A DNA stretch of 64,000 nucleotides from a virus. The translations under genes and the position numbers were made by a program. Shown here piece by piece: positions 1 to 64,000 of the stretch (position 1 is the stretch's first letter; the number at the start of each line of letters is the position of its first letter). Under the pieces are notes generated by a model, which was given only the letters and a program-made list of their open reading frames with translations, made no database searches and was not told the DNA's origin. The DNA lies in the IMG/VR virus record IMGVR_UViG_3300023174_000053, positions 96,001 to 160,000 of that record; one strand, given 5' to 3'.

Positions 1-592
1 TTTTTCCATCATCACTACGAGTATGATAATGACCCGAATAAACTCTCTCAAACTTTTGAAATACTTTTTTATCTAGTCCTTCTTCATGAATGTGCCCTGG
101 ATAAACCGAAAATCCATTCAGTTCAAGATGACCAAAAATAACTTTTGCTTCTGTGTTTTCAAGAAGTTCAAAAGTTTCTTTTTCATTATCAGTACATATC
201 CAAGGAAGAAGAACTGTTTTCATTCCCTCAATAGTATATTCTGCTGGTTTAGACACTCTAACTACATTATAATATTGTTGGAGAAGTGTATCTATAGCAT
301 TAATTTCATTACTGTTTTTATAATAAGCATCATGATTTCCCACAATATTATAAACAGTAATTCCTAAATCTTGAAATCTATCATAAACATTTTCCTTTGC
401 CCAATCAAGAGCCCAGTAATCCACACCTTTACGATTATCAAAAGCATCACCCAAATGAATGACTGTTTTGATTTTGTTTTTCTTTAATGTAGGAAAAAAT
501 ATTTCATCATAAAATTTAGCAAAATACTCGTGAAATGCTTTATTTGCTTTGCGGAAATTATAATGAGTGTCTGTAATTAAACCGATACGCAT
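1..592 (-). CDS. g47: Recombination endonuclease subunit gp47 (Mre11/SbcD-like), 5' part; runs off the window edge
   Basis: Not in the ORF track. Manual translation from ATG at 592 gives MRIGLITDTHYNFRK...IHLGDAFDNRK...IVGNHDAYYKN, the metallophosphoesterase motifs; lies directly downstream of g55 as in T4-like phages. Confidence 0.93.
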   Translation of the reverse strand, partial: MRIGLITDTHYNFRKANKAFHEYFAKFYDEIFFPTLKKNKIKTVIHLGDAFDNRKGVDYWALDWAKENVYDRFQDLGITVYNIVGNHDAYYKNSNEINAIDTLLQQYYNVVRVSKPAEYTIEGMKTVLLPWICTDNEKETFELLENTEAKVIFGHLELNGFSVYPGHIHEEGLDKKVFQKFERVYSGHYHTRSDDGK

Positions 593-617
593 AATGTATT
601 TTAAAAGGAAGAATTAA

Positions 618-1103
618 TCATTGGTATTGTTTCATTTGAATGTTTTCTTTAATTGTATTGTAGTCAGAAGAATTGAATCCACTACCATCAACAGAAAATA
701 CTTGATCAAAACCACTTTTTTCAAGAATCTTTTCTTTGATTTCCATCTGTCTTTTTTCTTTCTGAATACGACGCAGGAAAGCATAGTAAACAATTTGTGT
801 AAAATACGCAAATGGATTTGTACGTTCTACATCAAAATTATTGATATACTGAACGCAATTTTCAATACCATCTGAAATCATATCTTCACGATACATATAA
901 TTTACAAAGTTTGGACGATATGATAAATGAGTAGCAATTTTTAAAAAACAATCACCCAGATAATTAGGAATAATTGGATTGGGTAATCCCTTTTCCTTTG
1001 CTGAATTCACTTTAATTTTATAATTAATCAACGCATCGTGAAAATCTTTATTATTTACATAATGTGGATTTTTCTTTACTTTATTCATTTTTGAATTTAA
1101 CAT
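618..1103 (-). CDS. g55: Late-transcription sigma factor gp55
   Basis: HYVNNKDF...LSYRPNFVNY...EDMISDGIENC...NPFAYFTQI..YAFLRRIQKEK; start moved to ATG 1103, downstream of the -10 at 1123-1128. Confidence 0.96.
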   Translation of the reverse strand: MLNSKMNKVKKNPHYVNNKDFHDALINYKIKVNSAKEKGLPNPIIPNYLGDCFLKIATHLSYRPNFVNYMYREDMISDGIENCVQYINNFDVERTNPFAYFTQIVYYAFLRRIQKEKRQMEIKEKILEKSGFDQVFSVDGSGFNSSDYNTIKENIQMKQYQ

Positions 1104-1122
1104 AAATTGATTACTTTTCCTT

Positions 1123-1152
1123 ATTATAACACACAATAGCAATAGTTGACAA
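1123..1152 (-). promoter_or_regulatory. sigma70-type promoter for g55 (TTGTCA-N18-TATAAT, extended TG)
   Basis: Minus strand reads TTGTCAactattgctattgtgtgtTATAAT immediately upstream of g55. Confidence 0.7.
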
Positions 1153-1174
1153 CTATAAAGAATGTGTCTATAAT
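1146..1174 (+). promoter_or_regulatory. Perfect consensus sigma70 promoter, antisense to the upstream operon
   Basis: TTGACA(1146-1151)-17 bp-TATAAT(1169-1174) on the + strand. Confidence 0.75.
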
Positions 1175-1206
1175 CACTCTGTTAGGGTTGAAGATAAGTT
1201 ATATCT

Positions 1207-1596
1207 TTAAATAGATTTGTAAAGTTTCTCTAAAGATATTCTGGCATCAGCAATCGAGGACAAATAACCCATTTTAGAAGTGAGTTCACTTTTATTGGAT
1301 TTTTTACTCCTTTCTCTAACAAACTTTTGATGCATTTTGATTAAATCTTCATCCGTTATTTCAGTCATCGTTATAACTTTTTCCATATCCATTACAAACA
1401 TACTATCATCAGCAAACTTTATCCAAGGACTTACTTTGATAGTTGATATTCCAAGTTGACGAATTGTTACGGTTTCCATAGTAATTGGATTATCTAAAAT
1501 TAAAACAATCCTATCGTCTTCGTCACAAGGACAAACTTTAGAAAGTATTTCCTCACCTGATATTAATTTAATGATAGCATAAAAATCTTCTTCCAT
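1207..1596 (-). CDS. Conserved cyanophage hypothetical protein between uvsW and g55 (Sm-like fold suspected)
   Basis: IIKLISGEEI..K motif; position typical of cyanomyoviruses. Confidence 0.75.
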   Translation of the reverse strand: MEEDFYAIIKLISGEEILSKVCPCDEDDRIVLILDNPITMETVTIRQLGISTIKVSPWIKFADDSMFVMDMEKVITMTEITDEDLIKMHQKFVRERSKKSNKSELTSKMGYLSSIADARISLEKLYKSI

Positions 1597-3060
1597 TTAT
1601 TTTTTAAAGTCTAGTTGTATAATTTCATAATTAAATTTTTCTTCATTGTAAATTTTAATTCTTTCGATTAAATGATTTAAAGTATAATTCTTTTTTGATT
1701 TGTAAGTAATGTCGTCTGCAATATCGTAAAGAACTGCTTTATTTTTGTTTTCTCCTTTTCGGAGAACTCTACCGATAGATTGTAAATTTCTTACTCTTGA
1801 TTTACTTGGACTAGCAAAGATAATATTATGGAGATTTTTAATATTAATACCAGTACTAAATGTTCCGTATGAAGCAACGATAATTGAATCGTTTTCTTTT
1901 TCGGTAATTTCTCTTACCTTTTCTCTTTCTTCAGCATCCACACCACCGTAGACAAAAAATATTTTTCTATCTTTTGCTGCTGAACTATTTATCATCTCAT
2001 ACAAAGGTTGCCCGTGAGTTTCAACACGACTATAAAGAATTAAAGTATTACCCTTCAAATCCAAAGATAAGTTTTTAATAAAATTATTTCTCTTGTCGTG
2101 GGTAATCAAATACTGAATTTCTTCTTCGTATTCATCAAACTGATGTTCGTTATGTTTTAATAAAAGAACTTTGATTTGTAGTTTTGATAGATAACCTTTT
2201 TCAATAAGTTCCTGTGTCTGCGTAACCTTGTATGAGGGACCGAATAAACCCTCCAGAACCCACTTGTGAGTTTGCGAACCATCCAAAGTACCAGTGAACC
2301 CAAAACGATACTTTGTATTGTCCATCTTTGTCATAATACCAACCAAAGATTTAGACTTAAATTGGTGTGCTTCATCCCCAATCACCACATCAAATTTCTC
2401 AAAGAATGTTCTTGGTAAGTTGTAAATACTCTGCCAGGTTGTAATGACTACATTTTTATTTGTAGATTTTTCTTTACCAGAGTAAATCTTATGGCAATAT
2501 TCTTCGGCATTCCACCCATAATCCTCAAAGTCTTTATACATTTGTTCTACTAATGAAGTAGTAGGAACAATTAGTAAAATATTATGTTCCTTTTCTACAA
2601 AGTATCTAACGATTGAGTAAATCATCAAAGACTTACCAGAAGCAGTTGGAGAAATTAAAAGCTTACGATTATACCTGAGAGCATCATACACAGCATCTAC
2701 TTGATAGTCTCTTGGTTCGTGCCTTGATATACTCTTCATATAATCAGAGACACCTTCCACCGAAATCATTTCATTCTCCTCAAATGGAGAACCATAAAAC
2801 TTATTATCTTTGAACTCTACCGTATATTCACAGTTTTTTGCCCAAGCAACTAGTTTATCCAAAAGACCAACATATAGTTCACCAGTATGATTACTATAAA
2901 GTCTTATTTTTCCATCCCAATATTTGCTCCTATACTGGGGCATAAATTTTGCTCCAGGGACATCAAAAGTAAAATGCTCAGATAACTCTTGATGAATATG
3001 TGGTTCTGTTTCGACTTTTAAATAAATCTCGTTCTTTTTTTGTATAATAATATTAGCCAT
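1597..3060 (-). CDS. uvsW: RNA-DNA/DNA helicase UvsW
   Basis: SPTASGKS Walker A, DEAH box, TGT, QSIGRVLR; N-terminal WDGKIRL; adjacent to uvsY. Confidence 0.96.
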   Translation of the reverse strand: MANIIIQKKNEIYLKVETEPHIHQELSEHFTFDVPGAKFMPQYRSKYWDGKIRLYSNHTGELYVGLLDKLVAWAKNCEYTVEFKDNKFYGSPFEENEMISVEGVSDYMKSISRHEPRDYQVDAVYDALRYNRKLLISPTASGKSLMIYSIVRYFVEKEHNILLIVPTTSLVEQMYKDFEDYGWNAEEYCHKIYSGKEKSTNKNVVITTWQSIYNLPRTFFEKFDVVIGDEAHQFKSKSLVGIMTKMDNTKYRFGFTGTLDGSQTHKWVLEGLFGPSYKVTQTQELIEKGYLSKLQIKVLLLKHNEHQFDEYEEEIQYLITHDKRNNFIKNLSLDLKGNTLILYSRVETHGQPLYEMINSSAAKDRKIFFVYGGVDAEEREKVREITEKENDSIIVASYGTFSTGINIKNLHNIIFASPSKSRVRNLQSIGRVLRKGENKNKAVLYDIADDITYKSKKNYTLNHLIERIKIYNEEKFNYEIIQLDFKK

Positions 3061-3481
3061 ATCCTGCTGCAAATCTCATGTATTCAATCGCATTCTTTAT
3101 TTGATAAGTTCTATTTAAGATTGTTTTTAATATACTTTCCAAATAACTAAGCATCGTTTGGTAATAGTCTATTTTGGATACTATTTTAATTAAGTCTTTA
3201 TCAGCATCCATATACTTATCTATATCCGGTTTCAAAACCTTATGGTCAAATGGTTTTTCTTTATATACTTCTGGTTCTGCTTTACCAGAGTAATACATCC
3301 ATTTTTCTTTTTTTAAAATCTTATATTTGTTTTCTTCTAGTTTTCGAAGAAGAAGAATATTGTTATAAAGTTTATAATATTTTGCATGAAGAGCAGGTAT
3401 TTTGATAGACTCATCGTGTAAATTATCTTGGTCTATAATTGAATCCTTTTCCCATAATAATTGTATTTCATCAAGGTTCAT
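3053..3481 (-). CDS. uvsY: Recombination mediator UvsY
   Basis: KIPALHAKY...YYSGKA...YMDADKD...IKNAIEYMRF..G. Confidence 0.93.
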   Translation of the reverse strand: MNLDEIQLLWEKDSIIDQDNLHDESIKIPALHAKYYKLYNNILLLRKLEENKYKILKKEKWMYYSGKAEPEVYKEKPFDHKVLKPDIDKYMDADKDLIKIVSKIDYYQTMLSYLESILKTILNRTYQIKNAIEYMRFAAGYG

Positions 3482-3485
3482 AGTT

Positions 3486-4028
3486 TCAATAAGTTGTTAT
3501 ATCATATAAAGTATACTTGAAGTTTACCTGTGCTGTTACATATTGAACGTCAGTATTGGTAGCATCAAAATTAATTGTAGAAAGTGATGTTGGAAATAAA
3601 CCTTTAAAACTAACTGATGCTACTGGATTGTAATTGCTGTTGTAAATGATTAAACTTCCATCAGATTGACCCGAAGATGCGTTTTGAACTCCTGGATTGT
3701 ATGGGTCTTGATTGAGAAATTCTTGGTATTCCCCAACGTTCTCTGGGTATCCAAGACCTCTTATCCAATTATGAACTTGAAGATAATTTTCTAAATTTTC
3801 ATCAACAAAAAATTTTAAATTAAAATCATCATAAGTTATCTTATCACCAGGAATTGGAATATCTTTCAAATAAGTAGGTTGAATTGCTACACCAAGATTA
3901 ATTCCAGGTATTTCTGCGGAATTAGAAAAGAAATCAATTTTTGGATACTTTGCTAATACAAACTTAAAACCTAATGGAGATAGGTAGTTTTTGTTTCCAA
4001 TTTGATTTGATAACGAGGGTGAAGCCAT
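3486..4028 (-). CDS. g3: Tail completion/tail-tube terminator gp3
   Basis: NYLSPLGFKF...IPGINLG...PGDKITY..F.VDENLENY...LFPTSLS; synteny after g23. Confidence 0.88.
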   Translation of the reverse strand: MASPSLSNQIGNKNYLSPLGFKFVLAKYPKIDFFSNSAEIPGINLGVAIQPTYLKDIPIPGDKITYDDFNLKFFVDENLENYLQVHNWIRGLGYPENVGEYQEFLNQDPYNPGVQNASSGQSDGSLIIYNSNYNPVASVSFKGLFPTSLSTINFDATNTDVQYVTAQVNFKYTLYDITTY

Positions 4029-4037
4029 TTTTATTTT

Positions 4038-4045
4038 TATTTATA
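4038..4045 (-). promoter_or_regulatory. T4 late promoter TATAAATA for g3
   Basis: Exact gp55-dependent consensus 10 bp upstream of the g3 ATG. Confidence 0.85.
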
Positions 4046-4050
4046 GGCAT

Positions 4051-4074
4051 AAAAAAAGGGTCCTTTCGGACCCC
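4051..4074 (-). terminator. Intrinsic terminator of g23
   Basis: Minus strand GGGTCC-GAAA-GGACCC followed by T7, just after the g23 stop. Confidence 0.92.
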
Positions 4075-4094
4075 AAGAAAAATGTGAAAGAAAC

Positions 4095-5528
4095 TCACAT
4101 AAGGTTAGAAACCTGTACTCTTCTGTAGTAACGGTTTGAGTTGGTCGAAATTTGACCAAGACCTTGTGTTTTACCTTCTGCAAATGGGTTAGCAACAAGA
4201 CCATAACGGGTCTTAAAGCCAATTTTTGGTTGGAAGGTGTTCTCACCAACGGCACGAACCATTTGGAGAGGAACATAAGGACAATAGAAGAGACCTGCAT
4301 CATAAGGGGAAGAACCCTTATAACCGACAACATAGTACTGACCACCAGTTGCACCAGTTGCTGGGTTACCAGCACCACCCGAATATGGGTCGATATAAAC
4401 TTTATACTTACCGTTAAGAACACCAGCAAAAGTATTGCCAGTATCGTCTACGTTAAGGTTTGCATTGAGTGCAGGGGTGTAGTCAAGAAGACCAGCCATC
4501 GAAAGTGCAGAAGCAACATCCGAAGAACACATGATGATGTTGCCTTTTCCTCTACGAGTTCTTTGTGCGATTGCGTTAGCATCACGCTCGATTTGGAAGA
4601 TAAGACCTTTGAATTTCTCAACCGACCAACGACCGTTGGAATCAACGTCAAGGTCAAAAGTACCAGCAGTAGCAGTGTTGAACTGAGCACCAGCTTCAGC
4701 AGTCTTGTAGATGGTACGAATAACTTCACGGTTGATTTCAGCAAGAATCTCAGTTGAGAGAATGTTTGCCAATTCCGCTTCAGCATTCAGACCATGAATT
4801 GCCTTGAGGTCTTGTGCGAGCTCTAATGAATACTCAGCCTTGAGTGCTCTTGACTTTGCAGTAACGGTGACTTTCTCGATTGAGAATGCCATTTCGTTGA
4901 AACTTTCAGAACCTGATGCACCAAGTCTTTCTGCATCATAGGTAGCCATACCACCACCTACGTTGTAGGAAGTACCAGCAGTACCAACAGCATTCAGAAG
5001 ACCGGGGTTGCTACCAGTTTGTGAAGCAGTAGTACCGAAACCTACGTTTGCTTCAATAGTAGGATCAACAGCATACTGGGTTTGAGTTCCCTTTCTTCCA
5101 GAGAACTGAGTATCAACTTCATCGAAGAATGCTTCAGCACCTGATTGACTGGTATAACGTGAACGCATTGCGAAGATGAGTCCTGTGGGACCGTTCATTG
5201 GTTGAACACCTGCGAGGTCATATGCGACCAAGTTAGGCATTGAACGACGGATTAAGCTGATTAGAACAGGGTCGAAACCTGCAACTGGACCAGCTGCTGC
5301 GTTTCCACTAGCACCATATCCACCACCAAAACCAGCACTACTAGTAGTTGAACCACTATATGATGCTTCGCCAAGGAATTCTCTTTCCTCACGAAGGAAT
5401 TTCTCTTGATTCTCCAGGAGAACTGCGGTTACCATTCTACGATGTGAATCTTTGATTCCATCAAGTCCCTGATAGTCAAGGAGTGGTGCCCACTTCTCCT
5501 GCAGATGTTCTGCGTTGAACATTTGCAT
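4095..5528 (-). CDS. g23: Major capsid protein gp23
   Basis: LISLIRR.MPNL.AYD..GVQPM.GPTGLIFAMR; KSRALKAEYSLELAQDLKAIHG; FQPKIGFKTRYG. Confidence 0.99.
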   Translation of the reverse strand: MQMFNAEHLQEKWAPLLDYQGLDGIKDSHRRMVTAVLLENQEKFLREEREFLGEASYSGSTTSSAGFGGGYGASGNAAAGPVAGFDPVLISLIRRSMPNLVAYDLAGVQPMNGPTGLIFAMRSRYTSQSGAEAFFDEVDTQFSGRKGTQTQYAVDPTIEANVGFGTTASQTGSNPGLLNAVGTAGTSYNVGGGMATYDAERLGASGSESFNEMAFSIEKVTVTAKSRALKAEYSLELAQDLKAIHGLNAEAELANILSTEILAEINREVIRTIYKTAEAGAQFNTATAGTFDLDVDSNGRWSVEKFKGLIFQIERDANAIAQRTRRGKGNIIMCSSDVASALSMAGLLDYTPALNANLNVDDTGNTFAGVLNGKYKVYIDPYSGGAGNPATGATGGQYYVVGYKGSSPYDAGLFYCPYVPLQMVRAVGENTFQPKIGFKTRYGLVANPFAEGKTQGLGQISTNSNRYYRRVQVSNLM

Positions 5529-5577
5529 TTGTTTTACCTCTTTAAAAAATTTTAGTTTGATTGTTATAATTTAAAAA

Positions 5578-6798
5578 TCACTTTTTAGAAACTCTTTGGA
5601 GTGCATCGAGATAATATGACATCGAACCAGATACTGGTTGCGAATAATCAGTTTCTTCTGCAATGTAATCCGAGTTGTCTCTTTGAGTACCAGCGTTTCT
5701 GGGGAAATAAGATTCCCTTAATGTTACCAGTTTCTCACGATAGCTACCTTCACTATCAAACTCAACATTTTCTGCAAGAGAAGCGAGTTTATCCTTCTGA
5801 GAAAGTGCGAGACCCTCAGAAACTTCGGCAAAGATTACTTCAGTAACCGACTCTGCTAATCTTCTATTCAGAGCAACATTCCTATGAATCTGCTCATTGA
5901 GTTTGGACTCCATATCATCAAGTTTTTCTACCATACTCTCAAGTACATCATATCTATCTTCAGGGATTGTTACATAATGATCTTCAAAAAGACCCTTCAT
6001 TCCTTGAAGGAATGATTCAGTCATTTCAGTCTTAAGTCCTTGCTCTACTTCGAGAGCATTTTCTTGTAACCATTCTTCTGAAACATACTCAAGGTATGCA
6101 TCAAGACGGTCAGTTAATTCTTCTCTAATTACTTCTACTTCTTCGGCAAGCTTTTGCTCATATTGATAAGCAATTGCTTCTTCGATTTGTTCGGTTCTAG
6201 CATTCAAAGCAGCTTCGAAAACTGTTTTTGCTTTTACCTTGAAATCTTCGGAGAGTTCTTCACCAGAAAGAAGTGCATTTACGTCCTCTTCGATTTCTTC
6301 TTCGATTTGGGCAAATGCCTCTTTCATTGCTTTTTCTTTTTCGTCCTCTTCATCATCTTCTTCACTATCTTCATCTTCACCTTCTTCGTCATCCTCATCA
6401 TCTTCCTCATCTTTTTTGGAAGACTTTTTCTTTGCTTCGGAAACTACTTCATCTTCATCATACTCATCTTCGTCATCAATGAGTTCTTCTTCCTCATCTT
6501 CTTCGACTGATTCCTTAGCAAGGGACTTCATAGCATCTGCTGCTTTTGCGCCCTTATTTACAACATTCTTAACTTGCTTAAGAGTTGCGCCAGGAGTTGA
6601 AAGTTTTGCAGAATCATCATCTGGTTTGTAGTTTTCTGGAGTTGGTCCTCCAAGATCTTCCCAACTACCAGTTTGACCATCAGGAATGCCTGTGGTTAAC
6701 TTCTGCATTGGTTCTGCTGCTTTTGCTCCCGCATTCACAGCAGTTTTAGATTGTTTAGTGCCTGTTTCCATTTCTTGTAAGTTTTTGCCACGGGACAT
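5578..6798 (-). CDS. g22: Prohead core scaffold protein gp22
   Basis: Acidic protein; LSEDFK.KA.T.FEAA, YLEYVSEEWL.EN motifs; between g21 and g23. Confidence 0.93.
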   Translation of the reverse strand: MSRGKNLQEMETGTKQSKTAVNAGAKAAEPMQKLTTGIPDGQTGSWEDLGGPTPENYKPDDDSAKLSTPGATLKQVKNVVNKGAKAADAMKSLAKESVEEDEEEELIDDEDEYDEDEVVSEAKKKSSKKDEEDDEDDEEGEDEDSEEDDEEDEKEKAMKEAFAQIEEEIEEDVNALLSGEELSEDFKVKAKTVFEAALNARTEQIEEAIAYQYEQKLAEEVEVIREELTDRLDAYLEYVSEEWLQENALEVEQGLKTEMTESFLQGMKGLFEDHYVTIPEDRYDVLESMVEKLDDMESKLNEQIHRNVALNRRLAESVTEVIFAEVSEGLALSQKDKLASLAENVEFDSEGSYREKLVTLRESYFPRNAGTQRDNSDYIAEETDYSQPVSGSMSYYLDALQRVSKK

Positions 6799-6837
6799 TT
6801 TAGATCTCTCCGATTAACCTATTGTTTAATCTGTATT

Positions 6838-6845
6838 TATTTATA
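6838..6845 (-). promoter_or_regulatory. T4 late promoter TATAAATA for g22-g23
   Basis: Exact consensus in the g21-g22 intergenic region. Confidence 0.85.
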
Positions 6846-6847
6846 AT

Positions 6848-7498
6848 TTAAAGATTTGATAAAAAGTTCTGGAACAGATCAACTTTCTGTTCTTCCAAAC
6901 GTTTTTGATCTACTAATGTGTTTATTTTTCTCTTTGCTGCTTTTGCGGCTCTTTCGCGGAGAATTCCACCTTCCCAACACCACTCCTTTCCTTCCATAAT
7001 TCCATTTACAAAAGCATCAGGAGCAGAAGGATCAGCAACAAGATCTGCTGCTGTTGCCAACATAAAATCTTCACCAACTACTGAATAACCTTCATTAGTT
7101 GGAATTAATGAACCAACACCACGAGAAGAAACTCCCAACATCACACCTTCACCGAGAAGAGATTCTGCAATTTTTCCCATAGGAGTGGAAAGAATTTTTG
7201 CTCTTCCTTTAAAATTATCTCCAACTCTCTCTAAACAAACAATTTTATGAGAAACTCTATCAAGGTTTAAAGAAGGACCATCAGGGTGACCTAGTTCTCC
7301 AAGAGCACGACCTTTTTGAATATAATTTTCATTATATCTTTTGACTTCTCTTTCGAGAGTTCTCATTTCATAGAGACGCTTGTTTCTGTTTGGTTTATTT
7401 GCTTGAAGAAAAATACCTTCAATAAAAAGAGACTTTTTACCGTTGGTTTCTTCGACAATAACCTTAACCTTTTCGATTTCTTCTGTGATGAGTTTCAT
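6848..7498 (-). CDS. g21: Prohead protease gp21
   Basis: MKLITEE..., IEGIFLQ, NRN.R.Y, ALGELGHP, GVSSRG.GS, D.VADPSAPDAFV; real start probably ATG 7498. Confidence 0.97.
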   Translation of the reverse strand: MKLITEEIEKVKVIVEETNGKKSLFIEGIFLQANKPNRNKRLYEMRTLEREVKRYNENYIQKGRALGELGHPDGPSLNLDRVSHKIVCLERVGDNFKGRAKILSTPMGKIAESLLGEGVMLGVSSRGVGSLIPTNEGYSVVGEDFMLATAADLVADPSAPDAFVNGIMEGKEWCWEGGILRERAAKAAKRKINTLVDQKRLEEQKVDLFQNFLSNL

Positions 7499-7502
7499 TG
7501 GA

Positions 7503-8054
7503 TTAACCACCTGCGATTTGAATTTCTGTGATGTGGAGTTTTCCACTTGCTCCATAAGCAGCAACTTTTGTTGTTCTTCTCAAAACACCAGTAGGAGTAG
7601 TTACTGGACCTTGACTTGAAGTATTCCAAGTAAGAGTGATAACTCTATTAAATCCACCTGTTCCAGCACTGTTTGATGCATTTACTGAAGCAACAGTTGC
7701 TGCTGTTGTGTTGATGCCCGATGGAACAACACCAGTAAGTTCAACAATATCACCGGCAGAAAAATCAGAGAAAGTACCTTCTGGTAAAGTTACAATAGTA
7801 GTAGTACCAGTAGTAACACCAACAATAGTTTGAGTAGTTGGTGTATCTCTTAATATAAGTTCAGTTCCTGCTTTAACAAAAATGCTAGCATTTGTAGTAG
7901 TACTAATTGTTGGAGTTGGAGCAACCTCAACATAAGCATCTTGTTCTGGAACAATTCTCAAAAAACCAGACCTCAAAGCAATTGGATTGCTGGTTACTGC
8001 TGCACCAGTCATCGTCAATGGCGTAATCTTTTGTACAATCTTATATACGGACAT
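7503..8054 (-). CDS. Hypothetical, probable virion structural protein (Thr/Val-rich)
   Basis: 183-aa ORF with late-promoter variant ACTAAATA at 8078-8085; lies in the head module. Confidence 0.65.
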   Translation of the reverse strand: MSVYKIVQKITPLTMTGAAVTSNPIALRSGFLRIVPEQDAYVEVAPTPTISTTTNASIFVKAGTELILRDTPTTQTIVGVTTGTTTIVTLPEGTFSDFSAGDIVELTGVVPSGINTTAATVASVNASNSAGTGGFNRVITLTWNTSSQGPVTTPTGVLRRTTKVAAYGASGKLHITEIQIAGG

Positions 8055-8132
8055 TGTAATAATTAGACTATATTAGTTATTTAGTATTTCTTACAAGTTC
8101 TCAATAACATTCATAGAAGTAATTATTACTAT

Positions 8133-8909
8133 TTACGATAATTCCTTACAAGTAAAAGCAAACCAAACATCTAATTTTGTTGAATTATCAACTCTTTTCA
8201 TACAAAGTGTAAGCATATTTGGAGATGCTCCACCATGCATAGTTGATGGTCCTTCATCACCTGAAGTATTTTTTCCAATAATAACTCCACTATGTCTCAT
8301 AACAGAACTATTTTGTGTGAAGGTATTTCCCGTATTAGTACTATACTTATCTTGATATACTCTATATTGTAATTTTGTTCCTAATGAATTCCAAGCAGGA
8401 ATTGCTGCTCCAGCAATATTAATATCACCCTCATACCATTCATAAATGATAGTGCTTTGATTGGCGTTATTATTTCCAATTTCATATTCTGTAATTTCTG
8501 CCAAATCTGATATAGTAGTTCCAGAACTATTTACTCTAATACTCATTACGGGTCTCATTGTATCATCCATAGTCCAACCACGATTTGTATTTGTTGCGTG
8601 ATTGTTAAATGAATATAAACTGCCTTCAGGTTGTTTGACAACTATAATATTATTAAAAGTTGATATACCTACTGGAAGGTATGGTGTTGTTAGAATTCCT
8701 GATGTTCCAACTTCTGTAAGATGTACATGATTTGGATTTTGTGGAGAACTTGTGACTGATACTGTGGTTCCAACATTTACATTACCAGTAATCGTAATAT
8801 TGGAAGAACCCAACGATACTGGAAATGGATTGGAAAAACTTACTACTGTATTTCCTGCCCCAGTAAAAACTACGGATTGTGCTGGTTGGGGAAGTGGATT
8901 ATAAGACAT
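8133..8909 (-). CDS. Hypothetical protein (beta-rich, probable virion/decoration protein)
   Basis: 258-aa ORF coupled to the upstream ORF. Confidence 0.6.
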   Translation of the reverse strand: MSYNPLPQPAQSVVFTGAGNTVVSFSNPFPVSLGSSNITITGNVNVGTTVSVTSSPQNPNHVHLTEVGTSGILTTPYLPVGISTFNNIIVVKQPEGSLYSFNNHATNTNRGWTMDDTMRPVMSIRVNSSGTTISDLAEITEYEIGNNNANQSTIIYEWYEGDINIAGAAIPAWNSLGTKLQYRVYQDKYSTNTGNTFTQNSSVMRHSGVIIGKNTSGDEGPSTMHGGASPNMLTLCMKRVDNSTKLDVWFAFTCKELS

Positions 8910-8910
8910 A

Positions 8911-9909
8911 TTAGATTAAGAACCAATTTGAACCGTTATAAAAATATGTTAGTGATTGATGATTGATAGACATAATCACAGAAGTATCGTTTTCTACACT
9001 TTTACCAATACCTGATTGAACTGTAATACTATATGTAGATATATTATTTCCCTCATCTTTGACGATGATTTTTTTTCCAGTATTTGGAGATGTTGGAAGA
9101 ACTATTGTTACAGGAACACTAGCATTGACACCAATATAATCATCATTATCGGTTGCCTGATAATAAGTTGTGACTCCACTAATAGAAACAATACTTGTAA
9201 TACCAACAGCGTTTGGATTTACAAACTCCGCTTTATTGGTGGTTGAGTTCCATTGTAGAAACTTACCATCATACGCACTTGGATTTGTCTTAATTCCTAC
9301 AAGTCCATCAAGATATCTAAAACGATATTCTCCCCCACCACCAACTGTTGATAGTTGTTGTTGAATACGAGAAAGGAAAAGTTTATAATGTTTCTTTAAA
9401 TCGTCAAGTGTTGCGAACTTTTGGTCTAATGGAGTTAATGGGTCATTTTGTTGCTTAACATCACTTGGTTCGGCAAGAAGACCTAATGATTTTTCAATCA
9501 GGTCTTCTTTGGGTTCTTCTAATTCTTCTTTATATTCGTCCAAAACCTCAAGAACTTCATCCAAAGAATTTTCAATTACTTCTTCAATTACTTGTTCTTG
9601 TTTTTTTGGTGTCTCTGAATATAACCAATCCTCAAATGCCTTGACTGTTTTTTGTTCTTGTACCTTTTTCTTTTTCTTTGGAGTAATCTCTTCTGTTAAA
9701 GCAGACAAAAAAAGTTCATCAAAAGAATTCCCAACAAGAGTTTCTTTTTTTTCTTTAATAACTTTTTTTCCAGTACTTATCGTTGAAAAAAAGTCATCAA
9801 CAGCATCTCCTACTGTCTCATCAAGTTCTTTTTTTCTTTTTTGTTTTCCCGCACTTATTGCGGTAAAAAAATCAGATAATTCCTTGGAACCTACTCCAAA
9901 GTCATTCAC
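8911..9909 (-). CDS. Hypothetical protein: acidic/coiled N-terminus, STVGGGGE linker, C-terminal fibre-type domain
   Basis: 332-aa ORF; C-terminal 'VTIVLPTSPNTGKKIIVKDE...Y.YNGSNWF' resembles domains common in phage fibre proteins. Confidence 0.65.
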   Translation of the reverse strand: MNDFGVGSKELSDFFTAISAGKQKRKKELDETVGDAVDDFFSTISTGKKVIKEKKETLVGNSFDELFLSALTEEITPKKKKKVQEQKTVKAFEDWLYSETPKKQEQVIEEVIENSLDEVLEVLDEYKEELEEPKEDLIEKSLGLLAEPSDVKQQNDPLTPLDQKFATLDDLKKHYKLFLSRIQQQLSTVGGGGEYRFRYLDGLVGIKTNPSAYDGKFLQWNSTTNKAEFVNPNAVGITSIVSISGVTTYYQATDNDDYIGVNASVPVTIVLPTSPNTGKKIIVKDEGNNISTYSITVQSGIGKSVENDTSVIMSINHQSLTYFYNGSNWFLI

Positions 9910-9912
9910 TTA

Positions 9913-10065
9913 TCAATCCTCAACATCACCAAAGAGACTTGCGGCAACTTCTGGTCTTACGGCATTAACATTTTCTGCTGATTTAGCAAAAAGAATTTCT
10001 TTAATCTTATCGCTGATATCCGTAGGGGACTCATCAGCTAAAATCATATCCATTAAATCATCCAT
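9913..10065 (-). CDS. Small conserved acidic protein downstream of the portal gene (gp67-like position)
   Basis: Manual translation MDDLMDMILADESPTDISDKIKEILFAKSAENVNAVRPEVAASLFGDVED (50 aa); own TATAAATA promoter at 10090-10097. Confidence 0.8.
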   Translation of the reverse strand: MDDLMDMILADESPTDISDKIKEILFAKSAENVNAVRPEVAASLFGDVED

Positions 10066-10092
10066 AGTTATAATAAGTTTAACTGAAAATAT

Positions 10093-11775
10093 TTATAATT
10101 CCCCAGCAGACCCTAATTCAACACCTGCTTGTTTATCAGTTAATCCTGGTTCTTGGGGCATTGCTCCAAGTTGGTTTTGACTTGGGTCTTGTGGAGCACC
10201 AACAGCACCTGGAGCACCCATTGGGTTCATCATTGCTGCTGGGTCTGGAATAGTTCCATCTTTAATTTCTTTTTTCATTTGTGCGTTAATTTCTTTGATT
10301 TCACTATCAGTTTGACCAAGAATTGTTCTTCTTACATAATCTGCGGAGAAATAACGACCAAGATATGGATCCATCGCAGCAACAACACCTAATTTATCAT
10401 TCATCAATTCATTTTTCTTTAAATCAGAAAAATGATTATCATAAACATAATCAAACTGAATGTGGTCTGATAATGATTCCCAATCTTCTAATGATACAAT
10501 ATTTTTGAGAATTAATTGAGTTTTAAGTAAATCAATAAAAATCTGAGAAAATCTCTTTCTCAATCTTCCAACAAAACGAGTGAATTTAAGTTCATCTCTT
10601 AGAATTTCTGACGAACGACCAAGATTAAATCCACCTTCTGCGGCAAGTCTTGTTGGTGGAACACCTAAAGAATCATAAAGTTTCTTTTGGAAATACTCAA
10701 TATCAGCAAGTTCTCCAAGATTTTGTCCACCAGGAAGTGTAGTGATTTCAGTTCCTCTACCACCTTCTCTTCTTGGTAGCCAGAAGTCCTCAAGCATCGC
10801 CATATGCTTTCTATCATCTTTAATCTCACCAGTGCTTGCATCATATACAAGTTTGTTTCTATAACGGTTCATAACATCACGCAGGTACTGCTCTGCTTTA
10901 ATCTTGGGAAGATTACCAACGTCAATATAGAAAATTCTTCTTTCTGGTGCTCTGGATAGTCTATAAATCACAAGACTATCCTCAATCATTCTTAATTGAT
11001 TGAGTGCCTTGATTGCCTTGTGAAGGAATGAAAGAACTGTTTGCTTGTTTCTATCTACAAGACCAGATGTAACATATACAATCGCATCCTTTGCGATTTT
11101 TACATTATTTACATCTGATACTCTATACGTAGCATTTTGTGATGACCCAACATTTGGATCATACATATAATATTCTTCTACTTCTTGGTTGCTAAAATCA
11201 ACTTGATTTTTTCCATTTACAATATTTCTATATTGAGAACCAAAAGCATCTTTATTGTCTTTTTTGAGTTTTCTTATATACTTAATTTTTAAAGCATCAA
11301 TATATCTTACTTCCTTGATTCCATCTGATGGTTTGCTGAAATCAATTACTTTATGGTAATAAATTCTTCCATCAACATACCAATTCCTAAAAATCTCGTG
11401 GCACTTCTTATCGAAGTCCATAACTTCTTTCAGATACTTAAACTCTTCTCTGATAATCTCTTTTAGTTTATCAGAAGCAGGAAGATTTGAAAGGTCTATC
11501 TCTACTGGAGAATCATTTAAGTCTGATACAATTGCTTCATTTATAACATCCTCAATCGCACTATCGCATTCTGGGTGTAAAGACATCTCACGATATCTTC
11601 TGATTAAATCTGCTTCACTCTTATAAACACCCTCAATGTCTACATATTGGCCATAAAAACCACTTGAAATATAAAAATCTGATTTGTCTTCATCATTTTT
11701 TGGAATGGGGGAAACAATCTTTTTGGACTGCTTCTCCCTATTATCTTCAAATTTAAAACCAAACAGTTTTGCCAT
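10093..11775 (-). CDS. g20: Portal vertex protein gp20
   Basis: LIRRYREM..HPECDSAI; NQLRMIEDSLVIYRLSRAPERRIFYIDVGNLPK.KAEQYL; EDFWLPRREGGRGTEI. Confidence 0.99.
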   Translation of the reverse strand: MAKLFGFKFEDNREKQSKKIVSPIPKNDEDKSDFYISSGFYGQYVDIEGVYKSEADLIRRYREMSLHPECDSAIEDVINEAIVSDLNDSPVEIDLSNLPASDKLKEIIREEFKYLKEVMDFDKKCHEIFRNWYVDGRIYYHKVIDFSKPSDGIKEVRYIDALKIKYIRKLKKDNKDAFGSQYRNIVNGKNQVDFSNQEVEEYYMYDPNVGSSQNATYRVSDVNNVKIAKDAIVYVTSGLVDRNKQTVLSFLHKAIKALNQLRMIEDSLVIYRLSRAPERRIFYIDVGNLPKIKAEQYLRDVMNRYRNKLVYDASTGEIKDDRKHMAMLEDFWLPRREGGRGTEITTLPGGQNLGELADIEYFQKKLYDSLGVPPTRLAAEGGFNLGRSSEILRDELKFTRFVGRLRKRFSQIFIDLLKTQLILKNIVSLEDWESLSDHIQFDYVYDNHFSDLKKNELMNDKLGVVAAMDPYLGRYFSADYVRRTILGQTDSEIKEINAQMKKEIKDGTIPDPAAMMNPMGAPGAVGAPQDPSQNQLGAMPQEPGLTDKQAGVELGSAGEL

Positions 11776-11822
11776 AGTAACGTTATTGTCCTTATTCTAC
11801 TATTTAGTTCCCCAACAAAACA

Positions 11823-12473
11823 TTAAAATTCTTCTTGATCACCTGAACCAAGAATAGTTTTATTATTTCCATCAAGAGCATCCCACCATTGAACTTGAAG
11901 GTCTACTGTAAATTCTTCAATAGTATCTGCTTGATCATAAGAAAGATCAATCGCACTAATGGAAGTTGGGAATGTTCCATAAAATTCATAAGCTTTGAGG
12001 ACTTTTATATCCTTTCCTGATGTAAGATCACCACTAATTTCTGCTTTACCAAGTTGATAAACTTTCATATTTCTTTGGTAATTAACAGGATTCAACTCTC
12101 CCGAATTGTCTTCGTGCTTATTCATATAATTCATCCACTTTTCAAAAGCATTTCTAATTTTGAAGTCAGTATCATTAATTACTGTAATTGTCCAAGGATC
12201 AAATGTTCTATCACCAGCAATCTTGAGATTTCTTCCTCTAAAAGGAATATCAATTACGTTAATTGTTGAAGCAGGTAATTGTGCTGATTTAATTAAAAAT
12301 CTAGTTACATCCTCAAGAACATTTCCACCAAATCCCAAATTAAGATTGGTGGGAAAGGTAATTTCACATTCAAAGAGGTTAGGTCTTGCTCCACCTCCAG
12401 AAATTCTATTCTTGAAGTCGTTTAGAGTTCTAGATCCAGGTGATACTGGACCACCAGTAAATTGATTAGCCAT
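11823..12473 (-). CDS. g19: Tail tube protein gp19
   Basis: GGGARPNLF, PFRGR.LKIAGDRTF.PWTITVIND, FPTSIS.IDLS, IEEF.V. Confidence 0.97.
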   Translation of the reverse strand: MANQFTGGPVSPGSRTLNDFKNRISGGGARPNLFECEITFPTNLNLGFGGNVLEDVTRFLIKSAQLPASTINVIDIPFRGRNLKIAGDRTFDPWTITVINDTDFKIRNAFEKWMNYMNKHEDNSGELNPVNYQRNMKVYQLGKAEISGDLTSGKDIKVLKAYEFYGTFPTSISAIDLSYDQADTIEEFTVDLQVQWWDALDGNNKTILGSGDQEEF

Positions 12474-12491
12474 TGTTTTTTACCTCGTTAA

Positions 12492-14867
12492 TTAAACAGT
12501 ACCGATAATTTCTTCAAAACTAACTCCTGTGCGAGTAGCAACAAAAGTCAATCCGATAAAGTTGATTGTTCTTGCGGGTTTGATGTAGATATCAGCTTTG
12601 AACTGATTTCCATCAATAACATCAGGTGTGTTGTTTGACTCATCGCAGACAACAACGAAATCAGTAATACCTCGTTTTGACTTCACATCACGGAGATAAG
12701 GTTCAACGATATTGATAAAGTTTGCTCTGGTGATTGTATCATTAAACTCAAAGAGTTGTGCTCTTGCTGCACTTTCAATTGATGATTCAAGTGTGAGGAA
12801 TAAACGACGAACGTTAATTCTATCAAAAGCTGAGACATATGAAAGAGCAGTCCTATCACCAAATAGAATAATACCAGCACCAGGAGAGAAGATGATTGGA
12901 TTAATTCTATTAGGATAAAGAATATCTCTTTGTGCTTGTGAAGGATTGTAAGCAAGTTTAACTGCGTTATTGAGTGCTCCTCTGCTCGCACCAGCAGGTG
13001 AGAACCAAGGATACTGATTGATTGATGTTCTAGCCATCAATCCAGCAACGTCAGCATTACAAGCAACATATCTGAACTGATTGTTAAATCTATCATAAAT
13101 GTACTTATAACCAGTATCAAATACTGCATAAGATGATGAATTTAATGGGCCAAAGAAATTAAAAATATTATTAGTTTGAGTATCAGAGTTTGCTATATTA
13201 ACAACACCGTCTTTATGTGGTGAAATGGTAGCAACACAGTCCTTACGAACATCTGCGATTGCGATTAATTCATTTGCCTTTGCTTGTGATTCTTGAATTG
13301 TAGTACCACCAGAAGGACCACCAATCAAAAAGTCAATTTTGTATTCTGCTGGATTTGTGAAGTTTCTGTAAGCACTAATTACATCTGATAAACCAACTGA
13401 ATAACCACCAACACTACTAACTCCAGAATAATCTTTACCACCAGTTAAATTGTAGATAGATGCTCCAATACAATTGAATGTATTGCTTTGTGCTGCTAGA
13501 CCCCACGTAGTATTAGATGCTGATGCGACACCCGATACTGTTGAGAACTTTGTTTTATTTCCAGTTGGAGCAAGTCCAGGGAAAATATATTGTGAATTAT
13601 TAGCAATAATATCTTTATAGTAATTTGCTTCTGCTGGAGAAATCTTCGCATCAAATGCTTTGGATAGATTTGTATATTTTTCTAAAATATTTCCAGCAGT
13701 ACCAGTTACTGCTCCAGTATCATCAACAACAACGACGTGAAGTTCATCATTTCTTCCACTTCTTTCGGAAGCATATTGAGATGTTCTTGGTCTTGGTGCG
13801 ATATTTTTCCAATAAACAGTAGCATTCGTTAATCCTAATGTTTGTTCATTATACCAATCAGATGCTGTTGCCGTGCGACCACTAGATGCAATACCAAGAA
13901 CCGCAAGTTCTACTGTTCCTGATGCTGCTGCTGCTGTACTTATACCAATTGAATTTGCAGTAGATCCAAGTCCAACATAAGTTGTATCTACTGGAATAAA
14001 AGAGTTACCTCCAGATACTTCAACAATAAACTGACCCGTAGCAATACCAGTGGGAACAGTACTGACATTTATTGATGTCGAACCACTAGAAATTGTACCT
14101 GTAAATCTTGCAGTTGAGGTTTCTATTTTAACAAAAGCACCACTATTGTCTATAATTCTAATAGTTTGATCGTTAGTAAAAGCACTTACACTTCCTTCCG
14201 AATAAGAAGTTTCAGTAAATATACTTGAACCAGAACCAGTTTTTGCAGTAATTTTTACATCAATTGAACCAGCATTAACTTTGGTAATAATACCTTTAAG
14301 AGTTCCTGATTCTGTTGTTGTTGTTCCAATACCAGCAACTGATTGAGAGAAAGCAGCAGTAACAGCATATCCAACTGCATTAGTCAATCCAGCAGTTCCA
14401 ATTGCAATTCTTTGGTCTGCTGCGGCATCAATAACACAAACCTTCAAGTTATTTGCCCAAGAACCTGGGTTTCTAGCAGCCCAAGCCCAATCAGTAGCAG
14501 TGGTATAACTATTATTATAATTTTCAGTTGATTTAATTTTAACTGTAGTTCCTGCGGTAGAACCAATCCCAGTAGAATTTGCGTTGTTTAATGCTGTTCC
14601 ATCACATCTTACAACTCTCAAAATACCACCGTAAGAAAGATATGAAGAAGCACCTAACCAATATTCATATTGTGCGTCTGAAGAAATTGGTTTTCCAAAT
14701 GTATTGAGTAAATCATTCTCTGTTTCAATTAAAATAGGAACATTGACTGGACCCTTTTGGAAAGGACCAGCAATAGCTCCAACTTGATTGTTTGCTGCGG
14801 TAATTCCACCAACAGTCAAATCAACTTCTCTTATTCTGACTCCTGGTGATACTAAATTTAACGCCAT
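12492..14867 (-). CDS. g18: Tail sheath protein gp18
   Basis: SPGV..RE.DLT; PWFSPAG..RG; SAFDRINVRRLF; FEFND..TR..F. Confidence 0.98.
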   Translation of the reverse strand: MALNLVSPGVRIREVDLTVGGITAANNQVGAIAGPFQKGPVNVPILIETENDLLNTFGKPISSDAQYEYWLGASSYLSYGGILRVVRCDGTALNNANSTGIGSTAGTTVKIKSTENYNNSYTTATDWAWAARNPGSWANNLKVCVIDAAADQRIAIGTAGLTNAVGYAVTAAFSQSVAGIGTTTTESGTLKGIITKVNAGSIDVKITAKTGSGSSIFTETSYSEGSVSAFTNDQTIRIIDNSGAFVKIETSTARFTGTISSGSTSINVSTVPTGIATGQFIVEVSGGNSFIPVDTTYVGLGSTANSIGISTAAAASGTVELAVLGIASSGRTATASDWYNEQTLGLTNATVYWKNIAPRPRTSQYASERSGRNDELHVVVVDDTGAVTGTAGNILEKYTNLSKAFDAKISPAEANYYKDIIANNSQYIFPGLAPTGNKTKFSTVSGVASASNTTWGLAAQSNTFNCIGASIYNLTGGKDYSGVSSVGGYSVGLSDVISAYRNFTNPAEYKIDFLIGGPSGGTTIQESQAKANELIAIADVRKDCVATISPHKDGVVNIANSDTQTNNIFNFFGPLNSSSYAVFDTGYKYIYDRFNNQFRYVACNADVAGLMARTSINQYPWFSPAGASRGALNNAVKLAYNPSQAQRDILYPNRINPIIFSPGAGIILFGDRTALSYVSAFDRINVRRLFLTLESSIESAARAQLFEFNDTITRANFINIVEPYLRDVKSKRGITDFVVVCDESNNTPDVIDGNQFKADIYIKPARTINFIGLTFVATRTGVSFEEIIGTV

Positions 14868-14868
14868 C

Positions 14869-14940
14869 TGTTTCCCCTCGTGAAGAAGTTCATTTTGCCT
14901 AAAAGTATTTATAAATTGTTATTCTTCAAATGGGGAAACA
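14869..14940 (-). promoter_or_regulatory. g18 late promoter (TATAAATA 14906-14913) enclosed by an inverted repeat that pairs with the g18 SD region
   Basis: TGTTTCCCC(14869-77)/GGGGAAACA(14932-40) plus TGAAGAA(14881-87)/TTCTTCA(14922-28). Confidence 0.75.
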
Positions 14941-14952
14941 ATACGTGAACAA

Positions 14953-15186
14953 TTACCAGTCTGGGTATTGAGAATCTATAGATTTTTGTGATTGTTTTTT
15001 TCTACTATTGATAATTCTATTCACAGTACATTCTTTACATTCATATGAATAAGCAGAGGGGAATCCTCTTCTATTTTTTCTAGTCAAATAAAAATCATTT
15101 AGTAAATCTTTTTTTATTTTACAAGTTCTACATTTTCTTTCTTTGAAGAGTAAATTATCCAATTCAAGTTCTTCTTCAAACTTCAT
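14953..15186 (-). CDS. Small Zn-ribbon protein (CxxC...CxxC)
   Basis: CRTC...YECKEC; TAATG overlap with the g17 stop. Confidence 0.75.
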   Translation of the reverse strand: MKFEEELELDNLLFKERKCRTCKIKKDLLNDFYLTRKNRRGFPSAYSYECKECTVNRIINSRKKQSQKSIDSQYPDW

Positions 15187-16835
15187 TATTGATATTCCCA
15201 CATAAAAGATCTATCCCCATACTCATCCAAATGCCACCTATCACCGTCATTATCAACAAATGATGTATCATCACTCAATCCATCAGACATAAAACCAAAT
15301 GGAGCCATATCTTGTTCGATTTGATCTTTTTGGTCTTCGTATATTCTTTTACGAACATCATTATCAGTCATCTCCTTGAAATAATCCTGAACGACTAACC
15401 AAGCAAAAATCACAAGACACATCGCAAGGTCATCATTACATCCTTCTTCTGCTTCAAATGATTGACTTTTTTGAATAAAAGTTGTTAGTTCACTAATAAT
15501 ATCATAATCTTTAATGACTAACTTATCATCTTCAATAATTGTTTTTAGGTTAGAGCATCCAACTTTTTTAACTGTTTTGGACATTTTAATTCCAAGTTGA
15601 GTTTTCTTACCAGAAAAACCCTGACCAACCATTTGACCTGCTCTTCCTCTCATTGAACACATCAAAATATTATCATATTCCAAATCATAATGAAGAATAC
15701 TTGAAACTTGCTCTCCGATATCATTTACTTCGGCAAGAACAAATGCTTTGTTGTATGCTTTTGCTATATCGTGAATGATATTTGGAAAAAGCATAGGTTT
15801 AATTTCATTGTTTCGATATTTTGCGACTACCTTGTATGGGAATTGACTAATATCAAATACAATAAAAGCAGAGTAATCATTACTCATTCCACGAGATACG
15901 TCCACAGTCATTAGATATGTGTGTTTTTCGATTGGATCTTCATAGACATCCATTCCTTTGCTTCTATTAAGTGGATCATCATAAACCATCATTCTAAGTT
16001 TTGATGGAGTAATCAAAGTATCAACAGACCCCAAGAATTCACACTCAAACTCTTGTGTAAACTGTCGTTCAGAAGTATTCGCAATAGTTTGTCGTTTCCA
16101 CTCTGCGTCCCTTCCAGGCACCGCAGACCAATGAACTTCTAGTGGAATATAACCATTCTTTCCTCTTTCCGCATCGTGCCAGAGTTTATAAAACATATTC
16201 ATCCCATTTGGAGTTGAGATGATAATAACTTTTGTACTCGTTCCTGAAGAAATGGTAGGATATACAGAAGAGAAAAACTGTTCTGCGATGTGATTTGGAA
16301 TGAACGCAAATTCATCCAAGAAAATAATATTGAAAGAGTTTCCTCGAACAGCAGATGATGATGTGGATGCTGCTACAATTTTGGATCCATTTTCAAGTTC
16401 CAAAGAACCTTTATTCCAAGAACCAACACCTTGCTGTAACCACTTTGGTAAATTTTCATAAGACAGTTGTAATCTACCTAAAAGTTCTCTTGCTGTTTCT
16501 GCTTTGTTTGCTAGAATTGCAATTCTTATATTATCATTGAATAAAGCATAATGAAGAAGATAAGAAACAACAGTAGTAGATTTTCCTGTCTGTCTTGGAA
16601 GTTTTGCGATATTAAATCTATTTTGATGAAAGTTTGTAATTAGTTCTTCTTGGAAATCATACATATCAAACGGAACCAATCCGTGATCCAAAGAAACAAT
16701 TTTCACATAATTTTTTGCAAAATGAATTGGGTCACTTTTGCATTTTAAGTATTCTTGAATTTGGTCTGTAGTAAATTCAATTTGGACGTTTTCCGCTTTT
16801 AAGTTTGGATTGCCCTTATAATGTTTATCAATCAT
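15186..16835 (-). CDS. g17: Terminase large subunit gp17
   Basis: YKGNPNLK; PRQTGKST Walker A; IIFLDEFAF Walker B; STPNG.N.FY; DDL.M.LV. Confidence 0.98.
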   Translation of the reverse strand: MIDKHYKGNPNLKAENVQIEFTTDQIQEYLKCKSDPIHFAKNYVKIVSLDHGLVPFDMYDFQEELITNFHQNRFNIAKLPRQTGKSTTVVSYLLHYALFNDNIRIAILANKAETARELLGRLQLSYENLPKWLQQGVGSWNKGSLELENGSKIVAASTSSSAVRGNSFNIIFLDEFAFIPNHIAEQFFSSVYPTISSGTSTKVIIISTPNGMNMFYKLWHDAERGKNGYIPLEVHWSAVPGRDAEWKRQTIANTSERQFTQEFECEFLGSVDTLITPSKLRMMVYDDPLNRSKGMDVYEDPIEKHTYLMTVDVSRGMSNDYSAFIVFDISQFPYKVVAKYRNNEIKPMLFPNIIHDIAKAYNKAFVLAEVNDIGEQVSSILHYDLEYDNILMCSMRGRAGQMVGQGFSGKKTQLGIKMSKTVKKVGCSNLKTIIEDDKLVIKDYDIISELTTFIQKSQSFEAEEGCNDDLAMCLVIFAWLVVQDYFKEMTDNDVRKRIYEDQKDQIEQDMAPFGFMSDGLSDDTSFVDNDGDRWHLDEYGDRSFMWEYQ

Positions 16836-17014
16836 AAATTAATAGCCATACTTGCGACTGTTTCTTGTTGTTTGAAATAAAGTTTTACATAAGATTTTGA
16901 TATATTCTTCAAAAGTTCTACATCATCGCAAGAATCAATTTCCCTAGAAATTTTTTCATATTCAAAAATCTTAGAAAGATTATCTAATTTAATATCATTT
17001 GGATCCATTTTCAT
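16832..17014 (-). CDS. Small hypothetical protein
   Basis: 60-aa ORF overlapping both neighbours (KIFEYEKISREID). Confidence 0.7.
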   Translation of the reverse strand: MKMDPNDIKLDNLSKIFEYEKISREIDSCDDVELLKNISKSYVKLYFKQQETVASMAINL

Positions 17015-18311
17015 TTCCTGTGAATAGTAAAGGTTTTGTTGGGTCTTTTACGGATGGATTGTATGATAAAACAATCGCACCAGGATATATTTTTCTTACT
17101 TCAAAAGTGACCTGATCTTTTGGAGGTCTAGCAAATTGCGGGAAAAACATTTGAGCTGAAATATATTTTCCTCTCCAATTTAACAGAATACTATAAGTAG
17201 ATCCACGAGACTGTATCCGTGTATATATTTCTTGAATATTTTTTAAATTTTTCATCTTTTTATAATTATATTTTTCTTTCATATGGGATGAAAAAATATT
17301 ATGAATTATTTCCTTTGTATGATCGTGTGGTTCTACGGCAAAAGAATATGCTCTCCAAAATTCAGGTCCATGTTTACATACGTGCATATGTTCCATTTTT
17401 TTACATTTTGGGCAATACCTTTCTTCTCCTCCATAAATGGGAGTGTCCCATTCATACGCAAGAGCATCAGTACTTTCCGATTTCGTTCCCCAACTATCGG
17501 CACCGACTTTGCGACATTTGACAAGTGCTCCAGAAGCATATGCAGAAGGCCAAACTTTATATCTTGATTTTACTTTTTTATAGCAAGCGTCTTTTTCACC
17601 AGCAGATTCATTTGTGGCAACCATTTTTGCCTTACCTTTTCTATCTGGATTTGGGTCTTCTCTTCTTTTTCTTCTTGCTGCTGTGTCTTCTTCCTCATCT
17701 GACATATTTGCAGCCATTTTTGATGAACCACATTTTGGTTTAGTAGTTTGTCCTGGTTGACGGGCACAAGGAGCACCAGCAAACTTTCCACCAATTTGAG
17801 TCCATCCTTTTACTTTTTTTCCTGTTTTTGGATTTGTTCCACTTGATTTCGCAAACCAATCATGGAGAGATTCATCTCCAGATGCAGTTTCTTCACTAAC
17901 ACCTTTCATTCTTTCTGGTTTAATTAAATCAATAATTTCTAAAAATGTATTTCCGTTTGCATCTTCAATCGTAACTGTTTCCTTTACATCTTTGAACTTT
18001 TTGTGTTCTTTTTTCGCACTTGCTTCCATTTTTTTGAGACGAGTATAATAATCTGGTATTTCATCGAGATGCTGAAGAGAAATATAAGTTGCTAATGTTT
18101 TATTTTTTGTATGTTCGTGCTCAATAGGAATTCCCATCTTAAGTTGTTTTTCAATAAAAGACACTTCTAAACGGTGCTTTGTCGCAATTGCTTCAACCGT
18201 TTTGTGTGGTTTTACTTTAGGGCACTTTGCTTTTCCGTGAGTGGGACAATCCATTCCTTTTGGACTTCCATTACAACTTGCCTCTAAAATAAATTCCTGA
18301 AAAGTTTTCAT
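16995..18311 (-). CDS. Modular protein with a T4-type capsid-targeting N-terminus; contains a DUF5661-like HEH domain and Cys-rich modules
   Basis: Starts MKTFQEFILEA; QLKMGIPIEHEHT...QHLDEIPDYYTRL; DACYKKVKSRYKVWPSAYASGALVKCRK; late-promoter variant TCTAAATA at 18327-18334. Confidence 0.75.
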   Translation of the reverse strand: MKTFQEFILEASCNGSPKGMDCPTHGKAKCPKVKPHKTVEAIATKHRLEVSFIEKQLKMGIPIEHEHTKNKTLATYISLQHLDEIPDYYTRLKKMEASAKKEHKKFKDVKETVTIEDANGNTFLEIIDLIKPERMKGVSEETASGDESLHDWFAKSSGTNPKTGKKVKGWTQIGGKFAGAPCARQPGQTTKPKCGSSKMAANMSDEEEDTAARRKRREDPNPDRKGKAKMVATNESAGEKDACYKKVKSRYKVWPSAYASGALVKCRKVGADSWGTKSESTDALAYEWDTPIYGGEERYCPKCKKMEHMHVCKHGPEFWRAYSFAVEPHDHTKEIIHNIFSSHMKEKYNYKKMKNLKNIQEIYTRIQSRGSTYSILLNWRGKYISAQMFFPQFARPPKDQVTFEVRKIYPGAIVLSYNPSVKDPTKPLLFTGNENGSK

Positions 18312-18325
18312 TAGAAATTTTTTAA

Positions 18326-18748
18326 TTATTTAGAGTCCATTAGACCTTTCTTCAATAATTTTTGAAGGTCTGCTGTGGAACCAATAAAAACAGAATTATT
18401 AACGGTAGAAGGACCTCTATTGTCTTCTTCTTTCAGTTTCTTCATCTTGTGTTGTAGATCAATCAACTTATCAGTCACATCACCAACATTTTTAATTAAC
18501 TGACCTGCTACTTCATATGCTCTTGGACTATCACTTTGTTGTGCTAAATCCATAATACTATCAATTGCTTCTTGTCCTTTTTCAATTAGTGAATATAGAT
18601 TTCCTCTTGTATATTCATAATCCTTATCACTCTCTTCCCCAGAAGTCGGTCTTGCTATTGCTTCTTTTGATTTTTTTACAATCTCTTTTGATACAGAAGT
18701 TGCTTCTATCTCTAATGCTTCATCTATATTTTCGAATTTACTTTTCAT
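18326..18748 (-). CDS. g16: Terminase small subunit gp16
   Basis: DYEYTRGNLYSLIEKGQEA; PRAYEVAGQLIK; VFIGSTADLQK. Confidence 0.95.
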   Translation of the reverse strand: MKSKFENIDEALEIEATSVSKEIVKKSKEAIARPTSGEESDKDYEYTRGNLYSLIEKGQEAIDSIMDLAQQSDSPRAYEVAGQLIKNVGDVTDKLIDLQHKMKKLKEEDNRGPSTVNNSVFIGSTADLQKLLKKGLMDSK

Positions 18749-19803
18749 AATGATACATCAATCCCCTTTGTTGTACTGTAAACTTTACCATCACCAAAAT
18801 CAAAACGAGATTCACTAAATCCAAAATCATCGTCCATTTCAACTAATTCATTATCTGCTGTTGTAATTACATCAATTGAATCACCTTCATTGTGAGATTC
18901 AATTGATGTACCGTCTTGTCCTCTTAATACAGTTAAAATATTTCCAGAAATATTTTTGATATACATTTCCTCATTACTAATCATAATATAAGAATTATTA
19001 ACCAAGGATACAGCACTTGAAACATTAAATGCAGTTACTTTATCATCAATATTTTCAGCAAGTGTTGTGGTGTTGTCGTTATTGTAATCCTTAATTGCTC
19101 TTGGAGTAGCAGTATATCTCAATTGTCTTGATGCATTCTTTGTATCTGTATTTGTATAATAATCAACTTGGACTTTTTTGATTATTCCATCTGTACTGTC
19201 TGGAATTGGACCAAACAGATATGTTTTTGCTGTAAAGTTTAAAGTATATACCAAAGCTCTTCTTTCTTTGTAATCACTTTCATAATTATCTTCCATACTA
19301 ATTCCTTCCAAAATTACAGGAACATCCTTTTTTTCACCTATTGATGAAATCAAATTGATTGTTAATGAAAAACTTGGTTGAAATGCTGGAAGAATTTGTT
19401 CTACAATTTGAAGCATATCATCATTCAACTTAGTCATAATACTAAGTTGAAAACCAATATTATAAGGAACAGGCATAAAAACTTTAACTTGTTCTGTTCT
19501 ATCGGTAGTTTTTATTGCCTTGAATGTTTGCATAGCAGAAACTTTTCTGCTGCTATCATATTTCAAACTCGTCATCTCAAAAGACATTCGAGGAAGAGTC
19601 ATCGCAACTCTTTTTCTCAAATCTGGTTTTTGTTCTACTCTTGCTAAAAACTTTTGAATTGGACCATAAGCAATAGGAACTTTTATAAAACTATAATCAG
19701 TACCATCCTGCTCCTCGTGCTTAATGTACACTTCATTAAAAAGTGTACCAAAAGCAATGATGGTTTTTCTGATTATTTCATTGTAACTATAAGTTCCTAA
19801 CAT
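18745..19803 (-). CDS. g15: Tail sheath stabilizer/completion protein gp15
   Basis: IRKTIIAFGTLFN; VPIAYGP..KFLAR; TLPRMSFE; PVPYN; QIVEQILP.FQP. Confidence 0.95.
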   Translation of the reverse strand: MLGTYSYNEIIRKTIIAFGTLFNEVYIKHEEQDGTDYSFIKVPIAYGPIQKFLARVEQKPDLRKRVAMTLPRMSFEMTSLKYDSSRKVSAMQTFKAIKTTDRTEQVKVFMPVPYNIGFQLSIMTKLNDDMLQIVEQILPAFQPSFSLTINLISSIGEKKDVPVILEGISMEDNYESDYKERRALVYTLNFTAKTYLFGPIPDSTDGIIKKVQVDYYTNTDTKNASRQLRYTATPRAIKDYNNDNTTTLAENIDDKVTAFNVSSAVSLVNNSYIMISNEEMYIKNISGNILTVLRGQDGTSIESHNEGDSIDVITTADNELVEMDDDFGFSESRFDFGDGKVYSTTKGIDVSL

Positions 19804-19825
19804 AACAATAGAGTTTATTAATTAT

Positions 19826-21205
19826 TTAGTAATTACCAAACGGGTTCTTCTGCGAAAAGTCAACAATACCATCTGCTTCATCTTCAATTTCAATATTTTC
19901 AGAATAGGGGTCATATTCATCAAATGTATTGATTGAATATACTTTATGTGTTGCTGCTGCACCAACTATCAGTTCACCATTAGCAAAGTTTCCACCAACT
20001 ATTGAAACTTTAAGTACTCTAGTATCCGCATCCCAATCTTTTACATATCCAGTAGTTCCAGTCGAAACACCTCTAACTGATTCATTAAACTCAAAATTAC
20101 CAGTAGATATTCCAATAGGACTTGTAAGTGTAATTGTTGGGTTAACAGTATATCCAGCACCAGCATTAGTGTAACGAATTGCTGTTACAATTCCAGTAAC
20201 TGTTAAGACTGCTTCTGCTGCTGCGTTTACTCCTCCAGCAGGAGCAGTAGATATAGAAACAATAGGAGCAGATGAATATTGACTTCCGCCAGAAGTAATA
20301 TTTACAATTCCCAAAGTTCTAGAAGCAAGAACAGCAGTAGCAATTCCACCAGAACCAGATTGACCTACAATTGTAACTGATGGTATTTGTGTATAACCAG
20401 CACCAGGATTAACCACAAGAATTCTACTAATCGAATCTCCAGTTCTTCCTGTTTTGCTAGTCATAATAGCAACTGCAGTAGCATCTGTTCCTCCTACTGG
20501 TGCTTTTGTGATTTGAATAGTTGGTGTAGACAGATATCCAGTTCCATCATTAATCAAATCAATATATTGGACTGATTTGTTTAATGTAGAAGCAATAGAA
20601 ACCGTAGCAGTTGCTCTGATTGCAGTATCTTTAACCATATTAATGGTTTGGATATAACCAAAATCTTGAACTGACCTATCAACTTCATCGATTCCAGTAT
20701 CAATAAGTTCATCTTCGTATCTGAAGATTTCACATCTCAGTTCATAAACATAAAGATTGTTTAACTGATAAAATGGAACTTTTCCTTCAACATATTTGAT
20801 TTCAAAAAGACCATTATCAATTGGAAGATAAATTAAATCTCCCTCTTGTGGTCTTGTGGCAACTTTAATATCTGGATCATCCAATATAAATGGAGATATA
20901 AAATCTTCGTATCTTTCCTTTGAAATGATAAGAGTTAGTTCATCACTTGTTTTCACACCAAATTTTGATAAAATATCTCCTTGTCCCCCAAATCCATTAA
21001 AATTTGAAATATATGCTTCAATTCTAAAACTATCATCAAATTTTGATACTAAAACTTCTTTAATAATAGTTTTTTCATTAATTAACTGTCTGGGCATATA
21101 AACAACATCTTGCCCATACATTTTTAGTTGTTCATTAATTAAATCCTGAACAAGTCTTTGTTCACTGGAAGAACCTCCCAGAAAATAGGGATTTAGTGGT
21201 GCCAT
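19826..21205 (-). CDS. g14: Neck protein gp14 with inserted G.GY repeat domain
   Basis: NPYF...EQRLVQDLINEQLKMYG; RPQEGDLIY; PFYQL; DFSQKNPFG. Confidence 0.95.
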   Translation of the reverse strand: MAPLNPYFLGGSSSEQRLVQDLINEQLKMYGQDVVYMPRQLINEKTIIKEVLVSKFDDSFRIEAYISNFNGFGGQGDILSKFGVKTSDELTLIISKERYEDFISPFILDDPDIKVATRPQEGDLIYLPIDNGLFEIKYVEGKVPFYQLNNLYVYELRCEIFRYEDELIDTGIDEVDRSVQDFGYIQTINMVKDTAIRATATVSIASTLNKSVQYIDLINDGTGYLSTPTIQITKAPVGGTDATAVAIMTSKTGRTGDSISRILVVNPGAGYTQIPSVTIVGQSGSGGIATAVLASRTLGIVNITSGGSQYSSAPIVSISTAPAGGVNAAAEAVLTVTGIVTAIRYTNAGAGYTVNPTITLTSPIGISTGNFEFNESVRGVSTGTTGYVKDWDADTRVLKVSIVGGNFANGELIVGAAATHKVYSINTFDEYDPYSENIEIEDEADGIVDFSQKNPFGNY

Positions 21206-22020
21206 TATCCTATCATATCCATTGGAGGTAATTCGTATTCTGTCTTGAGTTCTCTTTCAAGTTCTTCAATTTCTCTAATCGCATCATTTAATATTCTTTC
21301 ACCATTCATCGTAATTCCACCAGGAAGTTGAACTCCATTAAACTTAATTAAATTCTGTCCCCATTGTCTTTTGATAATTGCTGTTAAATATCTTTTCAAC
21401 CACCAATCGTTATATACAGCAGAAAAATCTGATGGGTCTACAATTCGAATACAATCAACAATAATATAACTATTTTCATTTACCATTGCCCAGTCTATAT
21501 CCAAATATAGTCTGTGTTGCTTTTTGTTAAATCTCAATTGAACATCTGGAGTTATTAATCTACTAATATCTTCCAAATGTGTTTTTACCATTGCATAATT
21601 CAATAAATCAAGAGCACCATAATAATACAAATCATTCAAAAATATTTGATATTTGATATTAAATAAACCAGATGATATAGTATTTGCATCTGATTTGAAT
21701 ACGTTATTTACTCCAATAATTGTATCTGGAAGTTGAATAAAATTAGTTGTTTCTTGATAAGATACCGTTGTAATTCCAACAGAAGAATTACCAGTTGAAC
21801 TTGTAATACCTGTTCTTACTATAGTTTTTTCATCTGGAAGAAGTTTGTGCTTTAAATATACTCTTGCTGCACCATCATAATGCCTTTCATTAAAAAATTG
21901 AATAGCATCATCCACCAAATCGTCAATTTGATCGTCATCGACATTGACTTCTAAAACAGGATATCCAAGTTTTCGCAAACAATAATCAATTAATCCCTGA
22001 CGACTTGATGGTTGAGACAT
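21205..22020 (-). CDS. g13: Neck protein gp13
   Basis: LIDYCLRKLG.PV..VNVDDDQ; WLKRY.TA..KRQWGQNL.KF.GVQLPGG. Confidence 0.96.
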   Translation of the reverse strand: MSQPSSRQGLIDYCLRKLGYPVLEVNVDDDQIDDLVDDAIQFFNERHYDGAARVYLKHKLLPDEKTIVRTGITSSTGNSSVGITTVSYQETTNFIQLPDTIIGVNNVFKSDANTISSGLFNIKYQIFLNDLYYYGALDLLNYAMVKTHLEDISRLITPDVQLRFNKKQHRLYLDIDWAMVNENSYIIVDCIRIVDPSDFSAVYNDWWLKRYLTAIIKRQWGQNLIKFNGVQLPGGITMNGERILNDAIREIEELERELKTEYELPPMDMIG

Positions 22021-22047
22021 TATTTAATTGAAAACTCTAATTATTTA

Positions 22048-22275
22048 TCAGTATGTACCGCCATCAATAAATGGATATGGGTTCCATTCTTCTGTTGCTG
22101 AATTGTAAACAAGCACTGAATTATTTGGAATTCCAGCAGAAGCATTAATGTCATCTAAATCAGAAAGTTTCATTTTTAAATTTGCAACAGCAGAAACTAC
22201 CCTGTTTGCGTTATCAGCACCAAGTCTTACTTTTATTAAATTGTCTGAATTAGTTCTTACTCTAATGTCTGACAT
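22048..22275 (-). CDS. Hypothetical virion protein (L.DL.D.. repeat, IDGGTY C-terminus)
   Basis: 75-aa ORF in the late operon. Confidence 0.7.
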   Translation of the reverse strand: MSDIRVRTNSDNLIKVRLGADNANRVVSAVANLKMKLSDLDDINASAGIPNNSVLVYNSATEEWNPYPFIDGGTY

Positions 22276-22280
22276 TGTTT

Positions 22281-22619
22281 TTATGCAGTGGTAATTCCAG
22301 CAGTAACTAAGGCACTTCCTTCAACAACTCTTGTCTTTGCTGTTCCACTATTCAATAATATATCATAACAATATCTTCCTGGTCTTAAAGATGATGTGAT
22401 AGTTGAACCTAAAGAAATTTTAACTCTTCCGTCAGGTCTATTGGGAAAAGAAACTGTAAAAGCAGCAGAAGTGTTTAATGATGCTGGTGATTTTTTTAAT
22501 TTTGCATATCCAGTATATCCAGTCAAATTCAGTGGAGTGTTTGCTGTTGATTCGAGAAAAAATGTCTGATTAAAATCAGCACCTCCTGGAATTGTTATAT
22601 TAGCTACATATATTGCCAT
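22281..22619 (-). CDS. Hypothetical virion protein (BppU/Ig-like fold suspected)
   Basis: GADF...NLTGYT...L.PGRY.YD...RVVEG motif common in cyanophage structural genes. Confidence 0.7.
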   Translation of the reverse strand: MAIYVANITIPGGADFNQTFFLESTANTPLNLTGYTGYAKLKKSPASLNTSAAFTVSFPNRPDGRVKISLGSTITSSLRPGRYCYDILLNSGTAKTRVVEGSALVTAGITTA

Positions 22620-22652
22620 TATGATAACTAGATAAAATCTTTCCTAATATAT

Positions 22653-22853
22653 TTAGGATTTGTTTTCTAATAGTTTTGCGAGTAATAATTTTATCTCAGT
22701 CAATTCAGTTTTTAAATTTTCAATCTCACCTTTTTCATTCAATGTAGAGTTTTTAGCTCTCAAATATTCTTGATATTCATAATCATTACAATTTACGATT
22801 GCATTTGATTTTTCATCACGATATAATCCTTTATGCCCTTCTACTGGTATCAT
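22653..22853 (-). CDS. Small conserved hypothetical protein
   Basis: VEGHKGLYRD..SNAIVN followed by a coiled coil; overlaps the upstream stop. Confidence 0.75.
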   Translation of the reverse strand: MIPVEGHKGLYRDEKSNAIVNCNDYEYQEYLRAKNSTLNEKGEIENLKTELTEIKLLLAKLLENKS

Positions 22854-25800
22854 ATTGATGCAATTGCTCTTAGGTCTCTAATAAGTGGAACATATGATTG
22901 ATTTGTTCCAGTCATAATAATTTTAATTTGGAATCCATTGAATGGAGTTATATTTTTACCAGTAAATTCATAATTACCAAAATCATTTAAAGTATTTGAT
23001 GCTTGGACAAATCTATCAGACCTTCCATTATTTTTTGAAGAACTGATTACATTTCCATTCTCATCAAGATTATCATACCCTGGGAAAAATTCATATAACT
23101 GTTGTGAATCTGGGGTATCATTTCTAAGCAATCTATACATAACTCTAATATCATTTGATGAGTGTCTATACGCATCAAAGAGAACTTTTAAACTATCTGC
23201 TGATTTTTGTAGTTTTACAAGTTTTGAAACATAAATTGCTGCGTTTGGATCACCACTTAATTGATTAACTCTTGGTTCTAAAACAAAATCAGAAACAGGA
23301 TTATTAATTCTATTCATTGTTGTGATAATATTTACTCTATGTAAATCAATCATTGGGGATACTTTTCTATCACCTGTTGATAGTAGAAGTTCCATAGTAA
23401 ATGATCTATTTCCTGGTAAAGTAGTTAAATTTGAAAGTTCATTTACTTTGGAATAAATTGCAGAGGTTTCACTTAGTTGATTGGTAGAATTTAAAGATAT
23501 ATCCTCAAATCCTCTATTTGCAAATGAGATTTCATTTCCATTCACACTTGTTCCAGTTGTTGTTCTAATTTTTGCTCCAATTGATGTTGTTTCTGGTAAT
23601 AATGTTTGTATGTTTGGTCTAATACTATTAAATGTAATATTTTGTGTTGCTTTTGGTCCATTAAAAGATCCAACAGTTGGTGTTGATGAATATGTACCAC
23701 CAGACTTAGTTTGTTTGAAGAACAGTTCTGTCCCAGAACTTCTAACAAGACCTGATTTTGATTGATCTATCTTTATGTGGTAAGAATCAAGTTCAATTGG
23801 ATATTTTACCAAATCAACATCTGTAAATTTATGAGTTTTATTAATTCTTCTAAGTGAAACTCCATTAAACTCATATTTAAATACAGACGCATTTGCTAAA
23901 TGTATTGTTGGAACTGTATTATCAATTCCTCTTGTGATACCAGTTAACGTATTTCCATTAGTTCCTGTGTATGCAATAATTTCATTATCAATAATAACAT
24001 ATCCAATATTACTATTTGAACCAGGAACAGCAAGATTTTCAAAGGTTGCTAAAGTACCAATAGAATTTAGTGTAATATCACTAGTAGAAGTAGAAGAATA
24101 GTCAGCAGTTAGTTTTACAGGAGCAATATCAGATTCAATGCCACTTAACGTAACTTGATTAATTGGAGAATACATTCCGTGATTTTGATGATTGACTTTG
24201 AAGTGCAATCCATCAGTAATATTATTGGTACTAGTTACTGTTGCTCCTGATATTTCTGTTCCATTATTGGTGATTGTATAACCAGATGTTGTATTTACTT
24301 TTCCTTGAATATTATCAACAATAATAGAATTAACTGCTGAAATAATTCCAACATTATTTGGAATAGTTAAAATAAGATTTTTTCCAAGATTACTTGTATC
24401 TGTAGAACTTACAGTTAATGTGTCTCCAGCAGCATATCCAGTTCCACCATCAGTGATAGTCGCAGCAACTGCTACACCAGAGGAAACTGAAAGATTTACC
24501 TTTGCATTTTTCCCAAATCCTGTTAATGTTATTAAATTTATATTTGAATATGTCGTTAGAGCACTTGTAAATCCAGAACCAACATTTGTTAATGTTAATG
24601 TTGAACCAATTCCAACTGCACCAACCTTAGATACAAGATTTGAAATAAAATTAGTATTAGAGGTTTGACTAATTGTATTTCCAACGGATAATAAATTCTG
24701 ATTTGCAACAGATAAACTATTTCCCAAACCAATTAATGCTGAGTTTGAATAAGCATTTAGTGGATTTTTTCTCAATGTTACAATTTGATTGTTACCAATA
24801 TTCAAATCTGGATTATAGAATCTAAATGATGCTGGTGAAGTTACAAAGTCTGCTCTATATAAGGTAAACTTCAAATCTTCTAAATCAGATGCAGTCCAAG
24901 TTGATCCATTTTGTGATTTAAATAATGCTCCAAGAGTTGGTTGTTTAGAAACAATAATTTTTTGAGAATCTGGTTTATTTACAGTTGATATATCTGTTTC
25001 TCCCATTCTTGAAATCCATACATTATATGAATCGGAAGAAGAGAGCAATACAATTGAATAACCAGAACCAACTTTTTCCAAATAAACTGGAGATGGAAAA
25101 GTAAATGTAGTTGCGACAGTACCATCTTCTGATGTTTTAACATCTTTTGGATGTAAGTCCACCTGAGAAAATGGTAAAATTGTTTGCGTTGGAAGACCAG
25201 TTTGCATCGTTCTAATTTGAAATCTTACTGGAATTCCCTTAGTATCTTTTGTTTTAAAGAAAATGTCACATTTTGTAATATAAACTCCATTAGTATCAGC
25301 AACTTCAAATGATTGTGCTAATGGATCTACCCATCTAGTTGATTCTGATGTTGTTGTTGTGGAAGTATTGGATGAAACTAAATTAGTTTCAGATGAAGTA
25401 AATGTTCGTGCATCTGTTTGAGGAATTCTCTCAACATTTGCGTTTCTGATCCTAAGTGTAGAATTTTCAACATTATCCAAAGTTCCAGCAGAAGTGAAAT
25501 TGACTTCTGCTGTAGTTTCGTCTGAAGTAACGACTGTAGTATTTGTTGAACTTGATGTTAAAACAAAAGTTTTTGTTCCAGTTCTAAACGATGGAGTTGA
25601 TGGAATTGTTGGATCAGGAATAAACAATGAACCAATATAAACTCCAGATTCATCTGCAACCAATCTCATATCAGAGATGATTGCAATTGCTCCACTTGTT
25701 TGCCCAACTAATTGCATACTTTTTGTAATACTACCATAAAAACCAGATGAGACTTGCATTTCTAAACTTGCCGTATCAACATTTAATATTGTAGTTGTTG

Positions 25801-28800
25801 ATGAGTACGAACTAGATAAAGAATTTTCTGGTAAATATGGATTTATTGAAAATGTTTCTGTTGGTGAATTATATGGACCATATTTATGATTTTGTGTTGC
25901 AAGTCTAAATCTAATACTTTTTGATCCTAAAGATCCAACTACTGTTTCTCCAGCAGTAAAAGTTCCACTAGACATTGAAACTTCAATTAATTTTGGTATA
26001 ACATATGAAGTCATATCAACATTATCAAAAAATGCATAAACTCTTGAGGATGGTTTCAATGCCTTAGAAATAATTTCAATATTTCTAGATCTCATTGTTG
26101 TTATAATTTCTCTAGAAACAATTTTATCTCCAAGATTTTTTGAATCAAATCTTTCTTTAACACCAAATTGAATTCCTTGCCTGGATTGTTTTGTTGCTGT
26201 AGTGACTGTTTGATTTTTAAATTCTATAAAATCACTTACAGTTGTTGTTGTATCAGTTACCTGTCTTCTGCCTCCACCTGGATCAAAAGTTGTTGTGGAA
26301 CTTGTACTTCCAGTTTGTAATCTACCCAAAGATGGACCATTAAAGGTGTTGGTTCCAGTCCAAGTAGTTTCCCAAGCATTCCAATCAATTGGAGAAAGAC
26401 CAGTATTGCTATCTACACCAAGTTGTTGTATTGTTGTATTATAATTACCTTCAATGTCATCAATTCTTTCGGATCTTCTTGTTTCATTCCAAGTATCACT
26501 TGATGGATTTAATTGAATTGAACCAATCCAGTTAATTACATTAAATGGATTTACATTTTCACTTCTTGTAGCAAATTGATTTTTTACATATTCAACCTCA
26601 GAATAATTTAAACAAACAACATCTCCAATTCTTTTTATATTTGGTGAACCCAAATCACTAACAAAACGCAAATCAGCATCTGGATTTGATGTTTGTCCAA
26701 TTCCAATAACTGCTTCAGATCCTAAAAGTAAATCTATAGAAGTTGTATAATGGGTTGGTTTCAATATCCCATTAGCAGTATCGATACTTGCTTTATAGTC
26801 CCTATTTGTTATTTCTCCACCATTATAGGATCTAAAATTATCAACAAAGAAACCACATTTAAATCTATCTAATTTTGTTGTGGTGTCTCTTATTGTTAAA
26901 TTTTGAGTATCTGTTTCCAGTAAAGATAGTGACGTATAATATTCAACATTTGAAAGTCTATCTTCCAATCTGGAGATATCTTTCATTGTATATCGTTTGT
27001 GTTGCACTAAAGATGTTGATGCATCTTCTGAATTATTTAAATAAGCAGGTAAACGAATTGTTGCTATTTCTAAACAAGAATCTAAACCATTTGGAAGTTT
27101 TGGTTGGAGTGATGGAACCCCCTTGTTTACAATAAATGAACCTTCTTTTGTTAAGAATAATTTATCAATTCTTGGTAAATAATAATCATAAGATAAATTT
27201 ATTGCTTTATTTTGTGCAAAGATATTTTGTGTAGAATTTTGTCCAGTAAATAATCTTGATTCATACTCAAATGGTGATTTTGTACCAGAATATGGAGAAA
27301 CTCTTGGTCTTAAATCAATAACATCACTCAGAGATATTCCGTCAACTGATGATATATCATCTCCATATCTATCTTTATCATAAGAATTTACTCCAACAAA
27401 ATCACCAGCATCAGATGAATCAATTGTATAATTATTGTAAATAATTGTAATCTGTTTTGTTGGTGCAGCAACCTGTGGTTTTCTGATAAGTCTTGAAAAA
27501 TCAAGGTATTCTGATCTTTGCCCTTCATCTAAAATAAAGTTAGTTCTAATATTTTTATCACCAACTTGAATTGAGTCAACAGTTCCAGAAATTTGAGATT
27601 CTTCAAACGTAACTTTTTCACCAACAGAAAAAATATTTTCATTTAGATAAACAAATTTCACTTCATTTGTTCCATCATTTGATACTAAACTTGCAACTGC
27701 TCCAGTATCTTTACCAACTATTCTCTCTCCTTTAATTGAATTTAAAATATTTGAATTCAATCCAATTATTGTGATTGCTGGCAATATTGGAGTCGTTGAA
27801 GAAGATGACTCAAAAACCCCAATAACTGATTCTACGTCTGGAACATTTAATGAAATCTCATCATCTTCAACTCTTAAACCATAAACAGTACTAGTAGTTA
27901 ATCCATTTATAGACGTAGAAATACCAGAAGAAGTTTTGTTGATTGTTAGACTAGAGCATCTATTATATGACTTTTTACGAGTTTTTGTGTTTATTTTTTT
28001 AAGAGTAGCAGTCAATATTGCTGCACCATTGCCAGTAATATTTTGAATTGATATAGTTCTTCCACTTGGAACTAATTTTTGATTGTCTAATGCTACTACA
28101 GTTCCATCATTATAGGCCAAATTATAATCTTCTTCATCAAACGGTTCAAATGTTAATGAAGTGTCTGTTTCTAATGTATTACTATATGCGTTGTTTGCTA
28201 TAGTAATATTATAAGATTTTTTGAATACTACATCAGAACCAGTTAAATCTAAATTTGAAACTTTTGAGTTATTTAAACGTGCGTATAAAAATGCATTTTT
28301 TGTATTTAAAACATTTAAAGATACTACTTTGAAGTCATTTACAGTAATTGTTGAACTTGGAAGAGCACCAGAACAAACACCAGAAACAGAAGTCGTTGCT
28401 ACAATAGTTAAAGACTTTGAAGATCCACTAACAACAGAAACTTTGTTATAAGTAGGTACACTTTCTCCTTGCTTTGTATATGATACAATATCACCTACAT
28501 TAATTCCAACGTAAAAGTTTTGATTGGAAGTTGTTACTGTGGAAATTCCACTACCACCAGATGTGATGGTAAATTGAGTTCCTGGTTCCGCAACAGATAA
28601 TGTTTTTGATAAAATTGGATCAGCAGTAAAAGTTCCTACACCAGATACAGATTCATTTGCAACTATTTGATGAACATCGGATAAGGAATAATCTTTTGCA
28701 GATGCAATTGTGCGAGAAACATCTAAACCGTTAATTTTGATCTGCTCGTTTGTTATAAATGAACCAGAAACTTGATATAAGGTTAAAGTAGTAGATGCCG

Positions 28801-30295
28801 ATGCATTACTAATCAAATAACCTTTAGCACCACTATTTTTTCCTTCAATGTATGCTGGAGCAGTTTGTGTTAAAGCAGTATTGATCGTTAATACTGTATA
28901 TGTTTGAATATCATAGAGAGAACTTTCAAATTGAGTTGAAGCATTTGAATATGCTGCATTTTTTAATTTTAAATCATAAAGTCTAGCAACTCCAATCTTT
29001 GTTCCAGAAGAAACCCCAACAGTTGATGTTCTATCACTATAAAGACTCACTTGTGTTGTTAAACCAACACCAATAGAACTACGAACATTATTTAATAATA
29101 TTTGTCTTCCAACATTAAATGGAATTGATGCATTCTCTGCTCGTTCTGTTGTTCTTGGTTTTTCTATATCTACAATAGTATTACTAATCGTTTCAATCTC
29201 ATATCCACGAACATAAGCTTTTCCTGGACTTATTGAAATACAAGCAAGATCTTTTGATGGAGTATTTCCTTGTTTAGTTTTTTGATTGGAATAATAAACT
29301 CCATTATTTCCAATTCTATCATTTAATGATTCTTTTACTTGAATATCAAAAGGTCTTACATAATAATCACCAGATTCATCATAAGTTCTTCTTGCTAACT
29401 CATCTTTAATTAAATTATAATCAGTCTTATCTACAAATTTAGTCAATCCACCATTTTCTACTCGCAGCAATTCTACAAAATCCTGATCATTGAAGTCATC
29501 AATTTCTTTTTTGATTAAAGTTGTAGAGATTTTTAATCTATCAGCACCTGGAGCAGCATAATTTGAAAATCCTTGAGCATTATCAAATAAATCATTATAA
29601 TTATTTGTTGCTACAGCAATTTCCTCATCGATCAAAAGACCAACACGATATGTTGGAGTGTTTGCGTATTGGTCTAAAATTGCTACTTGTTTTGGAACAG
29701 TAATGAAAAATCCACGAACAAAATACACACCTTCTTCAATTTTTGCTGCTGATCCTTTACCAACAGAACCAGAAATAATTGAAGTTGCAAAAGATGTGTT
29801 TGTTCTAATTGAAGATAATGTATAATCAACATTTTCTAATGAAATTAAATTTTCACCATCAACAAAAGTTTTACTTGTGAAATTTGTATCACTAGAACTC
29901 TTATATTTTACATATAATGTATAGTTATTTTTTTCTGATTGTGTATTTGTAATATAATTTTCTACTACCGCAGTAACCCCACTTGTTTCCCCTTTTATAC
30001 TTTTACCTACAAACTTATCAATATATGCTGATACGGGAATTCCCAAATGTGTATCATCAATTTGTACATAACTATATTCCGAATCATATCCAATTTGACC
30101 TGGAATGACCATAGAACCTTCTTTGAAGAAGTGTTTCCCAAACTTTTCAACTTGATTTTGTAAAATTGATTGAAGAGTTGTTAATTCCCTTGCTTGAATT
30201 GGAGTTCCTGGTTTAAATAAAACTCTTTGATAACTTTTTTTGTCATCAAAGTCATCAAAGTATGGAGATACGTTTAGGTTAGTATTCTGTGGCAT
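22850..30295 (-). CDS. Large virion structural protein, DUF4815/VrlC-like
   Basis: MPQNTNLNVSPYFDDF...VLFKPG.PIQARELTTLQS; LARRTYDESG.Y; DRFK.GFFVDNF; DPLAQSF; DLKFTLYRA.F. Confidence 0.9.
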   Translation of the reverse strand: MPQNTNLNVSPYFDDFDDKKSYQRVLFKPGTPIQARELTTLQSILQNQVEKFGKHFFKEGSMVIPGQIGYDSEYSYVQIDDTHLGIPVSAYIDKFVGKSIKGETSGVTAVVENYITNTQSEKNNYTLYVKYKSSSDTNFTSKTFVDGENLISLENVDYTLSSIRTNTSFATSIISGSVGKGSAAKIEEGVYFVRGFFITVPKQVAILDQYANTPTYRVGLLIDEEIAVATNNYNDLFDNAQGFSNYAAPGADRLKISTTLIKKEIDDFNDQDFVELLRVENGGLTKFVDKTDYNLIKDELARRTYDESGDYYVRPFDIQVKESLNDRIGNNGVYYSNQKTKQGNTPSKDLACISISPGKAYVRGYEIETISNTIVDIEKPRTTERAENASIPFNVGRQILLNNVRSSIGVGLTTQVSLYSDRTSTVGVSSGTKIGVARLYDLKLKNAAYSNASTQFESSLYDIQTYTVLTINTALTQTAPAYIEGKNSGAKGYLISNASASTTLTLYQVSGSFITNEQIKINGLDVSRTIASAKDYSLSDVHQIVANESVSGVGTFTADPILSKTLSVAEPGTQFTITSGGSGISTVTTSNQNFYVGINVGDIVSYTKQGESVPTYNKVSVVSGSSKSLTIVATTSVSGVCSGALPSSTITVNDFKVVSLNVLNTKNAFLYARLNNSKVSNLDLTGSDVVFKKSYNITIANNAYSNTLETDTSLTFEPFDEEDYNLAYNDGTVVALDNQKLVPSGRTISIQNITGNGAAILTATLKKINTKTRKKSYNRCSSLTINKTSSGISTSINGLTTSTVYGLRVEDDEISLNVPDVESVIGVFESSSSTTPILPAITIIGLNSNILNSIKGERIVGKDTGAVASLVSNDGTNEVKFVYLNENIFSVGEKVTFEESQISGTVDSIQVGDKNIRTNFILDEGQRSEYLDFSRLIRKPQVAAPTKQITIIYNNYTIDSSDAGDFVGVNSYDKDRYGDDISSVDGISLSDVIDLRPRVSPYSGTKSPFEYESRLFTGQNSTQNIFAQNKAINLSYDYYLPRIDKLFLTKEGSFIVNKGVPSLQPKLPNGLDSCLEIATIRLPAYLNNSEDASTSLVQHKRYTMKDISRLEDRLSNVEYYTSLSLLETDTQNLTIRDTTTKLDRFKCGFFVDNFRSYNGGEITNRDYKASIDTANGILKPTHYTTSIDLLLGSEAVIGIGQTSNPDADLRFVSDLGSPNIKRIGDVVCLNYSEVEYVKNQFATRSENVNPFNVINWIGSIQLNPSSDTWNETRRSERIDDIEGNYNTTIQQLGVDSNTGLSPIDWNAWETTWTGTNTFNGPSLGRLQTGSTSSTTTFDPGGGRRQVTDTTTTVSDFIEFKNQTVTTATKQSRQGIQFGVKERFDSKNLGDKIVSREIITTMRSRNIEIISKALKPSSRVYAFFDNVDMTSYVIPKLIEVSMSSGTFTAGETVVGSLGSKSIRFRLATQNHKYGPYNSPTETFSINPYLPENSLSSSYSSTTTILNVDTASLEMQVSSGFYGSITKSMQLVGQTSGAIAIISDMRLVADESGVYIGSLFIPDPTIPSTPSFRTGTKTFVLTSSSTNTTVVTSDETTAEVNFTSAGTLDNVENSTLRIRNANVERIPQTDARTFTSSETNLVSSNTSTTTTSESTRWVDPLAQSFEVADTNGVYITKCDIFFKTKDTKGIPVRFQIRTMQTGLPTQTILPFSQVDLHPKDVKTSEDGTVATTFTFPSPVYLEKVGSGYSIVLLSSSDSYNVWISRMGETDISTVNKPDSQKIIVSKQPTLGALFKSQNGSTWTASDLEDLKFTLYRADFVTSPASFRFYNPDLNIGNNQIVTLRKNPLNAYSNSALIGLGNSLSVANQNLLSVGNTISQTSNTNFISNLVSKVGAVGIGSTLTLTNVGSGFTSALTTYSNINLITLTGFGKNAKVNLSVSSGVAVAATITDGGTGYAAGDTLTVSSTDTSNLGKNLILTIPNNVGIISAVNSIIVDNIQGKVNTTSGYTITNNGTEISGATVTSTNNITDGLHFKVNHQNHGMYSPINQVTLSGIESDIAPVKLTADYSSTSTSDITLNSIGTLATFENLAVPGSNSNIGYVIIDNEIIAYTGTNGNTLTGITRGIDNTVPTIHLANASVFKYEFNGVSLRRINKTHKFTDVDLVKYPIELDSYHIKIDQSKSGLVRSSGTELFFKQTKSGGTYSSTPTVGSFNGPKATQNITFNSIRPNIQTLLPETTSIGAKIRTTTGTSVNGNEISFANRGFEDISLNSTNQLSETSAIYSKVNELSNLTTLPGNRSFTMELLLSTGDRKVSPMIDLHRVNIITTMNRINNPVSDFVLEPRVNQLSGDPNAAIYVSKLVKLQKSADSLKVLFDAYRHSSNDIRVMYRLLRNDTPDSQQLYEFFPGYDNLDENGNVISSSKNNGRSDRFVQASNTLNDFGNYEFTGKNITPFNGFQIKIIMTGTNQSYVPLIRDLRAIASI

Positions 30296-30301
30296 TTTTC
30301 T

Positions 30302-31858
30302 TTAGAACTCCAAAACGATTTTAATATCTTCTTTTTGACTTGCTGACCTTGGTATTGGTGGTCTGTTGTCAATATAAATGATTTCACCAGACTTTTTGTT
30401 GTATTCTGCAGATGCAATACCAGCAACAAAGTTGCTTCCCAGTTGATATGTCCTACTATTTATTACAGTACTAATACCAGTAAATGAAGTATCAATACTC
30501 AGTGGTGTTCCAGAAGCAGCACCATTTATTACTAAAGATGAACCAGTAGAACTAAAGTTATTAATTTTATATCCAACACCAACTGTTGCTAGTCCAACTG
30601 GTTGATAATATTTCAAAACACCTGTTACATTGTTCCAAGAAGCAACAAATCCAATTGCAGTAGTTCCAGCACTAATTGTTTGAGTTATTTTTGAATCAAC
30701 TGCATAAGTTGTTAATGTAGTAGCAGCACCAGTTAATTTTAATGCTTTCAAAGCACTTACTTCTGCTGTGGCCAATGGTTCAACATCACTTGTTGTTTTT
30801 GTTGGATTTTTGATAATTCCAATTCTAGCAAAATCATTTCCAATAATAGTATCAGGGTTTGTCTCATCAGTATTATAACGAGAATAAACTAAAACTCTAT
30901 AAGCACCTAGTTCTCTGTAGATATCATACCCATGACCTCCCTTTGGTGGAATAATTACATCAAATTTGGCAATAGTTCCAGTATTTGATAGTGTGTCTGA
31001 AATTCCTGGTGCTCCTGGTTCAAATTGAATAATTCCTTTGGTATATCCAGTTCCACCATCAGTCACATAAGCATCCGAAACTTTTCCAAAAGAATCAACA
31101 ACAACAGTTGCTTTTCCTCCAGTTCCATCACCAAGAATTGGAATATTTGCAAATGTTTTTGAGATTGGGGCATACCCAGAACCTCTATTGGTTATGGTTA
31201 AAATTTGAACCTTTCCGTTGATGGCATTATTTTTAGTTGAAATACTTTCACCGACTGTTCCCCAATCTTCTGGAACTGGAATGAATTCAATAGAATCAAA
31301 TTTTACAATTTCGGATGGTTTGATGGTGTAAAGATATTTCCAAATATAACCATCACCACTCGTTCCTGCAGGTCTTGGTTCTAAATCTACAAAATCTGGT
31401 TGATCTACTGATGGTTTTCCTTTTGTATTTTCTGGATCTGTTCCATTTTGTAAACAAATATAAACTCTCAAATCTTCATTAATTACATAATAGTTTGCAT
31501 CATACAATGATGGGGAGTTTGTAATTGGGGATAAATTGTAAATTGTATAATCATGTCTATACATTTCATAAGTAGTACCACTTCCCCAAGTGTTTTTTCT
31601 TACCATTCTTCTTACGTCACTTCCAGTGACTTTTTTCATAGAAATGATAGTTTCTTTTATTTCATCTTCTTCTTTAAATCCATCCAATGGAGGTAATCCT
31701 TCACCCCAAGACGATGATCCATTTGCTTGAGAATTTAAAGCATTTGGTTGCCCTATAAAAGTATAATAAGTATTGAATGTATTTCCAACACCAACAAGAC
31801 TTTTTGTAAAAGTCTCAGCATTCATTATTCTAAATTGATCTGATATAATTGCAGACAT
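30302..31858 (-). CDS. g8: Baseplate wedge protein gp8
   Basis: MSAIISDQFRI.NA; VYICLQN; DGYIWKYLYTI; SGEIIYIDNR..I.R...QKEDIKIVLEF. Confidence 0.93.
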   Translation of the reverse strand: MSAIISDQFRIMNAETFTKSLVGVGNTFNTYYTFIGQPNALNSQANGSSSWGEGLPPLDGFKEEDEIKETIISMKKVTGSDVRRMVRKNTWGSGTTYEMYRHDYTIYNLSPITNSPSLYDANYYVINEDLRVYICLQNGTDPENTKGKPSVDQPDFVDLEPRPAGTSGDGYIWKYLYTIKPSEIVKFDSIEFIPVPEDWGTVGESISTKNNAINGKVQILTITNRGSGYAPISKTFANIPILGDGTGGKATVVVDSFGKVSDAYVTDGGTGYTKGIIQFEPGAPGISDTLSNTGTIAKFDVIIPPKGGHGYDIYRELGAYRVLVYSRYNTDETNPDTIIGNDFARIGIIKNPTKTTSDVEPLATAEVSALKALKLTGAATTLTTYAVDSKITQTISAGTTAIGFVASWNNVTGVLKYYQPVGLATVGVGYKINNFSSTGSSLVINGAASGTPLSIDTSFTGISTVINSRTYQLGSNFVAGIASAEYNKKSGEIIYIDNRPPIPRSASQKEDIKIVLEF

Positions 31859-31888
31859 TTTAATCGTATACTTTTTTTCTATTTATTA

Positions 31889-34800
31889 CTAAATCAAACC
31901 ACGAGTTCTATAAACTTCTGCTGCTGTAGATAGTCCAGTCAATCCATTATTTGTATTTACAACAAAGTCTTTTGGATTTTCTCTTGCTCTATTTTGATAA
32001 TCATATATTTTACTCCAAGTATATCTTCCATAAAATGTATTAATGCCAACATTTATTGCTTTATTGACACCGTTGGGAACAGGTACAAAATCACATCTTA
32101 CAGTTACTATTCCAGATGATGGATTTGAAGCATTTTCCACTCTGTAAAGACCATCAATAAATGAAGTTGATGTTCCAACTCTAATTCCAGTAGTAGTTGT
32201 TATTCCTGTTAAAGCATAACCAGAAGTTACATTACTGTCATAAATTACAAAATAATCACCTTGTTCCAACTGACTATATGTTACACCAAACTTATCAAGT
32301 GATGAATATCCAATACCAAGATTGGTATTGTCATAAGTTTCTGATTTTAATTTAAATTCCAAAGATGATAAACCAATTCCTATAGTATTAATACCAATAA
32401 TAGTTCCAAAATCACCTTTTGCTTTTATTGAATAAACTTTTTCTCTGTTTGGTTTTGGACTTTCAAAAATAACAGGAGGAATATTTGTTTGTGAGTAACC
32501 AAATCCACCATTTGTGATTGTTACTGAAGATACAATACCGTTTGAAGTTGAAGACGTTGCTGTTGCTCTATTATAAACTGGTTCCGAGTACATAATTGTT
32601 GCGGCAGAACCAACTACAACATATCTTCCTTCAGAACTTAATGATGGAACAAAAATCAAATCTTTAATTGTATTTGATTGATTTGTTGATCTTTGTTCCC
32701 AAGTTGATAGATCTAATGAATAATATAACTTTCCATCAGTATCCAATACAACATAAACACCATCATAGTAGTTTATATTTGTTAAATTATTTGTAATATT
32801 TACATTAGTTTGTAAATCCCAAGTTATTCCATTTTGAGATGTTATAATTACACCACTATTTCCCACTGCAACAAATTTAGATCCATCCCATATAACTTTA
32901 TTTAAATTTTGTGTTGTTAAATTTGATATATTCCATTTATTTACATCAGGAGTGTTATTTACATCAGGAGTGGAATAATAAATTCTTCCACCATCTCCAA
33001 CTACAACAAAAGTACTATTATTATTTGAGACTGAATTTAGATTTTTTGTGTTTGTTTTATTTTTTTCAAAAAATTCTGTTGTTCCAATTCCAACTGCAAT
33101 AAAAATTGGGGACTTATTGACGATTGAAGTTTTACCAACAGCAACAAAAGTTTCTTTAGATGAGGAATAAGAGATGTCTTTAAATTCTCCATCGTATGTA
33201 CTAACGTTGTCTTCTGGTAATTGGTTATCATTTCCCTCACTAATTCTATTAGTTAATTTACATTCTACCCAAGTAGATAATCCAGTCCCAATCCCTGTTG
33301 CTCTTATAATTTTTCCAGTTTGTCCTACAGCAACATAAGTATTTGTTCCCGCAAATGTAACAGAATTAAATGCTATTGAATTTCCATATCCAACATTACT
33401 ATTAGACCAAGAAATTCCATCTACACTCTTAACTAAAAGACTGCTTGTTCCAACACCAACAAAAATATTTCCATAAGTGATTGATTTTATTTCATAATTT
33501 GTAGTTATTCCAGTAGTTCCTTTCCAATCATAAATTGGATCCTTTCTTGTTATAAATGCCGAAGAAATTGTAACCGATGGATTTGCAACTTGATATCCAG
33601 AACCAGAATCTATAATTGTAATACTTGAAACAGTCGATGCCACAGAAACACTAGCAGTTCCAGTTGCAAACCCAACTGTTTTATTATCAAGAACAATAAT
33701 ATCTCTTAGATCTTCTGCTAATCCTCTACCAACATCTTCCATGAATAATGGAAAAGCATTATTTACGTATATTGTAGTATCATTTTTTTCAACTGATTTG
33801 ATAATTCTTGTTGTTGGTGTATTTCTTGATTTTAAATCTGGTCTTCCTTTTGAATACAAAACACCATTAATAATTCTATCTCTTGTTTGTTTTGTCCATC
33901 TAAGAGGTCTTGCTTTTTTCGAATCAGTATTAATTCCAAGACTATCATAAGGAAATGTATCAAATATATCTTCAGAAACAATTTTCTTCACCACACGTTC
34001 AAACTGTTCTCTATCATATGGATCTGATATATTTTCTCCAATTTGAATCGAGTCACCTTCTTTAATTGTTCTTGGTGGATCTATTATTTCTACATCCAAA
34101 TCTGACCCTCTATAATATAAAATTAAACATTTTGAATTTGCTTTTGGTGCTTCACTAAAAATTATTTGAGACCCAATTATATTATAAGATTCTCCTGGTT
34201 TTTGTAAAATATCGTTTATAAAAATAAAAAAGTTATTACTTTTATTTAAATCCGAACCTGGAATTGTTCTCACCGAAAACGTATCTGTTACACCAAGAGT
34301 TGTAACAGTTAATAAGAATTTGCGTTTTTTCCCAGTAAAAAATGGGGCAAGACTGTTAATTCTAACAAATTGTCCTGGATAAAAACCACCAAATTTATCT
34401 GTAAATGTTTCCAACACCGTCATTCTAAATTCACTAAATCCCACCCCGACTAATGGATTTGTAGTAATACCAACAACTTTTAATACTTCACCAACTTTGT
34501 AACCATATCCAGGATCATCCAAATTGAGTCCAGTAATACTAGAACCATTACTTACAATCATAGAGATCTTTGCTCCTTCTCCAACACCACTAGAACCACC
34601 AGTATAAGCAACACCAAGATTGCTATAATTTGGGGGAATTGGTATGTTGATTATTGGTTTTGCAGCAGTTGTATAACCAGTTCCTGCATTTACTATAGTC
34701 AGTGAGGTTACTGTTCCTCCAGAACCAATTGAAGCAGTGATCGTAGCACCACTACCAATTGTAGAAGCAATACTAATTACTGGAGCAATCCTATAACCAC

Positions 34801-36916
34801 TTCCAGCACCAGTTAAGTAAATATTTGATATTGTGCCAGCAACAGAAACAGAAACCGTTGCAGAGGCACCTACAAGGGGTTGATAACCATATCCAGTCGT
34901 AATGGCAACTCTAACAATTTTTCCAACATTTGGAACTCCACCTATAAACTTAATAGTATTATTTCCTTCAGTATCAATAATAAAATCACTATCAGATATT
35001 TGTGAAATATTATTCAATAAAATAAATGGGTTATTGTTTATACTTGAACTGCTATTAGTATTAGAATATAATGCGGATACATTTTCACCATTTGATTTTA
35101 ACACAACATTCAATCTTGTAATATTGAATGTTGTTGTGGCAATTCCAGTATTTACATTATGATTTGGAGCAATAGTAATTGACCCAACACCTATAGATTG
35201 AATAACTGTATTTCTTACAATATATTCATTTTCTGTATATTCTAAATTTAGAACATCTCCTAAACTTAAAGAAGATGTAATAATTCCACTAATTATATTT
35301 TTACTTGAAAAATTTAGAGTTCCTGTTTTAATTCCTACTGTTTCTGCCTTTCCGGTAAAATCTTTAGAAATGTCATCAATAATTAAATTTTTATCTGATG
35401 GTTTTCCTGGATCAAATCTTCTTGAGAACAATCTTCCTTGAAATGACGAATTTACCTGCAAACTTTCTTGACCTATTTTTCCATATGGTGGATCGGTAAA
35501 ATAAATTGTATCTTTAACTATATTAAAATCACCTCTCATTACAGTAACTGCTGCTCCAACAGTATGACCTGCTGCTGTTGTTCCATAATATCCACGATCT
35601 ACAATCACACTATTAGTTGAACCAATACCAACCGATCTGACTTTCATTAATTCAGAATCAATCATCAAAACATCCAAAGATGTTAATGAAGAAATACCAG
35701 ATCTCAAATAGATTGTATTTCCAATCCCAATTGATGTTGCTGCGTATGATACATTACCTCTTCTGTATAGTGGTGATTGGATTATATTATCAATCGTGAT
35801 TAAAGCACTTGAATTTGGTTCTGGGTAGGTGAATGAATGAGTTCCAATTCCATAAGTTTTAATATCTAAATCAGAAGATGAAGATAGGCCAGATACTTTG
35901 AATTGATTATCATTTAATTTATCAATATATAAAATTTTTGGTAAAATATCAGTTCCCAAAAGTGTTGGTGAAAGATATAAATTATCTGCTGGTGTAGAAC
36001 CACCAATATATGTTCCAGCAATACTAATAATGTCTGTAGGAGTTGAAGATGTGCTTGTAGTTCCAACACCAACCACTCCTATCGAATAACTTCTTCCACC
36101 ATTTGCAACTTGAACTGAACTAATTTTTCCTGTAGAATCTCTTGATACATTAAATGTTGCTCCAGAACCAACACCAACTGTTGTAGTGCCAGCAACACCA
36201 GTATATGTTGCATTTGCTGCTGCTACTATTGCTGTACTTGAAACTTTAGATACTTTAAATGATAATGTATTGGTTGGATTTGTTCCTCCAAAATTAGTTC
36301 CAGCAATTGAAACCGTATTTCCTATTCCATATCCTCTTCCACCATCTTTAAGAATGATAGATGTTGAAATTGGATTTCCAGTTGCTAAACCATCATAAGT
36401 AATCCAAACTTCAAATGTTGCTCCAGTTCCAATTCCAGACGTAGTAGATTGAAGTGGATTTCCAAATCCATAAATGCGACTTAAAGCATTTGGTATTGAA
36501 GTAGACACACCAGTGATTGTAGTAGTGATTGCTACATTATATCCATTTTCAAATATTGCACTTCCTATACCACCACTCACACCCATTATAATCCCACCAC
36601 CATATTCTTTAGTCACAAATTGTGATTCAACTAAAGATGTTGTGCCAATACCAATTTTTGTTCCTGTTTCTGTTACTACTGGATAATATCCAGATCCACC
36701 ATTAATTATTTTTACACTTTTAATGGAACCACCAGAAATTATAGGATAAAAAACTCCTTCTATTACTGGTGTTGCAGTATTTTGTATGGTAATTTTTGGT
36801 GGATTTGTTGAAGCATATCCAGAACCACCATTAAAAACAAGAATTTTTGAGACAGTATAAAACTCTGTCTCAAACTCTGGTTGAAGAATTGCACCTGACC
36901 CCGGAACTGTTCGCAT
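31889..36916 (-). CDS. Large baseplate/virion protein; apparent C-terminal part of a cyanophage gp7-like wedge initiator, with a beta-propeller-like (FVAVG..G) insert
   Basis: IDNIIQSP, SSFQGR.F, IDDIS..F.G, FINDILQ.PG, YYRGS, YGRYTW motifs; directly precedes g8; own AATAAATA promoter at 36945-36952. Confidence 0.75.
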   Translation of the reverse strand: MRTVPGSGAILQPEFETEFYTVSKILVFNGGSGYASTNPPKITIQNTATPVIEGVFYPIISGGSIKSVKIINGGSGYYPVVTETGTKIGIGTTSLVESQFVTKEYGGGIIMGVSGGIGSAIFENGYNVAITTTITGVSTSIPNALSRIYGFGNPLQSTTSGIGTGATFEVWITYDGLATGNPISTSIILKDGGRGYGIGNTVSIAGTNFGGTNPTNTLSFKVSKVSSTAIVAAANATYTGVAGTTTVGVGSGATFNVSRDSTGKISSVQVANGGRSYSIGVVGVGTTSTSSTPTDIISIAGTYIGGSTPADNLYLSPTLLGTDILPKILYIDKLNDNQFKVSGLSSSSDLDIKTYGIGTHSFTYPEPNSSALITIDNIIQSPLYRRGNVSYAATSIGIGNTIYLRSGISSLTSLDVLMIDSELMKVRSVGIGSTNSVIVDRGYYGTTAAGHTVGAAVTVMRGDFNIVKDTIYFTDPPYGKIGQESLQVNSSFQGRLFSRRFDPGKPSDKNLIIDDISKDFTGKAETVGIKTGTLNFSSKNIISGIITSSLSLGDVLNLEYTENEYIVRNTVIQSIGVGSITIAPNHNVNTGIATTTFNITRLNVVLKSNGENVSALYSNTNSSSSINNNPFILLNNISQISDSDFIIDTEGNNTIKFIGGVPNVGKIVRVAITTGYGYQPLVGASATVSVSVAGTISNIYLTGAGSGYRIAPVISIASTIGSGATITASIGSGGTVTSLTIVNAGTGYTTAAKPIINIPIPPNYSNLGVAYTGGSSGVGEGAKISMIVSNGSSITGLNLDDPGYGYKVGEVLKVVGITTNPLVGVGFSEFRMTVLETFTDKFGGFYPGQFVRINSLAPFFTGKKRKFLLTVTTLGVTDTFSVRTIPGSDLNKSNNFFIFINDILQKPGESYNIIGSQIIFSEAPKANSKCLILYYRGSDLDVEIIDPPRTIKEGDSIQIGENISDPYDREQFERVVKKIVSEDIFDTFPYDSLGINTDSKKARPLRWTKQTRDRIINGVLYSKGRPDLKSRNTPTTRIIKSVEKNDTTIYVNNAFPLFMEDVGRGLAEDLRDIIVLDNKTVGFATGTASVSVASTVSSITIIDSGSGYQVANPSVTISSAFITRKDPIYDWKGTTGITTNYEIKSITYGNIFVGVGTSSLLVKSVDGISWSNSNVGYGNSIAFNSVTFAGTNTYVAVGQTGKIIRATGIGTGLSTWVECKLTNRISEGNDNQLPEDNVSTYDGEFKDISYSSSKETFVAVGKTSIVNKSPIFIAVGIGTTEFFEKNKTNTKNLNSVSNNNSTFVVVGDGGRIYYSTPDVNNTPDVNKWNISNLTTQNLNKVIWDGSKFVAVGNSGVIITSQNGITWDLQTNVNITNNLTNINYYDGVYVVLDTDGKLYYSLDLSTWEQRSTNQSNTIKDLIFVPSLSSEGRYVVVGSAATIMYSEPVYNRATATSSTSNGIVSSVTITNGGFGYSQTNIPPVIFESPKPNREKVYSIKAKGDFGTIIGINTIGIGLSSLEFKLKSETYDNTNLGIGYSSLDKFGVTYSQLEQGDYFVIYDSNVTSGYALTGITTTTGIRVGTSTSFIDGLYRVENASNPSSGIVTVRCDFVPVPNGVNKAINVGINTFYGRYTWSKIYDYQNRARENPKDFVVNTNNGLTGLSTAAEVYRTRGLI
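32937..32972. repeat. Perfect 18-bp tandem duplication (TPDVNN-TPDVNK)
   Basis: ttatttacatcaggagtg x2. Confidence 0.85.
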
Positions 36917-36973
36917 TATTACGAAAATTACTCTTTTATTCTTATATTTATTGGGTATTAAAAAGTCAATGAC

Positions 36974-39475
36974 TTATGGAACTAAAACTGTACTTAAAAG
37001 ACCTGCATTACTTACTATTAGTCTATATTTTGTTCCATTTTGGGAGGTTAATATTATGCCTTGTGATGTGTCAATACCAACTCTTATGTCTCCACCAACA
37101 ACGTGAAGTTTTGATGTTGGATTTGTAGTTCCAATACCAATATTTCCATTTTTTCTAACATCTAAACTATATTTTGAACCCAAAGTATACATTTCACCAG
37201 TTTTATTCCCAGTGAAAGCACTAAAATTATTATTAATAAAAGTAACTTCAGTTATAGTTGAACCAACTCCAAGAGGATATGATCCTACTAGACTAGGAAC
37301 AGTTGAATTTGAAGGATAAGATTGGTCTTCATATCCATAAGATTGCCCAGTTCCAGTATAATTTGTTGTCAATCCAACAATATTATTAATATATTTCGAA
37401 TATGATGAATCAAAGTTTTTATCTACAATCGTGTTGCTATTGAGCATAAGTACTCGACCAGCAATCCCAGAATTTCCTGGTGAGGTTATTCCATTATCAT
37501 AAATTAAATTATCACTTACAATACAATATTTTCCACCTTGGTCAATTCCAGCACCAGAGTTTCCATATATTACGTTATTTGTAATCTTGGAATTAAAGGC
37601 CCAGTTTTCAATTCCACCACATTTATAATCATTTACATCTGTTCCAGATCCACCAGTAATAATATTTTTATCAATATGAATATTATAAACATTCTTATAA
37701 CCGAGAGTTGTATAATAAGGATCTACGTCAATTGTAATACCTGCACCAAATCCAAATCCTTTAATATAATTATTTGTGATTATAGAGGAATGACAAGCAA
37801 AAATTGTAGCAGAATTTATAAATGTATTTGAATCTACAATAATATTATATGATAGACGTAAAGGTGTATAATAAGTAGAATATGTTACAGTTAGTCCCTG
37901 ATTTTGGGTGTTTGCTGTAGATGTTCTGTAAAAATAATTATCTTTTACTATTCCATTCACTACTGAATTTAAGAATAAACCCTGTTTATCAAATTTAATA
38001 AATGAACAATTTTTTACATTTATACTATCAGTAAATGTAAAATTCAATAGTGCGTCAGTTGAATCATTAGTATAATTATTTCCATCAAAAGTTATATGTT
38101 CAATAGTGATATTATTTTTACCAGTAGCTGATAGTAAAGATATACCCGCAGTTAAACCAACATTTTGTCTTAGATACGTTGCACTTACTCCAGCACCAAC
38201 AACTCTAACATTAGAAGGAATAGTAACTCCTGTTGTGCCACTCAATATATAAGTTCCAGGAGGAATATATAAAGTTCCACCAGAAGTCAAAGAGTTTAAA
38301 GCATTTTGAATCGAAGTAGTATCATTTGTCGTGCCATCACCTTTTGCTCCAAAATTCTTTGCACTTATCCACATTCCAGAAAATCCACCAGTAGCAGTTA
38401 TAATACCAGTAGTATTAATGCTAGCAGTTGTAGAGAACCCAAGAGCAGTTGTAGCAGTAGATGCTATACCAACAAGACCTCCTACAAATCTAGTAGCAGT
38501 TATAATACCAGTAGTATTAATACTAGCAGTTGTGGAGAACCCAAGAGCAGTTGTAGCAGTAGATGCTATACCAACAAGACCTCCTACAAATCTAGTAGCA
38601 GTTATAATACCAGAAGTGTTTATACTAGCAGTTGTAGAGAACCCAAGAGCAGTAGTTGCTGTTGTAGCAGTTCCAGTAATTGTTCCTGATACTTTCAAAC
38701 TACCAACAACTTCAAGAGTTGCAGTTGGATTTGTGATTCCTATACCAAGATTACCAGAAACATAAGCACCACCAATAACATCAAGTTTATTATTTGGAAG
38801 TGTGCTTCCAATACCAACTCTTCTATCGGCGATTGATTGTAATACTAAAGGAGTTCCAGCAGCCGAAGTATTGAGAACAAGTGGTTTTGCAAAAGAATTT
38901 ATAATTTGACTATTTAATGAAGAATCATAACCAATAACTAATCCTCTTATAATACCAGTCCCTTCTACTGCATTAGTAATCTGTATGAAACTATCATGAA
39001 CTTGTAATTTATAATCACTTGATGGTGTATTTGTGTTGATGCCGACATAACCATTTTGATTAATTACAAAAGGAGTTGCATCTGGATTTGTTTCGTCTTC
39101 AACCACCAAGGCATTACCAGAACCAGTTTGAGTAATTCTTAATGCATCAGTCGAACTATTAACTGATATTGTTGAAACCCCAGCATTAATCTGACCATTA
39201 AATGTAGTTGCTGTTACAACACCAGTAAAGTTTCCATCACCAACCACTGATAGTTTTGCTGTTGGATTTGTGCTTCCAATACCAAGATTACCAGAAACAT
39301 AAGCACCACCAGTTACTTGGAGTGGTTGTGATGTAGTACCTGTAACTGATGTTGAACCAATTAAACAATTCCCATAAAGGTGATTAATCATCACCTTACC
39401 ATCAGTTGAAACACCAACTAAAGGTATTCCATCATTATCATTAATGTTAAAAAATGTTCCTGTGTTGTTTGCCAT
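36974..39475 (-). CDS. Tail fibre/spike protein with a right-handed beta-helix (pectate-lyase-3-like) domain
   Basis: N.GIG.TNP...L.V.G fibre repeats; SAKNFGAKGDGTTNDT..IQ.A...GGTLYIPPGTY; Asn-rich parallel beta-helix repeats. Confidence 0.85.
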   Translation of the reverse strand: MANNTGTFFNINDNDGIPLVGVSTDGKVMINHLYGNCLIGSTSVTGTTSQPLQVTGGAYVSGNLGIGSTNPTAKLSVVGDGNFTGVVTATTFNGQINAGVSTISVNSSTDALRITQTGSGNALVVEDETNPDATPFVINQNGYVGINTNTPSSDYKLQVHDSFIQITNAVEGTGIIRGLVIGYDSSLNSQIINSFAKPLVLNTSAAGTPLVLQSIADRRVGIGSTLPNNKLDVIGGAYVSGNLGIGITNPTATLEVVGSLKVSGTITGTATTATTALGFSTTASINTSGIITATRFVGGLVGIASTATTALGFSTTASINTTGIITATRFVGGLVGIASTATTALGFSTTASINTTGIITATGGFSGMWISAKNFGAKGDGTTNDTTSIQNALNSLTSGGTLYIPPGTYILSGTTGVTIPSNVRVVGAGVSATYLRQNVGLTAGISLLSATGKNNITIEHITFDGNNYTNDSTDALLNFTFTDSINVKNCSFIKFDKQGLFLNSVVNGIVKDNYFYRTSTANTQNQGLTVTYSTYYTPLRLSYNIIVDSNTFINSATIFACHSSIITNNYIKGFGFGAGITIDVDPYYTTLGYKNVYNIHIDKNIITGGSGTDVNDYKCGGIENWAFNSKITNNVIYGNSGAGIDQGGKYCIVSDNLIYDNGITSPGNSGIAGRVLMLNSNTIVDKNFDSSYSKYINNIVGLTTNYTGTGQSYGYEDQSYPSNSTVPSLVGSYPLGVGSTITEVTFINNNFSAFTGNKTGEMYTLGSKYSLDVRKNGNIGIGTTNPTSKLHVVGGDIRVGIDTSQGIILTSQNGTKYRLIVSNAGLLSTVLVP
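38391..38660. repeat. 102-bp (34-aa) tandem repeat, about 2.6 copies, in the fibre shaft
   Basis: ATTALGFSTTASINT[S/T]GIITATRFVGGLVGIAST; gtagcagttataataccag recurs at 38391, 38493 and 38595. Confidence 0.9.
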
Positions 39476-39490
39476 TTTTCTTTAATACCT

Positions 39491-41392
39491 TTATTGATTT
39501 ATATTGTTTCCAACCTGATTTGTTGGGAATAATCTAGAAAACTTAGAACTTGGAGACCATATAATCCTCACAACACCTTGTCCTCCATTTCCACCACTAT
39601 TTGTTCCTGAGGTAGTACCATCACCTCCTCCACCTCCACCACCATACAAACCACCAGCAGCACCATTAATAGTTGATGCCGTTACTCCATTTGATCCACC
39701 AGATCCAGCATTTCCACCCCCATTAGACGTAGAAACACCAGAAGAACCTTGTCCTAATATACCAGTTCCTCCACCACCATTAGCACCAAAAGTAGAAGAA
39801 TTAATATCACCTCTAGAACCACCGCCTGCTCCACCGCCAGACCCAGCAGCACCATTATCATCACCATCACCACCACCAGAACCACCATTACCTACATATC
39901 CAGCAGTACCTCCACCTCCAGCACCATAAGTTAATGTTGATTTTCCTCCCACACCTCCTGTTGCTCCTCCAATGTTGATAGTTCCAGTACCACCAAGACC
40001 AATTGGATCACCGATAGTCCAGGTTGAACCGCCCTTTCCTCCAAATGCTGTGGCAATTCCTACAATTTGACTATCTCCACCATTACCTCCATTACCAACA
40101 CCACCAGCACCACCAGCACCAACAATAACACTAAAAACTTGACCTGCAGATACTGGGAAATCATTAATATATCTTAATCCTCCTCCACCTCCACCTTGTC
40201 CTCCACCAGAACCTCCGCCACCACCACCTGCTCCACCACCACCAATCAATACAGCAGAAATCTTTGTTACACCAGTAGGAACAGTAAAGGTATTACTTCC
40301 AGCAGTAGTAAATGTACTAGATAAACCAGTCATATTCAATATCTGTGTTCCAATCACCGTTGAACCATTTACAGATAGTGAAGATGCTGGGTTTGTGGTT
40401 CCAATGCCTATTGAATTGGAAAAATAAGAATTACCAACAAAAGTAGAAACACCAGAAACATAAACATTAGTAGCAGTAATAAAACCTACTGTTGCAACTC
40501 CAACATAAGCATTAGTAGCAGTAATAAAACCTACTGTTGCAACTCCAACATAAGCATTAGTAGCAGTTAAGAATCCTACTGTTGCAATTCCAATATAAGC
40601 ACTAGTAGCAGTTAAGAATCCTACTGTCGTAATGCCAGGACCGACTTGAAGTTGTGTAATAGAACCAATACCACCAATAACATTTGTAGAAGTTCTAGCA
40701 GTTGCAACAATACTAGAAACCTCACCAGTAATTGTTCCAGTAACTTTTAGATTTCCTTGAACATGAAGAGATTCTGTTGGATTTGTAGTTCCAATACCAA
40801 CTGAACCACCAACATAAACACCACTACTAATACCAGTAATCTGAAGAACTTGACCTGTTGTTCCTGTAGAAGTTCCACCACCTATCAGAACTGGTCCGTT
40901 TGTAAATGTAGAAATTCCAGTAACTTGAAGTTGTGTAATGGAACCAATACCACCAATAACACTTGTAGAAGTTCCAGCATTAGTAGCGTAAGTTGCTATA
41001 CCTGCTGTTACAGCATAACCAGCAGAAGAAGCATTGCCACTAAAACTTAATGCGGTAACTACTCCCGTAAATCTACCATCACCAATAACATGAAGGTTTG
41101 ATGATGGATTTGTGGTTCCAATACCAACAGAACCTGTGATAAAAGTATCTCCAGATACTTGAAGTTTTGAGGTTCCTGTTTGTATTCCAGAACCAACTAA
41201 TATTGGTCCATTAGTAAATGTAGAAAGTCCAGCAACTGTGATGGATAAAAGACTATTTGTTATATTTGTTCCGTCCCCAAGAGCAGTATAAATTTCACTA
41301 AAGTTGCTATTAATCTTTACAGCACCTTGAGCTAAGGTATCTCCAGTAGTATCATTTGCTGAGGTTCCAGTAAATATTCCTAGTTTCGCCAT
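39491..41392 (-). CDS. Fibre protein with gp9/gp10-like N-terminal attachment motif and glycine-rich C-terminal domain
   Basis: MAK.GI.TGT.ANDTTGDTL..GA.KIN.NF.EIY; GIGTTNP repeats; FTVP.GVT.I....GGGG.GG...G..G.VRIIW. Confidence 0.82.
   Translation of the reverse strand: MAKLGIFTGTSANDTTGDTLAQGAVKINSNFSEIYTALGDGTNITNSLLSITVAGLSTFTNGPILVGSGIQTGTSKLQVSGDTFITGSVGIGTTNPSSNLHVIGDGRFTGVVTALSFSGNASSAGYAVTAGIATYATNAGTSTSVIGGIGSITQLQVTGISTFTNGPVLIGGGTSTGTTGQVLQITGISSGVYVGGSVGIGTTNPTESLHVQGNLKVTGTITGEVSSIVATARTSTNVIGGIGSITQLQVGPGITTVGFLTATSAYIGIATVGFLTATNAYVGVATVGFITATNAYVGVATVGFITATNVYVSGVSTFVGNSYFSNSIGIGTTNPASSLSVNGSTVIGTQILNMTGLSSTFTTAGSNTFTVPTGVTKISAVLIGGGGAGGGGGGSGGGQGGGGGGLRYINDFPVSAGQVFSVIVGAGGAGGVGNGGNGGDSQIVGIATAFGGKGGSTWTIGDPIGLGGTGTINIGGATGGVGGKSTLTYGAGGGGTAGYVGNGGSGGGDGDDNGAAGSGGGAGGGSRGDINSSTFGANGGGGTGILGQGSSGVSTSNGGGNAGSGGSNGVTASTINGAAGGLYGGGGGGGDGTTSGTNSGGNGGQGVVRIIWSPSSKFSRLFPTNQVGNNINQ
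40456..40630. repeat. 45-bp (15-aa) tandem repeat, about 4 copies
   Basis: TVGF[L/I]TAT[S/N]AY[I/V]G[I/V]A repeated. Confidence 0.88.
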
Positions 41393-41419
41393 TATTTAAT
41401 AGACTGCCTTTTTGTTTAT

Positions 41420-44400
41420 TTATGTGTTTGAATCAAATGTAATTCCACCAACAGTCATATCAAATGAAACCCAGATAGTATCATCAAATCTTTTGTTTAT
41501 ACTATAAGCAAAAGCATTGTCTACATATGTGGTTGCTGTTCCTGCTGGACCAGAATCTGAAATTACAGAAGAATACAATATTTTTTGTCCTGTTTGGAAA
41601 TTGTGATTTGTAAGATTAATGACATCATTATTAATATCAACAATACTACTAGCAGAACTAACAAATGTACGATGAAATAATGGTGTTTGTTTGCTAGTTA
41701 ATTTAAAAGATTTACTTCCAATCACAGTATTCCCAGGAAGTCTTCTTCTAATTTTTACCTCAGAAGTTTGAATGCCGATATTTAATCTGTGTGGAAGATT
41801 TAATCTTATACTTCCAATACCAATTGCATCAATAACAGTACTGTCTGGGATAAGTAAAGTAGAAAATCCCACATAATCACCAACCCTCAAATTATCAGTA
41901 TTAAGATTTATATAATATGGATAGAAACTATTAAATGTAGCAGTTTTTATTCCAATTGAAATATATTCATTCGAACCATCAAACTGACTACTTATATCGT
42001 CCATTATCAAAACCTTATTTGTTTTACTTAAAGTATAAGGTTTGAGTGCTAACCCAAAAATAGGTCCAGTTATACCAATACCAGCAACATTTGCTTCTTC
42101 TGCTCCAATATTTACTCTTTCAATTGAACCATCTTCAAATAAACTGTCAGATTCTTCGGTAACTAATGATAAATTGTTTCTACTATAAAATGATGATATA
42201 TCATCAAGATTTATAAGTAAATCTAAAGTAGAATTTGCAATTCCAACTTTTAAATCATTTTTTATTACACTTCCAATTCCAACATAAGTTAAAAACTTAG
42301 GAGAAACACTTATAATATCCAAATCAGAAAATTCTTTAAATCCTGCTGGATGAATTACAGAACGAACTGATTCTTTCCAGACATCATAAGATACTTCACT
42401 CTTAATTGAATATGAAAACTTTTGATAATAAGAATTGTCTGAAATCCTTTGTTGATAATTATTTAAAAATCCAACTTCATTTCCAGCATCATTAACTTTA
42501 TCTCTTGTTGCTCCAAGTGTTGATTTTAAGTTGAACTTATTAACAAATTCGACAGTACCATTCAATAATGATTTTTCACCTTTTAGTTTATTTCCAATTT
42601 CCAATTCACCTTTTGCATCAATCAATCGCAATTGATTGATATCATTATCCCAACCATTTTCCATAACAGTTGCGGAAAATACTATATTTCCATTTGATGT
42701 TGTAATTCCAATAACTTTTTCCCCAGAAATATAACTTAAATCATCAATAAGAATCATCTCAAACTCAGGCATATCCTTTTTATTGATTACAACTCCATAA
42801 CCATTACTATTGGTATAATTGCCTTCACGATTTGGTTGATTCAAACTTAATGTATCTTTCACTCCAGTCATGCTGAATGTTACTGTGAAGTTTTCTGAAC
42901 TTATTCCAGTTACAGTAAAGAACTTATATCCATAATCTTTTGAGTTGAAATTGTCTATTTTTTTCTTATTATTATCTTCTGTTTTTATTTGCCTACATTT
43001 TTCTATAAAGATTTCATCTCCAATAGCAAATGGGAATATAGTTTCTGTTTTTCCATATCCAGTTGTGATTAGTGGATATAATTGAGTATCATTTAATAAT
43101 TCCAATCTTATCTCAGAACCATCATCTTCTGCTACAATATCGTCAATCTCGTATCCATTAGAATTGTTTATAGGTACAATTCTTAATGGTGTGATTAAAT
43201 CATTAGTGTTTTCAACAACTTTTACCCCAACAATACTTCCACTTTGTAATTCGGCAGATAACTTTATCTTATCATTTCCAATAACTTTGAGTGATGGGGC
43301 AGTATTGTATCCCTTTCCTCCAGTTGTTATACCAATATAATCAATTCTTGCAATATCTTTAATTTGAACTATTGCTGGAGAACTTAAAAATGGAGTTAAT
43401 GTAGTATCAGTTGGGTAGTTAAAACCATCTTTAACTCTTTCTAACTGACTAACTTTTCCTATTGTTGATGATGATGACCTAAGAATAGAATTTTTACCAG
43501 AAATAGTTTCAATTGAAGAAATTTTTGGTAATTTTGTATATCTTTTTCCGCCAAAATTAACTTTTATTTTTGATATTGGTCCAGAAGTATTGGTAGAATT
43601 TGTATCATAAAAAACACTTGATGATGTGTGTGAGGTATTCTCTGGTTTTGTATTTAAATTAAACTTGAATGTTGTACTTCCAATTCCTATAATTGGATAT
43701 TCATTATTAAATGTGCTAGGAATAATTTTAATTCTGTTATTTGCTACAACTTCTTTATCGGAAGAAATTTGGAATAATTCAGAAGAAGAATTTGTTGATG
43801 GTATTAAATTATAATATAGTTCATTTTGATTAATGATCAATTCTTTTGGAATATTAGTTGTTCTAGTGTTTAATTTTCTATTATTATTGTCAATATATTT
43901 GAAACTTTCAATTTCTTTAGAAAAATTTGGATCTCTGTATAATCTTAAATCCATACCAGAAGCATCAGTCAAATCAAAAGTTAATATATCTCCTTCCGTA
44001 ATACTGATTGGTGGATTAATGAGAGCAATACTATGAATAGAAACACCAACATTTGTAAAACTAATACAAGTTCCAACTGCTGTATCATAAAGATAATTTG
44101 ATAACTTTATCTTATCTGGATTCTGTTTTAGAACATAATAAGTATTGTTATTGGTCAATCCACCAATAACAGTATTTGTATTGGTATAATAAACAACTTT
44201 ATCACCAGTTTTTAATTTATTACCAGTTATAGTAATCTCATTTGTTTGTGTATTTACACCAACCGAAGAAGCATCAAAATCAATTTTATCTGTTGTGATT
44301 TTTCTAAGTGTAGTATCGTATCTTAATTTTATTGTGTTTGAAAAACTTGGGAGCACATTAAATTTTATTTTATCGTCTGTTTGTAATCCATGTGTTTGTG

Positions 44401-47400
44401 CTGTAGAAACAGTTACAGAATAATTTTCAAAAGTTCCAGTAATTTTGGAATATTGTGTTGTTAATGAATGTGCTAATCCAATATTTGTTATTGGTGAAAA
44501 GAAATATAATGAGTTATTTGATGTGCCAATTCCTGTGGTTGTTGTAAATCCTAAAGTTGATAAACCAACATAATCATTTCCCAAATTGACTGCATATACT
44601 GTTTGATTTTGATTTATTCTAAATGTAGAACCTGTACCAGTATTTGATACTACAATCCCGGTCCCCCCCAATCCAACATTATAGGTTAATAATTGTCCTG
44701 TGTAATATTTGTGATTTGGTATATAAATTGAACGAGATGGAACAAATTTATCATATACTGATCTTTGGATGAAATACGTAGTAGTAAAAATTCCACCACC
44801 AAGAGTATTATTTGATGAAATTTGGATACTTCCAATTCCAATATTTACAATAGTTGTTCCAACAGAAACATAAGTTCCTGAAACATAATCACCATTTTTT
44901 AGTGCAATAGTATTAATTCCAATATAACTGGTTCCAGTACTAATTGTACCAAAATCAGTTTTAACTCCAACCAATTTATAGTAATTTGTTCCACTTGTTC
45001 CTATTCCTATTGTATTGCTGGGATTGAAATAAATGGTTTTATTCTCTATGATAGCATCATCATATTGTGAAGCATTAAATGTAAATGTATTTGGAAGTAA
45101 TATAACAGAAACAATGCCTGCAGTATGAATTCCAGCATAATTTTGATATCGATTTACAAATAATTTTGATTCTGAAGATGAAATATCAATAACTCTTAAA
45201 GTTTCTGTATTGATTCCAATTAAGTTATCAACTTCAAATCCAGAAACATCATTTACAGAAATATAAGTTGTTACACCAGTAGTTGATTGGTTTGGAATAT
45301 CATTTATTAAACTAACACTTTTTTGATTTACTAATACTTTTTTAAATCCTTGAATGTAATTATAAGGACTAGAAGAAATGGAAGTAACTAAAATTTCATC
45401 ATTTGTAATTAAATTGTGAGGTGTTCCTGTAATTCCTTTTACTCTTGTTCCCTTTGTAATAAAAGTAACACCAGAAAAAGTAGATACACCAATTTGAATA
45501 TTGGAAACTTCTTTTCCTTCGACTCTTGAAATTGCAGCAGATATTCCAGTTCCACCAGAAGTAGAATCATCAAAAATAATATTATCACCTGGTTTATAAT
45601 CTTGGCCTGGATCATAAATTGATACGGAATTTATACTAGAGGACTGTATTTGTTTTACTATAAATTCTTGTTTATATTTTGATTCTATTTTATTAATTAA
45701 ATCATAAGATGCATATGAAGAATTTAAATAATATGGACCAGTATTTCTTACTATATCTAAATTATTAAAATTCAATTCCTGATTGAATGATGGTTCGAAA
45801 TTTTCTTCTATCGGCAAATCTTTAAATTCTGAACCGATCAGATATGGGTATTGTGGTTTTTTTACTCCATTGGAATCATCAAGAGTAAGAAAATATCCAT
45901 AATTGATATTTGGAAAATCACTATTGGTTATAAACATTCCATTATATTCATCCAAATGACCTCCAGATGTTGCTTTATCATAAACAAAATCTTGAATAAA
46001 AAATCCAGATGAATAATTAGGTCTTATATTCGAATTAATCAATCCATCTATTTCTGGTTTACTAGTTTGCTTATAACTTGATTTTATTTGTGCAATTGTT
46101 CCATTTATTTTGCCATAAGGGCCAAAAATAGGATTTCCATCATATGCCCATCCTAAAATACGATATGGATTTATTGCTCCTTCTGGTGGTTGTTCTGTTC
46201 CATCTTCTTTATTGATGAAATTCTTTAAATTTTTTCTTAATTTTTTAGAAGGGTAATAATTTATAAATTCCAATCCAAATTCATCAACATCACTTGGTAT
46301 AATAATACCTTCATCTTCAGAATTGATAATTGACTTATTTTTTTCAATTTGATTTATTTGCCATTCAAAAACGTTACCTTCAAATCTAGCACCAGAACCC
46401 CTTTTCTTTATAATTAGTTCTGTATTTGTTTCATCGTAGTTTATTCCAGAATTAATAACTGAGACTTGAGTTATTTTTCCATTTACTATAGTCGGAAATA
46501 GTTCAGCGTATTTTCCGTTTTTACTAGTAATAATAATATCAATATCATTTGCATATCCTTTTCCTGCATTTAATATTTGAACATCAACAATTAAACCATC
46601 CGAAATAACTGGTTTTAATATTGCTTCTGATATTTGTTTGCTTACAGAAACAAGTGGTTTTCTGTGAAAGTTAATAATATCTGGTGTTCCATATTTACTT
46701 CCACTATTTTCTATAAAAATATTATCAAAAGAACCAAGAACAATCGGATCTAATGATGGTTCTATAATTGTAGTAGTAATTCCACTAATTGCCTCAACAT
46801 TAATTTGAATTGGTGGATATGAAAATTTGTGTGTTCCGACACCAATAGAAGCAAAACTTATATATTTTTTATTAATATAATTTTCTCTAGAAATATTTGT
46901 AGAAAGTCCAGCAATTGATAGTTTAAATTTATTTTCATCAACTACTGTTACATGGTAATTGGTTTGAGTTGATAAACCAGATATTACAGCATCTGATGTT
47001 GTATATAATATTAAATCTTCATTTTTAAAGTTATGATTTTTTGCAAAAATATAATCATCAAATGTATTAATTCCAACTGTTTGATTATCTGCTGATAATA
47101 ATGATGGAACTGCTACAAATCTATTTGAATATCCAGAACCACCATTCTTTACATATATTTTTGTTATTGTATTTTTTGAATTTAATGTTTTTAAACTATG
47201 AATTCCAGAATATCCAATACCACTAATTGAAATAGTATTAATTCCAGATATAGCATCTATTTTTGTATTATATAATTTAATTTGTGTTGTGCTTGTTACT
47301 CCAACAAAATATGAAGAACTGTCAATAAGAGGAGATATGGAAGTATTTGAGTTTTTGTTATAAAAAACCTCTTCAAAATTATCAAAATTGTGATTTTGTG

Positions 47401-49849
47401 AAAAAATGATACTATTGCTGTATATACTAGTTGCTTTAAAATTTGAAGTAATTCTTGTTTTTACTAAATTTGATTCTAATACAGCACCAGAACCATTACC
47501 ACCAGTTAAAGTGATTTTTGGTTTTGATTGATAACCAATTCCTGGTGATAATAATTTTACTTCATTTAAACTTCCTGTTATACAACCATTTACTATGGCA
47601 CCAGATCCAGAGTTATCTTCAACGGTTATTCCAGAAAAATTAATTACATCATATCCTTGTCCTGACGCATTAACATTTACAGAGTCTAGTTTTCCGTAAT
47701 AAATATTATCTTGGAAAGTAGTGGTTGAAAATATTTCAACTCCATCTGCCAAAATACCTATTTTTTTATTGATTGTTTTTCTTTTTTCTGGGTCATCAAA
47801 AAATTGTTCTTTTTTAGTTAAATTGAATTTTTTAAATAATTTCTGATGTTCTAACGTTTTATTTTGATAATTTAATTTTACAAAAGAATCTTCGATTCCT
47901 ACATTTGAAAATTTAATATAATTTTTGGTATATAAATCAGTATTACTATAAGAAAGTTTAATATTATCTTTATCAAAATTTGTCAAAAAGTAAGTAGAAC
48001 TTTTAATCCCAGAATTGGATGAAGAAGAATAATAAATTTTTTCCCCAGTATAAAAATTATGATTAGGGCAATTTAATACACTTGTAATCCCTACATCAGT
48101 AATCCAATTTGAATTTGTGGTTTTAGTGACGTTTGTTCTTCTGTCTGTTGAATAAATTGTATCATTCGGCAATCCAGAAGAAGTAACATAAAAATTATCA
48201 AAATCATAATCAACATAAGTATTCTGTACTCCTGTTGGTAGAATGGAAATTGATGAAAAATAGTTATTATTGCTATTTGCTTTTCTGGTTATTTTTTTAA
48301 TTTCAGTTTTTGATGTTGTATTTAATGTTTCATTAATATCAACATAATATCCATTAGTATCATCAAAACCATAATCTTTTACTGTTGCGGATAAAACATT
48401 ATCATTTTCATCATCTGGATTCAATAAATTAAATTTATCCCCAATAATAAAAGTCAATCTATCATAAAAATATATTCTATTACCAGAAGTGGATTTTATT
48501 TTATGAGTTGTTGGTATATTATAGTTCCAAAAATTAAATTCCTTTCTATCATTCAGATCAGTTCCAAATTCAGAAAGTTGTATTTTATCTCCAACTCTTA
48601 GACTAGATGTTTGAGAATAATCAATAGTATCAATAATATTAATTAATCTAAATTCAACTTTAGTTCCATCATCTAGATACGAATATAAAAAGTTTTCCTC
48701 TACCAATTCTTCACCAAAATTTAAATCCGCAATAACACCAGAAACTCCAAGAAATTCAGTTGAAGTTTTGTCTGTATAAGTTAAAGTTATTGGATTTGCT
48801 AATTTTGATGTTTTTATAAACAAAGAACCACTTTTCTTAAATCCAACTGTGGAATCTACTATAATAGAAGTAGAATTTTCAGTAACAGTTTCGGAAATAT
48901 TTGTTTTTTTTGTAGGTTCAAAATTAAATATAAAAGAAGTAAAATCTAAAGAAATTTCATACAAATCTCTATCATCTACTGGTCTATATTCTACATTATA
49001 AATTGAAGCACTAGCAGTTTTTCCATTTCCTAAAATTTCAAATATAGTTTTTCCTTTTAATTGTTTTCTTAAATCAGAGTCATTAACTCTGAGTGTTTCA
49101 TCTCTAACTATCTGTTCTACTAGAATATTTTTAGTCACCAAATAATTATTATCTGATGGTCTTAAAATATAATCCTGTGGTTTAATGACTTGAATATCTT
49201 TACCAAAAAGAATGCTGAATAGAATTTTATAAGATGTATCAGTTCCTTTTGTAATATAAAAATCTTTTGCTCTAGATAAAATATTTTTTAAATTCAATCC
49301 TTTTACAAATTGCCTATCTTCAAATCCAGGTAAAAATTGAGTTTTAAACTTTTTAAATATTTCATTAAAGAATAATAAATTTAAATTCGTTACTGTTTTT
49401 GCTTTAATGTGAGGTGCTGAATTTGTTTTTGAAAATACAAAAGATTCATTATTTGAATGTTGGTCTATCCCACTAAATCCACGAACACATCCAGTAAAAC
49501 TATTTGTAGTAATACCAGTATATGTGATAATTTCATCATCAATTTTTAATAGACCGTATTTTTGCGGAAATCCAATTGTATGGTTAACTGCAATCACATC
49601 ATCAAAAGATGTTACATCTTCTGCTAAGGTACAAATTCCAACTTTGCTGTAAAATGTTTCGTTATTGAAATTATCAATACTCTTATATTGTTGCAAATTG
49701 ACTGCTAAATCTACAACACCAGTTTGATGCTCTTGAGAAATATAATACTGCTCTAAAAATTCTCTAAAAAGTGGTGAATCGTCATTTAAAAATTCTGGAA
49801 TTTGTGATTCAACAATAGATTGAATTTTTACTCTTTTAATTTCCGACAT
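41420..49849 (-). CDS. g7: Baseplate wedge initiator gp7-like protein (N-terminal part)
   Basis: VKI..IVESQIPEF; KDFY..KGT..S..ILF; GWAYDGNPIFGPYG; LDEYNG; YYQKFSYSIKS; HPAGFK.FSD; follows g6. Confidence 0.85.
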   Translation of the reverse strand: MSEIKRVKIQSIVESQIPEFLNDDSPLFREFLEQYYISQEHQTGVVDLAVNLQQYKSIDNFNNETFYSKVGICTLAEDVTSFDDVIAVNHTIGFPQKYGLLKIDDEIITYTGITTNSFTGCVRGFSGIDQHSNNESFVFSKTNSAPHIKAKTVTNLNLLFFNEIFKKFKTQFLPGFEDRQFVKGLNLKNILSRAKDFYITKGTDTSYKILFSILFGKDIQVIKPQDYILRPSDNNYLVTKNILVEQIVRDETLRVNDSDLRKQLKGKTIFEILGNGKTASASIYNVEYRPVDDRDLYEISLDFTSFIFNFEPTKKTNISETVTENSTSIIVDSTVGFKKSGSLFIKTSKLANPITLTYTDKTSTEFLGVSGVIADLNFGEELVEENFLYSYLDDGTKVEFRLINIIDTIDYSQTSSLRVGDKIQLSEFGTDLNDRKEFNFWNYNIPTTHKIKSTSGNRIYFYDRLTFIIGDKFNLLNPDDENDNVLSATVKDYGFDDTNGYYVDINETLNTTSKTEIKKITRKANSNNNYFSSISILPTGVQNTYVDYDFDNFYVTSSGLPNDTIYSTDRRTNVTKTTNSNWITDVGITSVLNCPNHNFYTGEKIYYSSSSNSGIKSSTYFLTNFDKDNIKLSYSNTDLYTKNYIKFSNVGIEDSFVKLNYQNKTLEHQKLFKKFNLTKKEQFFDDPEKRKTINKKIGILADGVEIFSTTTFQDNIYYGKLDSVNVNASGQGYDVINFSGITVEDNSGSGAIVNGCITGSLNEVKLLSPGIGYQSKPKITLTGGNGSGAVLESNLVKTRITSNFKATSIYSNSIIFSQNHNFDNFEEVFYNKNSNTSISPLIDSSSYFVGVTSTTQIKLYNTKIDAISGINTISISGIGYSGIHSLKTLNSKNTITKIYVKNGGSGYSNRFVAVPSLLSADNQTVGINTFDDYIFAKNHNFKNEDLILYTTSDAVISGLSTQTNYHVTVVDENKFKLSIAGLSTNISRENYINKKYISFASIGVGTHKFSYPPIQINVEAISGITTTIIEPSLDPIVLGSFDNIFIENSGSKYGTPDIINFHRKPLVSVSKQISEAILKPVISDGLIVDVQILNAGKGYANDIDIIITSKNGKYAELFPTIVNGKITQVSVINSGINYDETNTELIIKKRGSGARFEGNVFEWQINQIEKNKSIINSEDEGIIIPSDVDEFGLEFINYYPSKKLRKNLKNFINKEDGTEQPPEGAINPYRILGWAYDGNPIFGPYGKINGTIAQIKSSYKQTSKPEIDGLINSNIRPNYSSGFFIQDFVYDKATSGGHLDEYNGMFITNSDFPNINYGYFLTLDDSNGVKKPQYPYLIGSEFKDLPIEENFEPSFNQELNFNNLDIVRNTGPYYLNSSYASYDLINKIESKYKQEFIVKQIQSSSINSVSIYDPGQDYKPGDNIIFDDSTSGGTGISAAISRVEGKEVSNIQIGVSTFSGVTFITKGTRVKGITGTPHNLITNDEILVTSISSSPYNYIQGFKKVLVNQKSVSLINDIPNQSTTGVTTYISVNDVSGFEVDNLIGINTETLRVIDISSSESKLFVNRYQNYAGIHTAGIVSVILLPNTFTFNASQYDDAIIENKTIYFNPSNTIGIGTSGTNYYKLVGVKTDFGTISTGTSYIGINTIALKNGDYVSGTYVSVGTTIVNIGIGSIQISSNNTLGGGIFTTTYFIQRSVYDKFVPSRSIYIPNHKYYTGQLLTYNVGLGGTGIVVSNTGTGSTFRINQNQTVYAVNLGNDYVGLSTLGFTTTTGIGTSNNSLYFFSPITNIGLAHSLTTQYSKITGTFENYSVTVSTAQTHGLQTDDKIKFNVLPSFSNTIKLRYDTTLRKITTDKIDFDASSVGVNTQTNEITITGNKLKTGDKVVYYTNTNTVIGGLTNNNTYYVLKQNPDKIKLSNYLYDTAVGTCISFTNVGVSIHSIALINPPISITEGDILTFDLTDASGMDLRLYRDPNFSKEIESFKYIDNNNRKLNTRTTNIPKELIINQNELYYNLIPSTNSSSELFQISSDKEVVANNRIKIIPSTFNNEYPIIGIGSTTFKFNLNTKPENTSHTSSSVFYDTNSTNTSGPISKIKVNFGGKRYTKLPKISSIETISGKNSILRSSSSTIGKVSQLERVKDGFNYPTDTTLTPFLSSPAIVQIKDIARIDYIGITTGGKGYNTAPSLKVIGNDKIKLSAELQSGSIVGVKVVENTNDLITPLRIVPINNSNGYEIDDIVAEDDGSEIRLELLNDTQLYPLITTGYGKTETIFPFAIGDEIFIEKCRQIKTEDNNKKKIDNFNSKDYGYKFFTVTGISSENFTVTFSMTGVKDTLSLNQPNREGNYTNSNGYGVVINKKDMPEFEMILIDDLSYISGEKVIGITTSNGNIVFSATVMENGWDNDINQLRLIDAKGELEIGNKLKGEKSLLNGTVEFVNKFNLKSTLGATRDKVNDAGNEVGFLNNYQQRISDNSYYQKFSYSIKSEVSYDVWKESVRSVIHPAGFKEFSDLDIISVSPKFLTYVGIGSVIKNDLKVGIANSTLDLLINLDDISSFYSRNNLSLVTEESDSLFEDGSIERVNIGAEEANVAGIGITGPIFGLALKPYTLSKTNKVLIMDDISSQFDGSNEYISIGIKTATFNSFYPYYINLNTDNLRVGDYVGFSTLLIPDSTVIDAIGIGSIRLNLPHRLNIGIQTSEVKIRRRLPGNTVIGSKSFKLTSKQTPLFHRTFVSSASSIVDINNDVINLTNHNFQTGQKILYSSVISDSGPAGTATTYVDNAFAYSINKRFDDTIWVSFDMTVGGITFDSNT

Positions 49850-49850
49850 C

Positions 49851-51731
49851 TTATCTTGTATAATTTCCGTTTACGTAACTTGATGTGACCGCATATTGTG
49901 TTGCTGAAGTATTTTCACCAGATGTAATTACATCCTCCAGAACACTTACATTAAGTTTAGTTGTATCTAGTTCCAAGTATATATCCTTTAACGCAAGGAC
50001 ATCATTTGACTCTGGTATCGCTTGAATTTCAATCCCAGCAGTACTAGTAGATGATGTGAATATTATTGTAGTTAATTTAATTTCACCTCTCATATAATTT
50101 ACGGTTCCAGCATTATTGTTTACAACTACAGGGGAACCATCAACTAATTTAAAGAAAAATATAATTCCAGTTTCATTAGTTTTTGGAACATCACTCATAT
50201 ACAAAGTTCCACTAGTATCTTTTACTGTAAACCCAGTTGATTTGATATTATATCCTCTGCCATCAGAATTTAATTTCTTAATATGAAATTGATTTCCAAA
50301 ACATATTTCATACGTTGCTAATTTATTATATTCTGGTTGTAAATCTCTTCTAATTTTAATTTTAGTAATATTGGAAGTAATGGATGTACTTGTATTGTCA
50401 ATCAACGAAGAAACTTTACTATATTTAAATCTACCACCAAAACTATTCAACTCGGTTGATTTGCTATATGATTCTAAATTTTTTATAACTCTTAGTTGTA
50501 GATTGTTTGAATCTATTGTAGTACTTTTATCATAATAAACTGTTGTATCTATTTCAACATACATATACTTCAAATCAATAATTTCTGGTTTAATCCCAGC
50601 AATTGAATATTGTTTTAAATCTTTTTTAATACTATCTTTTGTAATTTGAGAAAGGAACTTACCTTTTCTTGGTTTGATTGAAATATAAACTTTACCATAC
50701 TCTGGAGGATCTAACTCATCCCCACCATATGCCGTCACAGTATCCACATTTGGAAACAGATATGGGATTAGTCCTTTATAATCATTTGCGGTTACTGCAC
50801 GGTATTGTGAAGCATATACTCTAGGTCCAAGATACTTAACTGAATCAATTGATTCAATATCATCACCGTTTTCGGATGATTGAATGGTAGTTAATAAGGA
50901 AATATTGTTTGTGATTGATGTGCTATTATTATCAGTTAAAATACCAGAAAAAGTAAAGTTTGCTGCTCCATTTGCTTCTTTTCCATTTGTAATAATATAA
51001 CTAATAAAAATAGTACTTCCACTAATTGGTTTTCTTCCTATAATATCATCACCAAATAAAATTTCATATTTCTCATCATCTATTTCTTGTATTAGAAAAA
51101 TCCTTGAATTTTTATTTACTTGAAAAATATTTTTATATGATTGATATTTTTCTGCAATAACACCAGTAACTTTTACACGAATTGTAGACGAATCTACACC
51201 AGTATTTGGAATTGTAAATCTTTGATTTGTTTGTGATTTATCTACTGTATATGACTTTGTTAAATATGAACCTTCATAGACATCAATACTTGTGAAATTT
51301 GCAAATCCATTATTATCAACGACTACTGTGATGTCTTCTGGAATTGAAAATATATAATTACCATTCTCAACAGCACCCAAAGCAACGATTCCTGCTTTTA
51401 GAGTAACTGTTTTTGAATTTAACCCTGTAGTATTGACAGTAAAACTAACCTTTGCCTTTGACGCACTTTTGGATCTGGGGACGTATCCTATGTTACGTGC
51501 AAGAGAGACTACATTTTCTCGAAGAGTTGCACTATCAATAAAGGATTCATTTACTGCCATGTTAGTATTGAAGGCAGTAATATAAGAGTTGTATGCTAAT
51601 ACATCAATTAAACTTGAAAAATTAGACCCTTCAAAATCAAAATCCGTGAAATTACTATTCGATCTCAAATAATCCTTTATCTGAGTGCGTAAATCATTAA
51701 AATCTAGATTGGTAAAATTATTGAAGGGCAT
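49851..51731 (-). CDS. g6: Baseplate wedge protein gp6
   Basis: LDF...IKDYLR....FTDFDFEGS..S.LIDVLAYN; ESFIDSA.LR.NVVS.AR.IGY.P.S; QYRAVTANDY. Confidence 0.97.
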   Translation of the reverse strand: MPFNNFTNLDFNDLRTQIKDYLRSNSNFTDFDFEGSNFSSLIDVLAYNSYITAFNTNMAVNESFIDSATLRENVVSLARNIGYVPRSKSASKAKVSFTVNTTGLNSKTVTLKAGIVALGAVENGNYIFSIPEDITVVVDNNGFANFTSIDVYEGSYLTKSYTVDKSQTNQRFTIPNTGVDSSTIRVKVTGVIAEKYQSYKNIFQVNKNSRIFLIQEIDDEKYEILFGDDIIGRKPISGSTIFISYIITNGKEANGAANFTFSGILTDNNSTSITNNISLLTTIQSSENGDDIESIDSVKYLGPRVYASQYRAVTANDYKGLIPYLFPNVDTVTAYGGDELDPPEYGKVYISIKPRKGKFLSQITKDSIKKDLKQYSIAGIKPEIIDLKYMYVEIDTTVYYDKSTTIDSNNLQLRVIKNLESYSKSTELNSFGGRFKYSKVSSLIDNTSTSITSNITKIKIRRDLQPEYNKLATYEICFGNQFHIKKLNSDGRGYNIKSTGFTVKDTSGTLYMSDVPKTNETGIIFFFKLVDGSPVVVNNNAGTVNYMRGEIKLTTIIFTSSTSTAGIEIQAIPESNDVLALKDIYLELDTTKLNVSVLEDVITSGENTSATQYAVTSSYVNGNYTR

Positions 51732-52129
51732 TATATTCTAGTTGGTTGTAAAAGAAACTCTATATTTTGAAGAGGAAATGGAAGTCCAACAATATCGTAA
51801 GAAATTTTTACATTCAATTCATTTGAATCTTCAATCGATTCAACCATTACTTCTTTAACTACAATTCTTGGTTCAAAGTTACTTAATACTGTTTTAATTT
51901 CTTCATCAAGTATTGTCGAAACTTCTGGTCCATTAAGTTCAAATAAAGAATTATCAACAGAGGTTCCCAATAAATTATTGAAGAACCTCTCACCAATACG
52001 AGTTCTGATTAAGTTAATAACAGATTTTTTAATCGCATCCTCATTTTTTAATACAAGAACATCGTTCGTCACTGGATGTCTAGAAAAAGACAAACTAATG
52101 TCCTTAAAACTTCTAGAAATACTAAGCAT
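51731..52129 (-). CDS. g25: Baseplate wedge protein gp25
   Basis: FKDISLSF..HPVT.D; AIK.SV.NLI.T..GERFF; FEPR. Confidence 0.95.
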   Translation of the reverse strand: MLSISRSFKDISLSFSRHPVTNDVLVLKNEDAIKKSVINLIRTRIGERFFNNLLGTSVDNSLFELNGPEVSTILDEEIKTVLSNFEPRIVVKEVMVESIEDSNELNVKISYDIVGLPFPLQNIEFLLQPTRI

Positions 52130-52167
52130 TTAAACAATGAGCATGATTAATATATCTATAATACTTT

Positions 52168-52407
52168 TTAGATTATTTTTCCGTATGTTGGTTCAGTTCC
52201 ATAGTCCCAATCATCATAATCTTCATCATTTCTAATTTTTTCATGCAATTCAGTTTGTTTCTTTAGATCGTGCTTTGGTGCATAATCGTGCATAATCTCC
52301 TGAATAACTCTTTTTGGTTTTTCTTTATCAGTATCTGTAATGGGTTTTGTAGTTCCCCACATTTCTCTCATATAGTTTTTGTCTTGATTAATTTGATAAA
52401 ATGCCAT
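52168..52407 (-). CDS. Conserved cyanophage hypothetical protein
   Basis: YMREMWGT...DYDDWDYGTEP; AGGAG SD upstream. Confidence 0.75.
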   Translation of the reverse strand: MAFYQINQDKNYMREMWGTTKPITDTDKEKPKRVIQEIMHDYAPKHDLKKQTELHEKIRNDEDYDDWDYGTEPTYGKII

Positions 52408-52469
52408 TTTAGCTCCTGTTTTTTGATAAAAACAGAACTTTTAAGGAGGTTTCTATCTCCTTTAACTAT

Positions 52470-52811
52470 TTAACGACCTAACTGACGAAGTTTATAATTT
52501 TCCGAATTAAGATACTTCAACAGTTCTAATGCTACTAATTTTGGATTTCCTTCACCACAAGTATAAACATCTATCGCAATACAACCTTTCTCAGGCCATG
52601 TATGACAAGAAACGTGACTTTCTGAGAGTGCAATCACAATTGTAAGACCTTGAGGATGAAAACAGTGCTGAAAAATATTTAAAATTGTCATTCCAGCACG
52701 TTGAATGCCACGTTCCATGACTCCCTGAAGGGCAATACCATCGTTTAGAAGGTTGTGTTCTACGTTATAAACCTCCAAAAGAAGGTGATTGCCCATCGAA
52801 AACTGTTTCAA
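52470..52811 (-). CDS. speD: S-adenosylmethionine decarboxylase proenzyme (pyruvoyl-dependent, class 1b)
   Basis: G.HLL..; F.PQG.T....L.ESH.S.HTWPE.G..A.DVYTCG with the E-S self-cleavage site. Confidence 0.93.
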   Translation of the reverse strand: MKQFSMGNHLLLEVYNVEHNLLNDGIALQGVMERGIQRAGMTILNIFQHCFHPQGLTIVIALSESHVSCHTWPEKGCIAIDVYTCGEGNPKLVALELLKYLNSENYKLRQLGR

Positions 52812-52832
52812 TTCAATATCTTTAGTAAAAAG

Positions 52833-53471
52833 TTATTTATTTTGATTTAAATTTGTAATTTCGTACATGTAATGATCAGATGTTTCGATTTTTCTTTTAT
52901 TTTCAACCGAATACACTGTTAAATCAATTTCATATCCTGGATTTTTGTCGATTCTATTGAATGTCCAGGCATTATCGTACCAAATAATACGATTATTTGG
53001 ATATGCATAGTAATTTCCAGTTTCCACCTTGAATAAATGAGCACATTTATGTTCAGGAGTCTCTGAAAAATTAAGATCAGTGACTCCTTTATTTTCCCAT
53101 GACCAATCAAGAGTAAACATATAACTTCCAATCACCTTTCTTCCATCAGGACGAATTAATTCTGCTTGTAATCCAGCAAGACGAGCACGTTTTTGAACAT
53201 CAACATATGGTGAAAAGCAGTCCCAGTACATAATATCCTCTAGAGGTTCTATTTCTGCATCTGATTTCCAACAAAAGGCATGAAGAGGTCTACGAGTCCA
53301 ATTCACACCATTTTCAAGGAATGCCTCAAATAAAGGAACTCTTTTTTCAATACTGGCAACGCAATGTACATCACATTTAGTTACTTCACCGTGACCCTGC
53401 TTATGATTAAAAAGAAATTCATTACGAATATAACAAGACCAATCTGGAAGACTGTGATTTAGATAAGCCAT
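52833..53471 (-). CDS. Conserved phage hypothetical protein
   Basis: MAYLNH.LP...YIRNEFL; WDCFS; YMFTLDW; EHKCAH; AYPNNRI.W. Confidence 0.8.
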   Translation of the reverse strand: MAYLNHSLPDWSCYIRNEFLFNHKQGHGEVTKCDVHCVASIEKRVPLFEAFLENGVNWTRRPLHAFCWKSDAEIEPLEDIMYWDCFSPYVDVQKRARLAGLQAELIRPDGRKVIGSYMFTLDWSWENKGVTDLNFSETPEHKCAHLFKVETGNYYAYPNNRIIWYDNAWTFNRIDKNPGYEIDLTVYSVENKRKIETSDHYMYEITNLNQNK

Positions 53472-53474
53472 TAT

Positions 53475-53612
53475 TTACCGTCCTTGCCCTCTATATTTTT
53501 TACGTGACGAATTACGACTCGTAGCACTATATTTAGTGTTTCTTCCCTCACCTTGACGAGTATTTTTTGGAACACTTGCAATCTGCATATCCTTCCGACT
53601 CTTTTGTGCCAT
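53475..53612 (-). CDS. Small, very basic conserved protein (45 aa)
   Basis: Manual translation MAQKSRKDMQIASVPKNTRQGEGRNTKYSATSRNSSRKKYRGQGR; GGAG SD upstream. Confidence 0.8.
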   Translation of the reverse strand: MAQKSRKDMQIASVPKNTRQGEGRNTKYSATSRNSSRKKYRGQGR

Positions 53613-53672
53613 TTTTTAATTCTCCATCTAACGGTTTTTATAAGGGGTTTTTATAAGATCTCTCAGGCCATT

Positions 53673-53715
53673 AAAAATGCTCCTATAAGACTTATCAAAA
53701 CCTCATAGGAGCATT
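53673..53715 (-). terminator. 14-bp hairpin with short U-tract downstream of the glycosyltransferase-like gene
   Basis: Minus strand AATGCTCCTATGAG-12 nt-CTTATAGGAGCATT-TTT. Confidence 0.55.
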
Positions 53716-53763
53716 CTATCATAACGTCTTAAAGAAGGTCAAGAGAGACCCTCTAAACACTCA

Positions 53764-54516
53764 TCAGATGATTCGTGTCTTCTCGTGTCCAACACGAATC
53801 AAAGGATCACACCAAATCTCATATCCTTGCTCTTTAGCATCCAAACAGAATGAAACATCCTCTCCACACATATCTTGAACCTCTCCAGATTCAAAGACTT
53901 GCATCTTCGGTGCAAACCATGGATACTCAAGACTTTCAAATACTCCTTTCTTAATCAATACCCATCCAAATCCAGTATAGTCAACTGTAAATGGTTTGCG
54001 ACGCTTACTAATAGAGTCCAAAGTCTCATGATTCATTACACCACCAGACTTACGGAAATCATCTTCCTCTAACCAATGTGCAACAGATGTGGTGTGACCA
54101 TCCTCAGTGCAATACCATCCAGCAGCAATATCCTTATCCATTGCAACAAGACGATAGAACTTCTCAGTATCAAATACAATATCACTATCAATCCAGAGTT
54201 GATAATCATACTGTAACTTGCCATCCCAAGGAATCTGCTTGGGTCCTCTGAGTACATTTGCTCCAAGACATTTGCATCGAGCAAAGTTTACCATACTCGA
54301 ATAATCTTGTGAAATCTGAATACTCGCACCACTCTGTACTAAATCAAAACAAAGTTGTACAAAGTTCTTCAAATAAATGTAAGATACTCCTCGTCCTGGA
54401 AGACAAAATACAATTGACTTCCCTCGAATCATCTCCTTTGCTGCTTCCAAATTAAATTCACCACTACCTGACGAACTCTTCGGTGCTACTGTTTTTACCG
54501 TAAATCCTTTAGCCAT
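53764..54516 (-). CDS. GT-A fold glycosyltransferase-like protein
   Basis: LWIDSDI (DxD), G.GW.LIKKGVFE.L..PWF, GEDV.FC..A...G..IWCDP.IRVGH.K. Confidence 0.8.
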   Translation of the reverse strand: MAKGFTVKTVAPKSSSGSGEFNLEAAKEMIRGKSIVFCLPGRGVSYIYLKNFVQLCFDLVQSGASIQISQDYSSMVNFARCKCLGANVLRGPKQIPWDGKLQYDYQLWIDSDIVFDTEKFYRLVAMDKDIAAGWYCTEDGHTTSVAHWLEEDDFRKSGGVMNHETLDSISKRRKPFTVDYTGFGWVLIKKGVFESLEYPWFAPKMQVFESGEVQDMCGEDVSFCLDAKEQGYEIWCDPLIRVGHEKTRII

Positions 54517-54543
54517 AAAAAATAATTTTTTCGATACTACATT

Positions 54544-54572
54544 ATTTTACCACAGCAAATCATTTATTGCAA
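54544..54572 (-). promoter_or_regulatory. sigma70-type promoter TTGCAA-N17-TAAAAT (extended TG)
   Basis: Minus strand TTGCAAtaaatgatttgctgtggTAAAAT, 27 bp upstream of the glycosyltransferase ATG. Confidence 0.75.
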
Positions 54573-54730
54573 ATGGTTTCATCCTTATTTAGTTCTACCT
54601 GAATATCCTTATCATTTCCCCCAGATGTCCACACAAGTCCTCTGATTGTTCTCAGATTCTCCTGTAAATCACTCTGCGGCACTTGACTTAATATCTCATT
54701 TCCATTGACTGAAATATTATAAGTATTCAT
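54560..54730 (-). CDS. Hypothetical protein
   Basis: MNTYNISVNG...; GAGG SD upstream; start trimmed to ATG 54730. Confidence 0.65.
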   Translation of the reverse strand: MNTYNISVNGNEILSQVPQSDLQENLRTIRGLVWTSGGNDKDIQVELNKDETICNK

Positions 54731-54869
54731 CCTCTTCCACCTTTCGAAGCAAATCTTCAATCTCCTCTCTCAAACTATTATTGATAACTAAAATCTTATC
54801 AGTATCTAACCGATGTTGAATTGTATCAATCAATAAATCTCTCTCATAATCATCAAAATCTATTCTCAT
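54717..54869 (-). CDS. Small acidic hypothetical protein (50 aa)
   Basis: Manual translation MRIDFDDYERDLLIDTIQHRLDTDKILVINNSLREEIEDLLRKVEEDEYL. Confidence 0.65.
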   Translation of the reverse strand: MRIDFDDYERDLLIDTIQHRLDTDKILVINNSLREEIEDLLRKVEEDEYL

Positions 54870-55068
54870 TGTTCTCTCAGGGCATTTTTTATTATATATC
54901 CTTTTAAATCTTTATACAAAAAAATATTTGGGGCAGAATTTTTTTATTTGAAAGACAATTTCGAGCTCGTTTTCGGTCCGTTGTAGGTTAGGGTAGTGTT
55001 GCGTTTTTATATACGGGGGGCAACGGTTTATAATAAGAATACAACAACACAAAATATAACTGTCAAAC

Positions 55069-55585
55069 AGTGCTGTTGTATAAGAATAAACGAACAAGTA
55101 TAATAGTTTATAATCAGTACTGTTTGATTCTTAACTCATAATAATGGGGGGTGGGTATAAACAGCACTAAGTTAGATCGTGTATAAACGAAGGAAAACTG
55201 TATAAGAATAAAACAATACTGTGTGATTGTTATAACGAACTGTAGATCCTGGTTGGGTAAACGAAGATATTTGTAAAATATAAGATAGGGAGACTACAAG
55301 TTAGTACACAGAACTGTGTACAACGAATAGTATAGCACTGTTTGATTCTTATGTCAAATAAAGTGGGGGTGGGCACAAATCACAAAACTGTTATATTGTT
55401 GTGATATAACTGTTATATTGTTGTGCTATAAGACGAGCATATACTTATAGTGTGTGTATAACGAAGTGATATAACGAACTGTTATGTATAACGAACTGTT
55501 ATGTATAACGAAGTCTTATGACGAAGTGCTATGAATAACGAACAGTTTTCCACAAGTTATAACGAACCCTGTGGAGTATAACGAA
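55069..55585 (+). repeat. Co-oriented (TAT)AACGAA repeat array with 17-bp and 22-bp tandem units
   Basis: AACGAA at 55069, 55186, 55234, 55260, 55322, 55460, 55473, 55490, 55507, 55537, 55561 and 55580; ataacgaactgttatgt x2.5 (55471-55512); actgttatattgttgtg[a/c]tata x2 (55387-55430). Confidence 0.88.
55329..55357 (-). promoter_or_regulatory. Near-consensus sigma70 promoter TTGACA-N17-TATACT (extended TG) inside the non-coding locus
   Basis: Minus strand TTGACAtaagaatcaaacagtgcTATACT. Confidence 0.75.
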
Positions 55586-55756
55586 TAGTTTTCCACAAGT
55601 TTTCCACAGGTTTTGAATAGTTTTCCACAGGGCAAATCTTATAAACCCTTACAAACACTAAGAATACTCATAAACCTGTGGAAAACTATTATGTGGAAAA
55701 CTAACGACTTGCCCTATAGAAAACTGTTGCCTCCTGTGGAAAACTATTTTTCCACA
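55546..55756. promoter_or_regulatory. Cluster of eight perfect DnaA boxes of the cyanobacterial type (TTTTCCACA); oriC-like
   Basis: Forward at 55546, 55589, 55600, 55621, 55748; reverse (TGTGGAAAA) at 55677, 55692, 55735; degenerate copies near 55570 and 55715. Confidence 0.8.
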
Positions 55757-55815
55757 AGTATAATAACTATAAACATCAGCAGTTCTTATACTATTCCCTC
55801 CCCCCCTACCCTATA

Positions 55816-55873
55816 AGTCTACCGCGGAATCACTGAGTCTTACGAGACACTGTGCCAGTTCTCAAAGTGTCCT
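55816..55873 (-). promoter_or_regulatory. Box-type promoter firing leftward into the DnaA-box cluster
   Basis: GTGCCA-N10-TGTCCT (55852-55873) lies 30 bp from a minus-strand TAGACT (55816-55821), the same geometry as the other cassette promoters. Confidence 0.55.
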
Positions 55874-55963
55874 GCGTCTCATAAGTCTTACGAGTAACTA
55901 GCAAAAAACTCCCAAGACTCATAAGATGTATGAGTCTCATGGGTTTCATTGTCAATATGCCCT

Positions 55964-56022
55964 GTGCCAGTCCTATAAGTGTCTGTGAGGCACTTGACAT
56001 TTTTTTGTTCTTATGGTATAAT
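55964..56022 (+). promoter_or_regulatory. Perfect sigma70 promoter TTGACA-N17-TATAAT (extended TG) with upstream box; no downstream ORF
   Basis: TTGACA 55994-55999, TATAAT 56017-56022; GTGCCA-N10-TGTCTG at 55964-55985. Confidence 0.8.
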
Positions 56023-56236
56023 GCTCGCTTAGACAACAAGACCCAGAGGCATTTATAAGAGTATAAAGAGGGTATAAGCATCTTTATAATAACCTTTATA
56101 TAGCACAGTACAAAACACGTAACTATGTTTTTTAATACATTTAATTTAATTATGATATGTAACGTAATTGTGTTGTAATTGATAATCTATGCTTATGAGC
56201 ATGAGGAATAGTGTGTGAGAGAGTAGAGAGATAGAC

Positions 56237-56440
56237 TCAGTATCGCACATTAGATGAAGCAGCAATCAGTTCATTTTGAATATCTAGAACTTCGTATTCA
56301 TCATCACATGCATCTAAATCTACTGGTGCAAACTCATTCAGGTTGATTGTATTATCAGTATAGATGGGAGCATAGAATAGTTCATTCTCCTCACCTAACG
56401 TATAAACACAACCGTGATCTTCTTTGTGTAGGATAAGCAT
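56237..56440 (-). CDS. Small acidic hypothetical protein
   Basis: MLILHKEDHGCVYTL...; start trimmed to follow the stop of the upstream ORF. Confidence 0.65.
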   Translation of the reverse strand: MLILHKEDHGCVYTLGEENELFYAPIYTDNTINLNEFAPVDLDACDDEYEVLDIQNELIAASSNVRY

Positions 56441-56441
56441 G

Positions 56442-56540
56442 TTAGTTCTTTTGTGAAGTGATGATAGCATGAGCAATTAAAATCAACTCATTTCCATTTT
56501 GTGCTTTGGATAAGAGATTGAACTTTTCTTTCTTTTTCAT
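56442..56540 (-). CDS. 32-aa hypothetical protein
   Basis: Manual translation MKKKEKFNLLSKAQNGNELILIAHAIITSQKN; packed 1 bp from both neighbours. Confidence 0.55.
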   Translation of the reverse strand: MKKKEKFNLLSKAQNGNELILIAHAIITSQKN

Positions 56541-56541
56541 T

Positions 56542-56670
56542 TCAGTTTTTTTGAGTGAGTTTAATAGCATCAGTGATAGAAGTAGTCAGATACACACAAG
56601 TACCATCTTTATCAACAAGAGCATAAACAAGTTGTTGAGTTTTGATGTCGTAGGTGAAACGAGTTGTCAT
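56542..56670 (-). CDS. 42-aa hypothetical protein
   Basis: Manual translation MTTRFTYDIKTQQLVYALVDKDGTCVYLTTSITDAIKLTQKN; first gene after promoter 56701-56729. Confidence 0.6.
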   Translation of the reverse strand: MTTRFTYDIKTQQLVYALVDKDGTCVYLTTSITDAIKLTQKN

Positions 56671-56700
56671 TTGCTTTGTGTTTTGTTTGACTGTCCCCTT

Positions 56701-56770
56701 ATCATAGCACGTTTTGGGGTGGTTGTCAAGGGGTCTACGGTTCTTCTACCTATCAGCATCCCTGATGGGT
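56701..56770 (-). promoter_or_regulatory. sigma70 promoter TTGACA-N17-TATGAT with upstream ATCAG-N5-CTGAT palindrome
   Basis: -10 at 56701-56706, -35 at 56724-56729, palindrome ACCtATCAGcatccCTGATgGGT at 56748-56770. Confidence 0.75.
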
Positions 56771-56784
56771 ATGCTAACCGTTGG

Positions 56785-56994
56785 TTATGTAATGAATTGA
56801 TGAAAGTCAGGCACCCAGAGGATTTCTACTGGTTCTTCGTGATCTTCATGCGTAAAGATTTCTCCCCATTCATAAAAGATTGCTCGGGCATTGTTTCTAT
56901 GTTTCTTACCTTTCTTGTTAAGAAGTTTATGAAACCTTTGTTCAATGTGATCAAATGTAATATCCATCTGGTCGTTGAGTTGTTCGTCAGTCAT
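56785..56994 (-). CDS. Hypothetical protein
   Basis: 69-aa ORF; TAATG overlap with the upstream ORF. Confidence 0.65.
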   Translation of the reverse strand: MTDEQLNDQMDITFDHIEQRFHKLLNKKGKKHRNNARAIFYEWGEIFTHEDHEEPVEILWVPDFHQFIT

Positions 56995-57167
56995 TAGATA
57001 GAAGCAAATGCAGATTGATCTTGTTTTTGTGATTTGATCTGTTTATTATAAGCAGACTTGTTCTTTTGATTGAACTGTGAAGGCAATTTTGTTTTACCTT
57101 GAACCTCGTTGATAAGAGCAAAACATTTGATGAGAAATGCTTTTTCTAGTTTTTGTGAGGTTGTCAT
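56994..57167 (-). CDS. 57-aa basic protein, paralog of 59727-59900
   Basis: Manual translation MTTSQKLEKAFLIKCFALINEVQGKTKLPSQF... Confidence 0.75.
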   Translation of the reverse strand: MTTSQKLEKAFLIKCFALINEVQGKTKLPSQFNQKNKSAYNKQIKSQKQDQSAFASI

Positions 57168-57202
57168 CTGTTTTGTTGTTTGTTTGTTGGTTGTATGTAA
57201 GA

Positions 57203-57409
57203 CTAGGAAAGAATGATACGATAATCAATAGACTTAATGCACCAACCAGTGGCACAAGTAATTTCTTCTACTAAATCATCTTCATTATCAGCATCCCAGA
57301 TTTGACCGATTGTGTCATCAATGATTTGTTCTTGTTTGGAAGGTTGAAGTTCATACTCACCATCATCGGTGGTGAAATCAAACTCAATTTCAGTAACTTG
57401 AAACTTCAT
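57203..57409 (-). CDS. Conserved cyanophage early hypothetical protein
   Basis: FQVTEIEFDF...W.AD.EDDLVEEITCATGWCIKSIDY; first gene after a cassette promoter. Confidence 0.75.
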   Translation of the reverse strand: MKFQVTEIEFDFTTDDGEYELQPSKQEQIIDDTIGQIWDADNEDDLVEEITCATGWCIKSIDYRIILS

Positions 57410-57420
57410 CGTTTTGTCTT

Positions 57421-57492
57421 GATTACTCCGTAATCATAGCACGGATTGAGGGGGTTTGGGGATATAGTGTGCCACCCCTACAAGTGGCACAC
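57421..57492 (-). promoter_or_regulatory. Early cassette promoter: GTGCCA-N10-TGGCAC box, 30 bp, extended -10 TATGAT
   Basis: Box 57469-57490 (9-bp perfect IR GTGTGCCAC/GTGGCACAC); -10 at 57433-57438. Confidence 0.85.
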
Positions 57493-57524
57493 CGTATCAT
57501 TGGACTTATGTGAGACAGGTTATA

Positions 57525-58199
57525 CTATACACCACACAGAGCACGTTGAGTAGAACCTGATGCTTGACGATTCAAAGAAACACCAGCACCAACATTTGAC
57601 CCAATAGCAGCACCTTCTCCACTTCCACCATTCATTTTACGAGCACGTCCAAATCGCATCGTAGAAAGTTTATCACTCACTGCTTGCTTGTCTTCGTGAA
57701 CTCGGTTTTCTTCTTTCTTCATTTCAAACAAACGCAGTGCTACTTTATCAGCAAATGCTTTGCGGAAATTAAGTTTGAAACTACGAGAAACACTCTTACC
57801 AGTTAGGTTAGAAAGAATCTTCTCTGCTTGATGTGCAACTTCTGCTTCTTTCTCCATCACCTGAACCAGGTAATCATAATAGAGACGCACTTGAATTTGT
57901 TGTGCATCACTACCAATGATTTGAAGTGATTTTTCATCACCATTCTTCATATATGCTTTTGCATCATAAAATGTTGCAATCGCATTGAGAAGAGTGGTAA
58001 GTGCATAGTTCGCACGTTTGAAAGTAGCAAAAGATTCATCAAATACTTGAGTTTCAGTTGCTTCAGTAATCGTAACACCATACTGCTTGCAAAGTTTATC
58101 AATCATCTTTGCAGCAGCATCTGCTTCACCATCAAAAGAAGTTCCTTCCTGAAGTTTCAGGATAGACTGAATCTTGGAGATGACTTGTGAACGGTCCAT
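57525..58199 (-). CDS. DUF2786-like domain protein
   Basis: MDRSQVISKIQSILKL....F.GEA.AA.KMIDKL...YG N-terminus; SFK..F..AFA C-terminal motif; start trimmed to ATG 58199. Confidence 0.75.
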   Translation of the reverse strand: MDRSQVISKIQSILKLQEGTSFDGEADAAAKMIDKLCKQYGVTITEATETQVFDESFATFKRANYALTTLLNAIATFYDAKAYMKNGDEKSLQIIGSDAQQIQVRLYYDYLVQVMEKEAEVAHQAEKILSNLTGKSVSRSFKLNFRKAFADKVALRLFEMKKEENRVHEDKQAVSDKLSTMRFGRARKMNGGSGEGAAIGSNVGAGVSLNRQASGSTQRALCGV

Positions 58200-58252
58200 G
58201 TTAAAAGAATAAAGATTGAGACTCGGGTGGGACTTGCTCCCTCCACTCCTTA

Positions 58253-58371
58253 AGAATACCACATTTTCAGGTCTGTGCCGGTTTACTGTGCCAGAAGGAT
58301 TAGTGGCACAAAGGAACCTTTAATAAGGATTTGTCTTATTAAAGGATATGTTCCAGTGCTACAACTGGCAC
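58253..58371 (-). promoter_or_regulatory. Early cassette promoter with two boxes flanking an 11-bp inverted repeat
   Basis: -10 TATTCT 58253-58258; box 58288-58309; CCTTTAATAAG/CTTATTAAAGG 58317-58345; second box GTTCCA-N10-TGGCAC 58350-58371. Confidence 0.8.
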
Positions 58372-58376
58372 ACCGA

Positions 58377-58559
58377 CTATAATTTGATTGCCGATTCCAT
58401 ATTAACTTCACGGTCTTCCATTCTGGCATAATCAAAACCTTCATTTACAACCAAATTCTTACGGTAAGCATCAGCAGAAGATTTACAATCAAATAGTTGC
58501 AGAGTATCAAACTGTTCTCCTTCAAAATCAACACCACCAATCACAGCATAAACTTTCAT
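58377..58559 (-). CDS. Conserved cyanophage early hypothetical protein
   Basis: MKVYAVIGG.DFEGE.F..L.LFDCKS.A.AY. Confidence 0.7.
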   Translation of the reverse strand: MKVYAVIGGVDFEGEQFDTLQLFDCKSSADAYRKNLVVNEGFDYARMEDREVNMESAIKL

Positions 58560-58565
58560 AATAAT

Positions 58566-58829
58566 TCAGACAGAAAATGGTTGAACAAAATGGTCTTCCA
58601 CAAATTGAGGAAGTGTATTGAAATCTACAATCTCAAAGGGGATTGAATCATTATTCAAATAAGTTTGAACTTCAAGATTCATCTCAACCCGATTGAGCAT
58701 CATCTTGGATAATGTCTTTCCTTGAATTGTAATAGTTTTGAGAAACCACTCTTTGGATACATTACCAGTCAAGGTTTTGGTGGGATAAAAATCAACCACC
58801 GAAGTATTGTCTTGCGATTGGAGTTTCAT
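58566..58829 (-). CDS. Hypothetical protein
   Basis: 87-aa ORF tightly packed in the operon. Confidence 0.65.
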   Translation of the reverse strand: MKLQSQDNTSVVDFYPTKTLTGNVSKEWFLKTITIQGKTLSKMMLNRVEMNLEVQTYLNNDSIPFEIVDFNTLPQFVEDHFVQPFSV

Positions 58830-58835
58830 AATGAT

Positions 58836-59255
58836 TCAGAATTGAGTGTCAAACACATAACCATTGCTGTTGAAAACAACATCCAAATTATTGAATGATG
58901 CTTCCCAATCAATCTCCAGAAAACCAGGAAGATCAACAACATAGCAATCACTTACATAACTCTCCGCATAATCTGCTTTGGAATCATATTGACCCCGATA
59001 AGAGTCTTGAAAGTTATCACCAACCAAAGAATAAAGACCAAACTCTTCAATGAAAGCATCTACTGCACCGTAAGAATACTCTTCACCAATTTCAACATAG
59101 TTTTGATAATAACTGCGGAAAGATTCTTCCGAAGTTTCAGCAATGAACTCTACAATATCTTCTAGACAATAAGAATCAGCAATCAGTTCTTCAATTTTAT
59201 CCACAGTCTCCTGCGAATAAACTTCTTTGTAATTCATAGTGAAAGGAACAGACAT
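58836..59255 (-). CDS. ArdA-like acidic antirestriction (DNA-mimic) protein
   Basis: Highly acidic; YRGQYDS.ADYAE....D......IDWE........NGYVF resembles the ArdA C-terminal domains. Confidence 0.65.
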   Translation of the reverse strand: MSVPFTMNYKEVYSQETVDKIEELIADSYCLEDIVEFIAETSEESFRSYYQNYVEIGEEYSYGAVDAFIEEFGLYSLVGDNFQDSYRGQYDSKADYAESYVSDCYVVDLPGFLEIDWEASFNNLDVVFNSNGYVFDTQF

Positions 59256-59267
59256 CGGTTTTCTTTT

Positions 59268-59337
59268 GATTACTCCGTAATCATAGCACGGATTGAGGTG
59301 GTTTGGGAGTGTTATGTGCCAGTGCTACATCTGGCAC
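59268..59337 (-). promoter_or_regulatory. Early cassette promoter
   Basis: -10 TATGAT 59280-59285; box GTGCCA-N10-TGGCAC 59316-59337. Confidence 0.85.
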
Positions 59338-59501
59338 ATTGACCATGCGAGACACATAAGACTGGCACTAGATTCTACACCTTGCCAATCTTCTTCATTA
59401 GTTTCATAAATTGATTCCCAATGAATAGCACAATCCAAATCTTCCAAGAGTTGATTGATTGTGTTTTCTTCAATTTGAATTTCATCAAGAAAAGGATTCA
59501 T
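59325..59501 (-). CDS. Small acidic hypothetical protein
   Basis: Manual translation MNPFLDEIQIEENTINQLLEDLD... (58 aa); ATGA overlap with the upstream ORF; 3' end runs into the promoter box. Confidence 0.45.
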   Translation of the reverse strand: MNPFLDEIQIEENTINQLLEDLDCAIHWESIYETNEEDWQGVESSASLMCLAWSMCQM

Positions 59502-59698
59502 TTGAAAAGTCCAGCAACAATAGCAGCAATGAGAAGAACACCAATAACAGTCAAACCAATTAGCAAACTAATCCAAATGGGAGACAATACCCACAACCAA
59601 GGCCAAGAAATAACGTGAGTGAGTTTTAGACCAATAAACAATACAGTCAGAGCACCAGTGAAACTAATGCCGGAGGAAGAAGAGGAAGAAGAAGACAT
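59498..59698 (-). CDS. Small two-TM membrane protein
   Basis: SSSS.GI.F.G.LT..FI.LKL..VI.W.W.WVLSPIW, a widespread phage membrane-protein motif. Confidence 0.8.
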   Translation of the reverse strand: MSSSSSSSSGISFTGALTVLFIGLKLTHVISWPWLWVLSPIWISLLIGLTVIGVLLIAAIVAGLFK

Positions 59699-59726
59699 AA
59701 TAGAAGAAGAAATGAGTTAGTTGAGT

Positions 59727-59900
59727 TCAAACACGGGAAAAAGCATCTTTCTTTTGCTTGGGATTGTGATTTTGCTTCACCCAAGAAGAACGTTGCTTAG
59801 AATGAAACTGCGAAGGAAGTTTGTGCTTACCTTGAACTTCATTCACCAAAGAAAAAACATTCAAAAGAAATGCTTTTTCCAACTTTTGTGCGGTCGTCAT
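59727..59900 (-). CDS. 57-aa basic protein, paralog of 56994-57167
   Basis: Manual translation MTTAQKLEKAFLLNVFSLVNEVQGKHKLPSQF... Confidence 0.75.
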   Translation of the reverse strand: MTTAQKLEKAFLLNVFSLVNEVQGKHKLPSQFHSKQRSSWVKQNHNPKQKKDAFSRV

Positions 59901-59914
59901 CAAGTCCGTTCCTT

Positions 59915-59999
59915 TGCTTGTGTCCTCTTATTATAGCAGGTTTTGGGGTCTGTGCTCGTTTAGTGTGCCAGTGCTACAAGTGGCACATAGGGTCAATCA
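59915..59999 (-). promoter_or_regulatory. Early cassette promoter; 85-bp direct repeat with 60671-60755
   Basis: -10 TATAAT 59930-59935; box 59965-59986. Confidence 0.85.
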
Positions 60000-60003
60000 C
60001 TAA

Positions 60004-60270
60004 TCACCAATCGTATGATTTAATATAAGGTACTACATTAGCATCAGGGTCAAACAATACATAAGCAACATCATTATATTGTTCCTTAACCAATTTCAGC
60101 AATTCTACTAAACAAGGCATACTTTCTTTGATATAATAATCATATATGTCTGGGTCAGTATTTACCAGAGCACAAGTATCACTAGCAATATAAGCAACCT
60201 TATCAATCTTTGCTCCTTCTAAAGGATGAAGGTGTGCCGTGGATAGTGTGAGGATTTGTGAGAGTTCCAT
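60004..60270 (-). CDS. Hypothetical protein (DUF5983-like STAH motif)
   Basis: LTLSTAHL...YVLFD.DA......SYDW. Confidence 0.65.
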   Translation of the reverse strand: MELSQILTLSTAHLHPLEGAKIDKVAYIASDTCALVNTDPDIYDYYIKESMPCLVELLKLVKEQYNDVAYVLFDPDANVVPYIKSYDW

Positions 60271-60275
60271 TTGAA

Positions 60276-60449
60276 TTAAGAAGGACGTGTGTAAAATTGT
60301 TGTTTGTATTCAATCATATAATCTAACATCTCACCAAGATTCTTGCGAACTTGCTCATCACAAGGTCCAGAGTAAGCATAAGCATCATAGAGTTTGGAAT
60401 ACAATTGATTCCACTCTACTTGATTCATATTACAATTAGTAAGTTTCAT
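60276..60449 (-). CDS. Hypothetical protein
   Basis: ATGA overlap with the upstream ORF. Confidence 0.6.
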   Translation of the reverse strand: MKLTNCNMNQVEWNQLYSKLYDAYAYSGPCDEQVRKNLGEMLDYMIEYKQQFYTRPS

Positions 60450-60661
60450 TCCCAGTTCCACTCCAATGGATTATCATAAAAAGGCAACCATTGACTATAA
60501 GTTCTCGTGATGTCTGCTCTAACTCTGGTGCGAATATAAACATATTCCCAATCACCTTCAACATCATTCCACAACCAAAGATTTCCATCCTCATCAACAT
60601 CACCTTGCCCAGGCAAACCATCACTAAAAAGAACGGGAATTGGTAAAGTCGTAGTGTCCAT
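60446..60661 (-). CDS. Hypothetical protein
   Basis: MDTTTLPIP...; first gene after cassette promoter 60671-60755. Confidence 0.65.
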   Translation of the reverse strand: MDTTTLPIPVLFSDGLPGQGDVDEDGNLWLWNDVEGDWEYVYIRTRVRADITRTYSQWLPFYDNPLEWNWE

Positions 60662-60670
60662 TGGTTTGGT

Positions 60671-60755
60671 TGCTTGTGTCCTTTTATTATAGCAGGTTTT
60701 GGGGTCGGTGCTCATTTACTGTGCCACCTCTACAAGTGGCACACAGGGTCAATCA
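60671..60755 (-). promoter_or_regulatory. Early cassette promoter; 85-bp direct repeat with 59915-59999
   Basis: -10 TATAAT 60686-60691; box 60721-60742. Confidence 0.85.
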
Positions 60756-60952
60756 GCAAGCACCAAGTTTGCTACTCTATCTTCCCCCGGTCGTTCTAGC
60801 AATTTAGAATGAATGAGTTCAAATTGTTGAATCATATTCTGATAATAAGCAGCACCTTGATGGTCTCCATCATCATATACTCCTTCTTCTACAAGTTGAA
60901 GAGCAGAGATAATATCAAACAACTCACCAGATGTGAAAGAGATTTGTGTCAT
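60749..60952 (-). CDS. Hypothetical protein
   Basis: 67-aa ORF overlapping the upstream ORF. Confidence 0.65.
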   Translation of the reverse strand: MTQISFTSGELFDIISALQLVEEGVYDDGDHQGAAYYQNMIQQFELIHSKLLERPGEDRVANLVLAD

Positions 60953-61206
60953 TTTGTGTAATCCTTGATGTAATCTTCAATACAGTCAAATGCCCTATTC
61001 AAAATGTAATCAGTTTCATCCAAATCATTGAGGACTTTGTTGGTGATTTCCTCACTACAATAGACCCGCTCACCATAGAATCTGGTATCATCCATCTCAA
61101 ATACATCCTCTTTGGTGAAGATGAACGCAGCACAAGATGCGTCTGCTCCTTGTTGTTCAATCAGTTTTTCTACTGATTCTTTCAGTTGTTGTAGTGTGCG
61201 GTTCAT
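60949..61206 (-). CDS. Conserved cyanophage hypothetical protein
   Basis: RTL.QLKESVE.LIEQQG.DA.CAAFIFTKEDV. Confidence 0.7.
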   Translation of the reverse strand: MNRTLQQLKESVEKLIEQQGADASCAAFIFTKEDVFEMDDTRFYGERVYCSEEITNKVLNDLDETDYILNRAFDCIEDYIKDYTK

Positions 61207-61208
61207 GA

Positions 61209-61388
61209 TCAGAAACGAATGATAGGGTGGTCAATGTCGAGGACATCACATTCTTCAGTTGCAAACACAAACTCTACACTTGCTTGATAATACTCATCGT
61301 TGATGCCACAATCATAAACAGCAACATCCTGATTGAGTTGTTCTTCGGTGAGTTGTTGAAGTTCAGCAAGAAGTTCTTTGTAAGTCAT
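61209..61388 (-). CDS. Acidic hypothetical protein (59 aa)
   Basis: Manual translation MTYKELLAELQQLTEEQLNQDVAVYD...DVLDIDHPIIRF. Confidence 0.7.
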   Translation of the reverse strand: MTYKELLAELQQLTEEQLNQDVAVYDCGINDEYYQASVEFVFATEECDVLDIDHPIIRF

Positions 61389-61570
61389 ACAATATCAAAA
61401 ATGGTGAAGAGTTCTCGTTGTGTTTGAGTGAATAGAGTATCAGGTTCAGGATAGTCATAGATTTCTTCCTGAAACTCTTTGTAGTGATACAACATATCAC
61501 GCAAAGCAGCTAGTTGTTTGTCAGTCAGTGCTTCTTCAATCATTAGAACTTTCTCCAATAAATCAGGCAT
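61385..61570 (-). CDS. Hypothetical protein sharing a domain with 63608-63922
   Basis: LTDKQL...TLFTQTQRELF. Confidence 0.7.
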   Translation of the reverse strand: MPDLLEKVLMIEEALTDKQLAALRDMLYHYKEFQEEIYDYPEPDTLFTQTQRELFTIFDIV

Positions 61571-61760
61571 TGTAAATGGCATTGCGGCAGGTGGCAGAGA
61601 ACTTATCAGCAACGTTTGTATAATCTTCTATACGTTGCCTCCAATAACTTTTATGATCCACAGACTCTTCTTCATAACGTTTCATCAGTGCAACAGCACT
61701 ATAAAGTGCTGAAATCATTTCAGTTTCCTCATTGAAAGTAAAACCAGGAACGACTGCCAT
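61563..61760 (-). CDS. Hypothetical protein
   Basis: MAVVPGFTFNEE...; start trimmed to follow the cassette promoter. Confidence 0.65.
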   Translation of the reverse strand: MAVVPGFTFNEETEMISALYSAVALMKRYEEESVDHKSYWRQRIEDYTNVADKFSATCRNAIYNA

Positions 61761-61770
61761 TGCTTTTCTC

Positions 61771-61842
61771 TTGATTACTCCGTAATCATAGCACCCCAGA
61801 GGGGTCTGTGCTCTTTTAGTGTGCCAGTGCCACAAGTGGCAC
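61771..61842 (-). promoter_or_regulatory. Early cassette promoter
   Basis: -10 TATGAT 61785-61790; box 61821-61842. Confidence 0.85.
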
Positions 61843-61857
61843 ATCTCAACACGAGAC

Positions 61858-62022
61858 TCACGTTAGATTGTGTATAAACTTCTTTAGCAAGTGTTTGCCC
61901 TTATCTACATCAAAACGATTGTCAAATGTAACCATCAATTCCAAAATAAGGTCAGCATAAACTTTTGGAACTCGTATGTGTGTTGTTTCACCTGATTGTG
62001 GGAACTTCTTTGTGAAAGGCAT
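61858..62022 (-). CDS. 54-aa protein with possible ribbon-helix-helix N-terminus
   Basis: Manual translation MPFTKKFPQSGETTHIRVPKVYADLILELMVTFDNRFDVDKGKHLLKKFIHNLT. Confidence 0.6.
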   Translation of the reverse strand: MPFTKKFPQSGETTHIRVPKVYADLILELMVTFDNRFDVDKGKHLLKKFIHNLT

Positions 62023-62050
62023 AGATTATATGTGGGACAGATACAATTAT

Positions 62051-63286
62051 CTATACGCACAACTCTCCTTTTACAAATACAGTATCAATCACACTCTGGA
62101 GTTGCTTTGCAATCTTATCTCCATAGTTATTATTGACGGGAATGGTAATAGTTCCAAAAGGTTTGCGATAAAATGCAAACTCTCCTGCTTTCATCTTACC
62201 TTCTTGAATTGCTTTACGGTCATCCTTATGAACTCGAATAACCCTACCAATAGTCTGGCACATTTCAATCATAGGAAGATTGCGAAGCATAATGCAATGA
62301 GTCAGACCGTGAATACTAATACCCTCACTCATAATTGAGTAATGAAACACAATGAGCTTCTTGTCTGGGTCAGCACCAAACTCACTCATTTTCTCAAAGA
62401 ATACTTCACGAGACACTTTCTGCTTGTCAATGTAAGCACCGTGCTTGGAAGTGATATGCATAATTGTGTAACCCATATCATTGAGTTGTTGAAGCAAATC
62501 ACTTTCAGTAAACATAGACCAAATTACTTTGGTGCTGGGTGCAGCAACAAGAACTTTAGGTGCATCACAATCAGAAATCTCTGACAGAATACCTACAATG
62601 TTCTCTGCATCTACAAATGCAGCATTTTCTTTAGTGCGAATAGTTTGTGCTTCATAAGGCACAACTTTAGGAGGAATGATACTACCAGCATCAATGAGTT
62701 CTTGTGCTGGAATACTGATGATGTTGTTGCCATAAACATCAGTATTATTCATAGACTCCATACTGTTATTGAACTTCGGAGTTGCAGTGAAGAAATAAGC
62801 ATTATTTGCAACTGATGAAGTGTGAGCAATACCCACAAAGTTAGAAGGTTTCACACAATGATGTGCTTCATCAAAATACACAACATCAATCTCAATATCT
62901 GATTCATTCACACGACCAATGGAATTGTATGTGGTGAAGATAAAGTTGTGCTTACCACTTCCGATTGCAGTGTCATTGTATTCTGCAATAACTTCTGAAC
63001 GTGTAGAGGATTGATGATGTGTTTCTCCACTGTGGCAGTGCATATAAGCAACATTGAGTCCTTGTAAATATGCTTCAAACTCCGAACAAAGTTGATTTGC
63101 AAGCAGAATACGAGGAGCAACAACAACAAACGTCATCGGTTCTGTTGCATTCAGAATCCTTTGACGGGCATCTTCCATCATCACAACAGTTTTCCCACCA
63201 CCAGTAGGAATATAACAGGTGCCTTTGATGACTTTCTGCACAGCATCAAGAGCACGTTGTTGATAGTTGAGAAGGGTAAGCATCAT
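62051..63286 (-). CDS. Superfamily-2 DEAH helicase (type III restriction Res-subunit-like)
   Basis: PTGGGKT, APRILLA.QL, FDEAHH, FTATPK, SEGI, QTIGRVIR. Confidence 0.88.
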   Translation of the reverse strand: MMLTLLNYQQRALDAVQKVIKGTCYIPTGGGKTVVMMEDARQRILNATEPMTFVVVAPRILLANQLCSEFEAYLQGLNVAYMHCHSGETHHQSSTRSEVIAEYNDTAIGSGKHNFIFTTYNSIGRVNESDIEIDVVYFDEAHHCVKPSNFVGIAHTSSVANNAYFFTATPKFNNSMESMNNTDVYGNNIISIPAQELIDAGSIIPPKVVPYEAQTIRTKENAAFVDAENIVGILSEISDCDAPKVLVAAPSTKVIWSMFTESDLLQQLNDMGYTIMHITSKHGAYIDKQKVSREVFFEKMSEFGADPDKKLIVFHYSIMSEGISIHGLTHCIMLRNLPMIEMCQTIGRVIRVHKDDRKAIQEGKMKAGEFAFYRKPFGTITIPVNNNYGDKIAKQLQSVIDTVFVKGELCV

Positions 63287-63304
63287 AATCAATTCAATAC
63301 AAGT

Positions 63305-63362
63305 ATTGTAGCACGTTTTAGGTGCCTGCGGTCAATTATAGGGACAGTGCTACGAGTGTCCC
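63305..63362 (-). promoter_or_regulatory. Variant cassette promoter GGGACA-N10-TGTCCC, 30 bp, extended -10 TACAAT
   Basis: -10 at 63305-63310; box 63341-63362 with spacer gtgctacgag similar to the other copies. Confidence 0.75.
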
Positions 63363-63377
63363 TTGGTGTAAAGTATA

Positions 63378-63462
63378 AGCTGGAGACAGGATTTGAACCT
63401 GCGATGACTTTTCAGTGCCGCATTACAAGTGCGGTGCGTTCGACCTCTACGCTAACTCCAGC
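63378..63462 (-). tRNA. trnT: tRNA-Thr(UGU) with a long variable region; no encoded CCA
   Basis: Acceptor GCTGGAG/CTCCAGC, D stem GCGT/ACGC, anticodon arm CCGCA-CTTGTAA-TGCGG, T arm GCAGG-TTCAAAT-CCTGT; late-promoter variant AATAAATA at 63483-63490. Confidence 0.88.
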
Positions 63463-63488
63463 ATAAAACTATGTGTTACATATATTTA

Positions 63489-63608
63489 TTACATAAACTC
63501 CATCAAGTAATAATCAACAGTTACTTCAAAAGATGCAGCAAGTTCCTCAACAGTAGCATCCTCACAATCAGGATGCTCACAAAACAAATCAAGAACGTCA
63601 TCATTCAT
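63489..63608 (-). CDS. 39-aa acidic cyanophage-type protein
   Basis: Manual translation MNDDVLDLFCEHPDCEDATVEELAASFEVTVDYYLMEFM; TGATG overlap. Confidence 0.65.
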   Translation of the reverse strand: MNDDVLDLFCEHPDCEDATVEELAASFEVTVDYYLMEFM

Positions 63609-63922
63609 CAATTTAAGTCCAAAAGTTCAAACAACTCACGTTGAGTTTTTGTAAACAAAGTAACAGATGGAGGATTATCATAAAGGTCCAGTTGATATGC
63701 TCTATAACTTTCTACCATCTCTTTTATACAATCAAGTTGCTTATCTGTAAACTCAAGTTTCTCTACATCATAATAAGCATAAGAAACAGTAGAAGGAACA
63801 CCAGCAAGTTGTAGATTACGATTGATGCGATTTACTTCATCTTGTGCTTGGTCTTCATCTTCATATTCATAAAGTTCTGTGACAGAACCATTGTGAGATT
63901 GATAAACAGTGAAGTGTGTCAT
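63608..63922 (-). CDS. Hypothetical two-domain protein
   Basis: C-terminal half resembles ORF 61385-61570. Confidence 0.7.
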   Translation of the reverse strand: MTHFTVYQSHNGSVTELYEYEDEDQAQDEVNRINRNLQLAGVPSTVSYAYYDVEKLEFTDKQLDCIKEMVESYRAYQLDLYDNPPSVTLFTKTQRELFELLDLN

Positions 63923-64000
63923 TGATATTGAGGAAGAATGGAGAAAGAATTACAGAACTTTTGAACCCAATGTAGAGTATCAAAATACCCACGAGGATTA

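Follow-up and report, generated by a model that had tools for sequence, protein, structure and literature searches.

A gene-free locus of 1,367 bp (positions 54870–56236 of the window, that is, the whole 64,000-nucleotide stretch of phage DNA analyzed here) is, as judged from motif content and gene order, a module kept in synteny across T4-like cyanophages (Kyanoviridae), the laboratory phages S-PM2, S-CAM1, P-SSM7, and DSL-LC03 among them. The core that the module shares among phages is a predicted rightward antisense promoter, its leader, and a near-invariant AT-rich 20-mer. This family-wide control module of T4-like cyanophages is new; full-text searches of the literature yielded no published description of it. 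The locus is the best candidate for the place where these phages start, or time, their own replication, and it is tentatively read as an early origin-type replication start, resembling T4 oriF/oriG and oriE and receiving input from host DnaA; we regard this as a serious possibility that falls short of being probable.

A non-coding locus conserved in gene order

The locus had been described from the sequence alone as non-coding and as the longest gene-free stretch of the window, and both statements hold. Gap analysis gave 305 bp for the next-longest gap in the window; in the whole genome (171 kb), the 1,367-bp gap ranks second. Hidden small genes in 54870–56236 (a module to which no strand is assigned) were ruled out: codon log-odds were negative for eight of the nine in-region ORFs (minimum −0.28) and +0.02 for the remaining one, as compared with 0.00 to +0.38 for the small ORFs in the flanks; none of the in-region ORFs matched a PHROG or Pfam family, and indels of 1 nt and 20 nt interrupt them in relatives. 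A peptide beginning MFFNTF... from an ATG within the AT-rich motif was also discarded, for lack of conservation (several phages have ATA instead of ATG, and in DSL-LC03 a stop follows immediately). An Rfam search of the locus returned sub-threshold chance hits only and a tRNA search none; ARAGORN likewise detected none of the tRNA features annotated over the module copy in the RefSeq record of S-PM2. Whole-genome GC skew, proposed in the sequence-only reading as a check for an origin, proved uninformative as a marker: because all phage genes lie on one strand, the cumulative skew falls steadily, with no switch at the locus.

The module is flanked by accessory and baseplate genes (gp25, gp6) on its left and by small early-type genes on its right. 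In ∼45 T4-like IMG/VR contigs, a cluster of DnaA boxes is situated between gp6–gp25–glycosyltransferase-like genes and early-type genes. Isolates with such clusters are S-CAM1, S-RIM44, P-SSM7, DSL-LC03, S-CAM22, and S-PM2, with a looser group in Syn9, and the baseplate-side position was observed in P-SSM7 and S-CAM22. Phages whose gp6 proteins are just ∼50–60% identical have nevertheless kept the rightward promoter, the AT-rich 20-mer, and both the sequence and the spacing of the box 9-mers, which indicates that selection maintains the locus; DNA similarity of the region to isolate phages is restricted to short motifs. No box cluster was found in the complete relatives S-SCSM2R, P-HM2, and P-SSM2. 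As S-SCSM2R still retains the promoter and the AT motif, DnaA input appears to be optional.

Sequence elements of the module

Sequence elements are in statistical excess at the locus, and all those listed in the sequence-only reading, from the G-tracts to the AT-rich tract, were found at or near where it had placed them. Its DnaA-box cluster comprises eight perfect copies of TTTTCCACA within 211 bp (55546–55756, both strands), as established by motif counting and by the geometry and synteny in relatives; the entire genome holds 11 such sites. The boxes start at 55546, 55589, 55600, 55621, and 55748 on the plus strand and at 55677, 55692, and 55735 on the minus strand. Their order is thus four rightward, three leftward, and one rightward, with start-to-start spacings of 43, 11, 21, 56, 15, 43, and 13 bp, of which 11, 21, and 43 bp approximate whole helical turns. 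The two arrays converge, and diverged relatives show the pattern 11/21/56 or 11/21/78 again. TTTTCCACA is the cyanobacterial oriC consensus, the "species-specific" DnaA box (PMC4674748). Such a cluster is rare even in whole host-family genomes; Synechococcus RCC307 has eight boxes across 2.2 Mb, and two direct boxes within 40 nt occur in just 15 of 81 Cyanobiaceae genomes. Neither a DnaA AAA+ domain nor domain IV was found in the phage, and the DnaA family model was matched by 36 of 41 host-family genomes; the boxes are predicted to bind the DnaA of the host. A promoter-like site (TGGAAA-16-TATAAT, 55737–55764) overlaps them.

The search for a DnaA-trio element called for at least three trios (3′-NAN-5′, consensus GAT) no further than 16 bp 3′ of a TTTTCCACA box, preferably preceded by a tandem pair of boxes and a GC spacer; the orientation was set from the S. 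elongatus entries in the supplement of PMC8287927. No significant run adjoins any box in the cyanobacterial basal-unwinding orientation. The sole run of at least four triplets, GTA TTC TTA GTG TTT GTA, follows box 55677(−) after a 9-nt spacer; these six NTN triplets match the consensus poorly and have a chance probability of ∼0.09, and a canonical DnaA-trio unwinding element was therefore rejected as not significant. An eight-triplet NAN run after box 55748 was dismissed as well, as the cyanobacterial arrangement would place it on the opposite strand.

Duplex stability within the locus is lowest in the 40-mer at 56120–56160 (99.6th percentile of duplex instability genome-wide), in agreement with the AT-rich tract noted there before. 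This 40-mer coincides with a candidate unwinding element, defined by stability and conservation (56124–56190, plus strand), which consists of the 20-mer TATGTTTTTTAATACATTTA (56124–56143) and the AT-rich tract following it. The 20-mer is unique in the genome and recurs with at most three mismatches in ∼20 phages. AT motif and DnaA boxes are physically coupled across many phages: the invariant core of the 20-mer (15–17 nt) lies at most 30 nt from a DnaA box in 48 IMG/VR contigs (33 + 15), and the motif adjoins boxes in S-PM2, S-CAM1, and DSL-LC03. In the phage studied here, the AT block does not directly adjoin a box, the nearest being 367 nt away. On which side of the motif the boxes lie differs between phages; therefore, a single fixed unwinding geometry is unlikely. 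Across 121 host-family genomes, the motif showed no enrichment (22 hits with 2 mismatches versus 17 for a reversed-pattern control).

The antisense promoter cassette (55964–56054, plus strand), delineated by scanning and by alignment of 20 phages, is composed of GTGCCA..GAGGCAC, TTGACA (55994–99), a spacer of 17 nt, TG-n-TATAAT (56017–22), and the conserved initial transcribed sequence GCTCGCTTAGACAACAAGACCCAGAGGCATTT (56023–56054). The perfect rightward TTGACA-17-TATAAT promoter read earlier at 55994–56022 is indeed there; it is one of five perfect TTGACA-N17/18-TATAAT sites in the genome, the only one of them with an extended −10 TG, and it faces against all genes. Promoters were called by consensus scan (14 sites versus 10.1 expected in shuffles), and promoter activity at the locus is a prediction from that scan. 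Twenty phages, among them S-PM2, S-CAM1, DSL-LC03, and S-SCSM2R, could be aligned across promoter, leader, and AT 20-mer. The AT block starts ∼95 nt downstream of the predicted antisense start site, and ∼20–45 nt downstream of it in S-PM2 and S-CAM1. For the predicted antisense transcript, no fold is conserved, and shuffled sequences fold more stably than it does (z = +0.9 to +1.2 for the transcript); a structured sRNA was rejected, RNAalifold giving no consensus structure for either strand. The leader was also checked for the strong bias toward purines or G clusters that would predict R-loops; this idea was abandoned, since the leader is only moderately purine-rich (79th percentile) and contains no G clusters.

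Two leftward promoters had been proposed in addition, and for both the sequences are present and their conservation is limited. The first, a sigma70-type TTGACA-17-TATACT preceded by TG (55357–55329), has the palindrome GTACACAGAACTGTGTAC (55304–55321) at its predicted start site; in the nearest relative, L005, its −35 is deleted. The second is a candidate cassette-type promoter on the minus strand, recognized from its sequence (55796–55875), with a C-tract (55796–55810), a TAGACT −10 (55816–55821), and a TGTGCCA half-site (55851–57), the 29-nt spacing being the cassette feature that was checked. The G-rich RNA predicted from it would begin with GGUAGGGGGGG and then cross the DnaA boxes. C-tract and cassette are kept only in the closest relatives, L005 and L007.

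The first of these leftward promoters is part of the second copy of a 46-nt unit (family D5), two copies of which were found on the minus strand by repeat and promoter analysis (55116–55161 and 55334–55379). Read on that strand, each unit runs from CCCACCCCC through a −35 and a 17-nt spacer to a −10; copy number varies, with three units in L007. The G-tracts of the sequence-only reading, GGGGGGTGGG (55146–55155) and GGGGGTGGG (55365–55373), were located as well, and both occurrences of GGGGGTGGG in the 171-kb genome fall within 46-nt units. The AACGAA array was likewise borne out: repeat analysis and motif counts gave an ACGAA iteron array (55090–55585, plus strand, consensus gTATAACGAAcTGTTAT) with 12 AACGAA and 13 ACGAA at 55089–55585, all on the plus strand and none on the minus strand. 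All seven genome copies of TATAACGAA fall within it, the tight part shows 13/17-nt spacing, and two copies abut DnaA boxes. The array is restricted to the clade of this phage (L005, L007, L008, L011, and L021); other clades bear different repeats, such that the host boxes stay constant beside lineage-specific iterons. NtcA, LexA, Pho-box, and IHF sites were considered as the identity of the repeats and set aside, none fitting its consensus as judged by eye. At the left end, alignment and occurrence in isolates defined a further conserved element (54936–55040, plus strand) with the core TAGGTTAGGGTAGT (54984–54997) followed by GTTTTT; it aligns in ∼48 IMG/VR relatives, occurs once in the phage genome, and is carried by S-SCSM2R, P-SSM7, DSL-LC03, and Syn9. 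RNAalifold found no consensus RNA structure for it on either strand.

A candidate origin weighed against its alternatives

In the origin reading that we tentatively favor, the strong sigma70-type promoter at 55994–56022 would fire opposite to all genes, and its unstructured, A-rich transcript would enter the easily melted AT element at 56124–56190, where the RNA might remain annealed as an R-loop and provide the primer from which the phage's own T4-type replisome starts the leading strand; a gp59 helicase loader is among the proteins that the phage encodes. The phased convergent array of eight boxes (55546–55756) would attract host DnaA in an auxiliary or licensing role; bound there, DnaA might bend the DNA, obstruct polymerases, or tie firing to the initiation state of the host. 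The polar, lineage-specific iterons (55090–55585) would recruit a second factor. R-loop formation and origin activity at the locus are thus predictions from its layout.

The T4 origins oriF (uvsY) and oriG (gene 34) are R-loop origins composed of a promoter and an A+T-rich DUE (Kreuzer and Brister 2010, PMC3016281). The present locus appears to share with them a host-RNA-polymerase promoter, an AT-rich element downstream of it, a T4-type phage with gp59 and its own replisome, and a position at the boundary of transcription units. It differs in that its predicted promoter is an early sigma70 promoter with an extended −10, whereas that in T4 is a MotA-dependent middle promoter, and in that it contains host DnaA boxes, of which T4 origins have none. 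Furthermore, its AT element is a family-wide, near-invariant 20-mer, whereas T4 DUEs require no specific sequence (PMC3016281); this near-invariance hints at a specific binding or signaling role outside the origin model. T4 oriE combines iterons with an early promoter, the role of the iterons being unproven (PMC3016281). Evenly spaced direct repeats beside an early-type promoter, with iterons conserved in close relatives only, are common to oriE and the present locus; repeat sequence and spacing differ from those of oriE (12-nt iterons, RepEA/RepEB), no RepEB-like gene is found among the flanks, and DnaA boxes are present. As promoter, downstream AT element, and iterons match T4 origins (PMC3016281), the hybrid origin proposed in the sequence-only reading is a fair one. 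Its anatomy was right and the locus is under selection, but a strict origin is weakened by the missing canonical DnaA-trio, the distance of 367 nt between AT block and boxes, the complete relatives devoid of a box cluster, and a GC skew without any signal.

A somewhat unlikely alternative, and the one that fares best, is a DnaA-dependent transcription control or boundary element between the early block and the accessory and baseplate genes, for which origin function would not be required. Box-bound DnaA would repress or block transcription from the leftward promoters and read-through from the early genes, the antisense promoter would counter read-through by convergent transcription, and the early-to-late switch would be timed by host DnaA. 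At some E. coli genes, DnaA is well known to repress and to terminate transcription, which counts for this alternative, as do the location of the boxes between the candidate leftward promoter (−10 at 55816–55821) and the genes downstream of it, their overlap with the promoter-like site at 55737–55764, and the direct entry of the antisense transcript into the boxes in S-PM2, S-CAM1, and L086. The module is, moreover, invariably placed at the junction of two gene blocks, and the variable number and side of the boxes would be expected of a tunable regulator. However, eight phased boxes in two convergent arrays far exceed the needs of a repressor site, the near-invariant AT 20-mer and the lineage-specific iterons are left without explanation, and the promoters on which such control would depend derive from the consensus scan, with its slight excess over shuffles.

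E. coli datA and DARS are non-origin clusters of DnaA boxes that titrate or recycle DnaA. An array of this type could serve as a decoy, titrating or inactivating host DnaA as phage genomes multiply and thereby shutting down initiation at the host chromosome and DnaA-controlled genes, with the boxes having no cis role in the phage. The array would resemble datA/DARS as a high-affinity box cluster outside the chromosomal origin with the capacity to change how much free or active DnaA is available. In favor of a decoy, the perfect boxes of one phage genome equal the count of a whole host chromosome, related phages have anywhere from 0 to 8 boxes, which would suit an optional accessory for host takeover, and no significant DnaA-trio unwinding element is present. 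We nevertheless judge a decoy unlikely. A decoy could sit anywhere in the genome, whereas the clusters keep their place in the gene order and, in the 48 contigs and several isolates, lie within 30 nt of the AT motif. Box spacing and orientation are conserved, and the clusters come with an antisense promoter and the phage-specific AT motif, neither of which datA/DARS are known to need. T4-like cyanophages also degrade host DNA, which makes the benefit doubtful.

R6K gamma, pSC101, and P1 oriR combine iterons with DnaA boxes and an AT-rich region, and ColE1/pBR322-type origins pair an RNA primer with an auxiliary DnaA box, a transcript-primed layout that the locus would share by analogy. In an iteron-plasmid-type origin, a Rep-like initiator of the phage would bind the AACGAA iterons and open the DNA together with host DnaA. 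The 13 same-strand iterons do abut DnaA boxes, their sequence, unlike that of the host boxes, changes from clade to clade, and plasmid-like iterons have been noted for T4 oriE (PMC3016281). This explanation is nonetheless highly improbable: PHROG and Pfam scans revealed no Rep, RepEA/RepEB, or initiator-like gene among the flanking ORFs (which belong to families of unknown function, DUF2786/DUF7168, an ArdA-like protein, and a helicase), the iterons are 540–1030 nt away from the AT block, and most clades that retain the rest of the module lack them. In contrast to iteron plasmid and phage-plasmid origins, the elements are also much more loosely spaced, and they are carried by a lytic T4-type phage that encodes a helicase loader of its own.

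A captured host oriC was rejected, as only short motifs are shared with isolate phages, host clusters are sparser, and the AT motif is not host-enriched. With cyanobacterial oriC (PMC4674748, PMC8287927), the locus has the identical 9-mer consensus, multiple phased sites, and opposed arrays in common; unlike there, it lacks a convincing DnaA-trio run and a GC spacer by a tandem box pair, its boxes do not directly abut, dnaN/dnaA context is missing, the AT motif is phage-specific, and the cluster is denser than in host-family genomes.

Implications for cyanophage replication

T4-type phages are the textbook case of replication independent of host initiators, and to our knowledge no replication origin has been mapped in any cyanomyovirus. 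The layout described here also exists in the laboratory phages S-PM2, S-CAM1, P-SSM7, and DSL-LC03, so it is directly testable. That the first replication round of T4-like cyanophages depends on, or is licensed by, host DnaA at a single family-wide origin, assembled from the antisense promoter, the phage-specific AT-rich 20-mer, and the phased box array, is a broader proposition, which we consider rather doubtful at present. These phages kill a sizeable share of ocean Synechococcus and Prochlorococcus, the DNA replication of which is gated by light and the cell cycle. If the conserved module indeed binds host DnaA, it would link viral replication or early transcription to host physiology, and an origin licensed by DnaA would couple viral DNA synthesis to the cell-cycle or diel initiation state of the host.

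A gene-free stretch in a T4-like cyanomyovirus

The window covers positions 96001–160000 of its source contig (IMG/VR; 171,027 bp, completeness estimate 89%), which carries psbA and psbD. Its gp6 shares 62% identity with the protein of Synechococcus phage S-SCSM2R and 58% with that of S-SSM7; the virus is a T4-like cyanomyovirus (Kyanoviridae). It also encodes the gp59 helicase loader. All substantial ORFs of the window lie on the minus strand. To the left of the locus are the genes for the baseplate wedge proteins gp6 (49851–51731) and gp25 (51731–52129), an S-adenosylmethionine decarboxylase gene, a match to phrog_3704 (a PHROG family annotated as ferredoxin), and a glycosyltransferase-like gene (phrog_1574; 53764–54516); to its right are many small ORFs, a DUF2786/DUF7168 protein, an ArdA-like protein, a helicase, and tRNA-Thr.

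The gene-free stretch (54870–56236; 1,367 bp) is the longest gap of the window (the next measures 305 bp) and the second longest of the genome. Eight of the nine ORFs inside it had negative codon log-odds (down to −0.28 per codon; the remaining one, +0.02), compared with 0.00 to +0.38 for flanking small ORFs. None had a match in a PHROG search, and relatives carry 1-nt and 20-nt indels within them. The stretch is non-coding, and demonstrating this is an addition of the present analysis. Only one stretch free of scoring minus-strand ORFs is longer; located outside the window at genome positions 24479–25951, it probably contains plus-strand or RNA genes because GC skew turns positive at ∼21–27 kb of the genome.

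Every feature listed in the sequence-only reading was found. The repeats of the locus are far above chance: 8 of the 11 genomic copies of TTTTCCACA lie at 55546–55756, all seven copies of TATAACGAA and both of GGGGGTGGG are inside the locus, and ACGAA occurs 13 times on the plus and never on the minus strand. The rightward TTGACA-17-TATAAT promoter (55994–56022), directed against every gene, is one of five perfect promoters that a consensus scan detected in 171 kb, and the only one of them with an extended −10 TG. At 1146–1180, a second perfect plus-strand copy, starting at 1146, and a near-perfect promoter on the minus strand, starting at 1152, overlap and may be a divergent or palindromic pair. 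A perfect palindrome (55304–55321; GTACACAG-AA-CTGTGTAC) located at ∼+1 to +20 relative to the leftward TTGACA-17-TATACT promoter is almost unchanged in the relatives L005 and L007 and looks like an operator. Half-sites of a TGTGCCA-N10-TGGCACA early-promoter cassette occur at 55851–55875, at 55964–55993, and rightward in the early region; the antisense promoter has kept its own variant (GTGCCA..AGTGTCT..GAGGCAC), in many phages immediately 5′ of TTGACA.

A nearly invariant core and lineage-specific repeats

When the locus was aligned with L005 (about 90% identity) and L007 (77%), the box array with its spacers, 55770–56060, the antisense promoter, and 56110–56175 were nearly invariant, and 55040–55450 was plastic through gain and loss of repeat units. 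An alignment of 20 phages oriented on the AT block, including S-PM2, S-CAM1, DSL-LC03, and the box-less S-SCSM2R, yielded a common order: a GTGCCA...GAGGCAC cassette; TTGAC(A/T), 17 nt, and TGnTAnnnT; a conserved start, GCnnGCTTAGAyMACAAG; a spacer of variable length; and TAT(G/A)TTTTTTAATACATTT(A/T). The last, a 20-mer (56124–56143) present once in the genome, falls where the duplex of the locus is least stable (99.6th percentile of instability genome-wide) and directly adjoins DnaA boxes in S-PM2, S-CAM1, DSL-LC03, and the related sequence L086. In IMG/VR, a box lies ≤30 nt downstream of its invariant 15–17-nt core in 33 contigs and ≤30 nt upstream of it in 15, where a rough estimate of chance predicts well under one match. 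A host origin of the motif was rejected, as 121 host-family genomes contained no match with fewer than two mismatches and two-mismatch matches occurred at the control rate. The 20-mer is phage-specific; this specificity and the quantified coupling to boxes are new here.

The iterons (55090–55585) differ by lineage, a point likewise new: AACGAA is confined to the clade of the source phage, S-PM2 has AAATCTTAAG, and DSL-LC03 has AACTAGATT and TATAAGAC. The left edge of the locus is marked by a hitherto undescribed element (54936–55040; core TAGGTTAGGGTAGT), which at 54984–54997 reads TTGTAGGTTAGGGTAGT followed by GTTTTT, is unique in the genome, and recurs in ∼48 related contigs as well as in P-SSM7, DSL-LC03, Syn9, and S-SCSM2R. 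A coding function was rejected on account of 1-nt indels, and a structured RNA was rejected, too; in S-SCSM2R, the element is annotated within a hypothetical CDS.

DnaA boxes and their distribution

In cyanobacterial oriC, the "species-specific" DnaA box is TTTTCCACA, established by experiment for S. elongatus, Anabaena, and Cyanothece (PMC4674748). Because neither the AAA+ domain nor domain IV of DnaA was found in the phage, while 36 of 41 sampled picocyanobacterial-family genomes match the DnaA family model, we infer that host DnaA binds the boxes. Direct boxes are 11–12 and 21–22 bp apart, start to start (one and two helical turns), and a 56- or 78-bp spacer separates them from inverted boxes; this geometry is conserved among relatives, again a new observation. 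That the array is a copied oriC was rejected because host-family clusters are sparse: the 2.2 Mb of Synechococcus RCC307 contain just 8 perfect boxes, and of 81 family genomes, no more than 15 have even a pair of direct boxes within 40 nt, in clusters that comprise 2–5 perfect boxes each.

Among relatives collected via the adjoining phrog_1574 gene, the closest share the arrangement upstream of it, with eight boxes in L005, seven each in L007 and L011, and three to five in L008, L010, L017, L018, L021, and L031. Three direct boxes were found in >114 IMG/VR contigs; ∼45 of the 112 examined are T4-like cyanophages, in which the cluster separates the gp6–gp25–glycosyltransferase-like block from early-type genes. 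Cultured phages with boxes are DSL-LC03 (seven within 460 bp), S-CAM22 (four; 42183–43041), P-SSM7 (four; 45973–46631), S-RIM44 (three; 58893–58925), S-PM2 (three; 19231–19264), S-CAM1 (two; 36320–36340), and Syn9 (two at 52565/52589, one at 54597); the baseplate-side position was directly observed for P-SSM7 and S-CAM22. No cluster is present in the complete genomes of S-SCSM2R (one box), P-HM2, and P-SSM2 (scattered boxes only). Judged by sequence, the locus is a family-wide module. Full-text literature searches that paired cyanophages, cyanomyoviruses, or S-PM2 with DnaA, its boxes, or origins of replication retrieved nothing on the subject.

In the S-PM2 RefSeq entry (L306; NC_006820.1), several tRNA features at 17414–19333 overlap CDSs and the DnaA-box/AT-motif module (19231–19292); they look misplaced, and ARAGORN found no tRNA at 16500–23500. 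Box arrays also exist outside T4-like cyanophages, since L096, L125, L137, and L148 (IMG/VR sample 3300045988; ∼32–43 kb, 55–58% GC), a different phage type with large terminase and portal genes and no T4-like matches, carry six direct TTTTCCACA boxes at the contig end beside the terminase gene. In a collection of phage sequences, short array matches also occurred in Microviridae (nine places in one record) and in Prevotella, Lactococcus, Streptococcus, and Clostridium phage records.

Candidate functions

The proposal of a hybrid origin combining R-loops with host DnaA is supported in part: the R-loop elements it stressed are the least conserved of the locus, with the predicted leftward G-rich transcript and the C-tract restricted to the closest relatives and the G-tract repeat units varying in copy number. 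The suggested GC-skew check, run genome-wide, was uninformative, as skew falls steadily across the genome. At the sequence level, the locus matches the descriptions both of T4 oriF/oriG (promoter plus A+T-rich DUE) and of oriE (iterons plus early promoter; PMC3016281). No conserved fold was found for the predicted antisense RNA, and shuffled sequences are more structured than it is, which is consistent with a role as primer or in an R-loop. Its purine richness is only moderate. For DnaA-driven opening, the orientation rule was taken from the supplement of PMC8287927, where the S. elongatus arrangement is 5′-TTTTCCACA TTTTCCACA GCCC (CTA)n. This settled the DnaA-trio orientation, and the test, new here, was negative: a canonical basal unwinding system is not supported, because only one run reaches ≥4 triplets, a weak series of six NTN triplets following box 55677(−) with a chance frequency of ∼9%, and an eight-triplet NAN run after box 55748 is on the wrong strand.

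The best-supported reading, held tentatively, is an early origin resembling T4 oriF/oriE with host DnaA input. A DnaA-dependent transcription boundary or regulator is less probable, and a decoy for DnaA slightly less so again. An origin of the iteron-Rep type is very improbable. These readings are not mutually exclusive. The side of the AT motif on which boxes lie differs from phage to phage, and clusters are missing from some complete relatives. DnaA therefore seems to supply an accessory, tunable input, the core being promoter plus AT motif.

Follow-up and report, generated by a model that had tools for sequence, protein, structure and literature searches.

A cluster of host-type DnaA boxes in a conserved non-coding control hub of T4-like cyanomyoviruses

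A T4-like cyanomyovirus carries eight perfect copies of the 9-mer TTTTCCACA within 211 bp of non-coding DNA (55546–55756), at a control hub that separates early genes from baseplate genes. Coordinates refer to the window, i.e., the whole stretch of 64,000 nucleotides analyzed, which corresponds to bases 96001–160000 of a 171,027-bp IMG/VR virus record estimated to be 89% complete. TTTTCCACA is the cyanobacterial DnaA box and is bound by DnaA in vitro in Cyanothece (PMC4674748), which supports the identification of the motif made in a preliminary description of this DNA. Because the layout of the sites resembles part of a host origin, and because relatives retain them, this array is very probably where the host initiator docks on the viral DNA.

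The 9-mer is found on the plus strand at 55546, 55589, 55600, 55621, and 55748, and on the minus strand at 55677, 55692, and 55735, each copy at the position and on the strand first reported for it. Given the base composition (genome GC 33.7%), 0.0029 copies are expected in 211 bp when both strands are counted, close to the initial estimates of about 0.003 copies and about 33% GC. The eight copies are the only ones in the window, and shuffled windows contain 1.97 on average and never more than 5. The genome-wide count that had been suggested gives 11 copies in the full record, 8 of which are in the cluster, and loosening the pattern to TTWTNCACA yields only dispersed single extra sites genome-wide. 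The stretch had been called non-coding, and its only ORFs are chance ones of at most 67 aa.

The boxes are arranged in two arrays that converge on a central spacer of 47 nt (55630–55676). On the plus strand, box 1 (55546–55554) is part of a composite ATAACGAA-CAG-box and is followed by a phased four-site array (55589–55629), in which the perfect boxes at 55589, 55600, and 55621 are accompanied by a weak site, TTTTGAATA, at 55611. The weak site has three mismatches and is in register with its neighbors, the start-to-start steps of the array being 11, 11, and 10. The plus boxes at 55546, 55589, 55600, and 55621 are separated by 43, 11, and 21 nt, which are whole helical turns. On the other side of the spacer are two perfect boxes on the minus strand, at 55677 and 55692 (55677–55700), and a degenerate minus-strand box with two mismatches, TTTTCTATA (55715–55723), which is included in a conserved CTATAGGG element. 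This site and the weak one at 55611 account for the degenerate copies mentioned in the preliminary description. The cluster ends with a tail-to-tail pair of perfect boxes, 55735 on the minus strand and 55748 on the plus strand, with a gap of 4 nt (55735–55756); in the alignment, this pair is retained in the window and in the relatives L128, L130, and L133. Spacings between boxes of the same orientation group at 11–12, 21–24, and 43–44 nt. The length and part of the sequence of the 47-nt spacer are kept in the alignment of close relatives, and the unwinding side of both arrays faces it, a geometry that is coherent and as yet unproven.

The cluster is included in an ORF-free, non-coding hub of 1.37 kb (54870–56236), delimited by the ORF list and by the PHROG matches of the flanking genes. 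All the credible genes of the window are on the minus strand, and the hub separates the last small ORF of the early type, which has its stop at 56237 on the minus strand, from a group formed by two small conserved ORFs, the phrog_1574 gene, and the baseplate genes gp25/gp6. The phrog_1574 gene codes for 250 aa, is annotated as a glycosyltransferase in some records, and is 79–86% identical to its versions in Synechococcus and Prochlorococcus myoviruses. The phage is recognized as a T4-like cyanomyovirus by its portal, terminase, and baseplate wedge genes, by psbA and psbD, and by a gp41-type helicase with a gp59-type loader. Along the plus strand come, in order, G-runs, a gene-direction promoter, an array of TATAACGAA repeats, the boxes, a C-run, a terminator, a backward promoter, and an A+T-rich tract; this architecture is kept in L128, L130, L133, and L143.

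The TATAACGAA array is polar and iteron-like (55231–55585, plus strand). All seven genomic copies of the repeat are in the hub, on a single strand, with a spacing of 13–31 nt; they interleave with the first boxes, and two of them are fused to boxes as TATAACGAA-YAG-TTTTCCACA. The boxes are hence interleaved with a phage-specific motif, as had been noticed, and this motif is restricted to the hub. Repeats with a TTCGT(T) core also fill the hubs of relatives. The gene-direction promoter is of the sigma70 type (TTGACA-17-TATACT; 55329–55357, minus strand) and is conserved in the alignment. Directly downstream of it, a perfect palindrome, GTACACAG-AA-CTGTGTAC (55306–55323), is kept in close relatives; its position is operator-like, and it resembles the GTAC-type LexA sites of cyanobacteria. 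Past the boxes, a hairpin (55939–55913) followed by a T-run (55903–55939, minus strand) is conserved in relatives and has the features of an intrinsic terminator, by which it is predicted to end early-direction transcription. The backward-facing promoter is perfect (TTGACA-17-TATAAT; 55994–56022, plus strand), and both it and the start of its transcript, GCTxGCTTAGA, are conserved across relatives. Downstream of this promoter is an A+T-rich tract (56050–56170, plus strand) that is the least stable DNA of the hub. It ranks among the top 0.6–2.5% of genome windows by instability, 67–85 other regions being less stable, and includes a deeply conserved block, TTTTTTAATACATTT (56128–56142), which is kept in S-PM2, DSL-LC02, and L165.

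The GCTxGCTTAGA start and the distal TTTTTTAATACATTT block that go with the backward promoter are conserved out to S-PM2, Syn9, and DSL-LC02, and this unit may correspond to an origin transcript or to an antisense small RNA that is conserved. The hub also has conserved homopolymeric runs, three of G on the plus strand and one of C (55015–55022, 55145–55155, 55364–55374, and 55796–55812). A transcript of the gene strand would carry GGGUAGGGGGGGAGGG just ahead of the boxes, with possible R-loop or G-quadruplex potential. A further promoter-like site at 55737–55764, overlapping the boxes at 55735 and 55748, is taken as a chance occurrence because it is absent as a conserved element from L133 and L143. 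No Rfam family is found in the hub; the search gave only sub-threshold miRNA look-alikes, which are due to the hairpin. Among GenBank phages, near or distant, none has nucleotide similarity to the hub except for box arrays in two microviruses.

Relatives in IMG/VR were collected through the flanking phrog_1574 gene. Perfect boxes are present at the same hub in L128 (8), L130 (7), L133 (7), L143 (5), and L131 (3), and further in L026 (4), L139 (5), L140 (5), L153 (4), and L165 (7). When the five closest hubs are aligned, conserved blocks appear at the boxes, at the spacer, at the terminator, and at the backward promoter together with the initial bases of its transcript, whereas the flanks diverge; one box of L133 has changed orientation. 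In more distant relatives the flanks can no longer be aligned, yet the same module still has perfect boxes, which often flank the backward promoter and adjoin the TTTTTTAATACATTT block. Nearly all the boxes of the relatives' records sit at the hub. A total of 60 boxes is found in 744 kb of loci from relatives, compared with 5 copies of the reversed word, 10 on average for permuted words, and 7 copies of the E. coli variant TTATCCACA. Smaller versions exist in named phages: of the lab phages, S-PM2 has three perfect boxes (19231–19264) directly adjoining the conserved AT block and Syn9 has a pair in the same module (52565/52589), while two or three boxes are found at this place in DSL-LC02. Boxes are absent from Sf-FS3 and S-SSM7.

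The boxes are nonetheless missing from most relatives. Upstream sequence of 2.5 kb or more is available for 40 relatives, among which 31 are devoid of boxes and 7 have at least three. An independent sample of T4-like loci was drawn with the 15-nt AT block, which has many chance matches in unrelated AT-rich viruses and left 31 usable T4-like loci; at least two boxes are found in 4 of these. A fuzzy search for short hub landmarks over 80 loci was too noisy for use. Since most relatives lack boxes, the box element is optional, i.e., accessory, and where it is present the number and position of the boxes vary. The expectation of conservation at the syntenic locus is thus borne out by box clusters at the same hub in relatives, although about three quarters of them are without boxes. 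Two local peculiarities deserve mention. In L165 (820–1060), a long tandem array of units of about 11–13 nt, of the CTTATAAACCT and CTTATAGAAACCT types, starts about 30 nt after the first box pair. In S-PM2, the RefSeq record (NC_006820, 19177–19333; L301:1678–1834) places a tRNA-Asn and a tRNA-Leu over the DnaA boxes; these annotations look spurious because ARAGORN detects no tRNA in a 4-kb stretch around the boxes.

The likely host family considered here is that of a Cyanobium genome reached through the psbA gene of the phage. Close pairs of boxes on the same strand occur in 33 of its 151 genomes and in none for the reversed control. Three picocyanobacterial MAGs inspected at first showed no box clusters, but the wider family sample did. 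The cluster of G065 is situated some 190 bp upstream of dnaN; that of G127 takes up the thrC–dnaN gap, with 10 perfect boxes of either variant in about 270 bp. Box clusters at a dnaN-linked oriC, a premise of the preliminary description, are thus present in these two genomes of the likely host family. Whole host chromosomes contain 9–31 perfect boxes, with two to four perfect TTTTCCACA per host cluster. Phage and host boxes also share flank preferences despite very different GC contents: in phages, 64% of the boxes are preceded by G (−1) and 73% are followed by it (+1), the host values being 56% and 76%. The 11-nt tandem pair of the phage is present in six host genomes as well. When 851 nt of the hub are compared by BLAST with 301 host-family genomes, only the triple-box unit matches. 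The best match, 86% over 44 nt, is to part of the thrC–dnaN oriC of G127 and follows the same grammar, box-AG-box-GG-weak site-G-box (strong-strong-weak-strong). That host DNA resembles just this 44-nt unit agrees with the early remark that the cluster is not a simple host fragment.

Within the 171-kb record, no match is found to DnaA (PF00308), to DnaA domain IV (PF08299), or to dnaN/beta clamp (PF00712), so that the absence of dnaA and dnaN first stated for the window extends to the whole record. Host DnaA is the likely binder because of the shared G flanks, the triple-box match in G127, and the lack of a detectable phage DnaA. On these grounds the boxes are quite probably bound by DnaA. The analysis establishes the sites, their enrichment, their conservation with turnover, the host-like flanks and syntax, and the lack of a detectable DnaA of the phage; binding itself, and every step downstream of it, is inferred.

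Similar arrays are found elsewhere. The gut Microvirus mar31 (MZ089777, 5.2 kb; L413:3162–3319) has eleven tandem GGTTTTCCACA with an exact period of 11 bp and one further box 39 nt on. The array is non-coding, lies between the pilot and capsid genes, and is a DnaA-box array in an ssDNA phage; since this virus is unrelated, it points to a shared host factor and not to a phage-specific protein. Among low-GC (Prochlorococcus-like) hosts, there is a second DnaA-box cluster that is not linked to dnaN, between cbiX and a DUF2811 gene (L415:1500–1545). It is also present in G094, G145, G016, G045, G103, G114, and G185, and has the strong-weak-strong grammar of the phage array.

Does the phage cluster represent an oriC? 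It is similar to picocyanobacterial oriC (PMC4674748, PMC8287927) in the 9-mer itself, the G flanks, the 11-nt tandem pairs, the strong-strong-weak-strong sub-array, and the box density (8 perfect boxes in 211 bp, compared with the 10 in about 270 bp of G127). With eight perfect TTTTCCACA, it is a host-consensus cluster of a box that the host family also uses in clusters. The phage differs from these origins in using TTTTCCACA only, whereas hosts mix TTTTCCACA and TTATCCACA, and in lacking TAG-type DnaA-trios with their GC spacer, an unwinding element beside the boxes, and dnaA/dnaN. As defined in PMC8287927, the basal unwinding system has at least three DnaA-trios (NAN) at most 16 nt 5′ of a box in its TGTGGAWAA reading, with a short GC spacer as a rule between trios and box. 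The oriC of G127 shows it clearly, as TAGTAGTAG-GCCC-box-box. The best candidate in the phage, a run of six trios 9 nt from the box at 55677, has a spacer rich in A+T and is unconserved among relatives. Runs of that length occur at 5.9% of random positions, eight boxes were tried, and the other seven boxes have at most three trios; the candidate is thus not above chance and does not make a convincing DnaA-trio unwinding element. The helix stability of the cluster (−1.25 kcal/mol per step) and of the spacer (−1.20) is average, the genome mean being −1.23. There is no easily melted DNA adjoining the boxes, the nearest such tract being at least 300 bp away and not unique in the genome. The phage arrays converge, whereas those of hosts diverge. 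GC skew is monotonic, with no origin signal, and is uninformative because all genes share one strand. In conclusion, the phage cluster is not a copy of oriC, because it has no convincing DnaA-trios, no adjacent melting DNA, and no dnaA/dnaN, and because its arrays converge. Of the oriC-like character attributed to it in the preliminary description, the host box in a cluster stands, and convincing trios, an adjacent unwinding element, the linkage to dnaN, and the diverging arrays are missing.

The neighborhood of the boxes matches other origin designs in part. The arrays are flanked on one side by the TATAACGAA array and the gene-direction promoters, and on the other by the terminator, the backward promoter, and the A+T-rich tract. 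The oriF and oriG of T4 consist of a promoter and an A+T-rich downstream element and function without DnaA (PMC3016281). Like these R-loop origins (Kreuzer and Brister 2010, PMC3016281), the hub belongs to a T4-like phage, is non-coding, and has a strong promoter followed by an A+T-rich tract; as the boxes here, the T4 origins are non-essential and variable among relatives. The differences are that T4 uses MotA-dependent middle promoters and has no DnaA boxes, whereas the hub has a sigma70-type promoter with DnaA boxes 240–450 bp upstream of it, and its A+T-rich tract ranks only in the top 0.6–2.5% of the genome by instability.

Iteron origins with auxiliary DnaA boxes provide a second parallel, as in P1 oriR, F oriS, pSC101, and RK2 oriV. 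Here too, a single non-coding block combines DnaA boxes with adjacent and interleaved direct repeats on one strand, the seven copies of TATAACGAA. However, the phage repeat is short (9-nt core), its spacing is irregular (13–31 nt), and this T4-like phage is lytic and has a replisome of its own. A scan of ten ORFs against PHROGs, including the larger ones that flank the hub, revealed no match to a Rep-type initiator.

DnaA boxes are known or proposed in the non-coding DNA of other phages, such as lambda and P1. In T5-like phages, the iss region has about eight DnaA boxes paired in inverted repeats, for which a function has been hypothesized (Davison, bioRxiv 10.1101/866236). Both arrays have boxes in inverted arrangement within a large untranslated region of a virulent phage, and both are conserved across relatives. 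The T5 boxes, however, belong to the enterobacterial variant, are degenerate in many cases, and occur in a terminal repeat linked to two-step injection, whereas the cyanophage locus is internal, at a promoter hub between early and baseplate genes, in a phage without two-step injection. Literature searches for DnaA boxes or DnaA in T4-like cyanophages, and for Syn9 start-site data, returned no relevant paper in the collection searched.

The explanation that we favor, tentatively and with somewhat less than even confidence, is that the boxes form an accessory element at which DnaA docks and thereby assists or times a promoter-driven origin of the phage, the promoters of the hub, or both. The eight 9-mers would be high-affinity sites for host DnaA in the single control hub at the early/late boundary. 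Early in infection, host DnaA would oligomerize on the arrays and bend or otherwise organize the hub. This would assist or time initiation at an R-loop-type origin akin to oriF/oriG of T4, and/or the firing of hub promoters, thereby coupling phage DNA replication to the DnaA state of the host, after which the gp59/gp41 machinery of the phage would take over. Against this reading stand the phage's own helicase loader and helicase, the variable number and position of the boxes, and the average stability of the cluster. The stronger proposition that T4-like cyanophages use host DnaA at the hub to fire or license a primary origin is possible but rather doubtful. If it were true, phage replication would be gated by the replication or ATP state of the host, and the two or three boxes of S-PM2 and Syn9 would be a minimal form of the same device.

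Next in rank comes a DnaA-responsive transcription switch or insulator, in which DnaA would repress, activate, or road-block RNA polymerase where the early unit meets the hub or late promoters, and have no role in replication. DnaA is an established transcription factor and roadblock. The boxes lie between the early-direction terminator and the gene-direction promoters, and in L139 and L140 they lie between two forward promoters and flank the backward promoter. Yet no box overlaps a conserved promoter core (the overlapping site at 55737–55764 being unconserved in L133 and L143), eight phased sites exceed typical operator use, and the position of the boxes relative to the promoters varies, so a purely transcriptional role seems fairly unlikely.

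A DnaA sponge would have no function in cis: multiplying phage genomes would titrate DnaA off the host oriC and stop new rounds of host replication. The arithmetic makes this possible, with 8 perfect boxes per phage genome as against 9–31 per whole host chromosome, and the copy number would climb with replication. The preliminary description had offered a sink of this kind, modeled on datA of E. coli, where DnaA-ATP hydrolysis is IHF-dependent. The two are alike in being clusters of high-affinity boxes outside the origin that could lower free DnaA, but the phage array belongs to a promoter hub, in which its position and phasing are conserved. A sink needs neither a fixed position, nor helical phasing, nor a conserved 47-nt spacer, nor linkage to promoters. 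Moreover, S-PM2, Syn9, and DSL-LC02 keep just two or three boxes, too few for titration, and a single incoming genome would contribute little early in infection. Of the sink proposal, the box arithmetic therefore survives, and the fixed location, the phasing, the spacer, and the relatives with few boxes fit it poorly. A pure sponge is less likely than the docking element, and on the whole unlikely.

The boxes might instead be bound by a protein other than DnaA, from the phage or the host, that recognizes an extended motif such as AATAG-TTTTCCACA-GG or the composite TATAACGAA-YAG-TTTTCCACA. Conservation does reach past the 9-mer, with A at −2 in 75% and G at +2 in 60% of cases, palindromic pairs of boxes separated by 4 nt occur, and some boxes are fused to the hub-only TATAACGAA repeat; because of this partial fusion to a phage-specific motif, another protein may co-bind or compete. 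As a replacement for DnaA, such a protein is distinctly improbable. The core is the exact host DnaA box, the preferences at −1 and +1 match those of host boxes, the syntax of the sub-array is that of host oriC, and an unrelated microvirus has the same arrays. The phage is without a DnaA-like domain, and among the neighboring ORFs there is no candidate protein that co-varies with the boxes.

It is very unlikely that the inverted boxes serve as a structural element, forming a long hairpin or cruciform, in RNA or single-stranded DNA, that acts, e.g., as a processing site, a terminator, or a recombination hotspot. A stretch of 236 nt does fold at −86 kcal/mol (z = −9.1), with arms of 16–19 nt that are 95–100% complementary, but such pairing follows automatically from inverted copies of one motif. 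Some relatives have arrays of direct repeats only (three boxes in the same orientation in L131, three at a 12-nt period in L037), no Rfam family is matched, and the arrangement of the arms shifts between relatives while the 9-mer stays perfect. Least credible of all is the idea that a piece of host oriC was captured and persists as a neutral passenger, since the 86% match to the G127 thrC–dnaN oriC covers just 44 of 851 nt among the 301 host-family genomes, and the boxes stand in a 33% GC context with interleaved phage-specific motifs and no host genes nearby and are perfect across relatives whose flanks have diverged.

Cyanomyoviruses are among the most abundant viruses of lakes and oceans, and to our knowledge none of their replication origins has ever been mapped. 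Textbook accounts of T4-type phages describe replication that is independent of an initiator and starts from R-loops or by recombination. Conserved sites for the host initiator at one non-coding hub provide a concrete locus and a concrete host factor, and the smaller versions at the same module of S-PM2 and Syn9 make the question accessible in culture. If DnaA acts at the hub, phage replication or the switch between early and late expression would be linked with the host's cell cycle and its energy state, for example to the light-dependent replication of cyanobacteria. If the boxes are a decoy, they would shut off host initiation by DNA alone. Either outcome would be new for T4-like phages.
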